From NCBI GenBank assembly GCA_010909165.1, contig MU008227.1, positions 46,016-110,015 of the forward strand: a stretch of 64,000 nucleotides of DNA, given 5' to 3'. The notes under the pieces are model-generated. The model saw nothing but the letters and a program-made list of their open reading frames with translations, was not told the origin of the DNA and searched no databases. Source of the stretch: Anthoceros angustus. Taxonomy: Eukaryota > Plantae > Anthocerotophyta. The position numbers were made by a program, and so were the translations under genes. Positions 1-64,000 of this stretch are shown piece by piece. Every line of letters starts with the position of its first letter. The first letter of the stretch is position 1.

Positions 1-1233
1 TTTCCTCCGGCTCAGTCTGGCAAGCTCGCTACATGTTAAAGGTAAATGTAGGAGCCTATGTGAGCGTGTCTGCCGAGAAAGCAAGAGGTACGTTTAATAA
101 TGAAACGCTACTTCAAAACCCTAAATACCGGAAAACTCACATGAACGAAACTAACAAGTGCCTTCGACCTAGGTGGTGGCGTGGGAGGCACGAAGAGATC
201 AGGTCAAGCGGCAGATTAGTCCAACCAAGCAAGCAAGGCGTGCGTGGCAACCACCCCAATGCACCTTGATCGGGCGCCGATTGGTGGCGGGCTGCAGACT
301 TGCACGCCTCCCGCCTTGATTGATTCCGCCGTTTGATTGCATCCTTTGCCTCCGTGAGCTGCACCAGATTCTCTCGTAGGCACAAGTGTCTCCAAATCTC
401 ACGCTAATGGTGAACGAGATTGGGGTTGGGCGATGTTGGTTAGGTTAGGCGGATCATTCGCCACCATAAGCACTTCCCTCGAACAAATTCAATGTCGGAA
501 GAGATTTCCACCAAGAACGGTGAAGTGTTGATGACAAATCGCAACAACACCGATTCTAGCACTTCCCGTATGATGATTCGTCGGTTGAACATGGATTGGT
601 GGAGAGATAAGGGGTTCCTCTCTAATTCTCTCCACGCCTCTTGCGGAGGTGGACGCTCCACGTCTCCACCGCTTTCTTCCTTGCGCGTGCTAGGATTCGC
701 TCCCTATGAGCTTGTACTCGCCTCATAGGAATTAGGATTGGCCAAAACTTGCTCGATATTAAATGCACGCTTGCCCTCAGCCCGTCTCATCCGCAATCCA
801 ACCTTGATCGATCGTTATGACTGTAAGATGTATCGATCCTAGATGACCTAGAAAGAGCGGTGTGTCTTGGATTTCTATCCCATCGCCTACCATTCCTTCT
901 AGTCATTTTCTAAGGAGAATAGCTAGAATTCATCTAGCTACAATGGTGATTTCTAGATCAAGTATTCACAGCAACAACTCAACCTAGATACCATTAGACT
1001 CAACAACATTAGTGTAGCGGAAGACTCAAGCATCATAGTGCTCTGATACCATGTTCACTTTATATCATGCATTCAGCTAAGACACTTAGGCTAGAAAGCA
1101 TAACACACAAGAGAGTATGTATTAATGAACAGAGAATATCTTAAATACAAAATTGATGTGTCTCTTGAGTTACGTATCTAACCTCTAGTATAGAAACTAA
1201 GGTATAAACTATGTTAGGGTTTCATTCCTAACA
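1..1233 (-). mobile_element. Ty1/copia-type LTR retrotransposon, 5' end only (5' LTR 1052-1233, PBS 1040-1051, leader with upstream ORF); continues off the left edge
   Basis: TG...CA bounded 182-bp AT-rich segment followed on the minus strand by TGGTATCAGAGC (tRNA-iMet PBS). Leader ORF 440-661 is homologous to the leader ORF of the complete copia at 53394-53969. Confidence 0.8.
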
Positions 1234-4200
1234 GATGTTCTCATAGAGGAACTTTGCCCTTTGTGCTTTGATCCGTCCTTGTTGTGCCTCCACCCACAGT
1301 CTGCATGGTCCGTTGCCACGGGATGTACCTCTTGTGTGTGTTTGTGGAGGCGTATAGGACCAGCGATGTCGATGCCCCATTTCTCAAAAGGGTGCTGCGA
1401 GTATGGGCAGCGCCATTAGCCGTGGGGTCGGCCTTCGATCCGTGACAAGCATCACATCTCTTCACAAACTGGTGCGTTTCCCCATACATGGTGGGCCACC
1501 AGTATCCGGCCTCCAGGATTTTCTTGGTGGTGACTTGTGCTGCATAATGTCCACCACCCAAGCCTTCATGCAACCCTTTTATGACCACCTCCGTTTCCGC
1601 CTGTTGAAGGTACCTACGCTCCGCGCCGTCTGGTCCCACCTTGAAGATACATCCGTTGTACATCCTGAAGGGACAAGCGTAGTGTACAAAGGCTTGTTGT
1701 TGGGCACGGGTTAACCCGCTTGGAATCTCCATCTCCACGGTACCCGTTCCAGGTGGGCCGTCCTCTCGTCGCTCCTTCTTACCTTTACCTGATTCGCTGT
1801 CCACAAATTTGGGGTTCCTCAGACTGCGCTCCTCCTCCTGTGTCTCCACTGCGGCCACCAATTCCTCGTCAGGAAAGTCATCCTCCACGATCCCTTGTCG
1901 GCTCCGTCTTCAACCTGGACAAGAAGTCAGCATTTTGGTGTTGCCTCCCTTGCAGTCTCCACCTCAAGGTGAACTCTTGGAGTAGTGAGATCACCTCGCA
2001 CTTAATTTGCCGGACAGTGCCTTATTCACGGATGTTTGGTAGCCGCCAAGTGATGGGCCTAGAGCCTAAACTGCTGGTTGGAAGGAGAACGTGCTGGTTT
2101 CAACCGCGACGTACCATTCCCAATGCCTCTCGCTCCGTAGTAGTGTACCTCCATTTCCATGCGTGAGCTGTCTTCCGGCATAGTAGATTGGATGATCCCT
2201 CCGCTTGTCGTCCTTTTGGCTGAGCACTACTCAGTGGCGGTAGAGCGCATCTGCATGGACACTTTACCTGGGCCGGTCGGACCCTTTTGTCTGAATACAC
2301 ATCGGAATTGGGTGGTCAGAGATCCTACGAATGCAGCGTCCCTTTACGGTGTCCAGTCCACTTATCTCTCATTAAATTAACTCCGTTAGCTTACGCTTGG
2401 CCTTTCGCAATCTTTGGATGAGCTGGCCTTAATAACTCCATCATGCCATGCGGGAATCCGCGGTTCAGCCCTTCCGGATTACAACCAGGCGTTTGTGAGG
2501 CCAATGACCACTGACACTTGTCTTGGTAAAAAGCCCTCTGTCACTTCATGGCAAACCGCTGTTGACCGATAGGGATTACTCCACGAGTCGTTTGGTAGCA
2601 TTTCTCGGATGTAGACGGATGGGTTTCCCTTCTGACTCAACACTGGCAGGTGCCAGCGTGCTTGTCTTCCTCCATGTACGCAAAAGTCGCCCGTACCCAT
2701 GAAGTCCTCTAAAAATCCTCAAGACGCGTTGGTCACCATCCGCATGAATGATCCGGTGCCCGCCATCCCAAAGGCGTCATTAGCGAGCCCCACTCCGTGG
2801 TGAACGCTAGTCTTATCCCAGTCCGACTCCCTTAGGTGCAGTTGGTTGTAGCCGGAGTATCCATCCAAGAAGGAGTAAGTACCGTCTCACCTTGTCCAAA
2901 AGAGTGTCGTCCACTTAAGGGCATGGGGAAAAATTTTCTCAGAGCTGTGAGTTTCCTCCAACTCGGCGTAGACACGGACCCGTCGCTTTCTTGGGCACCA
3001 CGACGATGCAATTATTACGCATTGGAAGATGATGTCCGCCTCCAAATATTTGTCCAGGACCTCCTTGACCTTGAGCGAGTATTTAGGATTCAGCTGACAT
3101 CACGAATCCGAATAGGCACCGCCCTCGGCTTCAGTCTATCCTGTTCCTCCCCATCGCCGAATGCCTTTCATATCCGTGACCTTGAAAGCAAACACCTCGA
3201 TGAATTCCCCCAACAACAATGTGAGGTCTCGCTTCAACTCCGCTAGCATATCCTTAAGTGAATTTTAGGAATCCTGCCTGCGGACCTCCACGCTCTTCCA
3301 CATCACGCGTGATTGACTGCCTCCCTTTCCCTCGCCACAGCTCGGCCGCCATCCTCCATCCGGGTTCATCCTCACGCATCCCCACTCGAAAGCTCGTCCG
3401 AGGTAAACCGGGTCACTTCGGGGTCCGCCACCTCACTGCTCGCTGGGTCTCCTCCCTGCCCTCGCCTCCACTGCTAGCGGCCTCACTCGAACAATTGACC
3501 ACCCGCCTCCAAAAGTGTCCCTCCCAGAGTCCATCTCTTCTTCGGACCACGGATTTTTGGAAAGGTCATCATTGATCCTCGCGCTCAGTCCCCACTGTGG
3601 TTGGAGGTGCACCTCCGTGGTGCTTACGCTTTCCGCAGAGGTGTCCTACTCCGTGATCGCTACTCACCTCCCTTACCTTCGGATCCTACCAATCGGGTTT
3701 GAAATGGATCTCCTTCCTTCCGGCAGCCATCCGGGCGAACCCTGGACGCCCAACAGCATCAGACTCATTACCGTCCGCTTGATGACCACGAAGTCCAATG
3801 TAGGTGCCCCTTATGTTGGACTGACACCCCTACCGGCTGTCCGTCCATCCCGAGGGTTTTGGTGATGGCTCAAATGCTGTGAACCCTAACCGCCGGTGGG
3901 CTCCGTGATGAGGTTGACTCAACTGCGTCCTAGAGAAGTACGCTTAATCACGCATCCAGCGATTTCTACCTGAACCACCGGCGCTCCAGGGTCCGTATGA
4001 GATACCACTCTTACCTCCACGTTCTTGGTCTTACAACCCGAGGCGTTTTGGCGTGGCTGTGTCTCCTTGATGGCCCTCCGGACTTCTTGCCGATACTTCG
4101 GATTGTCTCTTAACAACTGTCTGAGCGACACCAGGTGCTGTTGGTCCATTATCAAGTCTGCCACCTTAAAGGGCGCGGGCGGCCCCTCCGTTGGGTCGCG

Positions 4201-5766
4201 TGTCCGTCGTGATTCTTCTAGCGCTCCGCCACCGCCCCGTGGTGGCCGGACCACCTCCGGGTCCTGTCGAATCTCCTCCTGAAGCATCTCCGTCACTTCT
4301 CGAACCACATCCGGTGGAAACTGGGGTGTTGCCTTGGGTGGGTCCGCTTCCTCTACTATCGCTTCAGGAGATTTCTTGTCGGGTGATTCCTCTGACAGAG
4401 CTGCCCGATTCAACTCGCCTTCCTTGGCTGGCTCTCCCTCTTTCGCGAGAGTCCCGTCCTCCGTATCCGTGGTGCTCTCTCCATTCTTCTTCCTCTTTAA
4501 CTGCCTTCTCTCCTTTCGCTCCTTCCGGCGGCTTCGGGTTGACACCTCCAGTACCTCCAGGGCCGCCTTCTCCTCCTTAGCCGATCCCGCTTCGTACCAC
4601 TCCGTCCCAAGTTCCCTTGGCGCCTCCTCCCACTCCGCCAGCTGTGCATCTTCAATCTGTAGCACCGGCGCGGTCTTAGGGTGAGGGGGCGTAGGTGGTC
4701 GTGGCTCCCCCGCCGGGGTGGCGTAGCACACCGTCCTTGAGCGAGGGTTCGGACACAAGTCGCCGCCATGTGCCTGCACAGCATAATCTCCCTTGCAGGC
4801 GTTCAAAATCCCGTTACCTTGCGGTGGGGTATGGGCGCAGCGTTGGAGTAGTGCCCAGGTTCCCCGATTCAGACCATGGCCGGAGAATTCCCGGAGGTGC
4901 TCCCATGCGGTGCTGCATCGGGGGGCGATGCATGGATGGTCCGGCCGCCGTAGGGTACATCGTCTTGGATATCGCGGCCCCGGCGGTGCTTCCTGCACTT
5001 GGTACGCGTCCTCCCACTGCTCCTCGGACTCTTCCCCGTAGTCGTACTCCACTTGGTTTCAGATTGGAGGGCGATTAATGAATGCCCATCTTTGGTGGCA
5101 CACCGCACACCATAGATGGGTCCGAACCGTGGTGGCCGCCTTCCGCCGTTCTCTATCCTTCACCTGGTTGATCGTCAATTCTTCCACCCTCTTCATTACC
5201 CGCTCCAGATCTTCCCTCAACCCCGCTACTTCTTTCAAAGGGGTTGGATCAGGCGGAACCTCTCGCGCCGGGGCGGGCATCACGACCTCCTTCTTCTCGA
5301 CCCTCCGCTTAACTACGGGCTTTTTCTTCTTATTCCTTTGGCGAGGTTCCTCCTCCTCCATAGCATCCTCGGATTCTTCTTCGGAGGCCTCCTCCTCTTC
5401 CTCCGAAGTTACCTCAGTTTCATCGTCCTCCTCTTCCGAGGGCTCTTCATCCTCGGATTCCGACCCCCGTTTCTTTTCTTCACCGGAGGCGTCCACTCGT
5501 TTGGTGCATCGATTCCTCGTAGTTCTCCTTGCTCGGACCGCCTTACCACGCCCTTCTATGCCAGGCGTGTTTAGCCATTGGCTTGGGCAGTGACCAACCA
5601 AGCACCCATGCATGGTGGTGTGGGTGGGGTCGATCGACGTGAGGCACGATTCGTCTTCCAACCTCTCCGTCTTGCCTGCATTCTCGAGCTTAGACAGACG
5701 TAGCCTTCTTGGTCAATCCCACGGAACCTTTCCAAGAAGGCATCCTCAATGCTCGGTCGCAGGGAG
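1234..5766 (-). mobile_element. Ty3/gypsy (non-chromovirus, Athila/Phygy-like) gag-pol remnant, frameshifted, cut by the copia at 1233 and by an LTR at 5767
   Basis: Gag with acidic tract and degenerate zinc knuckle (LWCAVCHQ, 5059-5661). Protease start (VQVEIAGC, ~3950). RT remnants at ~2500-3100. RNase H YTTTEREALG (~2120). Integrase zinc finger H...GGH...GYWWPTM...CDAC (1241-1888). Confidence 0.85.
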
Positions 5767-8700
5767 TGTGGCTACGGACTTCCCTTGGGGGTTAGGAAAT
5801 AAGTTGGGTTTTGTTTTTTTCGTAGGTCCGAAGTGTAAAATAAGGCGGAAAAGGAGGAATAAGCACGGGCCGGCGCTCGGATGTACTCCGGAGTGTACTC
5901 CTCGGAGTAGGTGCGGACCCGGTACCACCCGAGCCACGGACCACACGGTATCGGGATAGGGAGTCCAAACCCACTCCGGGTCAAAAGCAGGATAAATACG
6001 CCTTGATAACTTAGAAGTTGAGTCGTGAGTCAGACGGCGCCACGTGGGCCACAGATGGAAGCGGGCATCACCCGAGCCGGGCAGTAGCCTTGGAGGCCGT
6101 TATAGCGGTATTCACGCCCAGCGTCTTGCGCAGTAATAAGGCGGAGTAGGCGGGCGCAAGGTGAGTAAGCCATGCGAGACCTCGCGCGATTCACGGGGAA
6201 GGCACCCTCATGGCGGTTACTCCCAGCAGCGGCCGGCGAGGAGGTCATTTCTGCAATCGACCTCGAGACAATTCTCGCGGTCTCTTGCGCTCACGCACCG
6301 CCCTCTGGCGCTATCTCTCCGAGCAGCTCGGGCACCTTGGCAGCTCACCTTGGGGTTGGAGGCGTGAGCAGCCGTGAGGCGCATCGTGCCAGCCGGCGAT
6401 CTCGGACAATCGTCTACAGCGGAGTAAGAAGAAGAAGGCGATGGGACCCAAGAAGGCTGCGGAGGTATGGGCGCCATGGAACTGGTGGGCGCAACATTGT
6501 GCTATCCGGACTTTGGGCCGTGGGTGGAGGAGGCGGGGGGATTGGTCGAAGAGTGGCACCTAGGCGTGTTCAGTGTATGCGGACATTTGGATGTCACCCT
6601 AGTCAGGAGTTCGCCGGAAGATGTTGGCGGCCAACAAGGAGGTTCGATCCAAGAACCTCGGAGGATCCTGAGGTGGACCTTAGTCGAGCGGCTTACACGC
6701 CCGGCGAGATTGGGCGTAGTCAGGGAACCTCAAGGCGGGGGAAAGATAGAGGCGGCGGGCGGCGTGAAGCCGGCGCGTAACAACCAAGCGGTGGTTGATG
6801 TCGACTGCTGGACGGGAGGTGAGGCGGTAGCCGGATCATTATCCACGGAACACACTCACCAGGTGGATCGCACAGTGACAATTTATTAGTGTTCTGCATG
6901 CGCTGCGGCGAGGAAAGAAGGGCTGGGAAGGATCATCTTAGCGTTCGGAAGGCCTGGTGAGGTGCGAGAAGCCACCTCCATCGGGACTATCCCCATGTCG
7001 ATCCATGTGGGGACACTCGACCTCAGAAGGATGGGGAAGCGGGCGCTCGGGAAGGGCGGCCCTCAGAGCGGAGGCGGGCAAGGCGCCCGAGGTGAGCCCG
7101 ACCCCTAGGGCCAAAGCAGGTCAGGAGGAGACGGCAGGAGGATTCGGACTCCATACGTGGGCGGACCCCTCACCTAGGGAAGTGTGGGAAGATATCCCCG
7201 CTTCCTCCTCTTGGTGCCCCACCGAGCACCAAGGCAGCAGAGTCCCGAGCGGAGCGGCCCCGACAAATTTCACCACCACCCACGACGGCAAATGAGCCCC
7301 GACGACTCCGGGGCCAAGAGGCGGAAGACGGTGCCACCCGCCAACGCAACACTCTGGACGGCACTGCGCCGCCCACGGAGTGGCAAGAGGTCAAGAGGCG
7401 TGAGAAGGGCGAAGAGACGCCAAGGAGCAGGAGGTCACCGGGCAGAACCCCACCTGAGCCGGTCCTGCCGCCGACCGGGAGAGGGCCGCCTCGAACCCTC
7501 ACCCTCCGAGCCCTGTGACGAAGAGGGCGAATAAGGAATTGGCGGCCAAGAGGGCCAAGGAGGTGAGGCTCCTGACTCAGACTCAGACCTAAGGGACCCG
7601 ATTAGGTCCGAGAGCCCAGCCCCGACTGGCCTCCCGGATCATGGAGGTCCTGGCGACTGCGTGAGATGCCCGCCCCACAACGGACTTTTGGGGCCTCACT
7701 AATGGCGCCGTGGAAGAGACACTTGTTCCGGCCACATGGACTATGCTCGGGGTCTCTGGACGGCCGAGAAGACCCAGGTGGAAGCCCAAGGAGGCGATGG
7801 TGCTCCTCCAGTGAGCTGGAGGCGCCCAGAGGCGAGGAGGAAGGCGTGCCCGGCCGCATCGAAGAGGGAAGCCGGAGGCCGAAGAGAAGTCCGTCCATTC
7901 GACAGATCGGATAAGTTTCTTCACCGGGTGAGCAAACAAGGTGCACAGAGGCCCAAGCCGGCCGAGGATCTCCGCCAACGAAGGAGGGAGGCGCAGCAGA
8001 GGCGAGAGGGCTCGCGACTGGCCGAGGCGGCCCGGCGCCCAACAGATCGGGCGAGGCTCACCAAGACGGGAGGCGGAAGCCACAAAGATCGACCGCGATC
8101 ACTATCGGCGTGATCGAACCGGGAGGAGGAGGCCGGGTAGCCGCTGCCAACTCAAGGCCGAAAGCAGTGTAGCTGAGCAAGCCGAGCCGTGAGGAGGCAT
8201 CGGAGGTCAAGACCCCGAAATGGGACCTCGTGGTGCACCGCAGGAGGCAGAGGGAGGCGGGTGAGAGAGGACAAAGAAGCGACACCTTGAGTTGCAACCC
8301 AAGACGACGGAGCAGCAGGGGTTCTCAACGAGAGAATCCAAGACTTCGAAAGCGAGAGATAGAACGCTTCCAGCCTCCGAAGACGGAGGAGAATAGGCGG
8401 CAAGGAGTTCGACGTCAAGGCCGCAGCAGGAGATGGCGTAAGTCGAGTCGAACGGGATACCGCCTCGGAGCAGCGACCGGAAAGAGTAGACGGAGAGGAA
8501 AGCACGGGAGGAGAAGCAATGGTCCGTCCGGCCAGGAAGTGAGGGGAGCTCACCTCCATGGCCCGCAACCGAAGTGAGCCGAACAACGACGTGGAGGTGG
8601 AGAACGCCGAGCGCAGCCGAAGGCCGCAGAGGTAACGGAGGCGCCCGGGACGGCTCAAGGGAGTCCGCCCGCCATACCGGTGCTTGGCCACTGAGACGGG

Positions 8701-9123
8701 CCACAGAAAGGACGACATGCCCACCGCCAGAGCACCTATCGAGGAGGGAGCGGTCGTGCCCGGCTCATGTGGAAGAGGCGACCGCTGAAGTCGATTCGAC
8801 CGCCTCCCCTACCACGCAGAGCTCCTCAAGGCTCTAGAGGTCCCGCCACCCCAGGTGGAGGGTGGACCCTGCATGGCCTGAAGGAGGTGCAAGGGAGGAC
8901 GGACTGGGACAACAAGTACCACCTGGAGCCCTAGGAGCGCCTGCTTGATTTACTCAGCAGAAGCAATGTAGGGAGAGCAACGGACGGGAGCCGGAGGAGG
9001 AAGGGTCACACCGGGAGGTAAGCACCAAGACCCCTCATGGAAGGAAGGAGGCTGATCTTGGGAGGCTGCGGAAAGGTCGCGAACCGGCATTCGGGAACCA
9101 AGGAGGGCTGGATGAGCCTGATC
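5767..9123 (+). mobile_element. 5' part of a giant gypsy LTR (starts TGTGGCTACGG) inserted in the host gag
   Basis: The same start sequence occurs at 45522 (+) and 58619 (-). It interrupts gag at a site that is continuous in the copy at ~9470-9530. It ends at a deletion junction near 9123. Confidence 0.7.
6172..9120 (+). pseudogene. Long LTR-embedded ORF of unknown function (globular N-terminus, low-complexity linker, E/R/A-rich coiled-coil C-terminus), frameshifted
   Basis: Start GCCATGCG(A)GACCTC is conserved at 6172 (+) and 58154 (-). Homologous segments occur at 10914-12850, 15822-16800 (-) and 55419-58154 (-). Confidence 0.6.
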
Positions 9124-10913
9124 ACCGGCCGATCACACTGGGACCGCCGTAGCCGTGAGCAGCGTGAGAGGCGACCGCTCAACGCGGAGAACTCCAAACG
9201 GCAAGAAGCACCAGAGACTGGTCGGATCGTGAGGGAGGAAGTAGCACCAAGTCGCGGCGGTGGGAGCGGTTCTCAACCCTTGCCGGTCGCGATGGCAACA
9301 ACGCCGACCAAGCAAGCGATTCTCTTGGAGGTAAGAAGGAGAGAGACGCCGAAACCTTCGTGGAGGATGTCTCGCAAACTTCAACGAGAAGGTTCGATGC
9401 GAGCCTTATCCAAATTGCTCCAAGGGGTCCTACGGGGACAGCCGCCGCTGGTACCGAGGAAGCACGCCGCCCCAACGCCTCCCGCAACCTTCAAGCATTG
9501 AAGGATGCCTTCTAGAAAGATTCCGTGAATTGATCAAGAAGGCTATGTCCCTTGTCCAAACTCGAGAACCAAGGCAAGACGGAGAAGTTGGGATCGAGCA
9601 TCGAACGGTTCTACGGACCAAGACCCACCCACACCACCATGCGGCGTTGGTTCGCATGGCTTATCCAAGCCAATGGCTAACGTACGGCCGCTGGCGTAGA
9701 AGGATGTGAGCAAGGCGGTCCGAGCGGAGAACTACGAAGAATCGATGCACCAACGACGGCCGAGGACGCCCAGGAAAGAAGAAAAAGAAGAACGGGGTCG
9801 GATCAAGATGAAGAACCCTCGAAGAGGAGGATGATGAGACCGAGGTAGCATCGGAGGAAGAGGAAGAGGACTCAAGAAGAATCCGAGGATGGAAGAAGAG
9901 AAGAACCTCAAGAATAAGAAGAAAAGCCCGTCAAGTCGTGAGGGTGGAGAAGAAGGAGGTTATGATGCCCGCACGGTGCGAGAGGTTCCCGCCTCGACCC
10001 AGCCTCCTTTGAAAGAAGTAGCGGTTGAGGGAAGATCCGAACGGGTAATGAAGAGGGTGGAGGAGTTGACGATCAACCGTGAAGGATAAAGAACGGCGGA
10101 AGGCGGCCACCACGTCCGGACTCATCCTATGGTGTGCGTGTGTCACCAACATGGGCATTCAAGGCTAACCGCCTCCGCACTGCGTGGAACTGTGGAGTAT
10201 GACTCACGGGAAGAGTCCGAGGAGCAAGTGGAGGACATACCAAGTGCAAGAAGCACCACCGCCGGTATCCCAAGACGATGTACCCACGGCAACTGGCCAT
10301 CCGTGCATCGACTGCAAAGACCGCATGGGAGCCCCTCCAGAATTCTGGCGGCGGTGGTCCTGAACTGGGAACCCCGCACTACTCCAACGCTGTCCATACC
10401 CCACCCCAAAGGCAACGGGACTTTGAACTGCGGTGGAGATTGTAAGCGTGGCACATGGCGTGCAAGACCAGTGTCCGAATCCTCGCTCGAGGACGGCGCC
10501 ACGCCACCCCCTGGGGAGCCGCGACACCACGCCCTCCCTAAGGCCGCGCACAGATTGAAGACGACACCGGGCGAGGAAGAGGCCAAGGAACTTGAACGGA
10601 GTGGTACGGGAGTCTGCTAAGGAGGAGAAGGCGACCGGAGGTACTGAAGTGTCAACCCGTCACCGAAAGGAGCGAAAGGAGAGGAGACAAGAAGAGGAAG
10701 AAAATGGGGACACCCAACGGATACGGAGGACGGACACCATGAAGGAGGAAGATCCAATTTAAGGAAGGCGAAGAATTGGGTACCGAGGAAGTACCAACCA
10801 AACCCCAAACGTTAGGAAGAAACGGATCACCCAAGGCAACACCCCGCCCACCGGATGTGGTTCGAGAAGTGGCGGAGATGCTTCAGAAGAGATCCGACAG
10901 ACCCGAGGTGGTC
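9124..10913 (+). pseudogene. gypsy gag (second copy), pol deleted
   Basis: Matches the reverse complement of 4250-5766 and also 14205-14580 (acidic tract, zinc-knuckle remnant WCxCHQHGH, VEYDSREESEEQ). Jumps into the LTR ORF at ~10913. Confidence 0.8.
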
Positions 10914-13900
10914 CTGGCGCTTCTCTCCTCGATGCCCCCACCCAGCAAATGCACAGAAGAGGCGGCCAGGACGGAGTTGGCGGCTCCGGCCCACTCCGCG
11001 GCCGCCACCAATCCATAACAACAACAACGGCCGAGTCTCCGACTAACGGAATCAAGAGGCGGAAGACTACCATCAGCCAACGCAGACCCAGACGGCGCCT
11101 GCGGCTCTTGCCTCTACCAACGGAGTGGCAAGAAGCGGAGGAGGCAAGTGACGGGGCCAGTGACACGCCTCATGAGCTGGAGGCCACGGCAGCAACCCAC
11201 CCGAGCTCGTTCTGCCTCCGAACGGAGAGGCAAAGGGCTGCCCCGAACCCTTCATCACCTCCGAGCCGGAGGAAAAGGGCGGAGAAGGAGTTAGCTGCCA
11301 AGAGGGCCAAGGAAGAGAGGCTCGGACTCAAAGACTAGACCTAAGGGTCCCGATTAGTCCGGAGAGCTCGGCCCCACCGCCTCCGGATCGCAGATATGTC
11401 CCTTAACGGATCGGAGATGCCCATGCCCACGGACTGGCATCTCCCGCCAGTAGTCAGTGAGGAAAACGCTGCTGGGTTTTAGCTACCGTCATGGACTGAT
11501 GCTTTGGGGTCTTATGACTACCGAGAAGACCCAGGAGGTGGAGGCCACAAGAAGGCGATGGTGCCCTCCAGAGCAGTGGAGGCACCTGATGCTAAGAAGA
11601 AGGCGGAATCCTCGCTCGAATCGAGGAGGAAAACGCCTGGAGGCGGAGCGAGAGGTCCTGACGGTCCAAAGAAGACCGACTAAGATCCTTCACCGCAATA
11701 CCTGAAGGCATGCAGGAGGCCCAAGCACGGCTGAAGACCTCTCGCAAACGGGAGGCGGCTGAAGGAGGCGGAGGAGGGTCGAGGGCGCGGAGAACGCCCG
11801 CGACCGCCGAGGCGGCCAGACCAACACCAAGCCGGCGAGGCTCGTGTGAAGGCGGCGCGGAGGCGGAAGCCAGCCAAGGTCGATCGGGATCACTACCGAC
11901 GCGATGGAACCGTGGAGGGAGACGGGCGGGTGCTGCCTAACAAGGCCGTGTGGCAGTGGCCGGGCAAAGCGAGCCGCGAGGAAGAGATGGAGGCCAGACC
12001 CCGAAAATAGGGGACCTCCGTGCACTGCAGAAGTGAGGAGCTGCAGAGCCGGAAGAACACCGAGCCGCAACTCCAAGACGCGCTTGAGCAACACGGATTC
12101 TCAACGGAGAATCCAAGACTTCGAGCAGAGATAGAGCGCCCGCCTCAAGACGGAGAATAGGCGCGATCCAAGGAGTTGGACGCCGCCAGTCAAGAAGGAG
12201 CCGGAGAAAGCCGTGAGTCGGGCGAGATATCGCCCGCCCGGAGAAGGAAGTGGCGGACCTCCGGGTAAGGATGAACGGAGGGACGAGAGCGCTGGAGGAG
12301 GAGCAGAGGCTGCTTGTCCGATTGCGGGAGGCAGAGGGGGAGCTCAGCTCCATGGCCAGCAAATTGGTGGAGCTGCAACCGCGAAGGGAGGAGGAGCACG
12401 CCGAAAGCAAAGAAGGCCGCAGGAGGTGTTTGAGGCCGCCTTGGCGGCATCAAGGGAGTCCGCCCGCCAAGGGCTTGGCAAGCGTGGCGACGGAGACCTC
12501 AAGCAGGACAACACGCCACCGCCGAGCACCTTTGGAGGAGGGAGTACCGGTGCCCGAGCCCATGGAGGAGGCAATCCAAATGTTGACTCGACTTTGCCTA
12601 CTACCACGCCGAGCTTCTCAAGGCAATGGAGGTGTCGCGCCACCCACGGTGTGGACGGATTTCGATGGGTCAAGGAGCGAGGGAGGAGGGCCCCGAGATA
12701 GCACAAGACGAGGACCTTAGGAGCTACTGCTTGACGACAACAAAGAAAGGGGCCAAGTAGGGGGAGCATGGAGGAGCAAGACGAGGGAAGGTCAGCTGCC
12801 TGAGGTAAGCACTGACCTCACCAAGGAGGGGAGGAGGGCCCCGGGGGCCGAGAAGAGGCGGCTCCGCAACCGAGAACCATGGAGGACCTGGGGTGGAACC
12901 ATTGAGAAGTCCAAATGGGGGAAACCCAGCTGCGAGTCCTGACTTTGTCCGACTGAAGAAAGGCCGGACCCCGAGGTCCGCCTTGAAGAAAGTCCGACCG
13001 TGAGGTCCAGTTTAGTGACGGACGGACCCCGAGGTCCGGACCAGGGAAGGTGCCCAAGACGGACCCAGGCGAGTCCAGACTCGAGGTCCAGACTTAAAGA
13101 AGACCGATCGAGGTCCCACCGGAGAGAAGACCTGACCCAGAGGTCCAAACTCCCGGAGTCGAGACTAGACCTCAAGTTCTGCACTGTGGAGCTGGAGGGG
13201 CTACCAACCACAGAACTATCTCTTGAGGGCCCACAACTGTGGCCCGCCACGAGATAAGAGAGGAGGGGAGGAGGATTTAGTGGTGATCGCCGCTGTCGCC
13301 GCCGCCAGTAGGCGCAATGACAGTAGTCTCGGGAGAGGTATAGGGCCCGCGGATCATCCGATTGCGCCGCATGTCGCTAGGGCTTGGCCGCCAAAGGCGA
13401 ATGGGCAACCCTGCACTCCACCACCATGTAGATAGGTGGAATAAGGGAAATAGTAGGGACATAGCGCACTGCCGCCATCGTAATAGGGTGTAATAAAGAC
13501 GCCGACCTTCGCGTAGTAAAAGAGGGCTAAGCCTAAGCAAAGTATCTTCTTGGTGTTGATGCCGCGATCTTCTGCAGCCCTTGTGTGCCTTCATGTGAGT
13601 CCCGAGTCAAAGCAGCCCGGCACCGGAGATCGATCAAGGTCCCGTGACGACCCTAACGTGTGGTGGTGTGTGTGCAGGAAGGGCGACCGGACCCTGCTCA
13701 TCTCGAAGACTCAAACGGACGGACCGGAACGCGGAGCCGTGAGGAACTTTGAGGGCGCGAGCCTTGACGGAGAGACCCGGCAGAGACCTGGAGGAGGTCC
13801 TGACCACAAGCAACCACCCGCAATTTTCCAAGGATAATGAGGAAGTGTGAATGGTGAGAGGAACGACCGTAGGGACGAGTGACAAACTTGAATGATACGG

Positions 13901-14105
13901 ACGCCGAACGGGTCCTTAAACGCTTGGCCACGCCTTCGTCCGGTGAACGCAGTTGTTAGCCGTAAAAACGAATGTGTGTGTTGAGTCCTAAACGGTACTA
14001 CGTGAGGTGAGAAACGATTAAAACGTGGCCAACGGAGCCTATCATTCTCTTGGGAACGACCTCCTTACGACATCGACGGATTGTCTGATCGCCGGTGACG
14101 CGGCA
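10914..14105 (+). mobile_element. 3' portion of the giant gypsy LTR (ORF C-terminal half, GGACC/GGTCC repeat tract 12880-13200, promoter region, ends ...GCGGCA)
   Basis: Homologous to 7200-9000 and to the inverted copy at 14581-16800. Ends in CA two bases before a PBS. Confidence 0.7.
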
Positions 14106-14107
14106 TT

Positions 14108-14124
14108 TGGCGCCTGGTCGGGAA
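14108..14124 (+). other. Primer-binding site TGGCGCCTGGTCGGGAA (degenerate tRNA-Asp-type, as in Athila-like elements)
   Basis: TGGCGCC starts 2 nt after an LTR-terminal CA and just before gag. Confidence 0.65.
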
Positions 14125-14156
14125 TGAGATCACTCCGTAGCCTAGTGGGAAGGTAA

Positions 14157-14580
14157 GTGTGGATGCGTGGAGGACGTGAGGTAGTCAAGAACGAATTGCT
14201 GAGTGAGCCGGACGTTGTGACCGCCAGAGCGCTCCGAGCGCAGGCACGTGAGAGGCGACGAGCTCAACGTGAGAGCTCCAGCCGGCAGGTAAGCACGGTA
14301 GACTTGTCGGATCGTGAGGAGGAAGTAGCACAAAGTCAGGCGGCAGTAAGGGGAGTGGTTCCTCAACCCCTGCTGGTCGTGGCGATGGCAACAACATCGA
14401 CCAAGCAAGCGTACTCTCTCTTTGGAGGTAAGAAGGAGAGGGACGCGGAAACCTTCGTGGAGGATTTCGTGTCTCAAGTAGCTTCAACGAGAAGGTTGAT
14501 CTGTGCCTCATCCAAATTGCTCTAGGGGTCTCTGGGAACAATGCCTGGTGGTACCGGAGGAAGTAAAGCCACCACGCCCC
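14157..14580 (+). pseudogene. gypsy gag N-terminal fragment (the missing 5' part of the gag broken at 5766)
   Basis: FGGKKERDAETFVEDF gag motif. Stops at the same gag position where the 5766 (-) fragment resumes. Confidence 0.75.
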
Positions 14581-16800
14581 GTGGCGCGATTTCACTGGCC
14601 ACCGGCACAATCCCGTGTCGTTGTAGTAAGGAGTCCGTTCCCAAGAGAATGATAAGCTCCGTTTGCCTTGTTTTGATCGATTCTTACCCTACTTTGTGAC
14701 CGCTCAACCTTAACACACACACAATCGTCGTTTTGCACCTAACTATTCATAATGTTCACCGAACAGGCCCGGTGTGGCCAAACGTTTAAGGACCCGTTTG
14801 CGTCCGTATCGTTCACGCACGTCACTCGTTCCTCTAGTCCGTTCCTCTCACCACTCTCACTACACTCATCAACTTTGGGAAAGAACGCAAGTGGCTACAG
14901 TCACCTCCTCCTGCTCAACCGCCTCTCCGGCTTTGCACGCCTCCCGAGTTCCTCCGGCTTCACACGCCTTCCGATCCGCTCGGCCGACGGGCCGCCCGAA
15001 CGAACAAGGGTCCCGCCGCCTTCCACACACACCACCACCACACGTTAGGGTCCGCCACTGTGACTCGATCTCTCGGCGCCGTGCCTTTCGGTGACTCAGA
15101 CTCACGTTAGCAAGAAGACACACAAAGGTCCGTAAGAAAACGCAGATCAACACCAAGAGAAGATGATTTATTCAAAGCGGCCCTCACTTTTATACTACGC
15201 CAAGGTCGACGCCTTTATTACACCTCTATTCGAACGCCAGGCCACAGCCCTAAACGCCGCCTACTATCCCCTATTCCTCCTATCGCCGCTTGGCAAGGCT
15301 GGGCCGATGGCCTCGATTCCTTCAGCACCGCGCCCAAAGCCGAGCTCCGACGATCACGTGCGCCCAATCAAATGATCCGTGAGGCGGACCCTTCCTCCTC
15401 CGGGGGTTCGGGTCGCGCCACGGCGGTGGTCGACAACGGCGGTCACCACTAAATCTTCCTCGCCTCCTCTTATCTCAAGGCCTCGCAATGGGCCTCCAGG
15501 CCGGATCTGGGCCGTGATTGGTGGCTCTCCTCCACTTCCTGAAGTTCGACCTCGTGGACCCTGGCCCCACTGAGTCCGGACCTCTAGGTCCGGGGTCTTC
15601 TCCGGGGTCCCAGGCTCGTGTCCGCTCGAGTCCGGACCTGGGTCCGGACTTGCCTCCGGGTCCGGCCTGACCCAACCCTTCCCTAGAGTCCGAACCTCGT
15701 GGTTCGGACTCACACTAGAGTTTGGATCTCAAGTCCAAACTCCTTCGTGGGCCTGGACTTGATCCGCCTTTTCTCAGAGTCCGGACTTTGTCCTGACCGC
15801 AGTTCTCACGCCTCCTGCTGATCACGGCTCATCCACCGAGCCTCCTTGGTTCCCGAATGCCCGGCGACCTTTCCAGCCTCCCAAGATCCGCCTCCTTCCT
15901 TCCATGTGAGGGTGCCGAGTGCTTACCTCCGGTAGCGACCTTCCTCCTCCCCGCCGCTCTCTCGCCGCGCTGCCAAATGGCCCTTGTGGCTCCCGTACGC
16001 ACTGCCCCGGGTCCGGCCCTCCCTTGCACCTCCTTCCCGACCTTTCCGGGAGTCCACCTCCGCCTAGGGTGGCGCAGACCTCCAGCCTTGAGGAGCTCAT
16101 GTGGTAGAGGCGGTCGGACCGACTTCATGAATCGCCTTCCTCCACATGAGCCCCGAGCACCTTGCAGACTTCTCCTCCAGAGGTGCTCCGGCAATGGGCA
16201 TGTCGTCCCCGCCGCCTCTGTGGCTAAGCTTAGTCACCGTAGGCGGGCGGACTCTTGAGGCCGCTGGCTCACATTCCTGCAGCCTCACGTCGACGCTTCT
16301 CAATTTCGTTCCAGCCCGCCTTATGGCCATGGAGCCGAGCTCCTTCGCTTCCTACAACCGGACGAGCAATGCTTTCTCCTCCGCTCACTCTTTCCCGAGG
16401 TCCGCCATTTTCCAAAGCGGGCTGTATCCCCTGCCTCGACTTCACTGCCATCTCCTCGCCGCAGCCTTTGCGACGCCGAACTCCTTGCACCACGCCTATT
16501 CTCCTCCGTCTTCAAAGCGGAGCTGGAGGCATTCTATCTCTCGCTCAAGTCTTGATTCTCTGAGAACCCCTGCCTCAAGGCCTTGGAGTTGCAACCCAAG
16601 GTGTCCTTGCTGCCCTCCAGCCTCCCCGCCGCCTCTACCTCCCGCACTGCACTCGAGGTCCCCGATCTCCCGGTGACCTCGTGCCTCCTCACGGCCGACC
16701 GTTTGCTCCTCACGCCTTCGCCTTCAAAGTTGGCTCCGCCCCACTCGCCTGCCCACCGGCTTCGATCACGCCGATAGTGATCGCGGTCGCCGCTGCAGCC
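14581..16800 (-). mobile_element. Inverted 3' portion of the giant gypsy LTR (TATAAAA on the minus strand at 15188-15194)
   Basis: Reverse-complement similarity to ~11880-14105 and 8080-9123. Terminus ...CGCGCCAC. Confidence 0.75.
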
Positions 16801-16959
16801 CGACCTGTGCAAGAGCCTCAGAACCCTTTCACTTCGAGAGAGAGGACTGCCTTGTAGGAAATCTGCCAGATCTTCCTGAACAGGGACTATGGGACAAAGA
16901 ATGGTGCATCCATGAAGAAGGCACTGATTCCACTCAGGCAAACTTTGATCCCATCCTAG

Positions 16960-17230
16960 TCTTGTGGGTCAATGGATACATGGACGTGCTAAAGACACAG
17001 AAGATAGTGGTGGGTTACATCCTATGGGCCTGGAAGTACTAGGTCAGATCAAAGGTGAGAGTGAAGCTTTTGATCTGCACCATGAAAGAGAAGTTTTATA
17101 TGAAGACCTCAAATTATCATCGGATGCTTGGGTTGAGTGCGGACAAGTTGATTCCGAGATGCTACAGCACACCAGACTTCCAGACAGGACTTGATGTTGC
17201 TTTTACACTCAACAAGCTGAGCCTACTTCT
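16960..17230 (+). pseudogene. Highly decayed copia reverse-transcriptase relic
   Basis: GLDVAFTLNKLS resembles the copia RT motif TRPDIAFAVNKLS; little other support. Confidence 0.3.
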
Positions 17231-17329
17231 ATTCTTTGCCGTTAGGAGCTGGGTAGTTGAGGTTTTGGTTGTGCCCTGCTGACCTTGTGGATAGGCCTGC
17301 GGCGAGCATGCGCACGCATCAGCAGACGG

Positions 17330-17515
17330 GGCCTAGTGCGCGACCGGCCGCTAGTATGAAATTGTCTTCGTATCACCTTGTTCGTGCACTAGTGCGCGTG
17401 GAGAGGCCAGTGCGCCCACAAGTGCGCACACTGGCCCAAAGCCTCATACTAGTGCGCGCACTTGCCCCTTGGACTCCGGAAAATGTGCGCACTGGGGCCA
17501 GTGCGCGCACTTGTG
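17330..17515. repeat. Cluster of AGTGCGC/GCGCACT motifs in both orientations
   Basis: Repeated agtgcgc(g/c/a) words and their reverse complements, immediately upstream of the ParB-MTase relic. Confidence 0.55.
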
Positions 17516-17578
17516 TACTCACTCGGGTGTATTTTTGGCCTACAGTATGCTAATCCCTTAATGGTTGTCTTTTGCCAG

Positions 17579-19966
17579 ACGTTTATGAATGCGCTCACAT
17601 TTATCTGCAAAGAGATCGTAGTTGGCTTGAATATGACGAAGATGGACGAGCAAGTGGTCACCAACCTGGCCAGGAGATTATATTTAAGAGGGAGTGTATT
17701 TATGAAGAGGCGGATGATGAAGCCATGGATTTGAACGCACATGAGGATATCAACAAGAATGAGAAAATGCATAGCGAGGGGGCATCCAAACTGTCCTCAA
17801 ATGCATAAAAAAATAAATTGTTTTGCCATCAGCAGAACAAATATTACAGAGCTTAGAAGAAATCCGGCATGAATCTGAAGTAGAAAGAGCAAGGGGATAT
17901 ATAGTCGAAAGAGAAAAAGGGAACAAGACAGGCCATGACAAAGACCAAGACGAGGAAATAGATGAGAAACTTCAGGAAACTTCAGGCGAGTGATAACCAA
18001 TGCAGTTATGACAAACAACGATAGAGTGGAGCGAGCACAGCAGAACAGGGATCCTCTTAACCAAATTCGGGAGTCCGAGCACAAAAAGAGATGCATACCT
18101 CATACTGACATGGTTGCCATCACCAAGCTGAGAAGTGCTAATTATTTAACCTGTGATGCTCAAATCCGAAGAGTAGATGAGTCTTGGGGAAAGCATCTTC
18201 TCCGAGAAATAAAAAAGGGACCAGAGCAAGAAGGAGTCTCCCCCTGCTTTGTATGATAGACCCAAGAGAGTGCTCAACGGTCGAGAACTATGATAAGGAT
18301 AAGCTGAAGAAACAACAACACACTATGGGAGTCTTAGGTGGAAATCATAGCTCCTATGCTTTCCAAAGACTATATGTAGAAGACTCAGAGAATTCGCACT
18401 ACCAATATATGGAAGCCCATATCTATGTACATGGAGATGAGATGATTGGCCACGATCACAATGTTACAATGAGATGTCGGAAAGCGTATGTCTTTCATCG
18501 AGCAAGTTTGATACATCTACGATGAGATGAAGATTGCAGCTGCGGATGGCGTCAACATTACTATCGAATGGAAACACAATCTTTACAGGATGCTCGGCGT
18601 TATAAGCGATGCTGCAGACCGAGAAGATATGCAACGGTTTGTAGACCGCTGTGCTCTGCATTGTGAGTATCCCGGCGCATGTCTGAGATACGGTGGATGA
18701 AGTATTCGACCTTTGGGAGAAAGGTGAGCTGCTTGAGCAGAGAAACCGCAAAAAGGGAAGCAAAAGAGGTAAATCAAAGCGCGGAGGCCCAGACCCAGAA
18801 CTTGCAGTACGTGACCCTAATCTCATGATAAAGCCAATGCATGCGACGAACTGGCGGGCATTCCAGGGTATGCCTCCTGGAGAGGCAGGCAACCGTATTA
18901 TGCTCTCAACATTGGAGAAAGTAATTCAGGGAGAGTTAAGCGTGAGTGGCATGAAAAAGTGGATCATAAAGGCAAAGAAGTTAAATGTTATCCAAACAGC
19001 TTTCTGTTTAGGTTTACGGTGTACTTCATTTGGTGAAGTTGAGAGAGAGTACCCAAGGCACTCTACGGCGGATGACATCGCAAAGTTTCAACCGGTCTTC
19101 AACTACATTGTAAGTTATTAGTTGTTGTTGTTGCTATCTGGTACTAGGGGTTAGGATGCATGAACTAGTTTGCGTATCTCCCATCAACGTCACAATTCAC
19201 AAGGCATTTTTTTTGCGCGCAGACTTTAAAGCAGCCGGAAGAGTACAAAGAAAAAGTCATTCAAGATAGCTTCAAAGAGCATATCAACGCAGCAAGGAAC
19301 TGGAAGAGGGTAGAAGACCTTCAGAGAGAACTAGCAGAGGAGGACAACGATGCTAAACTATCCATGTTGCAAGTCTCAAAAAGCAAACAAAAAGTCAAGT
19401 ACCAAGTAATCACCGGTGATATCCAAGAAATGGCCGCCTATCTTGGAAAGCGGGAATACAAACTGTTGGTTGTTGACTTGCCAAGAGGGAATTTATCAGA
19501 ATCATGGGATAAGGAGATGACATCTGAAGATTTTGAAAAAATCATGGACAAGTTCATGATAGTGACGGTCTACAAAACCTTTTGAGTGATATTTATACAT
19601 GGTCCAGATCAGATGCAAGACGTTCGGAATGCGCTGCGTAAATGGTGTGGGCGCGGAGGTGTTCATACCATGGTGTGGGAGAAAGACAATTTGGTTATTG
19701 ACGAAGGTCTATATGAGACCTGCGAATACTTTACAGTGAGGTATGGTGTCCACCCAAAAGTGGAACATGCGAGGAAATGCAGTGTGTTATGCAATAGTGG
19801 AGTCGAGGAAATTGGAGCCATGCTTGCTTTCATTAGACACAACGCCGTCGTGAAAGAGCTTTTGAATGTTTCAAACGATAGTCATGTGGTTTGCCCTTAC
19901 CAGAAACCAATAAGGCTTATGATTATGCTTTATGACCTTTTCACCGAAAGAGGGGACCAAGATTAG
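17579..19966 (+). pseudogene. ParB/Srx-like domain + beta-class amino (N4-cytosine/N6-adenine) DNA methyltransferase-like fusion gene; frameshifted, premature stops, 3'-truncated
   Basis: VLGGNHS (ParB-like GxHx) at ~18330. YQVITGD...YKLLVVDLPRG...SWD (motif IV DPPY-like), MVWEKD and CPYQKPIRLM..LYDLFTERGDQ (the HPTQKP...T..GD segment preceding motif I). GT-AG intron 19110-19222 joins ORFs 18693 and 19364 in frame. Confidence 0.65.
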
Positions 19967-20635
19967 CGTGAGGGGAAGTCTCATATGTCCACGTGAAGTC
20001 ACCAAAATTAGCGTGAAAAAAATCTGCTAACGTTTCATTGCCACAAAGCGTTTTATTACCACAAAAAGTTTGGCCCTACGGGTATCATCGTGGGCTCGTC
20101 CATACTCACCCTCTTGTGCACGTCACCTTAGGCTGGCCGTAAGAGCCGTCCCAACATCCAGCAAGACCACCACCTTTGATTGTAATAGTTTACCAAAATG
20201 TTCCATACCTTACGTCCCAGAGATAATATCGCAAAGGAGTACGTTCGATCAATTTGGTGGGGTTCAACTCCACATGCAAACACAATAGCATCTAGAAACC
20301 ACAAAATATATCAAACAACCAAAACAACTGTTCATCGGATCGGGTAAGCACGGAGGAACGTTGAGAGTTAACTCAGCCTAGCATCCTCAGTGCATTCACC
20401 TCCGGATCAGGTCCGCAACTTCCAGCTAAACGAGGCTATCTAGTTGTACACGGCCTCTTGTCAAAACTGTGATGGCGATATACAATGTCATCTAGTGGCC
20501 CACGTAAACACGGCCAATAAGCTACAAACAACTCCGGCAAGGGTAAATGCCCTGCATCTGGAGAGCCTTCAACCCCTCAAGCCATCATCGACCTGCAAGA
20601 TGGGAGAACAACCAACAACGCCCGGTCAGTAAGTC

Positions 20636-20675
20636 TGTATTATAGCTCGAGAAGGTGTATTATAGCTCGAGAAGG
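20636..20675. repeat. Perfect 2 x 20-bp tandem duplication TGTATTATAGCTCGAGAAGG
   Basis: Seen directly; lies downstream of the ARI stop codon. Confidence 0.9.
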
Positions 20676-20861
20676 CATGAAAAAAACGACCTCATCGGAA
20701 TTGAGGACCCACCCCACCGCTTGCTGTTAAGGGATCCTTCAAGCACAGGGTGTAACAGCGCCCTTCGCGTGCTATCATTGAGGCTCCTCAAGAAGGTTCA
20801 GGTCTTAAACCCAAATCCACGTCTACCACTACAGCTGCATTGACTTGCCCCAAGCTTCCAT

Positions 20862-23800
20862 TCAGGGCTTTAACTCAGAACCTACCATCCGAGTGGTCTT
20901 CCTTTCCACAACACCAGTTTGGGAGTCCAAATCGCCCCAGTCAGACTCCAGTATGAGGGAAGAAGTACTGTGTCGCTTGTCCGCATCAATCAAAGCTGCT
21001 CCTGAGGTTGATGCTTCTGCACATCCGGATTCCACCTGCTGTTTAGGATTAGTATGGGTATTTTCATTGGGTCTCTTTGCAGATGATAATGGACTGGGGT
21101 CCACATGGGTTCGTTTCAATCCCTTTCCCTTTCCGCAAAGTTCAAGACTGTTTCCTGCCCCGTCAGTTACATCCACTCTTCTAACTGCTCCCCCACTGGG
21201 TAAGTGCAATCCTTGAAGAGCTGCATGCTCACCTGCAGAAGAGCAAACAGAGACATTACAGAGTCCCTAAAGACTAACAAATTTTAGTGGGCAACAATAG
21301 AGATATACAGGAATGGAATTACAATTGAGGGATAAAGCCAGCAGTATTGATCACCAACAACCGCTAATCCTGCCCATCAAACTATACGCACATACGCTAA
21401 ACCCTCACACTAGATGCTGTAGAAAGGTTCCCTCTCAAGACAGATCCTAGCAGCTCTAGGAGGCAGCAGGCGTCCACATCAAAAGCACCACACCATGCTC
21501 ACAAGTCATGTCCCATTTTTCAAATGCACCACAGATCAAATCCAACACCACTTTTCCTCACCCTAAGACGACATGCCCCCCTTGCAAAACAACTGAAAAA
21601 TCTGTGCTAAGATCCAGTTCTCACCATCAATTAGAGAGGTACTCTGCAGTTCATCCAGTCTCTCTGTACGCACTCCGTGCACTGGTCCTGACTTGTGGTC
21701 AGTATCTTCCATGAGCTCAGAAGCACGTTCAGCACCTTCAGATTTATACGGTGCTATGTGATGTGTTGTTAACTGCAAGGAGCCCAACAAATCATTCTCA
21801 ATCACCTCATACCTGCCACAGACGGACAACATGAGTGACGGCACGAGCAGTCCCCAGATGAATATGCCAAGGTTATGTGACGAGTGATCACTATGCAACC
21901 AAGACATTCTTACATTCTCCGGCAAAGCGTGTCAGTCAGCGCAGTCATATTTATGACCTGCATTCGAGTCTCTGTCACTTGACTGTCACTAGTGCTAAGT
22001 TCCAGAGGCATCTCAACAAGCTTAGCAAGCCGCTCAACCGTCTCTTCCAATTGCTGTTGTTGATCTTCAAAAAGGTTCTGATTTATGATATTCTGCTCCC
22101 TAGAAACGTCATCCTTGAACAGGTCATTCCCAAACATAAAGAATGCTAGAGCAAAGGAGTAAGATAAGGCTCTCCTGGCTCGGAAAAGTCTTTGCAATCC
22201 ATTTGTCAGCCAGCTGTAGTCCTTCACAAGGGATTGACCAGCTTCCAATTTTGTGATTTTGCTCTGCAGAACCTCACATTGCTTATCCTCAAACTTCAGA
22301 GAATCCAAATGCCCCTTCCAGCGTGAATGATAGTGTATATAGCGCTTCAAGTCCCGCTGGGCTCTTGCTGCTTCCTTTTCTTTCTCCTCCTTGTACCGGC
22401 CACAACTGTGACCCTCGATTGTACTCCAATTGTGCTCTCGACCGGTTGCAGCACCACACAACCAGCTAAGCAAGATGCAACAACGTCAGCAGGCTGAGAA
22501 AGCCACTTAGGGCATAAGGTAAACTCTGCAGATCCAGCGTAAAAGGATGCAACATTCCATGAATGTACATAAGTTCTAGTGGTGAAGGACAACAGACAGA
22601 TGGCCTAGCTGAAGCATCAACAAAAACATATCTTTCTCGAGTATACTACCAGCATGCTTATAAACTCAGATTTATACTCAATTATCATTACCCAGCATGC
22701 ATATTAGAGTGTGAAAGAGAAAGAGGAAGATATGTTTTACCAGAAAGCTTGGCCACAGACGCAACCCACCAAGTTACAGCCACCATTCTTTTCCACAGGT
22801 TTGTGACATTTAGGACAAGGCTTAGTGTGAACTGTAAGCCAGTTCACGGTCTCCGACTCATCCTTGCACTTCTTGTCCCATAGATCCCACATCAGACAAG
22901 AGCATGGAGAGTGTGGCTCTGCCATACAATTGAAACAAAATTGTTGCCCGCAAATGCACTCAATCTCGCAATACGGCTCACCTTCAACCCTAATAGCATT
23001 TCCACAATGGGGGATGCTAGGACACCACTTCACTTTGGCATTGTCTTCAATGTAAGATTCTAAGAGAAAGCGCTCATAGCGCTCCAAAGTTTCGGGATCT
23101 CTTGCACCTACTAAATGCCGCACCTTCTCCTCATCACATATAGCACTACATTGATGTTCCATACAGGTGACACGTCTGCTTTGACCTTCCCGAATCTTCA
23201 GTGTAAAATAATGTGTCCAACCTGAACAGATGAGGCAACCAGGTGACATGACAAACAGAACCGCCATTTGCAGACTCAGTCCTCCAATCACATAAGCAGG
23301 AGGAATGCTTCTCGACTAAAGGAATTATTTATATTCTGCTGTGCAGAATCCCTTCTCTTGCCAGTCACTCTATGAGTCTTTTAAGTCAAGAGGTGTCCAA
23401 GCTATGTAACAGTGCCTGACAAGTGCATGTAAGCATCACGTACACTCATTGCAGAAGCAGTGACCACAATCCATCGTCGATGTCTCTGTACGAGAAACCT
23501 CTTCCAGGCAAGTCCCACACATGAAGGGTGCTGCGAAGACATCTGCTGAAGAGGAACTTGTGCAAGTTGTATTGATCCGTGGTGGCAGCCCAGCTTCCAG
23601 AAATAAGCGTTCTTCACCTTTTTCTGCAAGCGTACCAAACAAGGACTCCATGTTCCACCGGTGGTGTATAAGTAGTGTGCGTGCATGGTGAAGCCTTATG
23701 CCCAGCACATCCACCACTTTCTTTAAGTCGTCACTCTGCTCAGCCCACCAGGGGAACATATTGAATGCCTGGAACACTCTCCAATCGCTCCGCAAGTATA

Positions 23801-24307
23801 TACAAGAGGTGGCACTTAATTGAACCCTCCTGCTGGGAAATAGGGTTAAAAGACTGGAAAGGACCGAAACAGCCAACATGAGTCAAAGTACCTGGGCAGC
23901 AAGCAATGAAGCTTTGGTGATGACCTGAAAGCACGCAGCGTTGCCAATCAGTGAGTACACGGACCATTTGCATGACGAAAGACACAGTCCCCAGAACCCT
24001 TGTCATGGACAGATAAGGTAAAAGACGGTGCATAACAGAACACGCTTGCAATTTCAGGAAATTCATTACCAGCCTGTCAAACCAGTCGAAAGCTGAGCAA
24101 ACACAATAGCCACAGATCAGAGTGCCTAAGCTCCCAGCCACAAGATTTCCAACGCGCAGACAATTCAACAGACGGGGCTTGATGTCTGTTAACAAGTGGA
24201 AGGCACCTCACCTTGTGACAGGGATCTGACTTGATGAACGGCCCCAAGCCCTCTTCCTCATCGTCGCCTCCTGAGTCGCTGAAGTAATGGCTCGAGTCAT
24301 CGCTCAT
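20862..24307 (-). CDS. ARI1: ARIADNE-family RBR E3 ubiquitin ligase (ARI1/ARI2-like), about 7 exons
   Basis: Acidic N-terminus, RING1 (CGTC...CGHCFCNEC), IBR (WCPSIPHCG...CICGQQFCFNC...HSPCSC), RING2 (CPKCHKPVEKNGGCNLV), Ariadne domain (RYIHYHSRWKGH...LFEDQQQQLE). GT-AG introns. Paralog assignment uncertain. Confidence 0.93.
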
Positions 24308-24665
24308 CTCATAACACCGGCAAGCCAGCAGAAGGCGCGGTACTCAGACTATTGGCTATGGACGTGTAAAAATTGGATGTTCCCAGCTCCTCAGTGTGGG
24401 TTTACTGTACATATATAGGCTTACTACGTTCAGTGCAGCGACCTGTTTGAGCTTTTGTTTTGGGCTGCCGCTGTGGGTTCGTTTCCGATCTACATTTCTA
24501 AGCATCGTTTTCCCCTACCCGTTTTGGGTTGCCGCTTTGGGTCCGTTCCCGATGTAGGGATACGTTTTGCCCTTTCCGTTTTGGGCCGCGTTGTAGAGGC
24601 CTTTTTCGCTTTCTGCAGGAGAAGCGGCAGGAGCAGCACAGCGAGAGGCAGCCGCCGGGAACAAC
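24308..24665. promoter_or_regulatory. Probable bidirectional promoter between ARI and eIF2D
   Basis: Only 358 bp separate the divergent start codons. Confidence 0.55.
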
Positions 24666-27541
24666 ATGTTCAAGAAGCCTACCGAAGTGAAAGCGCAGCA
24701 AAGGATATCTGGGGCCGACCGAAAAAAGTTGCGGCGCAATGTGAAGGAAAGGTTCATGCAAGCCCAGGATGTGGATGTCGAACTTCTTCTGCCGACCAAG
24801 GTGATCATATCTGGACCTTATTGCTTTTGCCCACACTGAAACTGCTGAACATACGCGGCTGGTGCTGTCTCTCGCAGGCCGACGTGACCGTATCAAGGCT
24901 TGCCAACAAGGTACACGTATACGCAGTCGAGGGAGGACCTCCACTTCTATTCGATCTGGACGGTCGTGGGACCGACATCTTTCCAACAGGTGCCTTGTCC
25001 CTCTCGATGCACTTTTATCACCTGGTGCTGCTTGCTTGTCACATCCTTATTCCTCTGCAACTTGTATCTGTGTTGTTACCAAGTGCTCTGCTTTTAAGTA
25101 AGGGAAATCCATCAAAGCAGGCCAAAGCGCAGCACCGTTGTCTAACAGTGAAATGCACCCATTGCGTCTGTTGGCCGTTCAATGAGCAGTACTTCCTTGG
25201 AGGAGCTATGGTGGATTTTGGCTCTTCTTGCGCTTAGGGATTATTTCTTTGCTGTGTTGGAGGCAGTGTATGCGCTCTGGAAGGTTCCAACGCTCTTACC
25301 AGCGTTTCTGCTCAAGGGAGGAGAAGTCTCACGCTTTGTGCTGGGAGGCGCAGACCTCATGTTTCCCGGCATTTCTATTCCACCTGAGGGTCTGCCTCCC
25401 TTCAGAGCAGGAGAGCCATGGTCAATCAAGGTTCCGGGGAATGATTCTCCCATAGCGGTACGTACCGTAACCAGTGCGCCAAATTATGCATTGTCGTGTG
25501 TGTTTTTGAGATCGAGCATATTACTCTTCCGGACGCAGGTAGGTACCACTGTCATGAGCTGCACGGAAGCTGCAAAGGCAAACTTTCGTGGAAAGGCACT
25601 CCATGTGACCCATTATTATCGTGACACTCTTTGGTATGGTCCTTTGCTTGTTGATGCATAATTACGCTTACCACTTGATCTTAATGTGTCTCCACTTGTG
25701 ACATTGTTGTCATGGTGTCTTGCGGGAAGCATGGCATGCGTTTGATGGGCGAATCCTGCTTTGCAGGGACATAAGTGAAGGACGGCATGTCCCTAATTCT
25801 GGATTTTTTGAGGATGTAGTTCTTGAGGATCCTGCTCTTGCGATGTTGCAGTCCACGGTTGATGCCACTCTGACAGTTGAGGAAGGTGATACTAAAAAGG
25901 CAGTAGATTGTCTGACTGCTGAGCATGCGGGGGCTACTGATGGATGCCAGCCAGATATTGAAGGCCCAAGTACGACTGGAGACAATTTGCAACTGGGACT
26001 GAAAGGTTTGAAACTTAATGATGCAACTGAATCGGGTGGTGATCATCCTGGGACTGGAGGACCGGTGATCACTCTGGAAGAAATGGACTCTCTTCTGGAC
26101 AGATGTTTGCTTCAGGCTCTGCACACCTCTGTAAAGGACAGGGATCTACCTATGCCTGGGAGCACTCTTTGGTATATGTCACGTGTGATATGACTCCCTT
26201 TTCTGTGCCCTCAGCTGTCCCTTGTGCTCAAACTGTGATTCCTTGCGCTATCAGCCTGTTGTAAGGTTTCTGTTTAAGTGTAGGGATATGAACGAACAGT
26301 TCCATCTGAGGAGTCTGTCCTCTCTGTGCAGGTCTGGGCACATTTTGGTCTGCAGGCCACCGGGTACATTACTGGACATCAAGAAGTCTTCACACAAGAA
26401 GCTCTCTAAATGGCTTCACTCAAAGGCTGTACATGGGCTGGTGAGTCTTTTTGTGAAATTCTTGATCCAACTGCACAGGAGCCCAGAAATATTTCACTTC
26501 CTATTTCACTTTCACAGCCATTCGCCTGTCCATGGTCTTGGACCACTAGTACCTCCAAGAGATAGCTGTATATCACGAACTCTTCCTCTCTCCACTTGTC
26601 ATGCATGTGTCTTAGGGTTTTTACAGAAATAAGTTGTCAGGAACTATAATCTAGTTTCTGCTGTGGGTCCTAGATAACTGCAAAGGAGGATAAACATCGC
26701 AAAGAGATTCTGCTGCAAAGTGTCAACAGAGGCCACCCTGACTATCAAGCATTTTCTCCTGAGAAAAGAACTCTTCATGGGGAATCAGATGCCGCGCCCT
26801 CAGGTACCAATGATGGACAGCAAGGACAGGTTGTGTCACAGGTGGTGGAACTATGGAGACCTACACTGCATGTCACCCAGATATTTGAGGTCATTGGAGC
26901 TGACGTCAACAAATACTACACTGCATTGGAAGCTTCCGAAGTCATTTTCGCCTATGTACAAGCTGAAAATCTCGTGAAGCCAGGTGAACAAAACACAGTT
27001 GTCTTGAATGCGATATTATGCGACGCACTTTACAAGGGCACTGTGAAGAAGGGATCAACCTATCCTACGGAGATTGACAGGGAGAAATTGGCTAGAGCTT
27101 TTGTTGGTCGAATGCAAGCTAATTATAGAGTAGTAAGGGGGGCTGAATCAGTTGTAAGAAAGGGGACTCTGAAAAGTGTGCAAATCATGACAGAACGCAG
27201 ACAAGGGAACAAAAAGGTGACCCGTGTGTCGGGCATGGAGTCATTTTTGGTGGATGCGGATGTGCTTGCCACTGAGCTTCAAAAGAAGTTTGCATGCAGC
27301 ACTTCAGTTGCTGAACTGCCTGGTGAGCCTTAAGTGTCACTTGTTTTGTGTCGGGTCTTCGCTGGATCTTGGTGTACAGGGAACTAGTGATCTGTCTGAC
27401 ACACCTCTTTTTACAGGGAAGAAAGGGCAGAACGAAGTTCTCGTGCAGGGAGGTGTACTCGAGGACTTAGCAAAGCATCTGGTGCAGTACTATGGCATTC
27501 CTAAGACTCATATTGAGATTCTGGACAAGACGAAAAAGTAG
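24666..27541 (+). CDS. EIF2D: Eukaryotic translation initiation factor 2D (ligatin), multi-exon
   Basis: MFKKP...SGADRKKLRR N-terminus, PUA domain (GGADLMFPGI), DIKKSSHKKLSKWL, SWIB-like region, SUI1 domain (ERRQGNKKVTRVSG...LQKKFACSTSV...VQG). Confidence 0.93.
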
Positions 27542-27769
27542 CTAACTGCGGACTGTTTCTTGGAACAACAATTTAATTCTCGGAAATGAAATTGCCGGAC
27601 GTGGATTGGCATGATTTTTACACAAGGTGGCCTTAAGTAGTGTTGCAGCTTGATATGGTCGCTTGGCCGGCCGACAAACAGCCCCCTGTGCATGGTCTTG
27701 TTCACTGGAAAGACATTGTACGTACGTACACGTATACATGCACTATGTACCCAGATAGCCGACCATAAT

Positions 27770-27829
27770 CCTTCAAACGACTGACCTGACCTTCAAACGA
27801 CTGATCCAACCTTCAATCGACTGGTCTAC
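27770..27829. repeat. 3 x 20-bp imperfect tandem repeat (CCTTCAAACGACTGAxxxxx) just upstream of LIG6
   Basis: Seen directly. Confidence 0.8.
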
Positions 27830-27872
27830 TGCGACAATTGGTTCCATCAAACCTCAAAACTCATGCTCACTC

Positions 27873-30800
27873 ATGGCGGCGGCGCTCCAGTCGTCGGAGG
27901 TGTATCAACGCGTGTTGCACTCTGTACCGAGCAATAGTGGGTGTCGTGAATCTGTGCCCACCTTATGCTGCTTTCCCCCTGGGTTTCCGACGGTGAAGTG
28001 CATTCCCGGAACGCGCTTCATCGTCGACTCCTTTACATGGGCAGGACCCTGGTCTGTGTCCTACTTCCTCTCGCACTTCCACAGTGACCACTATAGAGGT
28101 ATCAGTCACACCTGGGACAAGGGGCTTATCTTCTGCTCACAGGTCACAGCGCGCCTCCTCACTGAATCTTCTAAAGTAGACCCCGCCTTCGTCATCCCTC
28201 TCCCTCTGAACACGCGCCTCACAATTGATGGCTGCCAAGTTCTGCTGCTTGACGCCAATCACTGCCCTGGAGCAGTCCAGATGCTCTTCACCGTTCCTGG
28301 ACCGAACTCTGAGTGCCATAGGTAATTCTTTGTCTCGGGCCCTTGAGTTTGTTCTCTACGCTCCCATCTCACACCCTTGGGCGTTTGGATGCTCAGGTAC
28401 GTTCACACGGGAGACATGAGGTTTTCTCCCTGCATGAAAACGGAGCCCGCCCTCTCCGAATATATCGGAGCAGATGCTGTATTTCTGGATACTACGTACT
28501 GCAACCCCAAATTCGCCTTCCCCTCCCAGCAGTCGTCTGTGGAGTACATAGTGGATGTGGTACATACTTTGATGCATGGGGTGTCGGCACCATCACTACC
28601 TGAATCTCAGCTAAGTGCCGTGGACCTGCAATACGCTGAAAGTGCGCGGGAGAAACGCCAGGCAGTAAAAGAAAAAAATGATTATCTTGAGCGTTCCGCT
28701 GTTGAAGGATCGGAATTGCCGCTTCTCATTAGCATCACAGCTCCTGCTGAAGGTGGTAAATGCCAGCGAGGCGCCAGTGCTCCTGTGCAGGACAATTTCT
28801 CTGGGCCTCCTCTCCACGGACAATCGTTTTTGATCCTCATTGCTACTTATGTTATCGGCAAAGAGAAGATTCTGACAGCGGTGGCCAATAGGTGCAATTG
28901 CAAGGTGTTTGTCGATGAGAAGAAGCTGGCACTTTTGAAATGCTTGGACTTAGAGGAGATGGATGTGTTCACTTGCGATCCGTCTGCCACTAGTATCCAT
29001 GTAGTTGGATGGAATCTGTTAGGTGATTCATGGCCGTATTTTAGGCCTAACTTCAGCAACATGGAAAAATATATGCAGGAAAGTGGGGTGAACCGGGTTA
29101 TTGGATTTATCCCCACAGGTTGGAACTATGAAGCCAAAAAGACGTCCTTTGATGTAAGGAGGAAAGGGCCTTTGGAGATACATCTGGTTCCCTACAGCGA
29201 GCATTCAAATTATGAGGAGCTTCGTGAGTACATCAGGTTTCTGAGGCCCAAAAGCATCATTCCTAACGTGGGGATAGGAGACAACGAAAGAACTGGGAAA
29301 GCAACTGCATCCATGCTCAAGCACTTTCGCAATCTTGTGGATGAGACAGCTAGTAAGCGATGCTTTCTCAAGGCTTTTGACAGTAAAAATAGTTATGGGC
29401 AAGAAAAGTCACTCTCTGAGACTCGTGGACAGCGTGAGATGGTAGAGGGCGCTCCTTGTTTGAAAGCAGCAGCTTGCCCTGAGTCAGAAAGGACACATGC
29501 AGTTGAGATCAGTCCTAAGGGAGAACCGGCACCAACATTTGCAGCTCCGTTGGCTGCCCTTGGACTCGGCTCAAGGAAAAAAAGAAGGGAGACTAAATTC
29601 GGAGAGAGAAAGAGTTGTGAATGGCAGGGAGGGACTGATCAGGACCATGGTGTCGGTCGTTGTATCCCCACATCTCAGAGTGTCAATGCCCCTCAAAATC
29701 TGATGAAGGCAAGCACACAAGGTCACTTAGATGGAGAAAGTTACAGATCTTCAGATGCACATCTGCCCTGTTTGCATGCTGTTGGTGCCTGTCCAGAGGG
29801 GGGAACTGGAGAGTCAAGTGGTGGGACAAACGCCCTGCTTGATCCTCTGGGTGCTGAGATAACCAGTGAAGCTAAGGAAGCACAGCTTATTTCCATACTT
29901 CCAGAGTGGGTTAGTAAGCCTCAGGTGCAGAGGTTGCTGGTTCAGGCCAACATGGATGTGAATGGTGCGTTAATTCGGTTTTTTGAGCAAGAAACCATGT
30001 ATGCGAAGGAGATCACTGCTCGGTCTCAGATGCAACATACAAGTAGCAAGGGTTCCTGCAAGTTGCAAAAACGAAAGGGTCGCCCTCCCAATCGACAGCA
30101 GGTGACCAAGAACATGAATGGTCTTGCCTTGTCTCACATTGTTTTTCCAGAAGCACCTGTGCAGGCATCTCAAACTACTTCCAGGAACATTCTCAGTCAT
30201 GTGTGGTCACCACAGCCTTTGGCAGCAAAGGTGCAGGTTGATGTATCTGCCAAGACATCCATAACCACAACAGGCATGGGGCTTCCAGGAAAGCTGAAGT
30301 CAGCAAGCACAACCATGCCTTCACAGAGCAAGAAAGCAGGTGCACAGCGTTCAATCCTGGACTTCTTTGGCGGGGCCTCAGGACCAACTGACCACTGTGT
30401 GGATGCCCTCCCTGCCCCAACAACTGAAGGACAGTGTCGGCCTTGTGTGAATGGCAAGGTACTGAGATCTGAAGGCTGGCAGCAGGACAAGGAACTGAAC
30501 AAAGAGATGAATCTGGTTGATGGTAGAAGTGTCTGGCAAACTGAGATTGAACACCTTGTATCGATGCTAGAAGGAAACGTCTCTGAAAGGGATGTGGAAG
30601 CGGTCGTCAGCAATGTGGATGGTGATGTAGCTAGGGCAGTTGAGATGGTGTGTAACCGTTCTGGTCAGCAAGTCCCCTATTCGCTGGAGAGAACTAGCTC
30701 GGTATCTGAGAGGACTTGCCACGAGCTGGAGGCAAGTTCAGAGGAGCCAATAAGTGCAGAGACCTCTTGGAAAGAGGAGTTCGAGCCAGTGAAACACATT

Positions 30801-33800
30801 ATGAAAGGATCAAATCCTCAACAGATGCAATTTTCTTGCCTTGATGCATCGATTGCAGCCCCCATCTCAAAGTACATTCCTGCAGTACATGGTAGTATAT
30901 AACGTTTGCACCTGTGAAAGCCCTGGAAATAGTGGCACAGTAGAGTGAGAATATTGTTTTCCGTGTTATGCCCATGTCAGAAGTCATTTCAAGGAATCCC
31001 AATACTTCCAAAAGTGTCACCTGCTTAGAGAAGATTTTTCTCATTAGTTGTACTGTAATGGCAGCTTGTTGGGAAAAAGACACTCCAGCACCATATCTGC
31101 ACTTGGCACGATCTTTTGACCTGATTGAGAAAGAAAGTGGACGACTGAAATCAACAGATATGCTATGCAACATGTTCCGAAGGTATGCCTTAAAACAACA
31201 ACGTTGGGCACATCTTATGTACAGCTCTTTTCACTTCATGGGCCCGTTGTCAAGCCATGGGACTGATAGTCTGCAATGCCTCATGGTCTTTTGGTGTTTT
31301 GTGCAGTTTGGTGGCCCTTTCTCCCAGTGATGTCCTTCCTGCAGCTTATCTGACCATAAATCGTATAAGTCCTGACTTTGAGAACAGAGTAAGCTTTCCA
31401 GAGCCATGTCTATTTTATCATTGGATCAGGCTTGCTACAGACTTTGTTGCTTGCATGAAAGTATCATCACCTCATTGTCGGTGAAGACTTGATCTTAAAG
31501 TGATGCACGATCTAGTGCATTTCGCCACCTTCTGCAGTGTCTTCAAGATTAAGGTTAGGCTTCCGGTTTTCAGGAAATGAGCATCGGGGCGAGCCTAATA
31601 CTAAAAGCTGTCTCAGAGGCAACCAGCACTCCTGTAGCAAAGCTTAAGCAGCTGTACAACTCACTGGGTGACCTTGGTATTGATGTCTACATCTTTGCTG
31701 CGTTGAGTTCCACTCCCCACAACGTCTGGAAGCTGATTTGCACCTCCTGAGGTTGATTTGATCTCCAGGTGACGTCGCTCAGGCTTGTCGGCAAACACAG
31801 TCAACTTTAAAGCTGCTGCCAACCCTTACAATCCACCAAGTCTTCTCAACTCTTCACCAGATCAGGTTAGATGATATTTGAGCATTTTGAGTATTGAGGG
31901 GCTTGTTTGAAGTCCTAAAACGCAGAAGTGATGGATAAGACAGATAAATCTTTGGCCGTTGAACTTCTTGATAAAACTTCGTCACCGCAGTGACACGTCA
32001 GGAAGTGGTAGTGCTGCACGCAAGAAGAATCTAGTGTTTAGTCTTCTTCGAGCTTGTCGAGAGAGCGAGACAAAGTTTATTGTTCGAACATTGGTATTTC
32101 CTTTACAGCACAAACGTTGATTGTAAATGTTTCTTGTTATGCTGTTGATCAACATCAGGTACCATACTTCGTCCCCATATAGTTTGTTTCACTGTCCTTG
32201 TGGGCAGCAGATAGCTGTAGGTGTCTGTGCCAACTTTGCAGGTCCAGAGCATGAGGATAGGAGCTACGCTCACGACTGTTTTGACAGCTTTAGCACATGC
32301 TGTCCTACTACATGGGTTTTCTCGTTCGAATCTTCTAGTAGAAGAATCTATCAACGATCTGAAGTGTCAACTTCAAGTAGGCCAGCATTTCTTACGGTGG
32401 CACGCAGAGTGAAGAGGATAGTACTTGTGGCTTAGATGTAGTAGCGAACCAAACTTAAAAGTAGTGGGGCTGCAAGTGGATCTGCACTTATCCTTTGACC
32501 ATTGCTTGACAGCATGCATCGGCTGCTTTACTGGAGGCGTATAATTTGTTCCCAAATCTTGTGAGTTTATGGCTTGTACTACCTGGTATTCCTACAAGGT
32601 GGTTGATATCCTGCTCCTGATGTATTGAGAGACCCTGCAGGATGTCTTGGTGCCCAGACTTCTGAGGGAAGGTATTGAGGCTCTCTCAAGCATTATTATG
32701 TGCCCAGGGACTCCTATAAGGCCAATGCTTGCAAAGTAAGCTCTTTGCAAAATCTGGTCTGCTGAAATCTGGTCATGCTGAAAGTAGTGTACTTTTCGTC
32801 GCCTATTATTTCTCATTGTTGCGAAATTCTTCCATGTGTTGGCAGGATAGCACATGGCATACCAGAAGTCCTCAAGCGCTTTCAAGGACAGGCCTTCACG
32901 TGTGAATACAAGTATGAAAACGGTACTAAGGTACTCATTCACTCTTTGAAGTCCACTTATGATGCCCTTATGTTTGCTACAAGTGCAGATATGATGGCCA
33001 ACGTGCGCAAATCCATTTGCAAGAAGATGGATCAATACGTATTTTCTCCCGAGATTCTGACGATACCACTTCAAGGTTTCCAGACATAGTCAGCATAGTG
33101 CAAGATGCAAGAAAGCCAGAAGCAGTGTCATTCATTTTGGATTCTGAGGTGCTGTATGTTTGTTTGGGTTCTGTCAGAGTTGCTGCTTACTTTATTTAAG
33201 TCTCTTGCTTTACAATGTTACAGATCTTGCTCTGTACTCAGATAGGAATCTTCCTTGGTATAGGTTGTTGCTATTGACAGGGATAACGGGAATAAACTAC
33301 TAGCTTTTCAGCATCTTAGTACTCGAGGAAGGGGAGGTAGAAATGGTGCTGTCATTGATGTATCGAGCATCAAGGTGTGGTAATAGTTTTCAGCAATTTA
33401 TATTTCCCTTTGGTTCTCTACATAGCGGTGCGGTTTGATGACAATGCAGACATCCGTTGTTTTGCAGGTGCAGGTCTGTGTCTTCATATTTGATATCATG
33501 TATGCAAATGGCACACCGTAAGTTCTGAGTGCATGTGTGCAGCCAACTCTGACAGCTTCTGAGCGTCTCACTGGCTGGCTAAGCTTATGTTGGTTTGTTT
33601 TCCTTTTCCAGGCTGGTGAAACTCTCTTTTCGAGAAAGGCAGAAATGCAAGTTTTCAAATCCTCCAGTTGTTTTTTGCCATCCCTTGACCTCCCACGCCC
33701 TGTCTTTCTGTGTGTTAGCAGACTGAAATTGTCACTTGGTTTCAGGGATGCACGATCTTCTTCCAAACATCAAGCGGGGGTGCATTGAATTCGCTCATGC

Positions 33801-34925
33801 AATAGAGGTAAGCACATAAACTGGGTCCTTTTCCGTGACCTGGTGTGCAGCCTTGATTTCTAATATCATTTACTGTGAGATTTCTAATAGCATTACTGTG
33901 AGAATTCACGGCTTTTAGATCGAAGGCAGTGAAGACGAATCAGTGGCAGCTAACAGGTTGGAAGCATTTTTGGAGGAGGCTTTTTCTCACTCGTGTGAAG
34001 GATTCATGGCCAAAGGTTTAGATGAAGATTCAGAGTATGCAGCTTCAAATCGCTCCGATCGATGGCTCAAGGTATTTGGAACCCTGCTATGTAAGTGTCT
34101 TTTTGCATCTGTCATCGTTTGTCCGCATGACTGACATGCTCCTGTGCAGGTGAAAAGAGACTACGTAGAAGGGCTACATGATACCCTTGACCTGGTACCC
34201 ATAGGGGCGTGGCATGGAAGTGGCCGCAAGGCTGGGTGGTGAGTTTGTTAAAATATGTCGAGTTTTGACAACCAGCACGGGGTAAGATGCCTCTTTCAAA
34301 AGGAGGAGAAGATAATCATTGACAGAACGTGGTTTGCAGGTACAGCCCTTTCTTGCTAGCATGCTACAACCCCCACAATGATGAATTTGAGAGCGTTTGT
34401 CGAGTCATGTCAGGTTTCAGTGACACATTTTATCGAGAGGTAGGTCTAAAGAACTGTCTACCCTTGTGTGACGATGAAGTCCAACGATGTTCTTATGATC
34501 ATGGGATTGGATGTCGTTTTGCAGGCAAAGGAGTTTTTCTCTGGGGAGCAGGTCCTCCCGAAAAAACCTCCGTATTACCGTACCCGGGATAAACCCGATG
34601 TCTGGTTCGCACCCAAGGTGGTTTGGGAGATCCTTGGTGCCGGTAATCTTTTGTGATCTGCTTTGGTCGTCTGTAGCCGTATACATGAGTGAAGAAGGTT
34701 CGTGGCTTCTAGCATGCGGGAACTACTGACATTCCTCTTCTGGCAGATCTTACCTTATCGCCTGTACATGACGCAGCGTTTGGCCTGGTACATGAGTCTC
34801 GCGGTATTTCGATGCGTTTTCCTCGATTCATTTCTGTTAGGATTGACAAGATTGCGGAATGTGCAAATTCTCCTTCCGACATTGTTGATATTTTCCATAA
34901 ACAAACACGCAAGCTTCAAGTCTGA
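27873..34925 (+). CDS. LIG6: DNA ligase 6 (plant-specific SNM1-type metallo-beta-lactamase/beta-CASP nuclease fused to ATP-dependent ligase), multi-exon
   Basis: HFHSDHY, DANHCPGA, YVHTGDMR, VFLDTTYC and VPYSEHS nuclease motifs. Ligase DBD (PYLHLARSFDLIEKESG), PMLAK, EYK/YDGQRAQIH, CEGFMAK, WLKVKRDY, RFPRF. Stop at 34923-34925. Confidence 0.95.
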
Positions 34926-35626
34926 ATAGACTGCTTTGAACGAGTATTTGGTGATGGATGTAGCAAAGTACGGATCGAAGTCCTTCTCAGCCTTCGATCC
35001 TTGCAGTAACGGCACTGATGAAATAAGGTAGAAAAATGAACAATTGAAAGAGGTAAAAAAATTAAGTTAGTAGCTGCCCTGTTAAGAAGATGCATGTGTT
35101 GCATGCTTTGTTAGAGAGGAATTGCTACGGTCACAACTTAAGAGCTGCCTAGAGAGGACTCTTAGTGATCCGTGGTATGTAAGAATTCATAGATTTAACA
35201 GCTGCCTAGTTGAGGTCAGGCTGCGGGATATATAAGGGCTAGAGCAAGGGCTTTGAGGAACACGTTTCTCACTCTTTGAGAGAGCAGGCAAGTGTGCGCT
35301 GCAAGTGTTGTGTTGAGAGAGCTGTGGAGAGCTAGCTAGTGAACTTGTCATGGAATCAAGTAAGTGGCCTGCGAGTCGTCAGTGGACGGCGGGCTACTTG
35401 GAGCCTAGTACTGTGTCGCGAGGTTGAGAGCGCTGAGAATCATGCAAGTCTCTTGTGGAGTGAATTGGCTAGGTCCTAGACCGCTGGGAAGCCAGCACTT
35501 GTCGCTTCCTTATTGGCTGCGCAGTGAGGGGTGTCACTCTTGCCGAGTATTTCCGGACCTTCTCATTGTGTTATGCTAATCAATGACGTGCTTTCCAAAG
35601 CATGTGGACTCCACCACCTAACCATC

Positions 35627-35796
35627 GTCCAGGTCTATATGTCGATAGGCCTTTCTTGACGTCCGGGTCTTTATGTCAATAGGCCTTTCTTGACGTCCAG
35701 GTCTATATGTCAATAGGCCTTTCTTGACGTCCAGGTCTATATGTCAATAGGCCTTTCTTGACGTCCAGGTCTATATGTCCATAGGCCTTTCTTGAC
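35627..35796. repeat. Minisatellite, 5 x 34 bp (GTCCAGGTCTATATGTCAATAGGCCTTTCTTGAC)
   Basis: Five contiguous near-identical units with no spacers. Confidence 0.95.
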
Positions 35797-36235
35797 CCCA
35801 TGAAGGTCAAGCTGTTTTCGGAATTATCCCAAAATTGAATCATTATCGTCTTTGTAATTCGTAGAATTTTGATGGTTGCCTCAAAATTCTCGAGCTTTGT
35901 ACTAGATGATAGTCCACGGTGCGGCACTCGCCCTCATTGAATCGCTTTTGCAAGGTGACGTGCACAGAGGCGACCGTCGGCTTCCATTCTATCGTGGGGT
36001 TTCTTTGTGCGGTGAATATTGTAGTCTAGTTTGCTTGCAGTTTTCACTCATACCGATTGCTTCACCATACAATTGATGCGGCATACCGTGGGAAACCCAT
36101 GAACCAAAAACTAGGCCCTCCGGCCTTCATTACACCCCGGATTCCAATTTTAGGTCAAAATCAATCTCACTAAGGCTTGTTCAAGTTTCAAGCTCTATTA
36201 AATAATGTCACACGCTGAAAAGTTCTTATTAAATT

Positions 36236-38535
36236 TGTCAAGATAATAACCCTCTTTAGCTTAATTATCTATTTATAAGTACACGTTGTTACTTTAGGGT
36301 TAGGTTGGTAGAGTGAAGAGTCATGACTTGACGTACACTTTTTGTATATGTGTTGTGATATGTTGTTAGTGATATATTCTAGTTCTGACTACTTGCTGTC
36401 TCGCTCGCTCGCGCTCATGCTCACAGCTTACTAGAAATTTGACATGGTATCAGAGCCATGTTGATGGCTAGAAGTTGGTCAAGTCATAATTCTGCACACT
36501 ATCTACACTTCGTTCCCTACGGATTTTAGATTGTGTGCAATATCCTGACTCAACCATTAGATAGCAACCATGTTCCCGATCCTAGTCTTGTCCAAGTTGC
36601 TCTACCCGTATGTCTAGAAAACAAGATGCCGAGAAGTATAATTGGGCACGCTACCTAGCAGCCACGAATTGACATGGCTCCTCAGTTGTGTGCCCAACAT
36701 ATTCTTAGCACCTGCATTTCACATAGAAGTTAGAGTTTACAACAGATAATTGGACTAATTCCGCTGCACAGAACTGGCTACCAGTTGGTCAGATCCTTGA
36801 AGATGCCGAGGCGCAATCCCGGTTGGCAATCTTGTTCCAGGAGTCAGGTTCACAGGAACGGAGACAATTGCTATCAGACTTCCAAGCCACATCCGGTGGT
36901 TGGACGATTTCCTGCATCAACGAGAAGCAGAAACCGTGTCAGCAATTGCCAACGCTTGCCCTCACCATCAACAAGGAGATTTGATCCAAGGAGACCAGTT
37001 CAGTACTGTAAGCAACACCGTCCCTTCCACACAGAGGCTCAGAGAATTTCCAGCAACGCACCTGAAGATCCTCTTGAGCATATTTGATCTGCTCACGAGT
37101 TGCAAGTGAAATACTGCCTGATACAACTCAAGGTGGAAATCTCTCGTGTGGGCTTGCAAGTAGAAGAACTTGCGCTAGATCTGCAAGATTTGTGCAAGCA
37201 ACTCAGGGAGACTCTCGGATTAGACCAAGGATCAAAGAGTAGTTGCTCGTGGTCTACAATCTTTTGAGCATCCATCCTCCTTTGTGGCGAGGGCAGTCCT
37301 CGTGCGCAGATTCCTTCTTGAATACAGGGAGCTGCGAAGCGTCACAGTTGCTGGACCATGGCGATGCTCAACCTGCCACCTAAGAGCGAACAGGCGTGTG
37401 AGATTCCATGCCGACTCTTAGTAGCAGAGGAAAAGGCGTGGGTGATTCATCGACCTTATCGTGAGCCGGCCGACTCTTCAGCAACAGGGAGATTTGGAAA
37501 TGACAGTTGCCCCTCTTCTCCTGCTTGCGACTTGGAAGAGTTGCGGCCACTTGCTGCGATGAGTTCGTCGACGCCGCCACTGCCACCTCCGCCTCCACCT
37601 CCGCCTCCTCCACCCAATCCGCCTCCTGCACCCGCTCCACCCACATTCCTAGAACCCGCCTACTCCGCCGACTTCAAAGAGAAGGATCGCTTCAACGGCA
37701 CCAAGGTTTGGAGTGTTCGGATGCGTTCGGCTCTGGAGGCGCGGCATGTTTGGGGTGTTGTATCTGGGACACTAGCACAACCCGGCGTGTCAGCAACTGA
37801 TGCAAAGAAGGAAAAATGGGGAAATTCCAACAGTGTGGCTCGTGCCTTCTTGATCAGTGGACTCGACGAGGTTTTGGTTCCAGATGTTGCTTACCTGACC
37901 AGGGCGTCAGAAATTTGGACTCAGCTCTCACAAACATACGAGGTGAAGAACATTCTGACCCTGTGTGCTGTTCATGGAGAGCTATTCTCCCTGAGAATGC
38001 GTGAAGGTGACAAGGCTGCAACCTTTGTTGGCAAATTTCGTCACCTCCGTTCTCAACTCATCTCGTTAGGCTCCACCATGAGTGAACTCGATGTCGTTGC
38101 TCAGCTCTTGACAAGCCTGCCTGCAAGCTATCAACCTTTTGTATCCAGTTACGGAGCTTCCATCCGTGACGCAGGAGCAGCTATAGCTGCAGGACGACCA
38201 AGCAGCATTACTTTCACGGACGTAGTTGGTGCCCTCTTTCAAGAAGAGCAGAGTCGAGCCAATCATCATGGTTCGGGATGCACTAAAACAGACAAAGTTT
38301 TATATGCATCAAAAGGGAAACAACAGAATAAGAACAGAAACTCCCTTGGAAATGGATCTCCTAAATCAGGCAACCCAAAAGATCTGGTTCTTGCAATTGG
38401 TGTGGCGCGCAAGGGCATTGGGAAAGGGAATGCAGAAAGAAGAAATCTGGTGAACCACGGAAAGCCGAGAAGACCTCAAGACAGGTTGAGGCGAATTCCG
38501 CCACCAAGGAATGGTCTTCATAGGCAGTACCAGTA
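36236..38535 (+). mobile_element. Ty1/copia element, 5' part (LTR 36236-36444, PBS 36445-36458, leader, gag 37358-38536), truncated by gypsy pol
   Basis: LTR TGTCAA...TTGACA and PBS TGGTATCAGAGCCA. Copia gag (WSVRMRSAL..., LLTSLPASY). Zinc knuckle CNWCGAQGHWEREC in a shifted frame at ~38390-38435. Confidence 0.88.
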
Positions 38536-41500
38536 AGCATCCCATGGTAATGACTGTTTGTCTTTCCACTTCCTCAACCTTCCACCCATTGACCCTCGTA
38601 GGGTGGAGTTCGCCTGTCAGATCTTCCAGTTGTACAGACCCATTTTCATAGACCATGACCACTCTCATCGGCCCTAACCATCTTAAACGTAACTTCCTTG
38701 GAAAGTCCAGATACCGGCTGTCATAGAGTAGTACTAATTCGCCCGTCCTGATAGATTCTTGCTTTCATAGCCTTCGATCATGCCGCTCTTTCCTACTATG
38801 TTGCACCTTCTGTGTTTCCTCCAACGCATCTTCTCGATCTTCCTCGTGCTTGACAAAATGCTATAACCTTGCTTCCTGGCTATCGGCTTCAGTCATACGC
38901 GCATCTTCAATGATCCTATAAGTAGGAACTTCAAACTCTACTGGCATCACGGGTGACATCCCGTAAGTGAGGTAAAAGGGCATTCTTCGAGTCGTAATTT
39001 TCTCCGCAGTTCTGGAAGCCCACAAGACCGAGTGTAATTTGCTGTCTCAATCATACATGTGCGACACCATTACCTTGGTCAGGATATTGCACAATAACCC
39101 ATTTGTCTTTTCTGTCAGTCCATTTGCCTTGGGATTATAGGGTGTTGTCTTCTGGTGTCGAATGTTGAAATAGGTCGTCATCCGTTGAGAAAATGCGTCC
39201 CTCGATCGCTCACAAATTCCAAGGGGCATCCGCACCTGGTGATAATGTTCTCAAATAGGAATTTAGCCACGGTGGGGGTCCTTGTGCATTGTGGACCACC
39301 AGAATCCTGCAGTGAGGATCTTTTTCGCCGTCACTTGTACTGAATAATGCACTCCTGCCTCTTTTGAATGCAATGCTTCTATCACAATCGCGATTTCCTC
39401 TCCTTCCAAACACCTCCTAATGACTTCATCTGGCCCCAATTTGTAGGGGATCCCTTCTTTTAGGCAATAAGGGGCAGTTTTGTGGAAAAACACCGCTCTT
39501 CCTTCCCGAGATAGTCCTGGTGGTACCTCTGCCGACTTAGGTACCTTCGAATCTCTCCATTCAGCAAGCCTCGTGGGCACGCCTCTCCTTCGCGGCTCTT
39601 CCTTCTCCTAGGCATAGACCGCTTCCCATCTCGTGTCGCGGTCTCTGTGACGCCTGCTTCTGGACTGCCGCACCCTACTTCTTCACATTCCTTTGGTTCG
39701 GTAACAATAGCTAGAGCTACCAGCTCCTCATCCGGGAACCGATCGTCTATCGCATCCATTCTTGGTCCAGTCCTCAGCCTAGAAACGAAGTCGGCGTTCA
39801 CATGTTTTTTACCTGCCCTGGTCTCTACTTCGTAATTGAATTCCTGCAGCAACAGAATCCATCTCGCAATCCGTTCGGATAAATCAGGCTTGTTCACCAG
39901 ATACTTGAGCGCAAAATGATCCACATGGAAAACAACCTTGCAAGCTAGTAGATAATGACGGAACTTTTTGCAAGAATAGATAATCCCCAATGCTTCCCTT
40001 TCTGTCGTGGAATAGTTCTTCTCAGAATCCAAGAGTTGTCGTCCGGCATAAAAGATCGGGCGATCATGTTTCTTCTCGTCTCTCTGGCTTAGTATCGACC
40101 CAATCGCATAAGCGGACACATCGATAAACAAGTGAAAAGGCTTGTCCCAGTCGGGTGGTTGGAGAACGGGCGCCACCAACAAAATTTGCTTCAAACTCCG
40201 AAGGCAAGGCGCCATCGCCACCGGTCAAACTACGCTTTTCTCTTAGCGCAACCCAAAACCCGATGAACCTTCTGTAATATCCGACTAGTCCGAGGAATGC
40301 CCGGACTTGCTTGACGGTCACAGGGGCATCCATTGCTCCTACTTTCACGACTACCTTCTCCTTGTCTACTTCCAATCCTTGCTCTGACACCCTATGGGCG
40401 AGTAAGATCCCTTCGGACATGCCGAAGTAGCACTTACTCGGATGCAACTTTAAATTCGTTTCCCTACATCTTTGCACGCATTGACGCAGATGCGTTAGAT
40501 GCGTTCCCTTTGTCCCAAATACGCAGAAATCATCAAGAAAAACCTCCATGAACTTCCTCAAAAAATCCCGAAAGATGGTGTTTACCACGCGCTGAAATGT
40601 GGCTGGAGCATAACACAACCCAAAAGGCAATTTGGCGTAAGCATAGATGCCCCAGTCGGTGGTAAAAGTGGTTTTGTCCTGGTCTTCCTTTTGCAAGGCG
40701 ATCTGATTGTACCCCGAATATCCGTCCAAGAAACTATACCTCTCGTGCCCGGCTACCGTGTCCAACACACTGTCCATGAATGGCAACGGGTGATGATCTT
40801 TCCTGGTGGCTTCATTAAGTTTCCGAAAGTCTTGGCACACCCTCACCTTCCCCTGTTGCTTCTTGGTTACCACCACAATGGGTGCAACCCACTCGCTGGT
40901 CAGTACGGGGTAAATGACTCCTGCTTCTAAGTACTGATCCAGCTGATCATTCACTACAGCCGAATACTTTGGGTTCAATCTGTACTGCTTTATCCGGAAA
41001 GGTATGGATCCTTCTTTGGTGGTCGATCCGGTGTACCCGTAGGTCTTCTGGTATACCTGTCATGTAAGTAACCTTAAATGCAAAGCAATCCACATATTCC
41101 ATGAGTAATCTTCTGAAGTCCATTTTCTCCTCGTCGGATAAATGCTTGCAGATGCGGACCTCCTTTCCTGGTGCTAGTTCTACGTTCTCCAGAGCGTCAG
41201 GATCGATCGGTCCTTCCAATCCGCTCCCCTTACTAACTCCAGAACCTTCATCTGGGAAGCTTTGCTCACTGGACCTCGCCTCCCAATAAGTTGTGTCGTC
41301 CGAGACTTCATCAGCTCTATTGGATCCATCCTCAATTGTTATATGAAAACTGTCGGAGTACTCCTCCTTGCGCTCTGCTGGATAGTACGCCTGCATACCC
41401 TGATCACTTTCCCCCTTAGTTTCTTCCATTTCCTTTAAGGTATATCCTTCTGTCAGGGACTCCGTCTCTCCTCCATAAGCATTTCGGTCCCAGCTCACAC

Positions 41501-41888
41501 TTGAGCAAGCGGGGATCATTCCCCGAAGCGATTGGAAACTGACGCGCTTCTTTCCCCAATCAAACTGGCTTTTGCTGCCATACAACCACGGCCTTCCAAT
41601 TAGCACCTGATATCCCAAATCTGAAACTGGGCGCATCACGATGTAGGTAAGAGGAAAAGAAATTTCAATCACTGCCGGTATATCAAGCACTCCTGTGGGC
41701 CTCTCGGTTTGATCGCCATCCTCGAAGCGGTTCTCGCATGCTCAAACTTGGTGTAGCCCAATTTGTTGGCCGTCTCCTCCATCATAAGGTTGACTCCTGA
41801 CCCTGAGTCCAGTGGAACATGTGGTATGAGACACCCATTCACTTCCACCGATATCTCGCTGGCCCCTAAGTCGACCAGCTCAACCACT
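38536..41888 (-). mobile_element. Ty3/gypsy pol (PR-RT-RH-INT), frameshifted, no chromodomain seen
   Basis: Protease LDSGSGVN; RT (RVCQDFRKLN, FLDGYSGYNQI, VFLDDF); RNase H (IDVSAYAIG, YSTTEREALG); integrase (TTPYNPKANG) and a C-terminal WLGP...NG motif. Confidence 0.92.
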
Positions 41889-44800
41889 TCTTATAAATTG
41901 TAATAGCGGAAGCGTTTGCAAGTAAACAAAATGCAATTAAACAATGAGTACACAAAATTGTCTTAAATAGTTGGTATTGTGCCCCTTGGGTAATTAACCT
42001 AATTATAAATAAATAATATGCTAGGTTAAACTAACCCCTAATTAGTAACACTCCCACTTAACCTAGGCAGGTTATTTCCAAAATTACCCTTATGGTACAT
42101 CTTAGCAAATAATGGCAAGTAGGTAGGTAGGTAGACCAAAGTAAGCGCGAGTAGGTCAAGCGGGTAAGTGAAGAGCCATGAGCCCATGTGGGTTTGTTAT
42201 GCCATGATGGCATATGCTCCCCATGAAGACCCCGTGAGCCTCATAACCTTAAAAAACACATTTCCCAAATGAACTCAAACCCAAGCATGAACGAACGGGC
42301 ATGAGTGCAACAGAGGCGCCCAAGCCGGACGCGATCCGGTCCATGGAGGAGGGACGCGAGCCGAGAGAAGGCATGGCATGGAACCGCACATCACGGAAGG
42401 AATGGCACTGATCGCCATTACCATGTGAGGGCGCGCCTCGCACTCGCATTGCACAGAGAGAGGGCAGTGTTCCATGGTTGCCCCTGTTGATCGATGATGA
42501 TTCTGATGACCCTGCAGAGATTTCTTCTCGTGCTCCTCTCATCGCCACAGATCTACACCCTGCTGCACCTGATTTGAGCTGAAGGGTGATCTCAGTGTTG
42601 CTGGTGAAGCCTTTGAGCTGAAAATTTCTTCCTTCTGCAATGTTCTTGACCTTTGTCTCTCTAACTTAGCTGCATGCAGAGGAGGACAGAACTAGAATGC
42701 AGGGTTTGAGCAAGAGGTCCAAGATCTCCTTAACATGGACTGTGTGTGGGAGGAGTGGGAAGTGGATGAGACTGCTATCCTAGCAAATTCTGAAGGTAAC
42801 TTGGTTCTAGTTTTTACTAATACTTAGGCAAGTAGCTTTCACTAACCCTCAGATTTCTAGAAAGGTTCAGTTCTCCCACTTAAGCTTGTCAGTTTGCGAC
42901 TGAATTTTAACAGTACGCTTCATCCACCAATATTGACTTGCTTGTGCAGAAATTTTAAGAAACAAAACTCTGTACTGACCTGGGACTTCCTAAATGTGAT
43001 TCAGGTTCAGGTTAAGGAAGCTAGCAGGCTAAGCAGTTAGCAGCAAGCATATCCAGAACACTTAGAACCTACATCTTTTTTTGTAAGTGGCCATCCCCAA
43101 GGTCACTAGTAGCAGATCTGTAAGCTAAACTGTAAACTCCCTAAGGCCAAGTGCCCCTAGGTGCTTGTAGTGTTTAAGTTTAGGGAGAGCCTTAGTTAGG
43201 ATATCAGCAATATTGTCGTCAGTACTTATGTATGAGACTTTGACAACACCTCTATCAGCTACGTCTCTGATGTAATGATGATAGAGCTCTATATGTTTAG
43301 TCCTAGCGTGAAACCTAGGATTAGCAACTAAGGCTATAGCACCCATGTTATCACATGACAGATTAGTAGGATCTGATTGAGTTTGATCTATCGATTCCAA
43401 ACCGACGCTCCCCATTCAAGGCGTCCTTGCAGCGCATGCCTTGTACTGGCTTGAGGAGAGGGCTAAGGAGGATCGCTTATGTACCCAACTAATGATCCAG
43501 CCTAAGAAGCAATAGGCGGAAAGGCTCTTTCTGTAATCAGACTGCCCAATCAAGATCAAGATAAGAGGTAAGCACCAAACGATTTCTCCCACTAGCTGAA
43601 TAGTGTAGGCCATAGGTGATAGTTCCTTTAATGTAGTGATAAATACGCTTCACTGCTGCCCAGTGAGCACGTCCTGGTTGCTTAAGGAATTGTGATACCG
43701 TGCTAACACTATAGCTAATATCCGGACGTGTCCAATTAGCCAGGAATATCAAGCATTCGACAGCCTCAGCATAAGGAACAGCAGACATGTCTTTCAAGTC
43801 AGCTGCACTTTGAGGGGCCTGCTCAATGCTCAACTTCTCCCCCACTGCTGAGGGTGTCGTAGCAGGTCTGGACTCGTCCATATGAAACCGCTTAAGGATC
43901 TCCTTTATATATTTGGTTTGATGTAGAATGATCTGACCAGCAGCTCGATGTCGTAGGATCTGAATGCCCAGACAAAATTGAAGATCACCCTGGTCGGTCA
44001 TTTCAAATTCAGCATGCAGCATGGTCTTCACCTTGTCAAGTTGTGAAGTGCTGTTGCTGAGGAGAACACAATCGTCAACATAAAGGGCCAAAATTACAAA
44101 CAGCCCTCCTTGGGCAAGGTAAAATACATTACTATCAGCAGGTGATTGTAGAAAATTCAGCTGCTTTAGATACTTCATGATACGCTTGTACCAGGCCCGA
44201 GGGCTTTGCTTTAAGCCATATATAGTTTTCAGCAATTTGCAGACTTTCTTAGGCCATTTCTTGTCAATAAATCCCTCCGGCTGTTGCATGTACAGGGTCC
44301 CCTCGAGCTCCCCATGCAGGAAAGCCGTGCAAACGTCCATCTGGTGGACTTCGAGATCATATTCAGCAGCCATGGCCAGAAGCATCCTAACTGACGGAGG
44401 CTTGACCACCGGAGAGAAGGTATCCCCGTAATCGATGCCAGGTATCTGACTAAACCCCCTGGCTACCAATCGTGATTTATATCTAGCTACTGTTCCATCA
44501 GCCTTTAGCTTAGTCTTAAAGACCCACTTACAGCTAATCGGTTTTCGGCTAGGTGGAAGATCAGTTAAATCCCAAGTTTTATTCTTCATCAAGGAGTTGT
44601 ATTCGTCATCAATGGAGACTCGCCAGTGCTGCCCATCAGGTCCGTTAATAGCCTCATTATAGGATTGAGGATCTGGCCTCACCTCTGGTACATGTAGGCT
44701 GGAAACATGAGCTTGGCGTCGAAAATCTAGTGATTGATAAGGTGGCTCTGCCCACTGAGCACGAGGACGTCGCTCACGTGTGGGATATCTTGGTACAGGT

Positions 44801-45521
44801 GCTTCAGCAAGCGGTGAAGGTGGCCTGTCACCATCTGTAGAGCCATCCAGATCAGAATCAGCTAAAAATTTCTCTAAGTCTTCATGATCAGAATCGGTGG
44901 GCTCCATGACATCGCTCCCGAGAATGTCATCGCACGGCATTAACTTCCCTAGCGCTCTCCCACTTGCTGAAAATCTGCAGCATCATCTAAGTGATCACCA
45001 GACTCTCTATCAGACAAAGGATAGCCTACAGGGCCGGGAGGATCTGGAGGAGGGTGGCCAAGGTGCTGATCAAGGGGCTGTACAGGTGGATCAAGTGCAG
45101 CATCAGCCTCTGATGACCAGGTGTGTGATTCTTGTTCTGAATTTTCAGTTTCAACGGGATCACTAGGAGCAGAAAAATTCAGTTCTGTGCCAACAGCAGT
45201 GTTTGGTGAATTCAGCTCACAGAGGGTGACACTACGTGCAAGTGTGAGTTTCCTTGTGTGAGGATCAAACAGCTTGTAAGCTTTTGACACCTCAGAGTAG
45301 CCAATGGTGAATGAGGGACTAGCTTGGGTTATTCTAACTTCATTACGCCGCAGCTGGAACAAACACAAATGCTGGAGAGCCAAAGACACGGAGATGAAGG
45401 AGACTTGGCTTCTTGCCCCAGAAGGCTTCAAAGGGTGTTGTAATGGCAAAAGAGGCTAGGGACTCTATTCGAATATAAGTAGGCGTCACTATGGCCTCAC
45501 TTGATGGCCCGACAGACTCTT

Positions 45522-46025
45522 TGTGGACTACGGACTTCACAGGGGTTAGAAAATTAGGTAGGGTTTTGTTTTTGTGGGAGGCGAAGGATAAAATGAGGCG
45601 AAAATAAGCACGGTTAGCACTCGGGCACTCCGGGAGTATACTCCGGACTCGGAGTGAGAGCGTACCTAGGCCTCGATGGCGGCAGTAGCAGGTAACCAAG
45701 GACATGAAAACATATCCTTTATTTTGATTGGCCCATAGTCCAAGGATTCATTTCCTTTAAATACTAGTTATAGGAAATAGATCCGTTATGAACGGATAAC
45801 TAGGTAGGCTAGACAAAGCCACTTAGTTTAGGTGTGAAACCAAACCGGACCCAAACCCAAACAAGGCACGATCAACGTGGGAGGAGCACCACCAAGCGTG
45901 AGGGTTGCTTTCGCATCATGGCGCAAACATCAGGAATCGAGCTGGCGTGGAGATGATGGCGCGGGAATGAGGACCGTGGGGCAAGGAACGGAGGGTAGTC
46001 TTGAAATCGTGCGGCGCGCCAGTTA
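45522..46025 (+). mobile_element. Start of a TGTGGACTACGG-type gypsy LTR inserted in the copia A integrase, cut by the assembly gap
   Basis: The first ~150 bp resemble 5767-5930 and the reverse complement of 58450-58619. Confidence 0.65.
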
Positions 46026-46076
46026 NNNNNNNNNNNNNNNNNNNNNNNNNNNNNNNNNNNNNNNNNNNNNNNNNNN
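46026..46076. other. Assembly gap (run of N)
   Basis: About 50 Ns. Confidence 1.
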
Positions 46077-47493
46077 TGTAGTTGTTCGGCCGCAAAATAA
46101 ATGTTTCGGCTATTGAAACGTCAATAATTCTGATAAACTGTTGCGGTGATACCCAAAGCTGCGCTATGAACAGAACGTACAAGGGTGCGACGCAACGGAA
46201 GCTCAATAGCATAGCTACGGTAACAAAGTATTATTATTTGCCGAATGCCCTTGCTATGCATGTATCGTGGGCCGGATACGTATCTACACAAGCAACAACT
46301 ATTGAGTTCAAAACGAAACCCAACCATTGTTGACTGAGTAAGGGCTCTCACGGACAGCAAATTCTTGACATGCCCGGGACGTAAAGAACTGCCACCAACT
46401 GCAAACTCGTGCCATCAGCTAGAGGTATGCTCACTGAACCACTTCCTTTCACATCAACGCCACGGGAGTCCCCCACATACACTAACTGTCTCTCCCTCTG
46501 TGAATGGAAGCTAGAGAACAGGTGCCGATTATTACAAACATGGGCAGTAGTCCCTGAGTCAATAAACCAAAGTGAGGAAACTTCTCGGAACGATGTGAGA
46601 CAGACAATCAGGACAGAGGAGCTGCTCTTGTGTGCTGAAGTCGATCCCTTGGAGGCGACGTGAGCTTCAGACTTGGCCTCCTTCTTGGGTTCGCCGGCTT
46701 TCTTCTAATTGCGCCCCAAAGGGCTCGGAACAAGCACCGCCAGGTACCTTCTTCTCTTGGCAGACTGGAGTGCAGACGGTTAGACTTGTTCTTCCCTTTT
46801 TCTCTCCCCTTGCCAAAAGTTTTTCCCTTAGACGCAACTAGAACCTTGTCGGTGCGCACCCTTGTGGCGCCACCACGAGGTCTACCCTGCTCCTCTTGAT
46901 GCAGAGCTCCAATGAGCTCGTTGAGAGTGAGGGTGGGCTTGGCCCCAGACTTGACTGCTTGCTCGGATGCCCGCAATGAAAAATTCTGACTTGAGATGAA
47001 ATTTTGATAGGAGGTGGCGTTTCAGAGTTGAGCATGACCTCCATCTCGCTTAACCTCTTTGTCGCCAAGAGCATTTCGATTTAAGAAGCCGAAACTTCGT
47101 GATGTGAGGTCCAACACGTTCCCCTTCCTTCATGAGCAGCGAGTGATATTCCTTCCTTACAGCAATCAAGGTGTGAACATTCTGAACTTGATAGGTTTCA
47201 CTTAGCTGTTTCCAGACATCCGCAGCTGTTGGTAGGAATTCCACCTCCTTTATCATCTGTTCATCCAGTCCATTCAGCAGGAAAGCAAAGGCTATCTTGT
47301 TGCCTTTATGCCACTTGGCAATCTCATCAGGTGAAGCACTTGAGGCGGGTTTGGAGATACTGCCGTCCACAAACTCCCACACATCACGTGCATCCAGGAA
47401 AGCCTTCATCCTAGCCTTCCAGCTCTCGTACCTGATAGATTTGCCGTCAAAGCGGTCTCTCTCTTTGAATTCCCCTCCAAAAGAGGAACTTCC

Positions 47494-50400
47494 TGACACG
47501 ATGTGCTAGGCATAGACAGCGTATGCAGAACACAAAACAATGAATAAATTAACGAACAAAATTGTGTCTTATATAGTTGTATGTTAATGTAACCTAAAGG
47601 TAAGCTTAACTAACCATGTGAGGTTAACTAACTGTGATTAAGTTCTAACCCTAACACCCCCTCTTAACCGAACACGGTTAATCAGGAGACATAAATGCAA
47701 CCAAGCGCACACAAGCACCGTGACTGCCGCTTGAATTGCTTAAGGAAGGATGGGGCGAGAACGCGAGGGGACTGTGAGACTCCAGCTGAGATGGAGATAT
47801 ATATCCTCCTTGCCTCCGCCATTCTGTGCATCGCGATGGCTTCAGGTGCAGCTCTATCCAGCAACATGATGTGCAAGCGGAGCAGAGCTATCAGCAGCCA
47901 GAAAAGACCTCGGGAGGATCCTCCAGAAATGTGCAATCCTTCAGCCCGCTGTGAAGAAGAGTCGTAAAATGCTCGAGGATGGCCCACGCAGTCGGCTGTG
48001 AATTTAATCACCTGGTCGAAACTGTGAAGAAGTGCGAGGAGGTGGAGGACCTGCTTGACAAAGGGGGGTTTTAACTACAGGATCGATAGCAACGCCCACC
48101 TTAATTCCTCGCATGTTTCCACTCACTGCATCGAGGTGCACCCAGAAAGAGCTCGCGCTACTTGGATCTGCCGGCATGCATGGGGATGAACACGGAGTTG
48201 GCGACATACGACCCATTCCTCCCCGAGACGAAGTGCGCATGGGTTTCTTTTTGTTGTGCGTGCAGTTGGTTTGGGAACAAACACGATTGAATCTCACTCA
48301 TTGCCGTTTACCCATCGGTCCCTCGTGTGTGACCACCCATGCTAGATAACGAAGACCTGGTGATCATCACCGAAATATATGGCAAGCCGCCGAGACGCTG
48401 GCGTCAGTTGCTAGGCCGTGTCAACATTAGGAGCCAGCGTGAGTAGGTAGTGAACTCTCGCAATTTCTGCCGCTTGGCGTTTATAATGTTTGGCGAGATC
48501 CTTTGGTAAGCACGCGTCGTGTTCTCATCTACATATCAACTCGCTACTCCTCTTTCGGATACATCCCGTATATAATGATGATAAAGCTCGATGTGTTTTG
48601 TGCGTGCATGAAACCGAGGGTTTGCTACAAGGGCGATGGCAGATTGGTTATCACACAACAGCTGGGTAGCAGATGGCTGGGGCATGTAGATGGAATCAAG
48701 GAACTGTCTTTCCCACTCCAGTTCCTTGCAGGCATCCGTCAATGCCTTATATTCCGCTTCAGTTGACGAGAGAGCTAAAGACGTTTGCTTTTTACAGGAC
48801 CAATTGACAGCACCTGAGGCAAGAAGGCAAACATACGCTGAAAGGCTGCGTCGAGTATCAACATCTGAAGCCCAGTCGGCATCAGCATAGGCAGTAAGAA
48901 TAAACTCTCGTTTCCCACTAGCAGTGTAATGCAAACCATAGGTGATGGTGCCTTTTAGATCGATAATTCGCTTTACGTTGAGCCTGATGAGGGCCGTGGA
49001 TTTGTCGAATCGGGCCACAACATCGATCGCAAAGCGATGTCCGGGCGCGTGTCGATTAGATAAAAGATCGTGCACCCAACGCCTCAAGATACGGACGTCC
49101 GTGCATACGCTTCTTCCTGCTGGGGTGATCGGGGTCATAGATGAGTTTCACACTAACCACACACGGAGTAGTCACGGATTTAGCCTCATGTAAGTGAAAT
49201 CGTTTCAAAATTTCCTTAAGATACTTAGTTTGATGCAAGATAATAGTGCCCTGGTCTCTGTCTCGCATGATCTGGATACCCAGACAGAACTGCAGGGACC
49301 TTGATCGGTCATCTCAAACTCACTCCGCAACAAGGCCTTAACCTTGTCAAGCTGTGCAGGGCTATTACTCAAGAGGATAGCGTCATCAACGTACAGCGCC
49401 AAGACCACAAACAGGCCTCCCTCAGCTAAGTAAAATACATTGGAGTCAGCTGGGGATTGTACAAAACCTGCTTAAAGGGAACTTCATTATCCGCTTGAAC
49501 CAAGCTCTAGGACTGCTGTCTAAGACCATAAATGGTCTTGAGTAATTTACAGACCTTCTTTGTCCATTTCTTACTAACAAAACCCTCCGGTTGCAGCATG
49601 TAGAGAAACTCTTCGAGCTCTCCGTGAAGAAAAGCTATGCTTACATCCATCCGTGGAGTTCGGATCTAGTTCAAGAAGAAGGCAAGAAGAATACTGGATG
49701 ATGGAGGTTTCCACGTAAAAGGTATCCCCATAGTCGATTCGTGAATAAAAGCCTCGGCCACAAGCACGCTTTTGTATCGCGCAATGGTACCATCAGACTT
49801 CAACTTGGTTTTAAAAACCCACTTACAGGTAATAGGCTTCCGCCAGCGGTCGGCAAGTTCCCAAGTGTTATTTTTAATAAGTCTGTTGTACTCATCATCG
49901 ATAGAAACCCTCCAGTGTAACCATCCATTCGTTATTTATATGTAGGATGCGACGAACATCTGGAACATGGATGTTTGTAACATGAGCAGCTGGTTTTCGA
50001 AAGTCAATTGATTGATATGGAGTTTCTAACCAATTTTCCCTTGGCCTCCTCTCACGGATAGGATACCTCGGCTCCTCGGGATCCTGGTCAGCAGGAGCAG
50101 GTGGTTGTGCTGCTCGGGCACCCTGCTGGAACTCCTCATCACTCAGTGCACCAGCAGGACCTTCATCGGGATCAGAGAAGAACCCGAAGTCATCGACAAA
50201 TTCCTCCTCTGCAGGGTCAGCGGCAACTGCATCCTGAACTGGTGGAGCATCCCCCTCGTAATCAGGAATATCTGGAAGAGGGTTCTATTATGCTTCATCA
50301 GTTGGATGGACAGGAGGCTGCAGACCTAACAGGTCATCTAATTCAGCATGATCTGTGGAGGTAGGGGCTTCACCATCGGACTGTGGATAATCAGATGAGT

Positions 50401-53400
50401 TTCCAAAAGCCTATGATGAAGGAACACTGTTTGACTGCAATAAAGGATTAGGGGATAGTGTGATTTGGGGGCTATGTAGCTCGTCAAACGTAACACTACG
50501 TGCAAGTGTCAACTTAGAGGTCTGAGGGTCAAGCAACTTGTAAGCTTTGGATTCTTCAGAGCATCCTACAAACTCAAGCTTCTTAGACCCGTTATCTAAT
50601 TTACCTCGTTTGGCTTCAGGTATGAAAGCATAGGCGGGAGAACCAAACACTCGTAAGTGAGACAAGCTAGGTTTTCGACCCCAGAAAGCTTCATAAGGAG
50701 TCATGTCAGCAACAGCAGACATAACAAGACGATTGTGGATATATGTAGCAGCTACCACAGCCTCTGCCCAGAAGGACTTGGGGAGAGAGGCCCATGACAG
50801 CATACTCCGAGTCATTCCCATCAACGTCTCATTTTTCCTTTCATCAACTCCATTCTGTTGTTGTGTATAGGGGACATAAAGTTGCCGAATGATGCCGTGC
50901 TTCTCAAACAGATCATCAAACTTATGACCCGTAAATTCTCCTCCGTTATCTGTTCTGAAACACTTGACTAATCTACATGTCTGCCTCTGAACCATATGTA
51001 TCCATCTGGAGATATGTTCGAAGACATCACTCTTGAGTTTGAGAGGAAAAGTCCAAGTGTATCTCGAGAAATCATCTGTCAAGGAAAGGTAATATTCAGC
51101 ACCTCCCAAGCTCTTAACAGGAAATTTGCCTGCAATGTCGGCATGTATAAGCTCCAGAATTGCTTTAGCCCTAGTTGGCTCTTTGTTTCTGAAGGGTTGC
51201 TCCTTTGCTTTGACAGAATACATGGAGCACACGTCGACAAGTGTTTGAAGCAGCTGGGGAGTTTTTCTCGATAGAAACTTGAGTTTGACATAAGATCAAG
51301 CTTAGACCTGTTAACATGCCCAAGCCTAGCATGCCAAAGGTTAGCCTGAACATTATATGCTGCAAACAGAGCTCTAGCTTTAGACTTTGTGACTGTAACA
51401 AGTTGATACAAATCATTAACGAGAATTGCCTTAGCTATGTGTTTATCAGGGTGTGATAGATTGTACATGTAACATGTTCTGTCCTCAAAACGGAAGCCAT
51501 ACAATCTACTCTGTGCAATGGCTCTAATGGACAAGAGATTTTTGCTCATGGCTGGAACATATAGAACGTCTTCAAGATGCAGGGTGGTGCCATCAAGCAG
51601 TGGAATGTTAACGACACCAACACCTCTAACCTCAACACCACGTGAGTCTCCTACAAACACTGATTGTGGCATGGACTGTTTGTGATATGTTGAGAACATC
51701 GGCATTACAAACATGTGTCAGAGCTCCGTAATCGATAAACCCGATGATTAGGTTTCACGATAAGAAGTAAGGCAAACCGTTAACACAGAACTGCTATTCT
51801 TGTGTGTTGGGGTTGGATTCAGTCCAACTGTTCTGTCCTTAGAAGTGACATGTGCTTCAGGTCTGAAGTCACGCTTAGGATCTCCCCTTGCTCCTTTTCC
51901 TGACTCAAAAAATCCACGATTCGCCAGGCGTTTAGTGGAGCCAGATAAATGTCTGTTCTGGCCACTGTTATTATTGTTGCTGAACTTATCCTTCTTACTC
52001 TTATCTTTCCCCTTCCAAGGGCCTTTTCCTTTTGCAGCAAAAAGGACCTTGTCACCTCTGAGGCGACCACTGGAACCAGTCTTTCGACTCTGTTCTTCTT
52101 GGAGGAGGGCTCCAACCACTTCATTGAAGTTGATAGTAGCGAGCACGTGACAAAGACATACGAGTCCACGAGAGACGAGTTCACCGGAGACAAAAGTCGA
52201 TGGAGGCGGCAATGAGCGAGCATCATGTCCACCTCCGAGATTTTGCTGTTGAGGGTAGCAAGCTGTGCTCTAAGATAGCGTAGCTTCGACACATGTGCCC
52301 CAACCGATTCTCCATCCTTCAAACGCAGAGCATGGAAAGCATTACGGGCAGCAACCAAGGTAAGTATGTTTTGTACTTGATATGTGTCCGTTAACTGTTT
52401 CCAAACCGCAGCTGCTGTATCATGAAACTCCACCTCTGTGACGGTGGTCTCATCAAGTCCTGACAGCAAGATAGCATACGCAATCTTGTTGCCCTTCTTC
52501 CACTTGTCAATAACATCTTGTGTCGGCTGAGTGCCACCAGCAGGCACAATGGAAGGATCCGGGAGAGTGCCATCGGCGTATTCCCACACGTCGCGAGCGT
52601 TGAGATTGGCCTTCATGCGAGCTCTCCAACTTTCAAACCTGGTTTGAGTCCCATCAAATCTGTCTTTTTCCTTAAATTCCCCTGAGTAGGAAGAACCTAT
52701 GAAAGTTGTGGTCTGCTGGGCTCCTGTAGAACCCATGTTGACAACAGGGAGAACGGGGATAATAGGAAGTGGTGGATTTGAGTAGAGCCAGGAAAAAAGT
52801 TCAGAGTCTGAGTCACTATCTGAATCAAACAACGACATAACCTACGGTAACGTCATTTGAGATGTGTGTGTGGACTATGCTTCAGCTAACAATGCTTGCA
52901 GGAGATTTGATAGAGACGAGAGTACGGGAAAGAAGAGATGACTGATATCCTATCCTGTCCGTGATCTCGTCTACTATGCAGATCTCAGGCACAGCGTGTG
53001 TTAACTCGAACGAACAATTTGTGGGCAGGGGCTGTGAGCAAGTGGGGAAGGAACGGATAAAAGTTTTATCCTAGCCTACGCTTGCTCTTCCTCTGAGTTC
53101 AAAGTTCCAGCACACAGAAAATGGTGAAGAGGTACGTCTGTACTGAACAGATACGTAGACAACCTAAAAACTGGAAAAGTCACGTGAACGCTAACTAACA
53201 GGTGCAAGTGACCTAATTTTTCAGGTTGGGAGACACCAAGAGGTGTTGGATCTGCGACAGTCGACGCTGCAAACACATGCAAGGTCTTTGGACATCCACC
53301 CCAACAAGCACCTTGATCGTGGCCCATTGATGCCGGAAATGCAGCCTTGCACGCTCGGCTATGGAGAGCGTCGCTTTAGATCACCATCGTGACTCACAAA

Positions 53401-54263
53401 GATTCTCGACTTGGGCACTCACGTGTAGGTACAAGTGAGTCCAAATACAGGTCAGAATAACCTCCGAGATGGGTGCAGGCGCCGATACGTTGGCCGATCA
53501 TCCGCCACATTAGCACTTCATCAGCTTCAATGTCAGAGGAGATTTCCACCAAGAACGGCTGAGTAGTTGTGATGAACCTGATCATCAATGATTCAATTAC
53601 TTCCAGCCGAAGAGAGAGCCTTTCTGAAGCAAAGGGATCTGCTGACAGGAGAGGATTCTCTTCAGCAACCCTTTGTGCTCCTCTTGTTGGTGGGGAAATT
53701 TCCTCCTCTTGTGCGTCCTCACGCAGTGAATTCAGCACTGACGCGGCGCGAACTCCGCTTGAAAGCTGGGAGAAGGCCGCCTTGGGACTCGCTATAGTAG
53801 CCGCCGAGAAGCGCCTAATTACACCAAGACTTTCCCTATGTCTACCATTAGTCCAAGAATCTGTGATGAGGTCATTGTGGCGCCTCTGTACATATTCTTC
53901 CCTAGAGAGAACCCTTGAAGGAACGTCAGGAGGAGTCCTTTCACGACGTCTCCTGTTCCTTCGAGGCATTTTTCTTTAAGGCAGATTCATTTAGCAATAT
54001 GTACCTATCTAAAATCTGTCATGCTCAAGATTGTCTTAGCTACGTGCCATAGCTAGACATTAAGTGCAGTGGAAGTCACAGAGCCGTGGCTCTGATACCA
54101 TGACACGATGTGCTAGGCATAGACAGCGTATGCAGAACACAAAACAATGAATAAATTAACGAACAAAATTGTGTCTTATATAGTTGTATGTTAATGTAAC
54201 CTAAAGGTAAGCTTAACTAACCATGTGAGGTTAACTAACTGTGATTAAGTTCTAATCCTAACA
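47494..54263 (-). mobile_element. Full-length Ty1/copia element B (6.77 kb) nested at the start of copia A gag
   Basis: 163-bp TG...CA LTRs (47494-47656, 54101-54263) with 1 mismatch. PBS 54087-54100, PPT AAGAGGGGG, near-TSD CTTCC/CTCCC. gag 51819-52838, integrase 50411-51232 (RTDNGGEF), RT ALYVDD, RNase H YADADWA. Confidence 0.95.
53394..53969 (-). CDS. Extra ORF (191 aa, unknown function) between PBS and gag of copia B
   Basis: Open ATG-initiated frame (MPRRNRRRRER...) with clear protein similarity to the leader of the copia at 440-895 (xNPL...EVxESxxxRFxxxTxPFLVEISSDIE). Confidence 0.7.
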   Translation of the reverse strand: MPRRNRRRRERTPPDVPSRVLSREEYVQRRHNDLITDSWTNGRHRESLGVIRRFSAATIASPKAAFSQLSSGVRAASVLNSLREDAQEEEISPPTRGAQRVAEENPLLSADPFASERLSLRLEVIESLMIRFITTTQPFLVEISSDIEADEVLMWRMIGQRIGACTHLGGYSDLYLDSLVPTRECPSRESL

Positions 54264-55418
54264 CTCCCAGCTATTTTAACTTTGATGTCTGGTATTGGGT
54301 TAAAGGAGGAGAAGTGCTTGTCAAGGGATCCTAGGAAGTCAGCCTCGACGTCACTATCTTCATCAACTACACTACCAGGTTCATCAACCTGCTGAACCAG
54401 GTTCTTGAAGCAACCATCAGCTGTGAGCCACCCTCCATGCCCCTTGCAATCTGCAGCAAATTTCAGAGTACTCCACTTGGGCCTCGCTTTGGAGTGAGGC
54501 TAGGGAGGTACAAAGTAGCAATTGGATCACGAGAGGACATGCCAGGCACACCAGATTTTTGGGCTTCAATCAAACCACTCACAAGGTTAGACAAAAGCAC
54601 AATCTTGTGTTGCAGTCCTCTAGAGCTCCCTCAAAATTGGCTGTGATTCTTTCTAAAAGGTTCCAGCAGGAGGCAAAGTGATCTCTCGAAGATTGAGTGG
54701 ATCTCACGATCAGCACGCAACCTCTCAAATGCCAGGAGCACCTTTGATCCTGAATTTTCAGATGGTTGGCTTGTCTCGATTTTCGTAATATCTTGGTCTT
54801 GGTCTCTAATTGTGGTGACAATTACGACATTACAACAGTGTCTTACTTGGATGGCGAGGAGGAGTTGAGGGGAAATTCCTCCTATTAGATCTAGGAGCCG
54901 GCTGCAGCTTGTAATTTCTGTAAGATGCCAGATTCCGGTCTATTTCCTCTTGTCTTGCAATTTGACTAGCAAAGCTGCCAACACGCACTCGCTGATCAGT
55001 CCTCCTCCGCGTCATGTTCGTAGGATCAGTATTGAAGGCCTTCCCTACTGCTAAGAGCAACCAGTACTCAAAGCTGAAGGTGTCTGGGCAAGTGAGCAAA
55101 GCCAAAAGGAATTTGAATTGAGTGATTAGAATTCACTGGAGTTTCTACATTAGCCTTGATTTTGTACCCATGCATTCTGGCCTAGTGTAATGCTGTGAAA
55201 TCCATCTAGAGAACTAGAATGCACTCAGAACATTAGCCTAGATGGCTCTGATACCATCTTATAAATTGTAATAGCGGAAGCGTTTGCAAGTAAACAAAAT
55301 GCAATTAAACAATGAGTACACAAAATTGTCTTGAATAGTTGGTATTGTGCCCCTTGGGTAATTAACCTAATTATAAATAAATAATATGCGAGGTTAAACT
55401 AACCCCTAATTATTAACA

Positions 55419-58400
55419 GAAGCTTCCAAAGCCTTGAGGAGCTCGTAGTAGCAAACTGAGTCGACGGTCGGATTGCTCTTCCACATGCGCCCGAGCACCG
55501 ATACTCTCTCGCCATAGGTGCTCCGCACCGAGCGTGCCGGCCCGTGCTCACGCCCGCTTCCATCGCTGTGTCGGCTGGGCTTGGAGCCGAGTAGAATCTC
55601 ATGAGGCCACTAGGGAGGCCTCTATCACTTCCTGGCCGCCCACCCGCCTCCAGCCTCCTTGTTCCGCACCCTCGGGCCATGGCGCTCCCTCCGCCTTCCT
55701 CAATCGTGGACCACAGCCTTCTTTTCGCCTAAGGCCCTTGCTCCTCCATTCATCCTGGCCTGAAGCTCCGCCATCTCCCTTCCCAAGCGGTCCGGCAACT
55801 CCACCCGGTTCCTTGGTTCATCCAGGTCCTTCTCCATTTCGGCGACGTCCTGCTCCTTGTTCCATCGCCTCACCTCCTCCGTCCTCAAGCAGAGCTGGAG
55901 TTGCGCTATCTCCCGCTCGTGGTTTGCGATCACTCCCTGGAGGGCTCCATGCCGCGATCGGTTCTTGGAGTCAGAGCTCTCCTTGCTTTCATCTCCTCGC
56001 CGCTGCTCTCCTCCACGCAATCGGCCCGAGCCAGCCCTCCACAGTTGGCCTCTCTTCTCGCCTAACTCGTGCTCGCCCGCCACTCGCTTCGCCAGCAGTT
56101 AGCCGGGCCCCCGCTGCCTCTCCTCCACTTGATTCCGATTCGCCGTGAATGATCCTGGCCGCTCTTAGCCACGGCTTGCCTCCCGCGCCTTCACCTGAGC
56201 CACCGCGGCCAGGGTGTTCCCGCTGAGCCGGCTGTCTCGAGCTCGCCCGCCTGCCTTCGTGCTTCCTCCAACTCTCCTCGCGCTTCGCCGATCGCAGAAA
56301 GGTCCTCCGCCTGCTTGGCCTCTTGAGGCCGCTTCATTTCAGACATTGAGGACCTGGTCCGGCTTCAATATCGGACCTCCCGCCTCCGCCTCCCGACGCT
56401 CTCCTCGATTCGGGCGAGGACTCCGCCTTCTTGGCCGCTGGCCGCCTCCACCGCCTCCCGGAGAAGCACCATGCGCCTCTGGTGGCCTCCACTTCGGGTT
56501 TTCTTTGGCGCCCATGAGGCTCCAGAGCATGATCCCATGACGGTTGCCGTGCCGTGTCTCTTCCACGGCCACGTACCGAGAGAGGCACCCAAGAAGTCCC
56601 AGTGGGTGCGGGGCATCTCCCGGGGACCGCCAGATGGCATGGCCCTGAGTGACCCGACTTGGCTCTCGGACTGATAAGGACCTCAGTCACAGTGTCCGGT
56701 CCGTCCTTCAATCTCCTTGGCCTGCTTTGGCCGCACTCCCTTTCTCCGCCCGCCTGCTTGGGGCTCCTTGGAGGTGGGGGGTCCTGGAACCGCTGCTGCT
56801 TCCTCTTCTTATACAGACTGGCTCAATGTGGTTGCTGCCTCCTCTGTGCCTTTGGGCGGCGCCCCGCCTTCTCACGGCTTCCTCCGCCTCGCCACCAGAA
56901 GTAGGAACCGTACGCCTCCTTGGCGCTTCATTGGCGGGAGCCGCTTTTCGCCTCGATTTGCGACTCTCCTCGTCCCGTGGCTCAGCCGGGCATGGTGGGT
57001 TGCCGGGTGGGCGCCGCCGCTAGCTCCCTTCCCGTAGGTGCTTCGTCCGTCGCGGGGGCCTCCGCTTCCGGAACTAGAAGGAGGGAGGCAGGAATATCCT
57101 CCCATACCTCCCGGGGCGGCGAGGGGGTCCGTTCCAGTCAAATGGAATCCCGGATCCCTTCCCAATCGTCCTCCTCCCGGGCCCGTTTGGCCTTAGGAGG
57201 TCGGACCTCCGCCTCTTGCGCCTTCGCTCCTTCCCGCTCCGCCTCTGGTAGGGCCGCCCTTTTGAGCGCCGCCCTCTTCTCCCTCCTTCTGTGGAGGTTG
57301 AGATGTCCCCATACATGGATGAGGAAGGGTGATGCCGACGGAGGTGGCTTCTCACCCGTAGCTTCCTCGGCCTCGATCCTCGGCGAAGATGATACGCCCC
57401 TGGGCCGTCTTTTTCCTCGTCAGGGGCGGCAGAACACCGAGATTGTCACAGGTGATCCACCTTGGTGAGCATGTTCCAATGGACAATGACCTTAGCCAAC
57501 GCCCTCACCCGCACATATCAAAGAAGTCCGACATCACAAATTGGACGACTGTTGCATCCCCGGCGGACATTGCCGCCTTCGCTTCCCACCTTTCCCCTCA
57601 CCTTGAGGGGCCCGAACTACTTCAATTTTCCACCCAAGTGGTTGTAAACCACCCTCGGGACCTCCACGGTCCATCTCCTGGGATCCTCCCTCAAGCTCTT
57701 GTAGCGAACCTCCTTGTTAGCAACTGCCAGCATCTTTCTGGTGTACTCGGATTTAGCGACGTGCCAAATGTCCGCATCAAGGCCAAGATGTCCATGCCAT
57801 TGCTCCACGAGCTCCTTCGTCATTCCAGGGCCGTCGGGTATCGCTTATGGACGATGTTGTGTTCTACCAGGGCTCCCATACCTCCACGCCTTGTTGGGTC
57901 CCATAGCTGGGCTTTCTCGCCGTTGAAAAATTGTGCCACGACACTCACGCCTTCCGCCGCTGGCCGCTTCCAACCACGAAGGTGAGCGGCGAGAGTGCTC
58001 AAGGCCGAAAAGACAACGCCAGAGCTGCGTCGGAGCGCGATGGACTGTGAAAACCGCCGCGAGGTCGTGACAAAGAATGGCCTTCCTCCCCGCGATGCTT
58101 GGCGGAAGGGGGCTGAGGGTGTCTTCGCCAGCCCGTAATCGCCGAGGTCCGCATGGCTTACTTCCCGCCTCTTACGCCCGCTTACTCGCCTTACGCCGCC
58201 GCATTTCAGCCTTACGTCAGCATCCGGCCGCGTGACACCGCTTATAACCCGCCCACCTGGGCAAATTTCTATCTGGTCTCGTCGGCGTTCACCTCCCTCG
58301 CCTGGCCCACGTGGCCCCGTCTGTCTAAAACACGCTCCAATTCTTAAGTTACTTTACTTGGCGATTTATCCTGGCCCCTACTCCGTGAGTGTGGTCCTGG

Positions 58401-58619
58401 ACTTACCTACTCCTGAAAGCGCGGTCCGGACCCCCCCCCTCCAGAGTGTAGTCCGTAGCTCCTCCAGAGTGTGCTCCGGAGTCCTCCAGCCTACTCCGAA
58501 GTGCAGTCCGGAGTATTCCGGACTTATTTCTTCCCTTCCGCCTTATTTCCTGCTCCACGCTTACGAAAAAACAAAAACCTGACCCATTTCCTACCTAAAG
58601 AGAGAATCCGTGGTCCACA
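55419..58619 (-). mobile_element. 5' portion of the giant gypsy LTR with embedded ORF (ATG 58154), interrupted by copia A
   Basis: Begins TGTGGACCACGG on the minus strand and is collinear with 5767-~8800. Confidence 0.75.
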
Positions 58620-60342
58620 CCATGCAAGCGTCCTTAAAATCAACAAAGTTAAGATTTGAAGAAGGTGTAAGATTTGAACTCGAAACCCCCTCTTTACTAC
58701 ACCTTTCTTCCGACCACTTCACTAACGTTTCCGAGTTACTAGCTTTTTGAGCCGCTAAATAATTAATTTTTACATACGCCATGAGGAGCCCAGGGGAGGA
58801 ACATCACGGCCGCCTATGGGTGTGTGTTAGGGGAGGGCGCCGGCCACCATGCAAGGTGGTGTGTTGGGGAGGGCACCGGCCGCCCCCATGGGCAAGGCAG
58901 GTGCTAGGGGAGGGCGCGCCCATGGGCAAGGTGGCTTAGGAAGGCCAGCACATGGGCAGGTGTTAGAGGGCGCCACCGGCGCCCATGAGGCATGCTGGGG
59001 AGGGCGTCACCGACGCCTCCCTAGCTCCACTGCATGCACCACGGGCATGTACACCCATGGGTGGCATGCTAAGCAAGGCGCCGCCACGCCTCCCTTAGCA
59101 CCATCCTACGATACATGCGGGTGAAGTGGGGGGATAAGAAGGGAACGGCAGTATCCTATCACCGATGGAAGGTGTGCCCATTTGAGAAGGGTTAAAAGAT
59201 TTGGCCCATAGGTGACTCAAGAGTACAAGTGGTGGAAAGCCTTTTGGGTGGACTAGAAGGAGATTGCTATCATTGTGGAGAATAACATTGGGCTAGTGCT
59301 ACGCCCTTGAAGTGGTTTTCACGTGCGTGGATCATAACCACCACTCAAGTGCCGATGAAGCTTTGCGGATGAGGCATTATTGAGGGACCTCCCAGTGATA
59401 TGTACTTGGGGCATATCAAAATGCCGGAAGGCAACAAAGTGGGAATGCGGATGAATGGAGACATAATGGAAATCTGAAGGAAGCCAAAGTGCCATGCACT
59501 ATGGACACGCATAACAAGCCATTCGGATTGGGAGAGTCATTGACGGGTTAGATGCACCACGACTCACTTTCTTATCCATCGGTATCGGACCGAGCACACG
59601 CGCATTTAAGGAGATATGTGTAGGAATACATAGTCCCCGAAAGTGCCAACCCATCCGTCCGATGCCGAGGAAAAAGGGAATAAGGTCCATTACCCAAAAA
59701 ACATACATGAGGTGTTTGTGAATGAAACAGCCATCTTGTATTATGGGTTTGTGTTGAACGCACGGAAACATGTGTATATGGTGGACAAAAAAGCGATAAG
59801 GGATAAGCTCTGCAAGTTGCGCGGCTTCATACAGCATGCGAGTCAAAGTGCCGCTGAAGATAGTGATGACAATGCTGGAGAAGCTGGACCAAGTAGGACG
59901 AAGGATTGAACTCTGGTGATGAGTGGAATTGAAATCACGGTTTGTCCCGGGGTCCCAGAGTGAATGTTGTACGTTTGGTTCCAGATGTTACTGTGTTTTG
60001 GAAATACCCTATCCGTGGCTTTTGTTGTGTCCTTACTAAACCACATTTTCCTCCCAAAACTGAATTTATAGTCGTCCCTTCTCGGAAGGAACGGCCTTCC
60101 TTACCGTTCCTACTTTGCATTAATCCCATAGGTTTGAGTTTGTGACCACCATTCGAAAAAAACATTGCCGGATGGAAAGTAGGAACTTTAGTGGGTGACA
60201 CCCTTTGTTTCCGAGATGTTTTCCGGAATGCCTTTAAAACGCTGTTTTAGGGCCCATCAAAAACCCCCTTCAGAGATTATTTACGGAAAACCCCCTTTGA
60301 GATTATTTACCCCCTTCAAAAATTATGATGTTTCTACTTCAG

Positions 60343-61020
60343 AGTCCATGGGGCAATAGATGGGGCCACCCACTACGTCCCATGGTTGGTGCTGGAAGAT
60401 AAGAAGCGGGGGACAACCATTTTCAATGCCTATGTGGATGCAGTGAGGAGGTTTGGCCCATCCCCAGCAGATTCGGTCGGACTATGCAGCAGAGCACAAC
60501 CTGATAGAGGCGGACATGAACCGTGCGAGGCCAAGGGCACACGGCGAACTTCATTCATCCTCCGTGCACAACCAAAGTCCGATGTGGTTGCTTATGGCCT
60601 TTTGTCACACGAGGAGGTATGGTGGTAGCAATTGCCCTTTCTGTAGAGGATTGAGCATTTTTGGCGGTCATTGGGGGTGAAGTGGGCGCCTGTGACGAGG
60701 GGTACATGATGGATTTGGTGAGGAGTAGCGACTGGACATCACCAACCCTAGCACATCCATTCCCCGTGACATGTCACCTTCATGCCCACCATGAGGCTGA
60801 GCTGTGGAACAAGCACAGTGGTGCGCAAGATAAGGCGGACCGACATCTCGGCCATGTGCTGCACAGCATTCCGTGAAGAGGCTCGGCCCAAGAGTGGTGC
60901 ACCACCCGCATATGAGGCTGGAGGCATGGCGAGGAGTTCGATGTCTGGTCCTCAATATGCATGTAACGCCCTCGAGATGCCACCGTTAGGCGCGATTGAG
61001 CTGTTGTCCGAGGTGAGTCC
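60343..61020 (+). pseudogene. Integrase-core (DDE) DNA transposase relic, IS3EU-like, with introns
   Basis: VHGAIDGATHY...TIFNAYVDAVRRFG-HPQQIRSDYAAEH...SSVHNQ[intron ~60577-60646]RIEHFWR...WNKH matches the family pattern HGxIDG...PxRVRSDxGxEN...SVHNQRIERLWR...WNxH. Confidence 0.7.
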
Positions 61021-61817
61021 TCGGCTGAAGCACACTTGTCTTTTTGTGTGTAGGTTGCAGCTATTTTCCGTCATGTAAGGTTCCATCCCTTGAGGCATTG
61101 CACCGCTCGATCAAACGCAGCATCACTGTGAGCTGCGGCAGAACCGTGATGTCGCGAGGGACAATGCCATGCGAAGGGCTTGAGGCATGGACTTCCTCCC
61201 GACAGGTACCGCCTGCACTCGGCACCGACGACATGCAGTGTGGAGTGCACGAGTTGGGGAGGCAATCGCTGAGTACCTCCAAGATGGATGCAAGTCAAGC
61301 CACGCCGCTTTTGAGTGCAAGCATTGTATGTGGAATCGCTTATGGAAGCCCTTCTCTGTTGGTCCTTCTAGTACAAGCTTGTTTCGGGGTAGTTAGTGCT
61401 ATGTGAAATCACCCCCATAGGCGAGGCCTAGGAAACGCGTGTACCATGCAGCCACAAACATTGGCAATTTTGCACGTAAGGGCAACGACTTACCAACGCA
61501 AATGTAGACGATGACTGCAGCGCAAATGCAATTGCATATGGTAAGCGCAGCTCTAACGCAACCGCTGACAACCCTAACAAATTGTGGATGCCGCGTGAGC
61601 GGATATGGCATATTGCGTGCCGCAATGGCGCGGCAACGCAAATGACCTAAACGCAAACCTAACCCCAAAAGAAGAAAAGTTTCTGTGTATCGTGGAATCT
61701 TTTCGTGTATCATGGGGTGGATTGACCACATCGGGATATGGGGGGCCGCAGCCCCAACGGATGTGATCATGCATGACATACTGAAATGGTTCCGCCATAT
61801 GCGGTGGGACTATTTCT

Positions 61818-61987
61818 CCACAACCCTAAAAAAATATGGATGCCGCATGATGAGATGGTATTCCATACACCAGGCCAAAAGTGTGTGATAGAAAGTTTTT
61901 TGCTCACAACCCTAAAAAATGTGGATGCCATGTGAGGAGATCGGTATTCTATATACCAGGCCAAAAGTGTGTGATAGAAAGTTTTTA
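61818..61987. repeat. Two imperfect direct copies of an ~85-bp unit
   Basis: cacaaccctaaaaaa...ccaggccaaaagtgtgtgatagaaagttttt occurs twice. Confidence 0.85.
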
Positions 61988-62309
61988 GCCCGCGTACGAC
62001 CCTGCCCGAAAAGATGTGGTGTATATTATATATATGTGTATTATACAAAGGAATGAAGATGCCGTGGCATATTGGAGTATAGTACAGCCGAAAAAACAAT
62101 GTCACACACACGACGACCCGTGACGAGATGGGTTTTCCATACCCCTGACGACTTCGGTATTTCATATAGAATCTTTTGGGATTCATCAAGAGTCGGTGTC
62201 CCGTACAAACTGGCGGGAATGGACGAAGAGTTGCCTCTCTCGTTTTCCAGAGTAAGGCAGGGAGGTCCCAGCAAGCGCCTGAGCAAGCCAGGCGCTTGCT
62301 GGGGTGGCC

Positions 62310-64000
62310 ATGGCTTCCGCGCTTGCTCTGTGGAGCTACGTATTGTGCTCTGTGGCCGTAACGGGCTTCGGAGTGTTTGCTCTCGTGTTTGCTATCATCA
62401 GGCAGAAGCGGAAGGTGATAGAGATGGGTTTCGGGTCCGGGTCTGGTTTCAGCTAGGTCATGAAGGGCTGGCTGGGTGACTGACCAGGGTCCCGCTTGGG
62501 CTGGTGGATGAAGGGCAAGGACACCACTGAATTCTTCTTGACAGCACGAGGAACAGCTGGAGCTTTCAGGATTGCCTGGTCTTTCTACGCTGCAGCGATG
62601 GGGTCATGGGCAATTTTCTCCCTCCCATCCTACGCTTACGGATATGGTGAGTGAGTGGTTGGATGTGGTGGGTGTGCTGGGGCTAGGAAAGCCTGCTCGT
62701 CTCTGCTATAATCAGCATGAACTCATGGCTCACCTGTGGGGCAGGGATTGTGGGGCTTGTGTGGTTGTGCCTGCCCATTCTGTTGCAGGGTTTCTTTGGC
62801 GCCCACATCACCAGGAGGCTGCCGAACGTCATGTCTTTCACAGACTTCGTCAGGAAGGTAAGATAGCGGTCTCTGGTGCACTTGGAACTAGTTGTAGGAT
62901 CCAATTCTTAACATGCAGGAGGATGCTGACTCCTGAACTGCTCTTCAGCGATTTGGGGACGTGCTGATGGTGTGGGTCACCCTCATCATGATGCTCACCA
63001 TGGGTATTGCTCTAACTGCCGAGATGACAGCCGTAGGAGACCTTTTCAGTGATGTGATTGGGACCACCCGTGTACCCATCGTCGTCCTGATTGCCATGGT
63101 GTCCATGGTCTACACGGCTGGTGGAGGGCTTTATGTGAGCATGATCACTGACCAGCTGCAGGCTGGCCTTACCCTTATACTCCTGGCAATTTTTATCGTG
63201 TTTGTGGCTTTCACCTTCAGGGAAACACTTCCCCCAGTACCCAAGTACCTCGGTGCCACCTACCCAGGTGAGTCACAATCTGTGTGTGTGCTTGCCAGCA
63301 AGGCTTGCTTTCTCGGCAGGGAAGACTGTATAATCCATCATATCGTGCTGACTGTGCAGGGTATGCCTCGATTGCTACTATGCCGATCTCCCTGATATCA
63401 GCCTCGTTGTTCAGTGAGGCGATATGGCAGCGCTGTTGGGCATCTGTCAGTAACCGAAAGTTGAAGCAGGGTGCTTTCTGGGGAGCTTGCCAGGTAATGT
63501 ACATGTCCTCTTGTTTGTTAATCTGATGTTGGGGTTGAGAAAAGGCAATGTGGTTAAGCAGGAACACTTAAAAGGCTTATGCTCCGTGTACTAGGTGATT
63601 CTTGTGTGCTTCCTTTTTGGATTCGGTGGGTACCTCGCAGCCTGGTCTGGGAAGTTTGTGCCTTCTGGACCAGATGACTACGGTAACACCATTTTCTTCA
63701 CATTGCTTACAAACAGCGATGGAGTCCAGGTGTGGCACTGTCCCTGTCGCCATTATCCGATGTCTGTAGTCTCAACATATACATGTCTGTTTGTGTGCAT
63801 TGCACAACCCCAGCTTATTTGTGTTCCACTTGCAGGTGGTATGGTATGGGGTCACTATCCTGAGCGACTCAGCTCAAGATTCTCTACAAAATGCTCTCAC
63901 AAACTGCATTGCGGCGTGTTTCTGCGAAACCAGTCCGTTATGTGGAGCCGTCTGTTGATGGTTGTTGTAACGGTTCCATGCCTCGTGGTATCACGCAGGG
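62310..64000 (+). CDS. Sodium:solute symporter (SSS/SLC5 family) membrane transporter, multi-exon, 3' end beyond the window
   Basis: N-terminal TM, TTEFFLTAR, IAWSFYAAAMGSW, YTAGGGLYVSMITDQLQ, SEAIWQRCWAS SSS motifs; GT-AG introns. Confidence 0.85.

Follow-up and report, generated by a model that had tools for sequence, protein, structure and literature searches.

The window, by which we mean the whole 64-kb stretch of Anthoceros angustus DNA analysed here, contains partial, rearranged copies of a Gypsy family. Copy C (5767..9123, plus strand) consists of a TGTGG end, a leader, and the whole region of an accessory ORF, with the 3′ 1.24 kb of the LTR absent. The leader (5767..6440, +) carries no codon signal and contains, at 6100, a TATA-like TTATA that is also conserved in copy D (at 58247); it is a possible internal promoter. 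The broken accessory ORF (6441..9121, +) ends somewhere between about 8860 and 9121 and is laid out as an N-terminal domain, a low-complexity middle, and a charged, coiled-coil-like end; the copies share an ATG (MGPK/MGPN; 6441 in copy C, 57904 in copy D). A 5′ UTR with gag A (9124..10914, +) is joined to copy C at a short microhomology, in a join that lacks the PBS and the 3′ part of the LTR. Copy B (10921..14105, +), the 3′ 3.19 kb of the LTR, runs from the 3′ two thirds of the ORF through a repeat tract, a purine tract, and a TATA-like motif to the right terminus CA. The short-repeat tract (12947..13180, +), of the GAGGTCC/GTCCGGAC type, follows the ORF and has a counterpart at about 15540-15800 (−) in copy A′; the earlier reading of the sequence alone had noted such a tract and a TATA-like motif ahead of the right end, and both are present, the tract having a period of 29 at 12947-13038. 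The 25-nt purine tract (13251..13275, +) lies 830 bp ahead of the LTR end, is conserved in copy A′ (15471-15454, −), and is a candidate relic PPT. Located 2 nt past the LTR end is the PBS (14108..14124, +), followed by a 5′ UTR and the left half of gag B (14125..14581, +), which runs to an insertion site. Adjoining this left half is the right terminus of copy A′ (14582..16789, −; the 3′ 2.2 kb), which contains the ORF end, the repeat tract, the purine tract, and TATAAAA at 15194. The right half of gag B is found with pol at 1241..5766 (−), which includes PR, RT, RH, and the integrase zinc finger and ends before the integrase end. Elsewhere in the window, copy D (55425..58619, −) has the left terminus, leader, and ORF and is interrupted by a Copia LTR, and copy E (45522..45666, +) is a 145 bp left-terminus fragment. 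A related Gypsy PR-RT-RH-INT (38570..41888, −) is separated from copy D by a Copia block and is at most a candidate partner of that copy. Other insertions truncate both of the window pols.

We classify the element as an Athila-like non-chromovirus lacking an extra RNase H. A tblastn search with the gag-pol of L002, which among 159 loci comes nearest to both pols of the window, gave matches along 4392 to 1302 on the minus strand in the Ty3/gypsy order PR-RT-RH-INT, and there was an Integrase_H2C2 match. From RH to integrase, 241 L002 pol residues cover 785 bp, which leaves no room for an additional RNase H in element B. The Tat elements with aRH (TatI-III, Ogre, Retand) were rejected for want of this space, a statement that covers the RH-INT interval; an aRH could lie elsewhere in a complete element. 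The PBS matches those of L002 and a further locus, L090, at 14 of 19 aligned positions. Members of the Athila clade mostly have a tRNA-Asp PBS and a 5-bp TSD, and the window PBS may be of the Asp type. In a quick tree, built without Phygy, Selgy, and Tat references and without the RT of element B, which is too broken to include, the D-side RT grouped with Riccia and metagenome proteins in a clade of 15 rows (SH-aLRT 88), separate from the 13 rows of an angiosperm clade. The nearest RTs are from Riccia sorocarpa and unnamed metagenome proteins (60-66%).

A unit of ~4.6 kb is tiled by four overlapping copies, and the tiling by self-alignment is without break (C-D 5754-8838, C-B 7254-9106, B-A′ 11881-14112, and C-A′ 8090-9124). 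The left terminus had been placed at 5767 and 58619, and TGTGG is present at both (plus and minus strand, respectively); a third, truncated copy at 45522 (+) had been missed. The flanks upstream of the three left ends are mutually unrelated, and none is a purine tract. At the right end, copy B stops with ...GCGGCA at 14105, followed by TT and then the PBS at 14108, and copy A′ reads ...CGCGCCA at 14582 on the minus strand. These two termini stop at the same point of the unit, which has the TG...CA bounds of an LTR, and the proposed order of right terminus, PBS, and gag is borne out. The termini had also been described as inverted repeats (TGTGGC/GCCAC); the right-hand repeat is imperfect, as is the TSD. 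The claim that the left and right termini adjoin the two halves of one gag site was upheld using an uninterrupted gag copy (about 9390-9560) as the reference. Alignment to this copy reaches offset 94 for the left half (z 11.2) and starts at offset 88 for the right half (z 18.8), which gives an overlap of ~6 nt at the junction with a degenerate, TSD-like CTCCC versus CCCCG. The TSD is probably 5 bp, as in Athila. Joining 5767-9123 (3357 bp) to 15820-14582 (1239 bp) yields 4596 bp, and an independent route via copy B, whose start at ~10921 corresponds to position 7200 of copy C, yields 1433 + 3185 = 4618 bp, in agreement with the ~4.6 kb estimated originally.

A short LTR was one outcome that the sequence-only reading had set against its proposal. 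We found no homology between the 670 bp leader and the 3′ part (z −1.6 to 1.8, compared to 26 and 46 for true copy pairs), and a short LTR pair is therefore excluded. Two other layouts were also rejected: an Ogre-type ORF upstream of gag, because the integration end of copy A′ is likewise preceded by the end of the ORF, and a DNA transposon with terminal inverted repeats, because PBS and gag come after the end. Of a matching LTR pair around one internal region, only partial, rearranged copies are seen in the 64-kb window, where neither a complete element nor a PPT-to-LTR junction nor a clean TSD is present. The copies differ from one another by 8-12 gaps per 100 aligned bases, and given this load the junctions could be assembly artefacts. 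We consider it likely that the 4.6 kb unit is a true LTR; reverse transcription would then copy the ORF into both ends, and the ORF would lie in U3, ahead of the main TATA (15194 in copy A′).

A protein of ~950 codons starting from an ATG at 6173 had been proposed. None of the copies has an intact ORF of this size: in copy C, the longest sense stretch free of stops is 203 codons, and every copy of the ORF is frameshifted, probably in part through assembly errors. To assess coding signal across the frameshifts, mismatch pairs between copies at lag 3n were compared with 300 permutations. Within the ORF, three of the six comparisons reached ≤3/300 permutations (B-D, 190/495 pairs; C-B, 93/231; the rest of C-D, 170/459) and two more were marginal (20 and 27 of 300), while gag/pol controls gave 19, 0, and 0 of 300. 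No signal was detected in the leader (94/300) or the 3′ part (221/300), nor between the two candidate ATGs at 6173 and 6441 (39/118 lag-3n pairs, 135/300 permutations as high; a small sample). Mismatches between the copies thus follow a codon period within the ORF, whereas the leader and the 3′ part have no such pattern. Because the codon signal is absent between 6173 and 6441, the frame probably starts at 6441 and comprises about 810-890 codons. The ORF is located inside the ~4.6 kb LTR, and probably in its U3, as had been claimed, but its size was overstated.

Sequence searches with the accessory ORF gave few leads. There was no Pfam match, including DUF1985/PMD, in 15 frame translations of the four copies or in five natural ORFs of the unit. 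A homologue search in the correct frame returned 0 of 108 candidates, ESM Atlas scores for a natural ORF of copy C were all under 0.8, tblastn of 269 locus ORFs against the window copies gave only noise, PDB sequence searches found no match, and three viral-contig scans were empty. Among the 159 loci, the family was found in none besides L001 and L002. In L002, pol is followed by a purine tract, a sense ORF of 742 aa, another purine tract that is nearly identical to the first, an ~1 kb LTR, and a similar PBS. This ORF, which is outside the 1 kb LTR and between the two purine tracts, is probably a homologue of the window ORF. In L001, a purine tract and then TGTGG occur ~75 bp past pol, and the homologous ORF lies 769 bp further on. 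With a profile of the L001 and L002 ORFs, the N-terminus of copy D ranked first of 1710 window chunks (E 0.027), and copy C was missed (125/200 shuffles do as well). A scan that allows for frameshifts placed the D tile behind three unrelated places, with 2/200 shuffles reaching its score, and single-sequence tests gave scores inside the shuffle range. The link to L001 and L002 is weak. A likeness of L001 DNA to the window leader failed an empirical control, in which it ranked 20th of 24,152 tiles and nhmmer returned no match, and for that reason L001 is not an example of an LTR-internal ORF.

The position of the L002 ORF between two purine tracts suggests that the ORF was captured through a shift in plus-strand priming. 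Priming would move to the purine tract upstream of the 3′ extra gene, the terminal repeat would grow, and the old 0.8-1 kb LTR with its relic purine tract would remain as the 3′ end of the new LTR. We give this capture an even chance. An extra PPT has been reported in Athila4 and Calypso, and, according to the accessible part of the same study, upstream-primed plus strands are normally outcompeted, which counts against the proposal (PMC2829016). The two purine tracts around the probable homologue in L002 make the origin testable.

Regarding the arrangement of the copies, we lean slightly toward the view that C and A′ are the two LTRs (5′ and 3′, respectively) of a single element, to which gag A belongs and which inserted in reverse into gag B. 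A later inversion with deletions, either real or an assembly error, would have led to the present copy order. Over the interval shared by the copies, C-A′ is the most alike of the six pairs (0.858) and the only one at chance periodicity (0.34 versus 0.38-0.44), which fits two LTRs of one element better than two separate insertions. The sequence-only reading instead joined C and the 3′ part of A′ into one unit, which would be a solo LTR in gag B that had been split when it recombined with another LTR in inverted orientation. A single crossover in the C-A′ homology (8090-9124 with 16789-15819) would produce the present order and exactly 4596 bp, but the closeness of C and A′, the lack of codon periodicity over their homology (29/86 pairs; a small sample), and the presence of gag A directly after copy C make this the less likely arrangement. 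The retention of the ORF in solo LTRs that had been proposed is thus a supposition, the joined solo LTR being one of two readings. Alternatively, an ordinary short LTR (~0.83 kb, 13251 to 14105) could be combined with an Athila-type 3′ extra ORF, with the TGTGG ends arising now and then by mis-priming or rearrangement. An LTR and ORF laid out in exactly this way occur in L002, the closest relative; the purine tract is kept in B and A′ and is then followed by TTTAGTGGTGA, gag A precedes copy B as in a tandem array, and, taken alone, copy B is also compatible with a tandem element sharing a short LTR. However, three TGTGG ends have unrelated flanks, one of them at the gag insertion site and paired with a U5 end, no copy in the window begins at the short-LTR start, and both 3′ parts run upstream into the ORF; we consider a short LTR improbable. 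Least probable of all is a chimera of a noisy long-read assembly or a permuted-repeat (A-internal-B-A-B) element: the indel load in the repeats is high, and a comparison of the window with a 5650 bp contig that covers unique DNA shows 34 gaps and 6 substitutions, but two termini at one gag position with a TSD-like overlap would be unexpected in a chimera, and permuted repeats were rejected because the PBS-adjacent end, which would then differ from the integration end, coincides with it. In run X1, three bins in 4000-17000 were without cover, an observation that carries no weight here.

An anti-silencing or particle-related role had been suggested for the accessory protein. When a model of the L001 domain was compared with 48,161 chains, VANC21-DNA (9lnk_A) ranked first, with 146 of 190 residues aligned compared to 39-80 in the other 49 listed rows; the match has Z 3.4 and rmsd 4.8, with many rows within 1 Z. 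The model, which has a pLDDT of 54, is of a relative, and the five Athila-type rows used in folding it show no significant kinship (hhalign E 0.21). The first, two-row model (pLDDT 42) gave no fold match, and Foldseek found none for the second, pLDDT 54 model. The modelling weakly suggests a VANC21-like fold for the accessory protein, and anti-silencing gains slight backing from it; a particle or env role gains none. Tentatively, the protein may bind the U3 repeat tract of its own element and limit silencing. A structural, env-like, or particle-associated coiled-coil factor seems doubtful. Such a factor would agree with the charged helical C-terminal part, with the env-like label often given to the sense extra ORFs of Athila (PMC7264820, in part), and with the coiled-coil pentamers predicted for an Athila domain in the available text of PMC13547354. 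Against it, the sense frames of all four copies are devoid of a hydrophobic segment (the highest Kyte-Doolittle mean over 19 residues is 0.99; frameshifts could hide one), and the best fold match of the relative is a DNA-binding anti-silencer, albeit a weak one. On balance, we think it fairly likely that the element is an Athila-like Gypsy with a 4.6 kb LTR that contains a long frame, grew by a priming shift, and encodes a product weakly predicted to be VANC-like.

Comparison with known systems relates this element to Athila, a non-chromovirus OTA Ty3/gypsy lineage that, in the portions consulted of PMC6317226 and PMC7264820, likewise has RT-RH-INT without aRH, a similar PBS, and a long sense accessory ORF, located between pol and the 3′ LTR. 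Unlike in Athila, the window ORF lies between the two termini of the repeat rather than in the internal 3′ region, the quick tree puts the RT outside the Athila clade of angiosperms, and Athila and Transposase_32 profiles have no match in the window ORF or in the ORFs of L001 and L002. Extra ORFs of plant LTR elements are described as internal-region genes with a function that is a long-open question (PMC7264820, as far as available). In size and tandem repeat tracts, the unit resembles plant non-chromovirus LTRs of up to about 5 kb, for which the accessible part of PMC6317226 describes no coding frame. An accessory ORF within U3, duplicated at both ends, is known as sag/naf from MMTV, where an internal U3 promoter is reported (PMC9412291, in part) that for the window element is a supposition; MMTV is a retrovirus rather than a plant retrotransposon, and the proteins are unrelated. 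VANC21 of VANDAL (PDB 9lnk; PMC13547354, PMC12844716, and bioRxiv 10.1101/2024.09.27.615353, each in part) may share a DUF1985/PMD-like fold and a coiled coil, together with short repeats in the element's own non-coding DNA, but VANC belongs to a DNA transposon and the likeness comes from a low-confidence model of a relative. Our literature search found no description of LTR-internal ORFs; large REXdb supplements, including a per-element table, may bear on novelty.

Solo-LTR formation is the main host route for removing LTR elements, and solo LTRs are normally dead ends. A gene that sits within the LTR is duplicated each time the element inserts and would be kept when a solo LTR forms; with an internal leader promoter, solo LTRs could stay self-contained genes that act in trans. 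In its most far-reaching and rather unlikely form, the proposal is that an Athila-like lineage outside the seed plants brought its accessory gene into U3 through a plus-strand primer switch and made each LTR a self-contained cassette, comprising an internal promoter, a predicted VANC-like DNA-binding anti-silencer, its own target repeats, and the element promoter. Solo LTRs would then keep supplying the anti-silencing protein in trans. If the VANC-like assignment is true, LTR retrotransposons would possess sequence-specific anti-silencing, shown so far for DNA transposons. Gene-bearing LTRs could also escape annotation that limits LTR length or calls the ORF a host gene. Lastly, CpG observed/expected is 0.84-0.97 in the Gypsy family versus 0.49-0.66 in three Copia stretches, which counts in favour of the proposed reading, although high CpG can also stem from GC content or youth.

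Alignment of the window against itself revealed one LTR unit of a Gypsy element in four overlapping copies: copy C (5767-9123, plus strand), copy B (10921-14105, plus strand), copy A' (16789-14582, minus strand), and copy D (58619-55425, minus strand). A 145 bp fragment of the left end (copy E) is located at 45522. Copies C, D, and E begin with an identical TGTGG motif in unrelated flanks, and copies B and A' share one end point. Past this point, copy B gives way to TT, then a primer binding site (PBS) and gag. The end of copy A' adjoins the left half of gag B, the gag of a Gypsy element split by an LTR insertion, and the start of copy C adjoins the right half. When set against the uninterrupted gag that follows copy C (gag A), the two halves of gag B overlap by ~6 nt, which is a degenerate target duplication. 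Both termini thus belong, as its ends, to a single insertion, whose integration end coincides with the PBS-adjacent end. When tiled, copies C and A' add up to an LTR of 4596 bp, and copies C and B to one of 4618 bp. These results bear out the sequence-only reading, which had proposed a ~4.6 kb LTR with termini on the two halves of one gag site. A short LTR pair, the outcome which that reading had set against its own claim, was ruled out because the leader preceding the accessory frame (C or D) has no homology to the 3' part following it (B or A'; z -1.6, 1.8, 1.2, and 1.3 vs 26 and 46 for true copy pairs).

Over one shared interval, C and A' are the most alike copy pair (0.858 vs 0.736-0.805) and the sole pair among six without codon periodicity. 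We read C and A' as the putative two LTRs of one element that includes gag A. This element would have entered gag B in reverse orientation, before an inversion plus deletions broke it up. The earlier suggestion of a solo LTR split by recombination is a possible alternative. The two-LTR reading and the split solo LTR alike require the ORF to lie inside the LTR, the placement originally claimed for it. Copy C joins the 5' UTR at a short sequence common to LTR and UTR (9111-9140 and ~14195-14225), close to a possible ORF stop, and this join may represent a microhomology deletion or a template switch.

The ORF is open in none of the copies, and the longest sense stretch in copy C is 203 codons. 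Gaps between copies occur at 8-12 per 100 bases, ~60% of which are single-base. Across 5650 bp, a contig from sequencing run X1, which may be the source sample and thus lends no independent support, differs from the unique window DNA at 26035-31717 by 34 gaps and 6 substitutions. As these differences are mostly gaps, the ORF damage is probably in part assembly error; the assembly likely carries indel errors, host genes included, and frameshifts in this genome need careful reading. One Copia LTR pair has zero gaps, which indicates that the noise is uneven and that real decay is inseparable from error. The coding signal was therefore measured without repair of the sequence, as the fraction of mismatch pairs whose spacing is a multiple of three, counted within gap-free blocks. 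Three ORF comparisons gave 0.38, 0.40, and 0.37 (0, 3, and 3 of 300 permutations), two further ones 0.39 and 0.37 (20 and 27 of 300), and C-A' 0.33 (144 of 300). The gag and pol controls gave 0.38-0.48, and the same test was at chance level in the leader, between the two ATGs, and in the 3' part. The test leaves strand and frame unfixed, and the sense strand was assigned from the shared ATG and motifs conserved between copies. Taken together, the frame evolved under coding constraint. It likely starts at 6441 and spans about 810-890 codons, rather than encoding the ~950-codon protein first proposed.

Among 159 related loci, L002, a collapsed circular contig, is closest to both window pols. Its order is pol, purine tract, a 742-aa sense ORF, a second purine tract, a ~1 kb LTR, PBS, and gag. 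The two purine tracts (3757-3770 and 6560-6573) are near-identical, but TG comes after the second one only. In a second relative, L001, a purine tract and TGTGG occur ~75 bp past pol and precede an ORF of 606 aa, a homologue of the L002 ORF (27%, E 4e-19); the contig stops 215 bp past this ORF. A DNA likeness of L001 to the window leader failed its control and was dropped. A profile of the L001 and L002 ORFs ranked the copy D N-terminus first of 1710 chunks (E 0.027), at a place picked by eye before the search; copy C was not found by this profile. In the window, copy B carries a purine tract of 25 nt, 830 bp short of its end, and this tract is conserved in A'. The simplest story for ORF capture, we infer, is a shift of plus-strand priming away from the downstream purine tract and onto the upstream one, whereby U3 would have taken in the extra ORF. 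As far as the available part of one source goes, Athila4 and Calypso have an extra PPT, and plus strands primed upstream usually lose out to others (PMC2829016).

Four more distant Gypsy loci (L060, L069, L070, and L078) carry a different family of 3' extra ORFs after pol, 40-99% alike mutually, with an N-terminal Cys/His zinc-finger-like motif. Eukaryotic Gypsy contigs, including L080, L082, and L090, were also found inside many prokaryote genome bins, probably as contamination; L090 and L002 have a common PBS type.

The nearest named relatives of the window Gypsy RT are Riccia sorocarpa proteins (62-66%), which points to a non-seed plant as the likely host. The best matches of element B among 120 proteins are metagenome proteins and one Riccia protein. 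In element B, the RH-to-integrase spacing is too short for an extra RNase H. A better-kept RT beyond copy D, putatively linked to it, clusters in a quick tree with Riccia and metagenome proteins (support 88), apart from angiosperm Athila. The element works like Athila and is a possible member of that clade. The feature is real: an accessory gene of the Athila-like kind has moved into the LTR. The window example is noisy and rearranged; what it contributes is an insertion junction that is clear, together with a candidate capture route.

Sequence searches that read the window ORF in frame gave no homologue. A VANC21-like fold was tested on the ORF of a relative rather than on the window ORF. A two-row model (pLDDT 42) gave no structural match. 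With a seven-row model (pLDDT 54), built on the relative's ORF alignment including five Athila-type ORFs, VANC21 with target DNA came top among 48,161 chains, at a Z of 3.4 and an rmsd of 4.8, with 146 residues aligned vs at most 80 for the other matches listed; a Foldseek search with this model gave no match. The VANC21-like call is a two-link chain and is weakly suggested by these models. Several features fit a VANC-like reading and are not specific to it: the repeat tract behind the ORF, retained CpG (0.84-0.97 vs 0.49-0.66 in Copia stretches), the lack of a detected hydrophobic segment in the ORF, and the likeness of VANC DUF1985 and PMD described in the accessible portions of two reports (bioRxiv 10.1101/2024.09.27.615353; PMC13547354). 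That the ORF protein is an anti-silencing factor is a tentative and somewhat doubtful proposal.

What is new here is that an Athila-like accessory gene sits in the LTR, whereas the extra ORFs described for plant elements sit in the internal region. The sections available of two plant sources place extra ORFs internally and describe LTRs of up to ~5 kb, with no coding frame mentioned there (PMC7264820; PMC6317226). MMTV, per an excerpt of PMC9412291, has an ORF plus promoter in U3. No description of LTR-internal ORFs of this kind was found in the literature searched, a coverage with mostly no subscription papers.

Nested Copia and Gypsy remains surround host genes at 22-32 kb of the window (21910-32000), namely an Ariadne/IBR E3 ligase (minus strand), eIF2D/SUI1, and a DRMBL metallo-beta-lactamase. 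The DRMBL ORF (851 codons) appears continuous with a putatively DNA-ligase-like part, a label based on the translation and not on a Pfam match. A Copia-type short LTR pair (41889-42050 and 55257-55418, 98% alike) bounds a 13.5 kb block, lacks a matching target duplication, and connects copy D to a Gypsy pol; a second pair (47494-47661 and 54101-54268, 99%) is nested in the block. An assembly gap of 51 N (46027-46077) lies ~360 bp past the truncated copy E. Two short tandem duplications, at 35626-35796 and 61819-61989 with periods of ~68 and 86 bp, are unrelated to the LTR finding.
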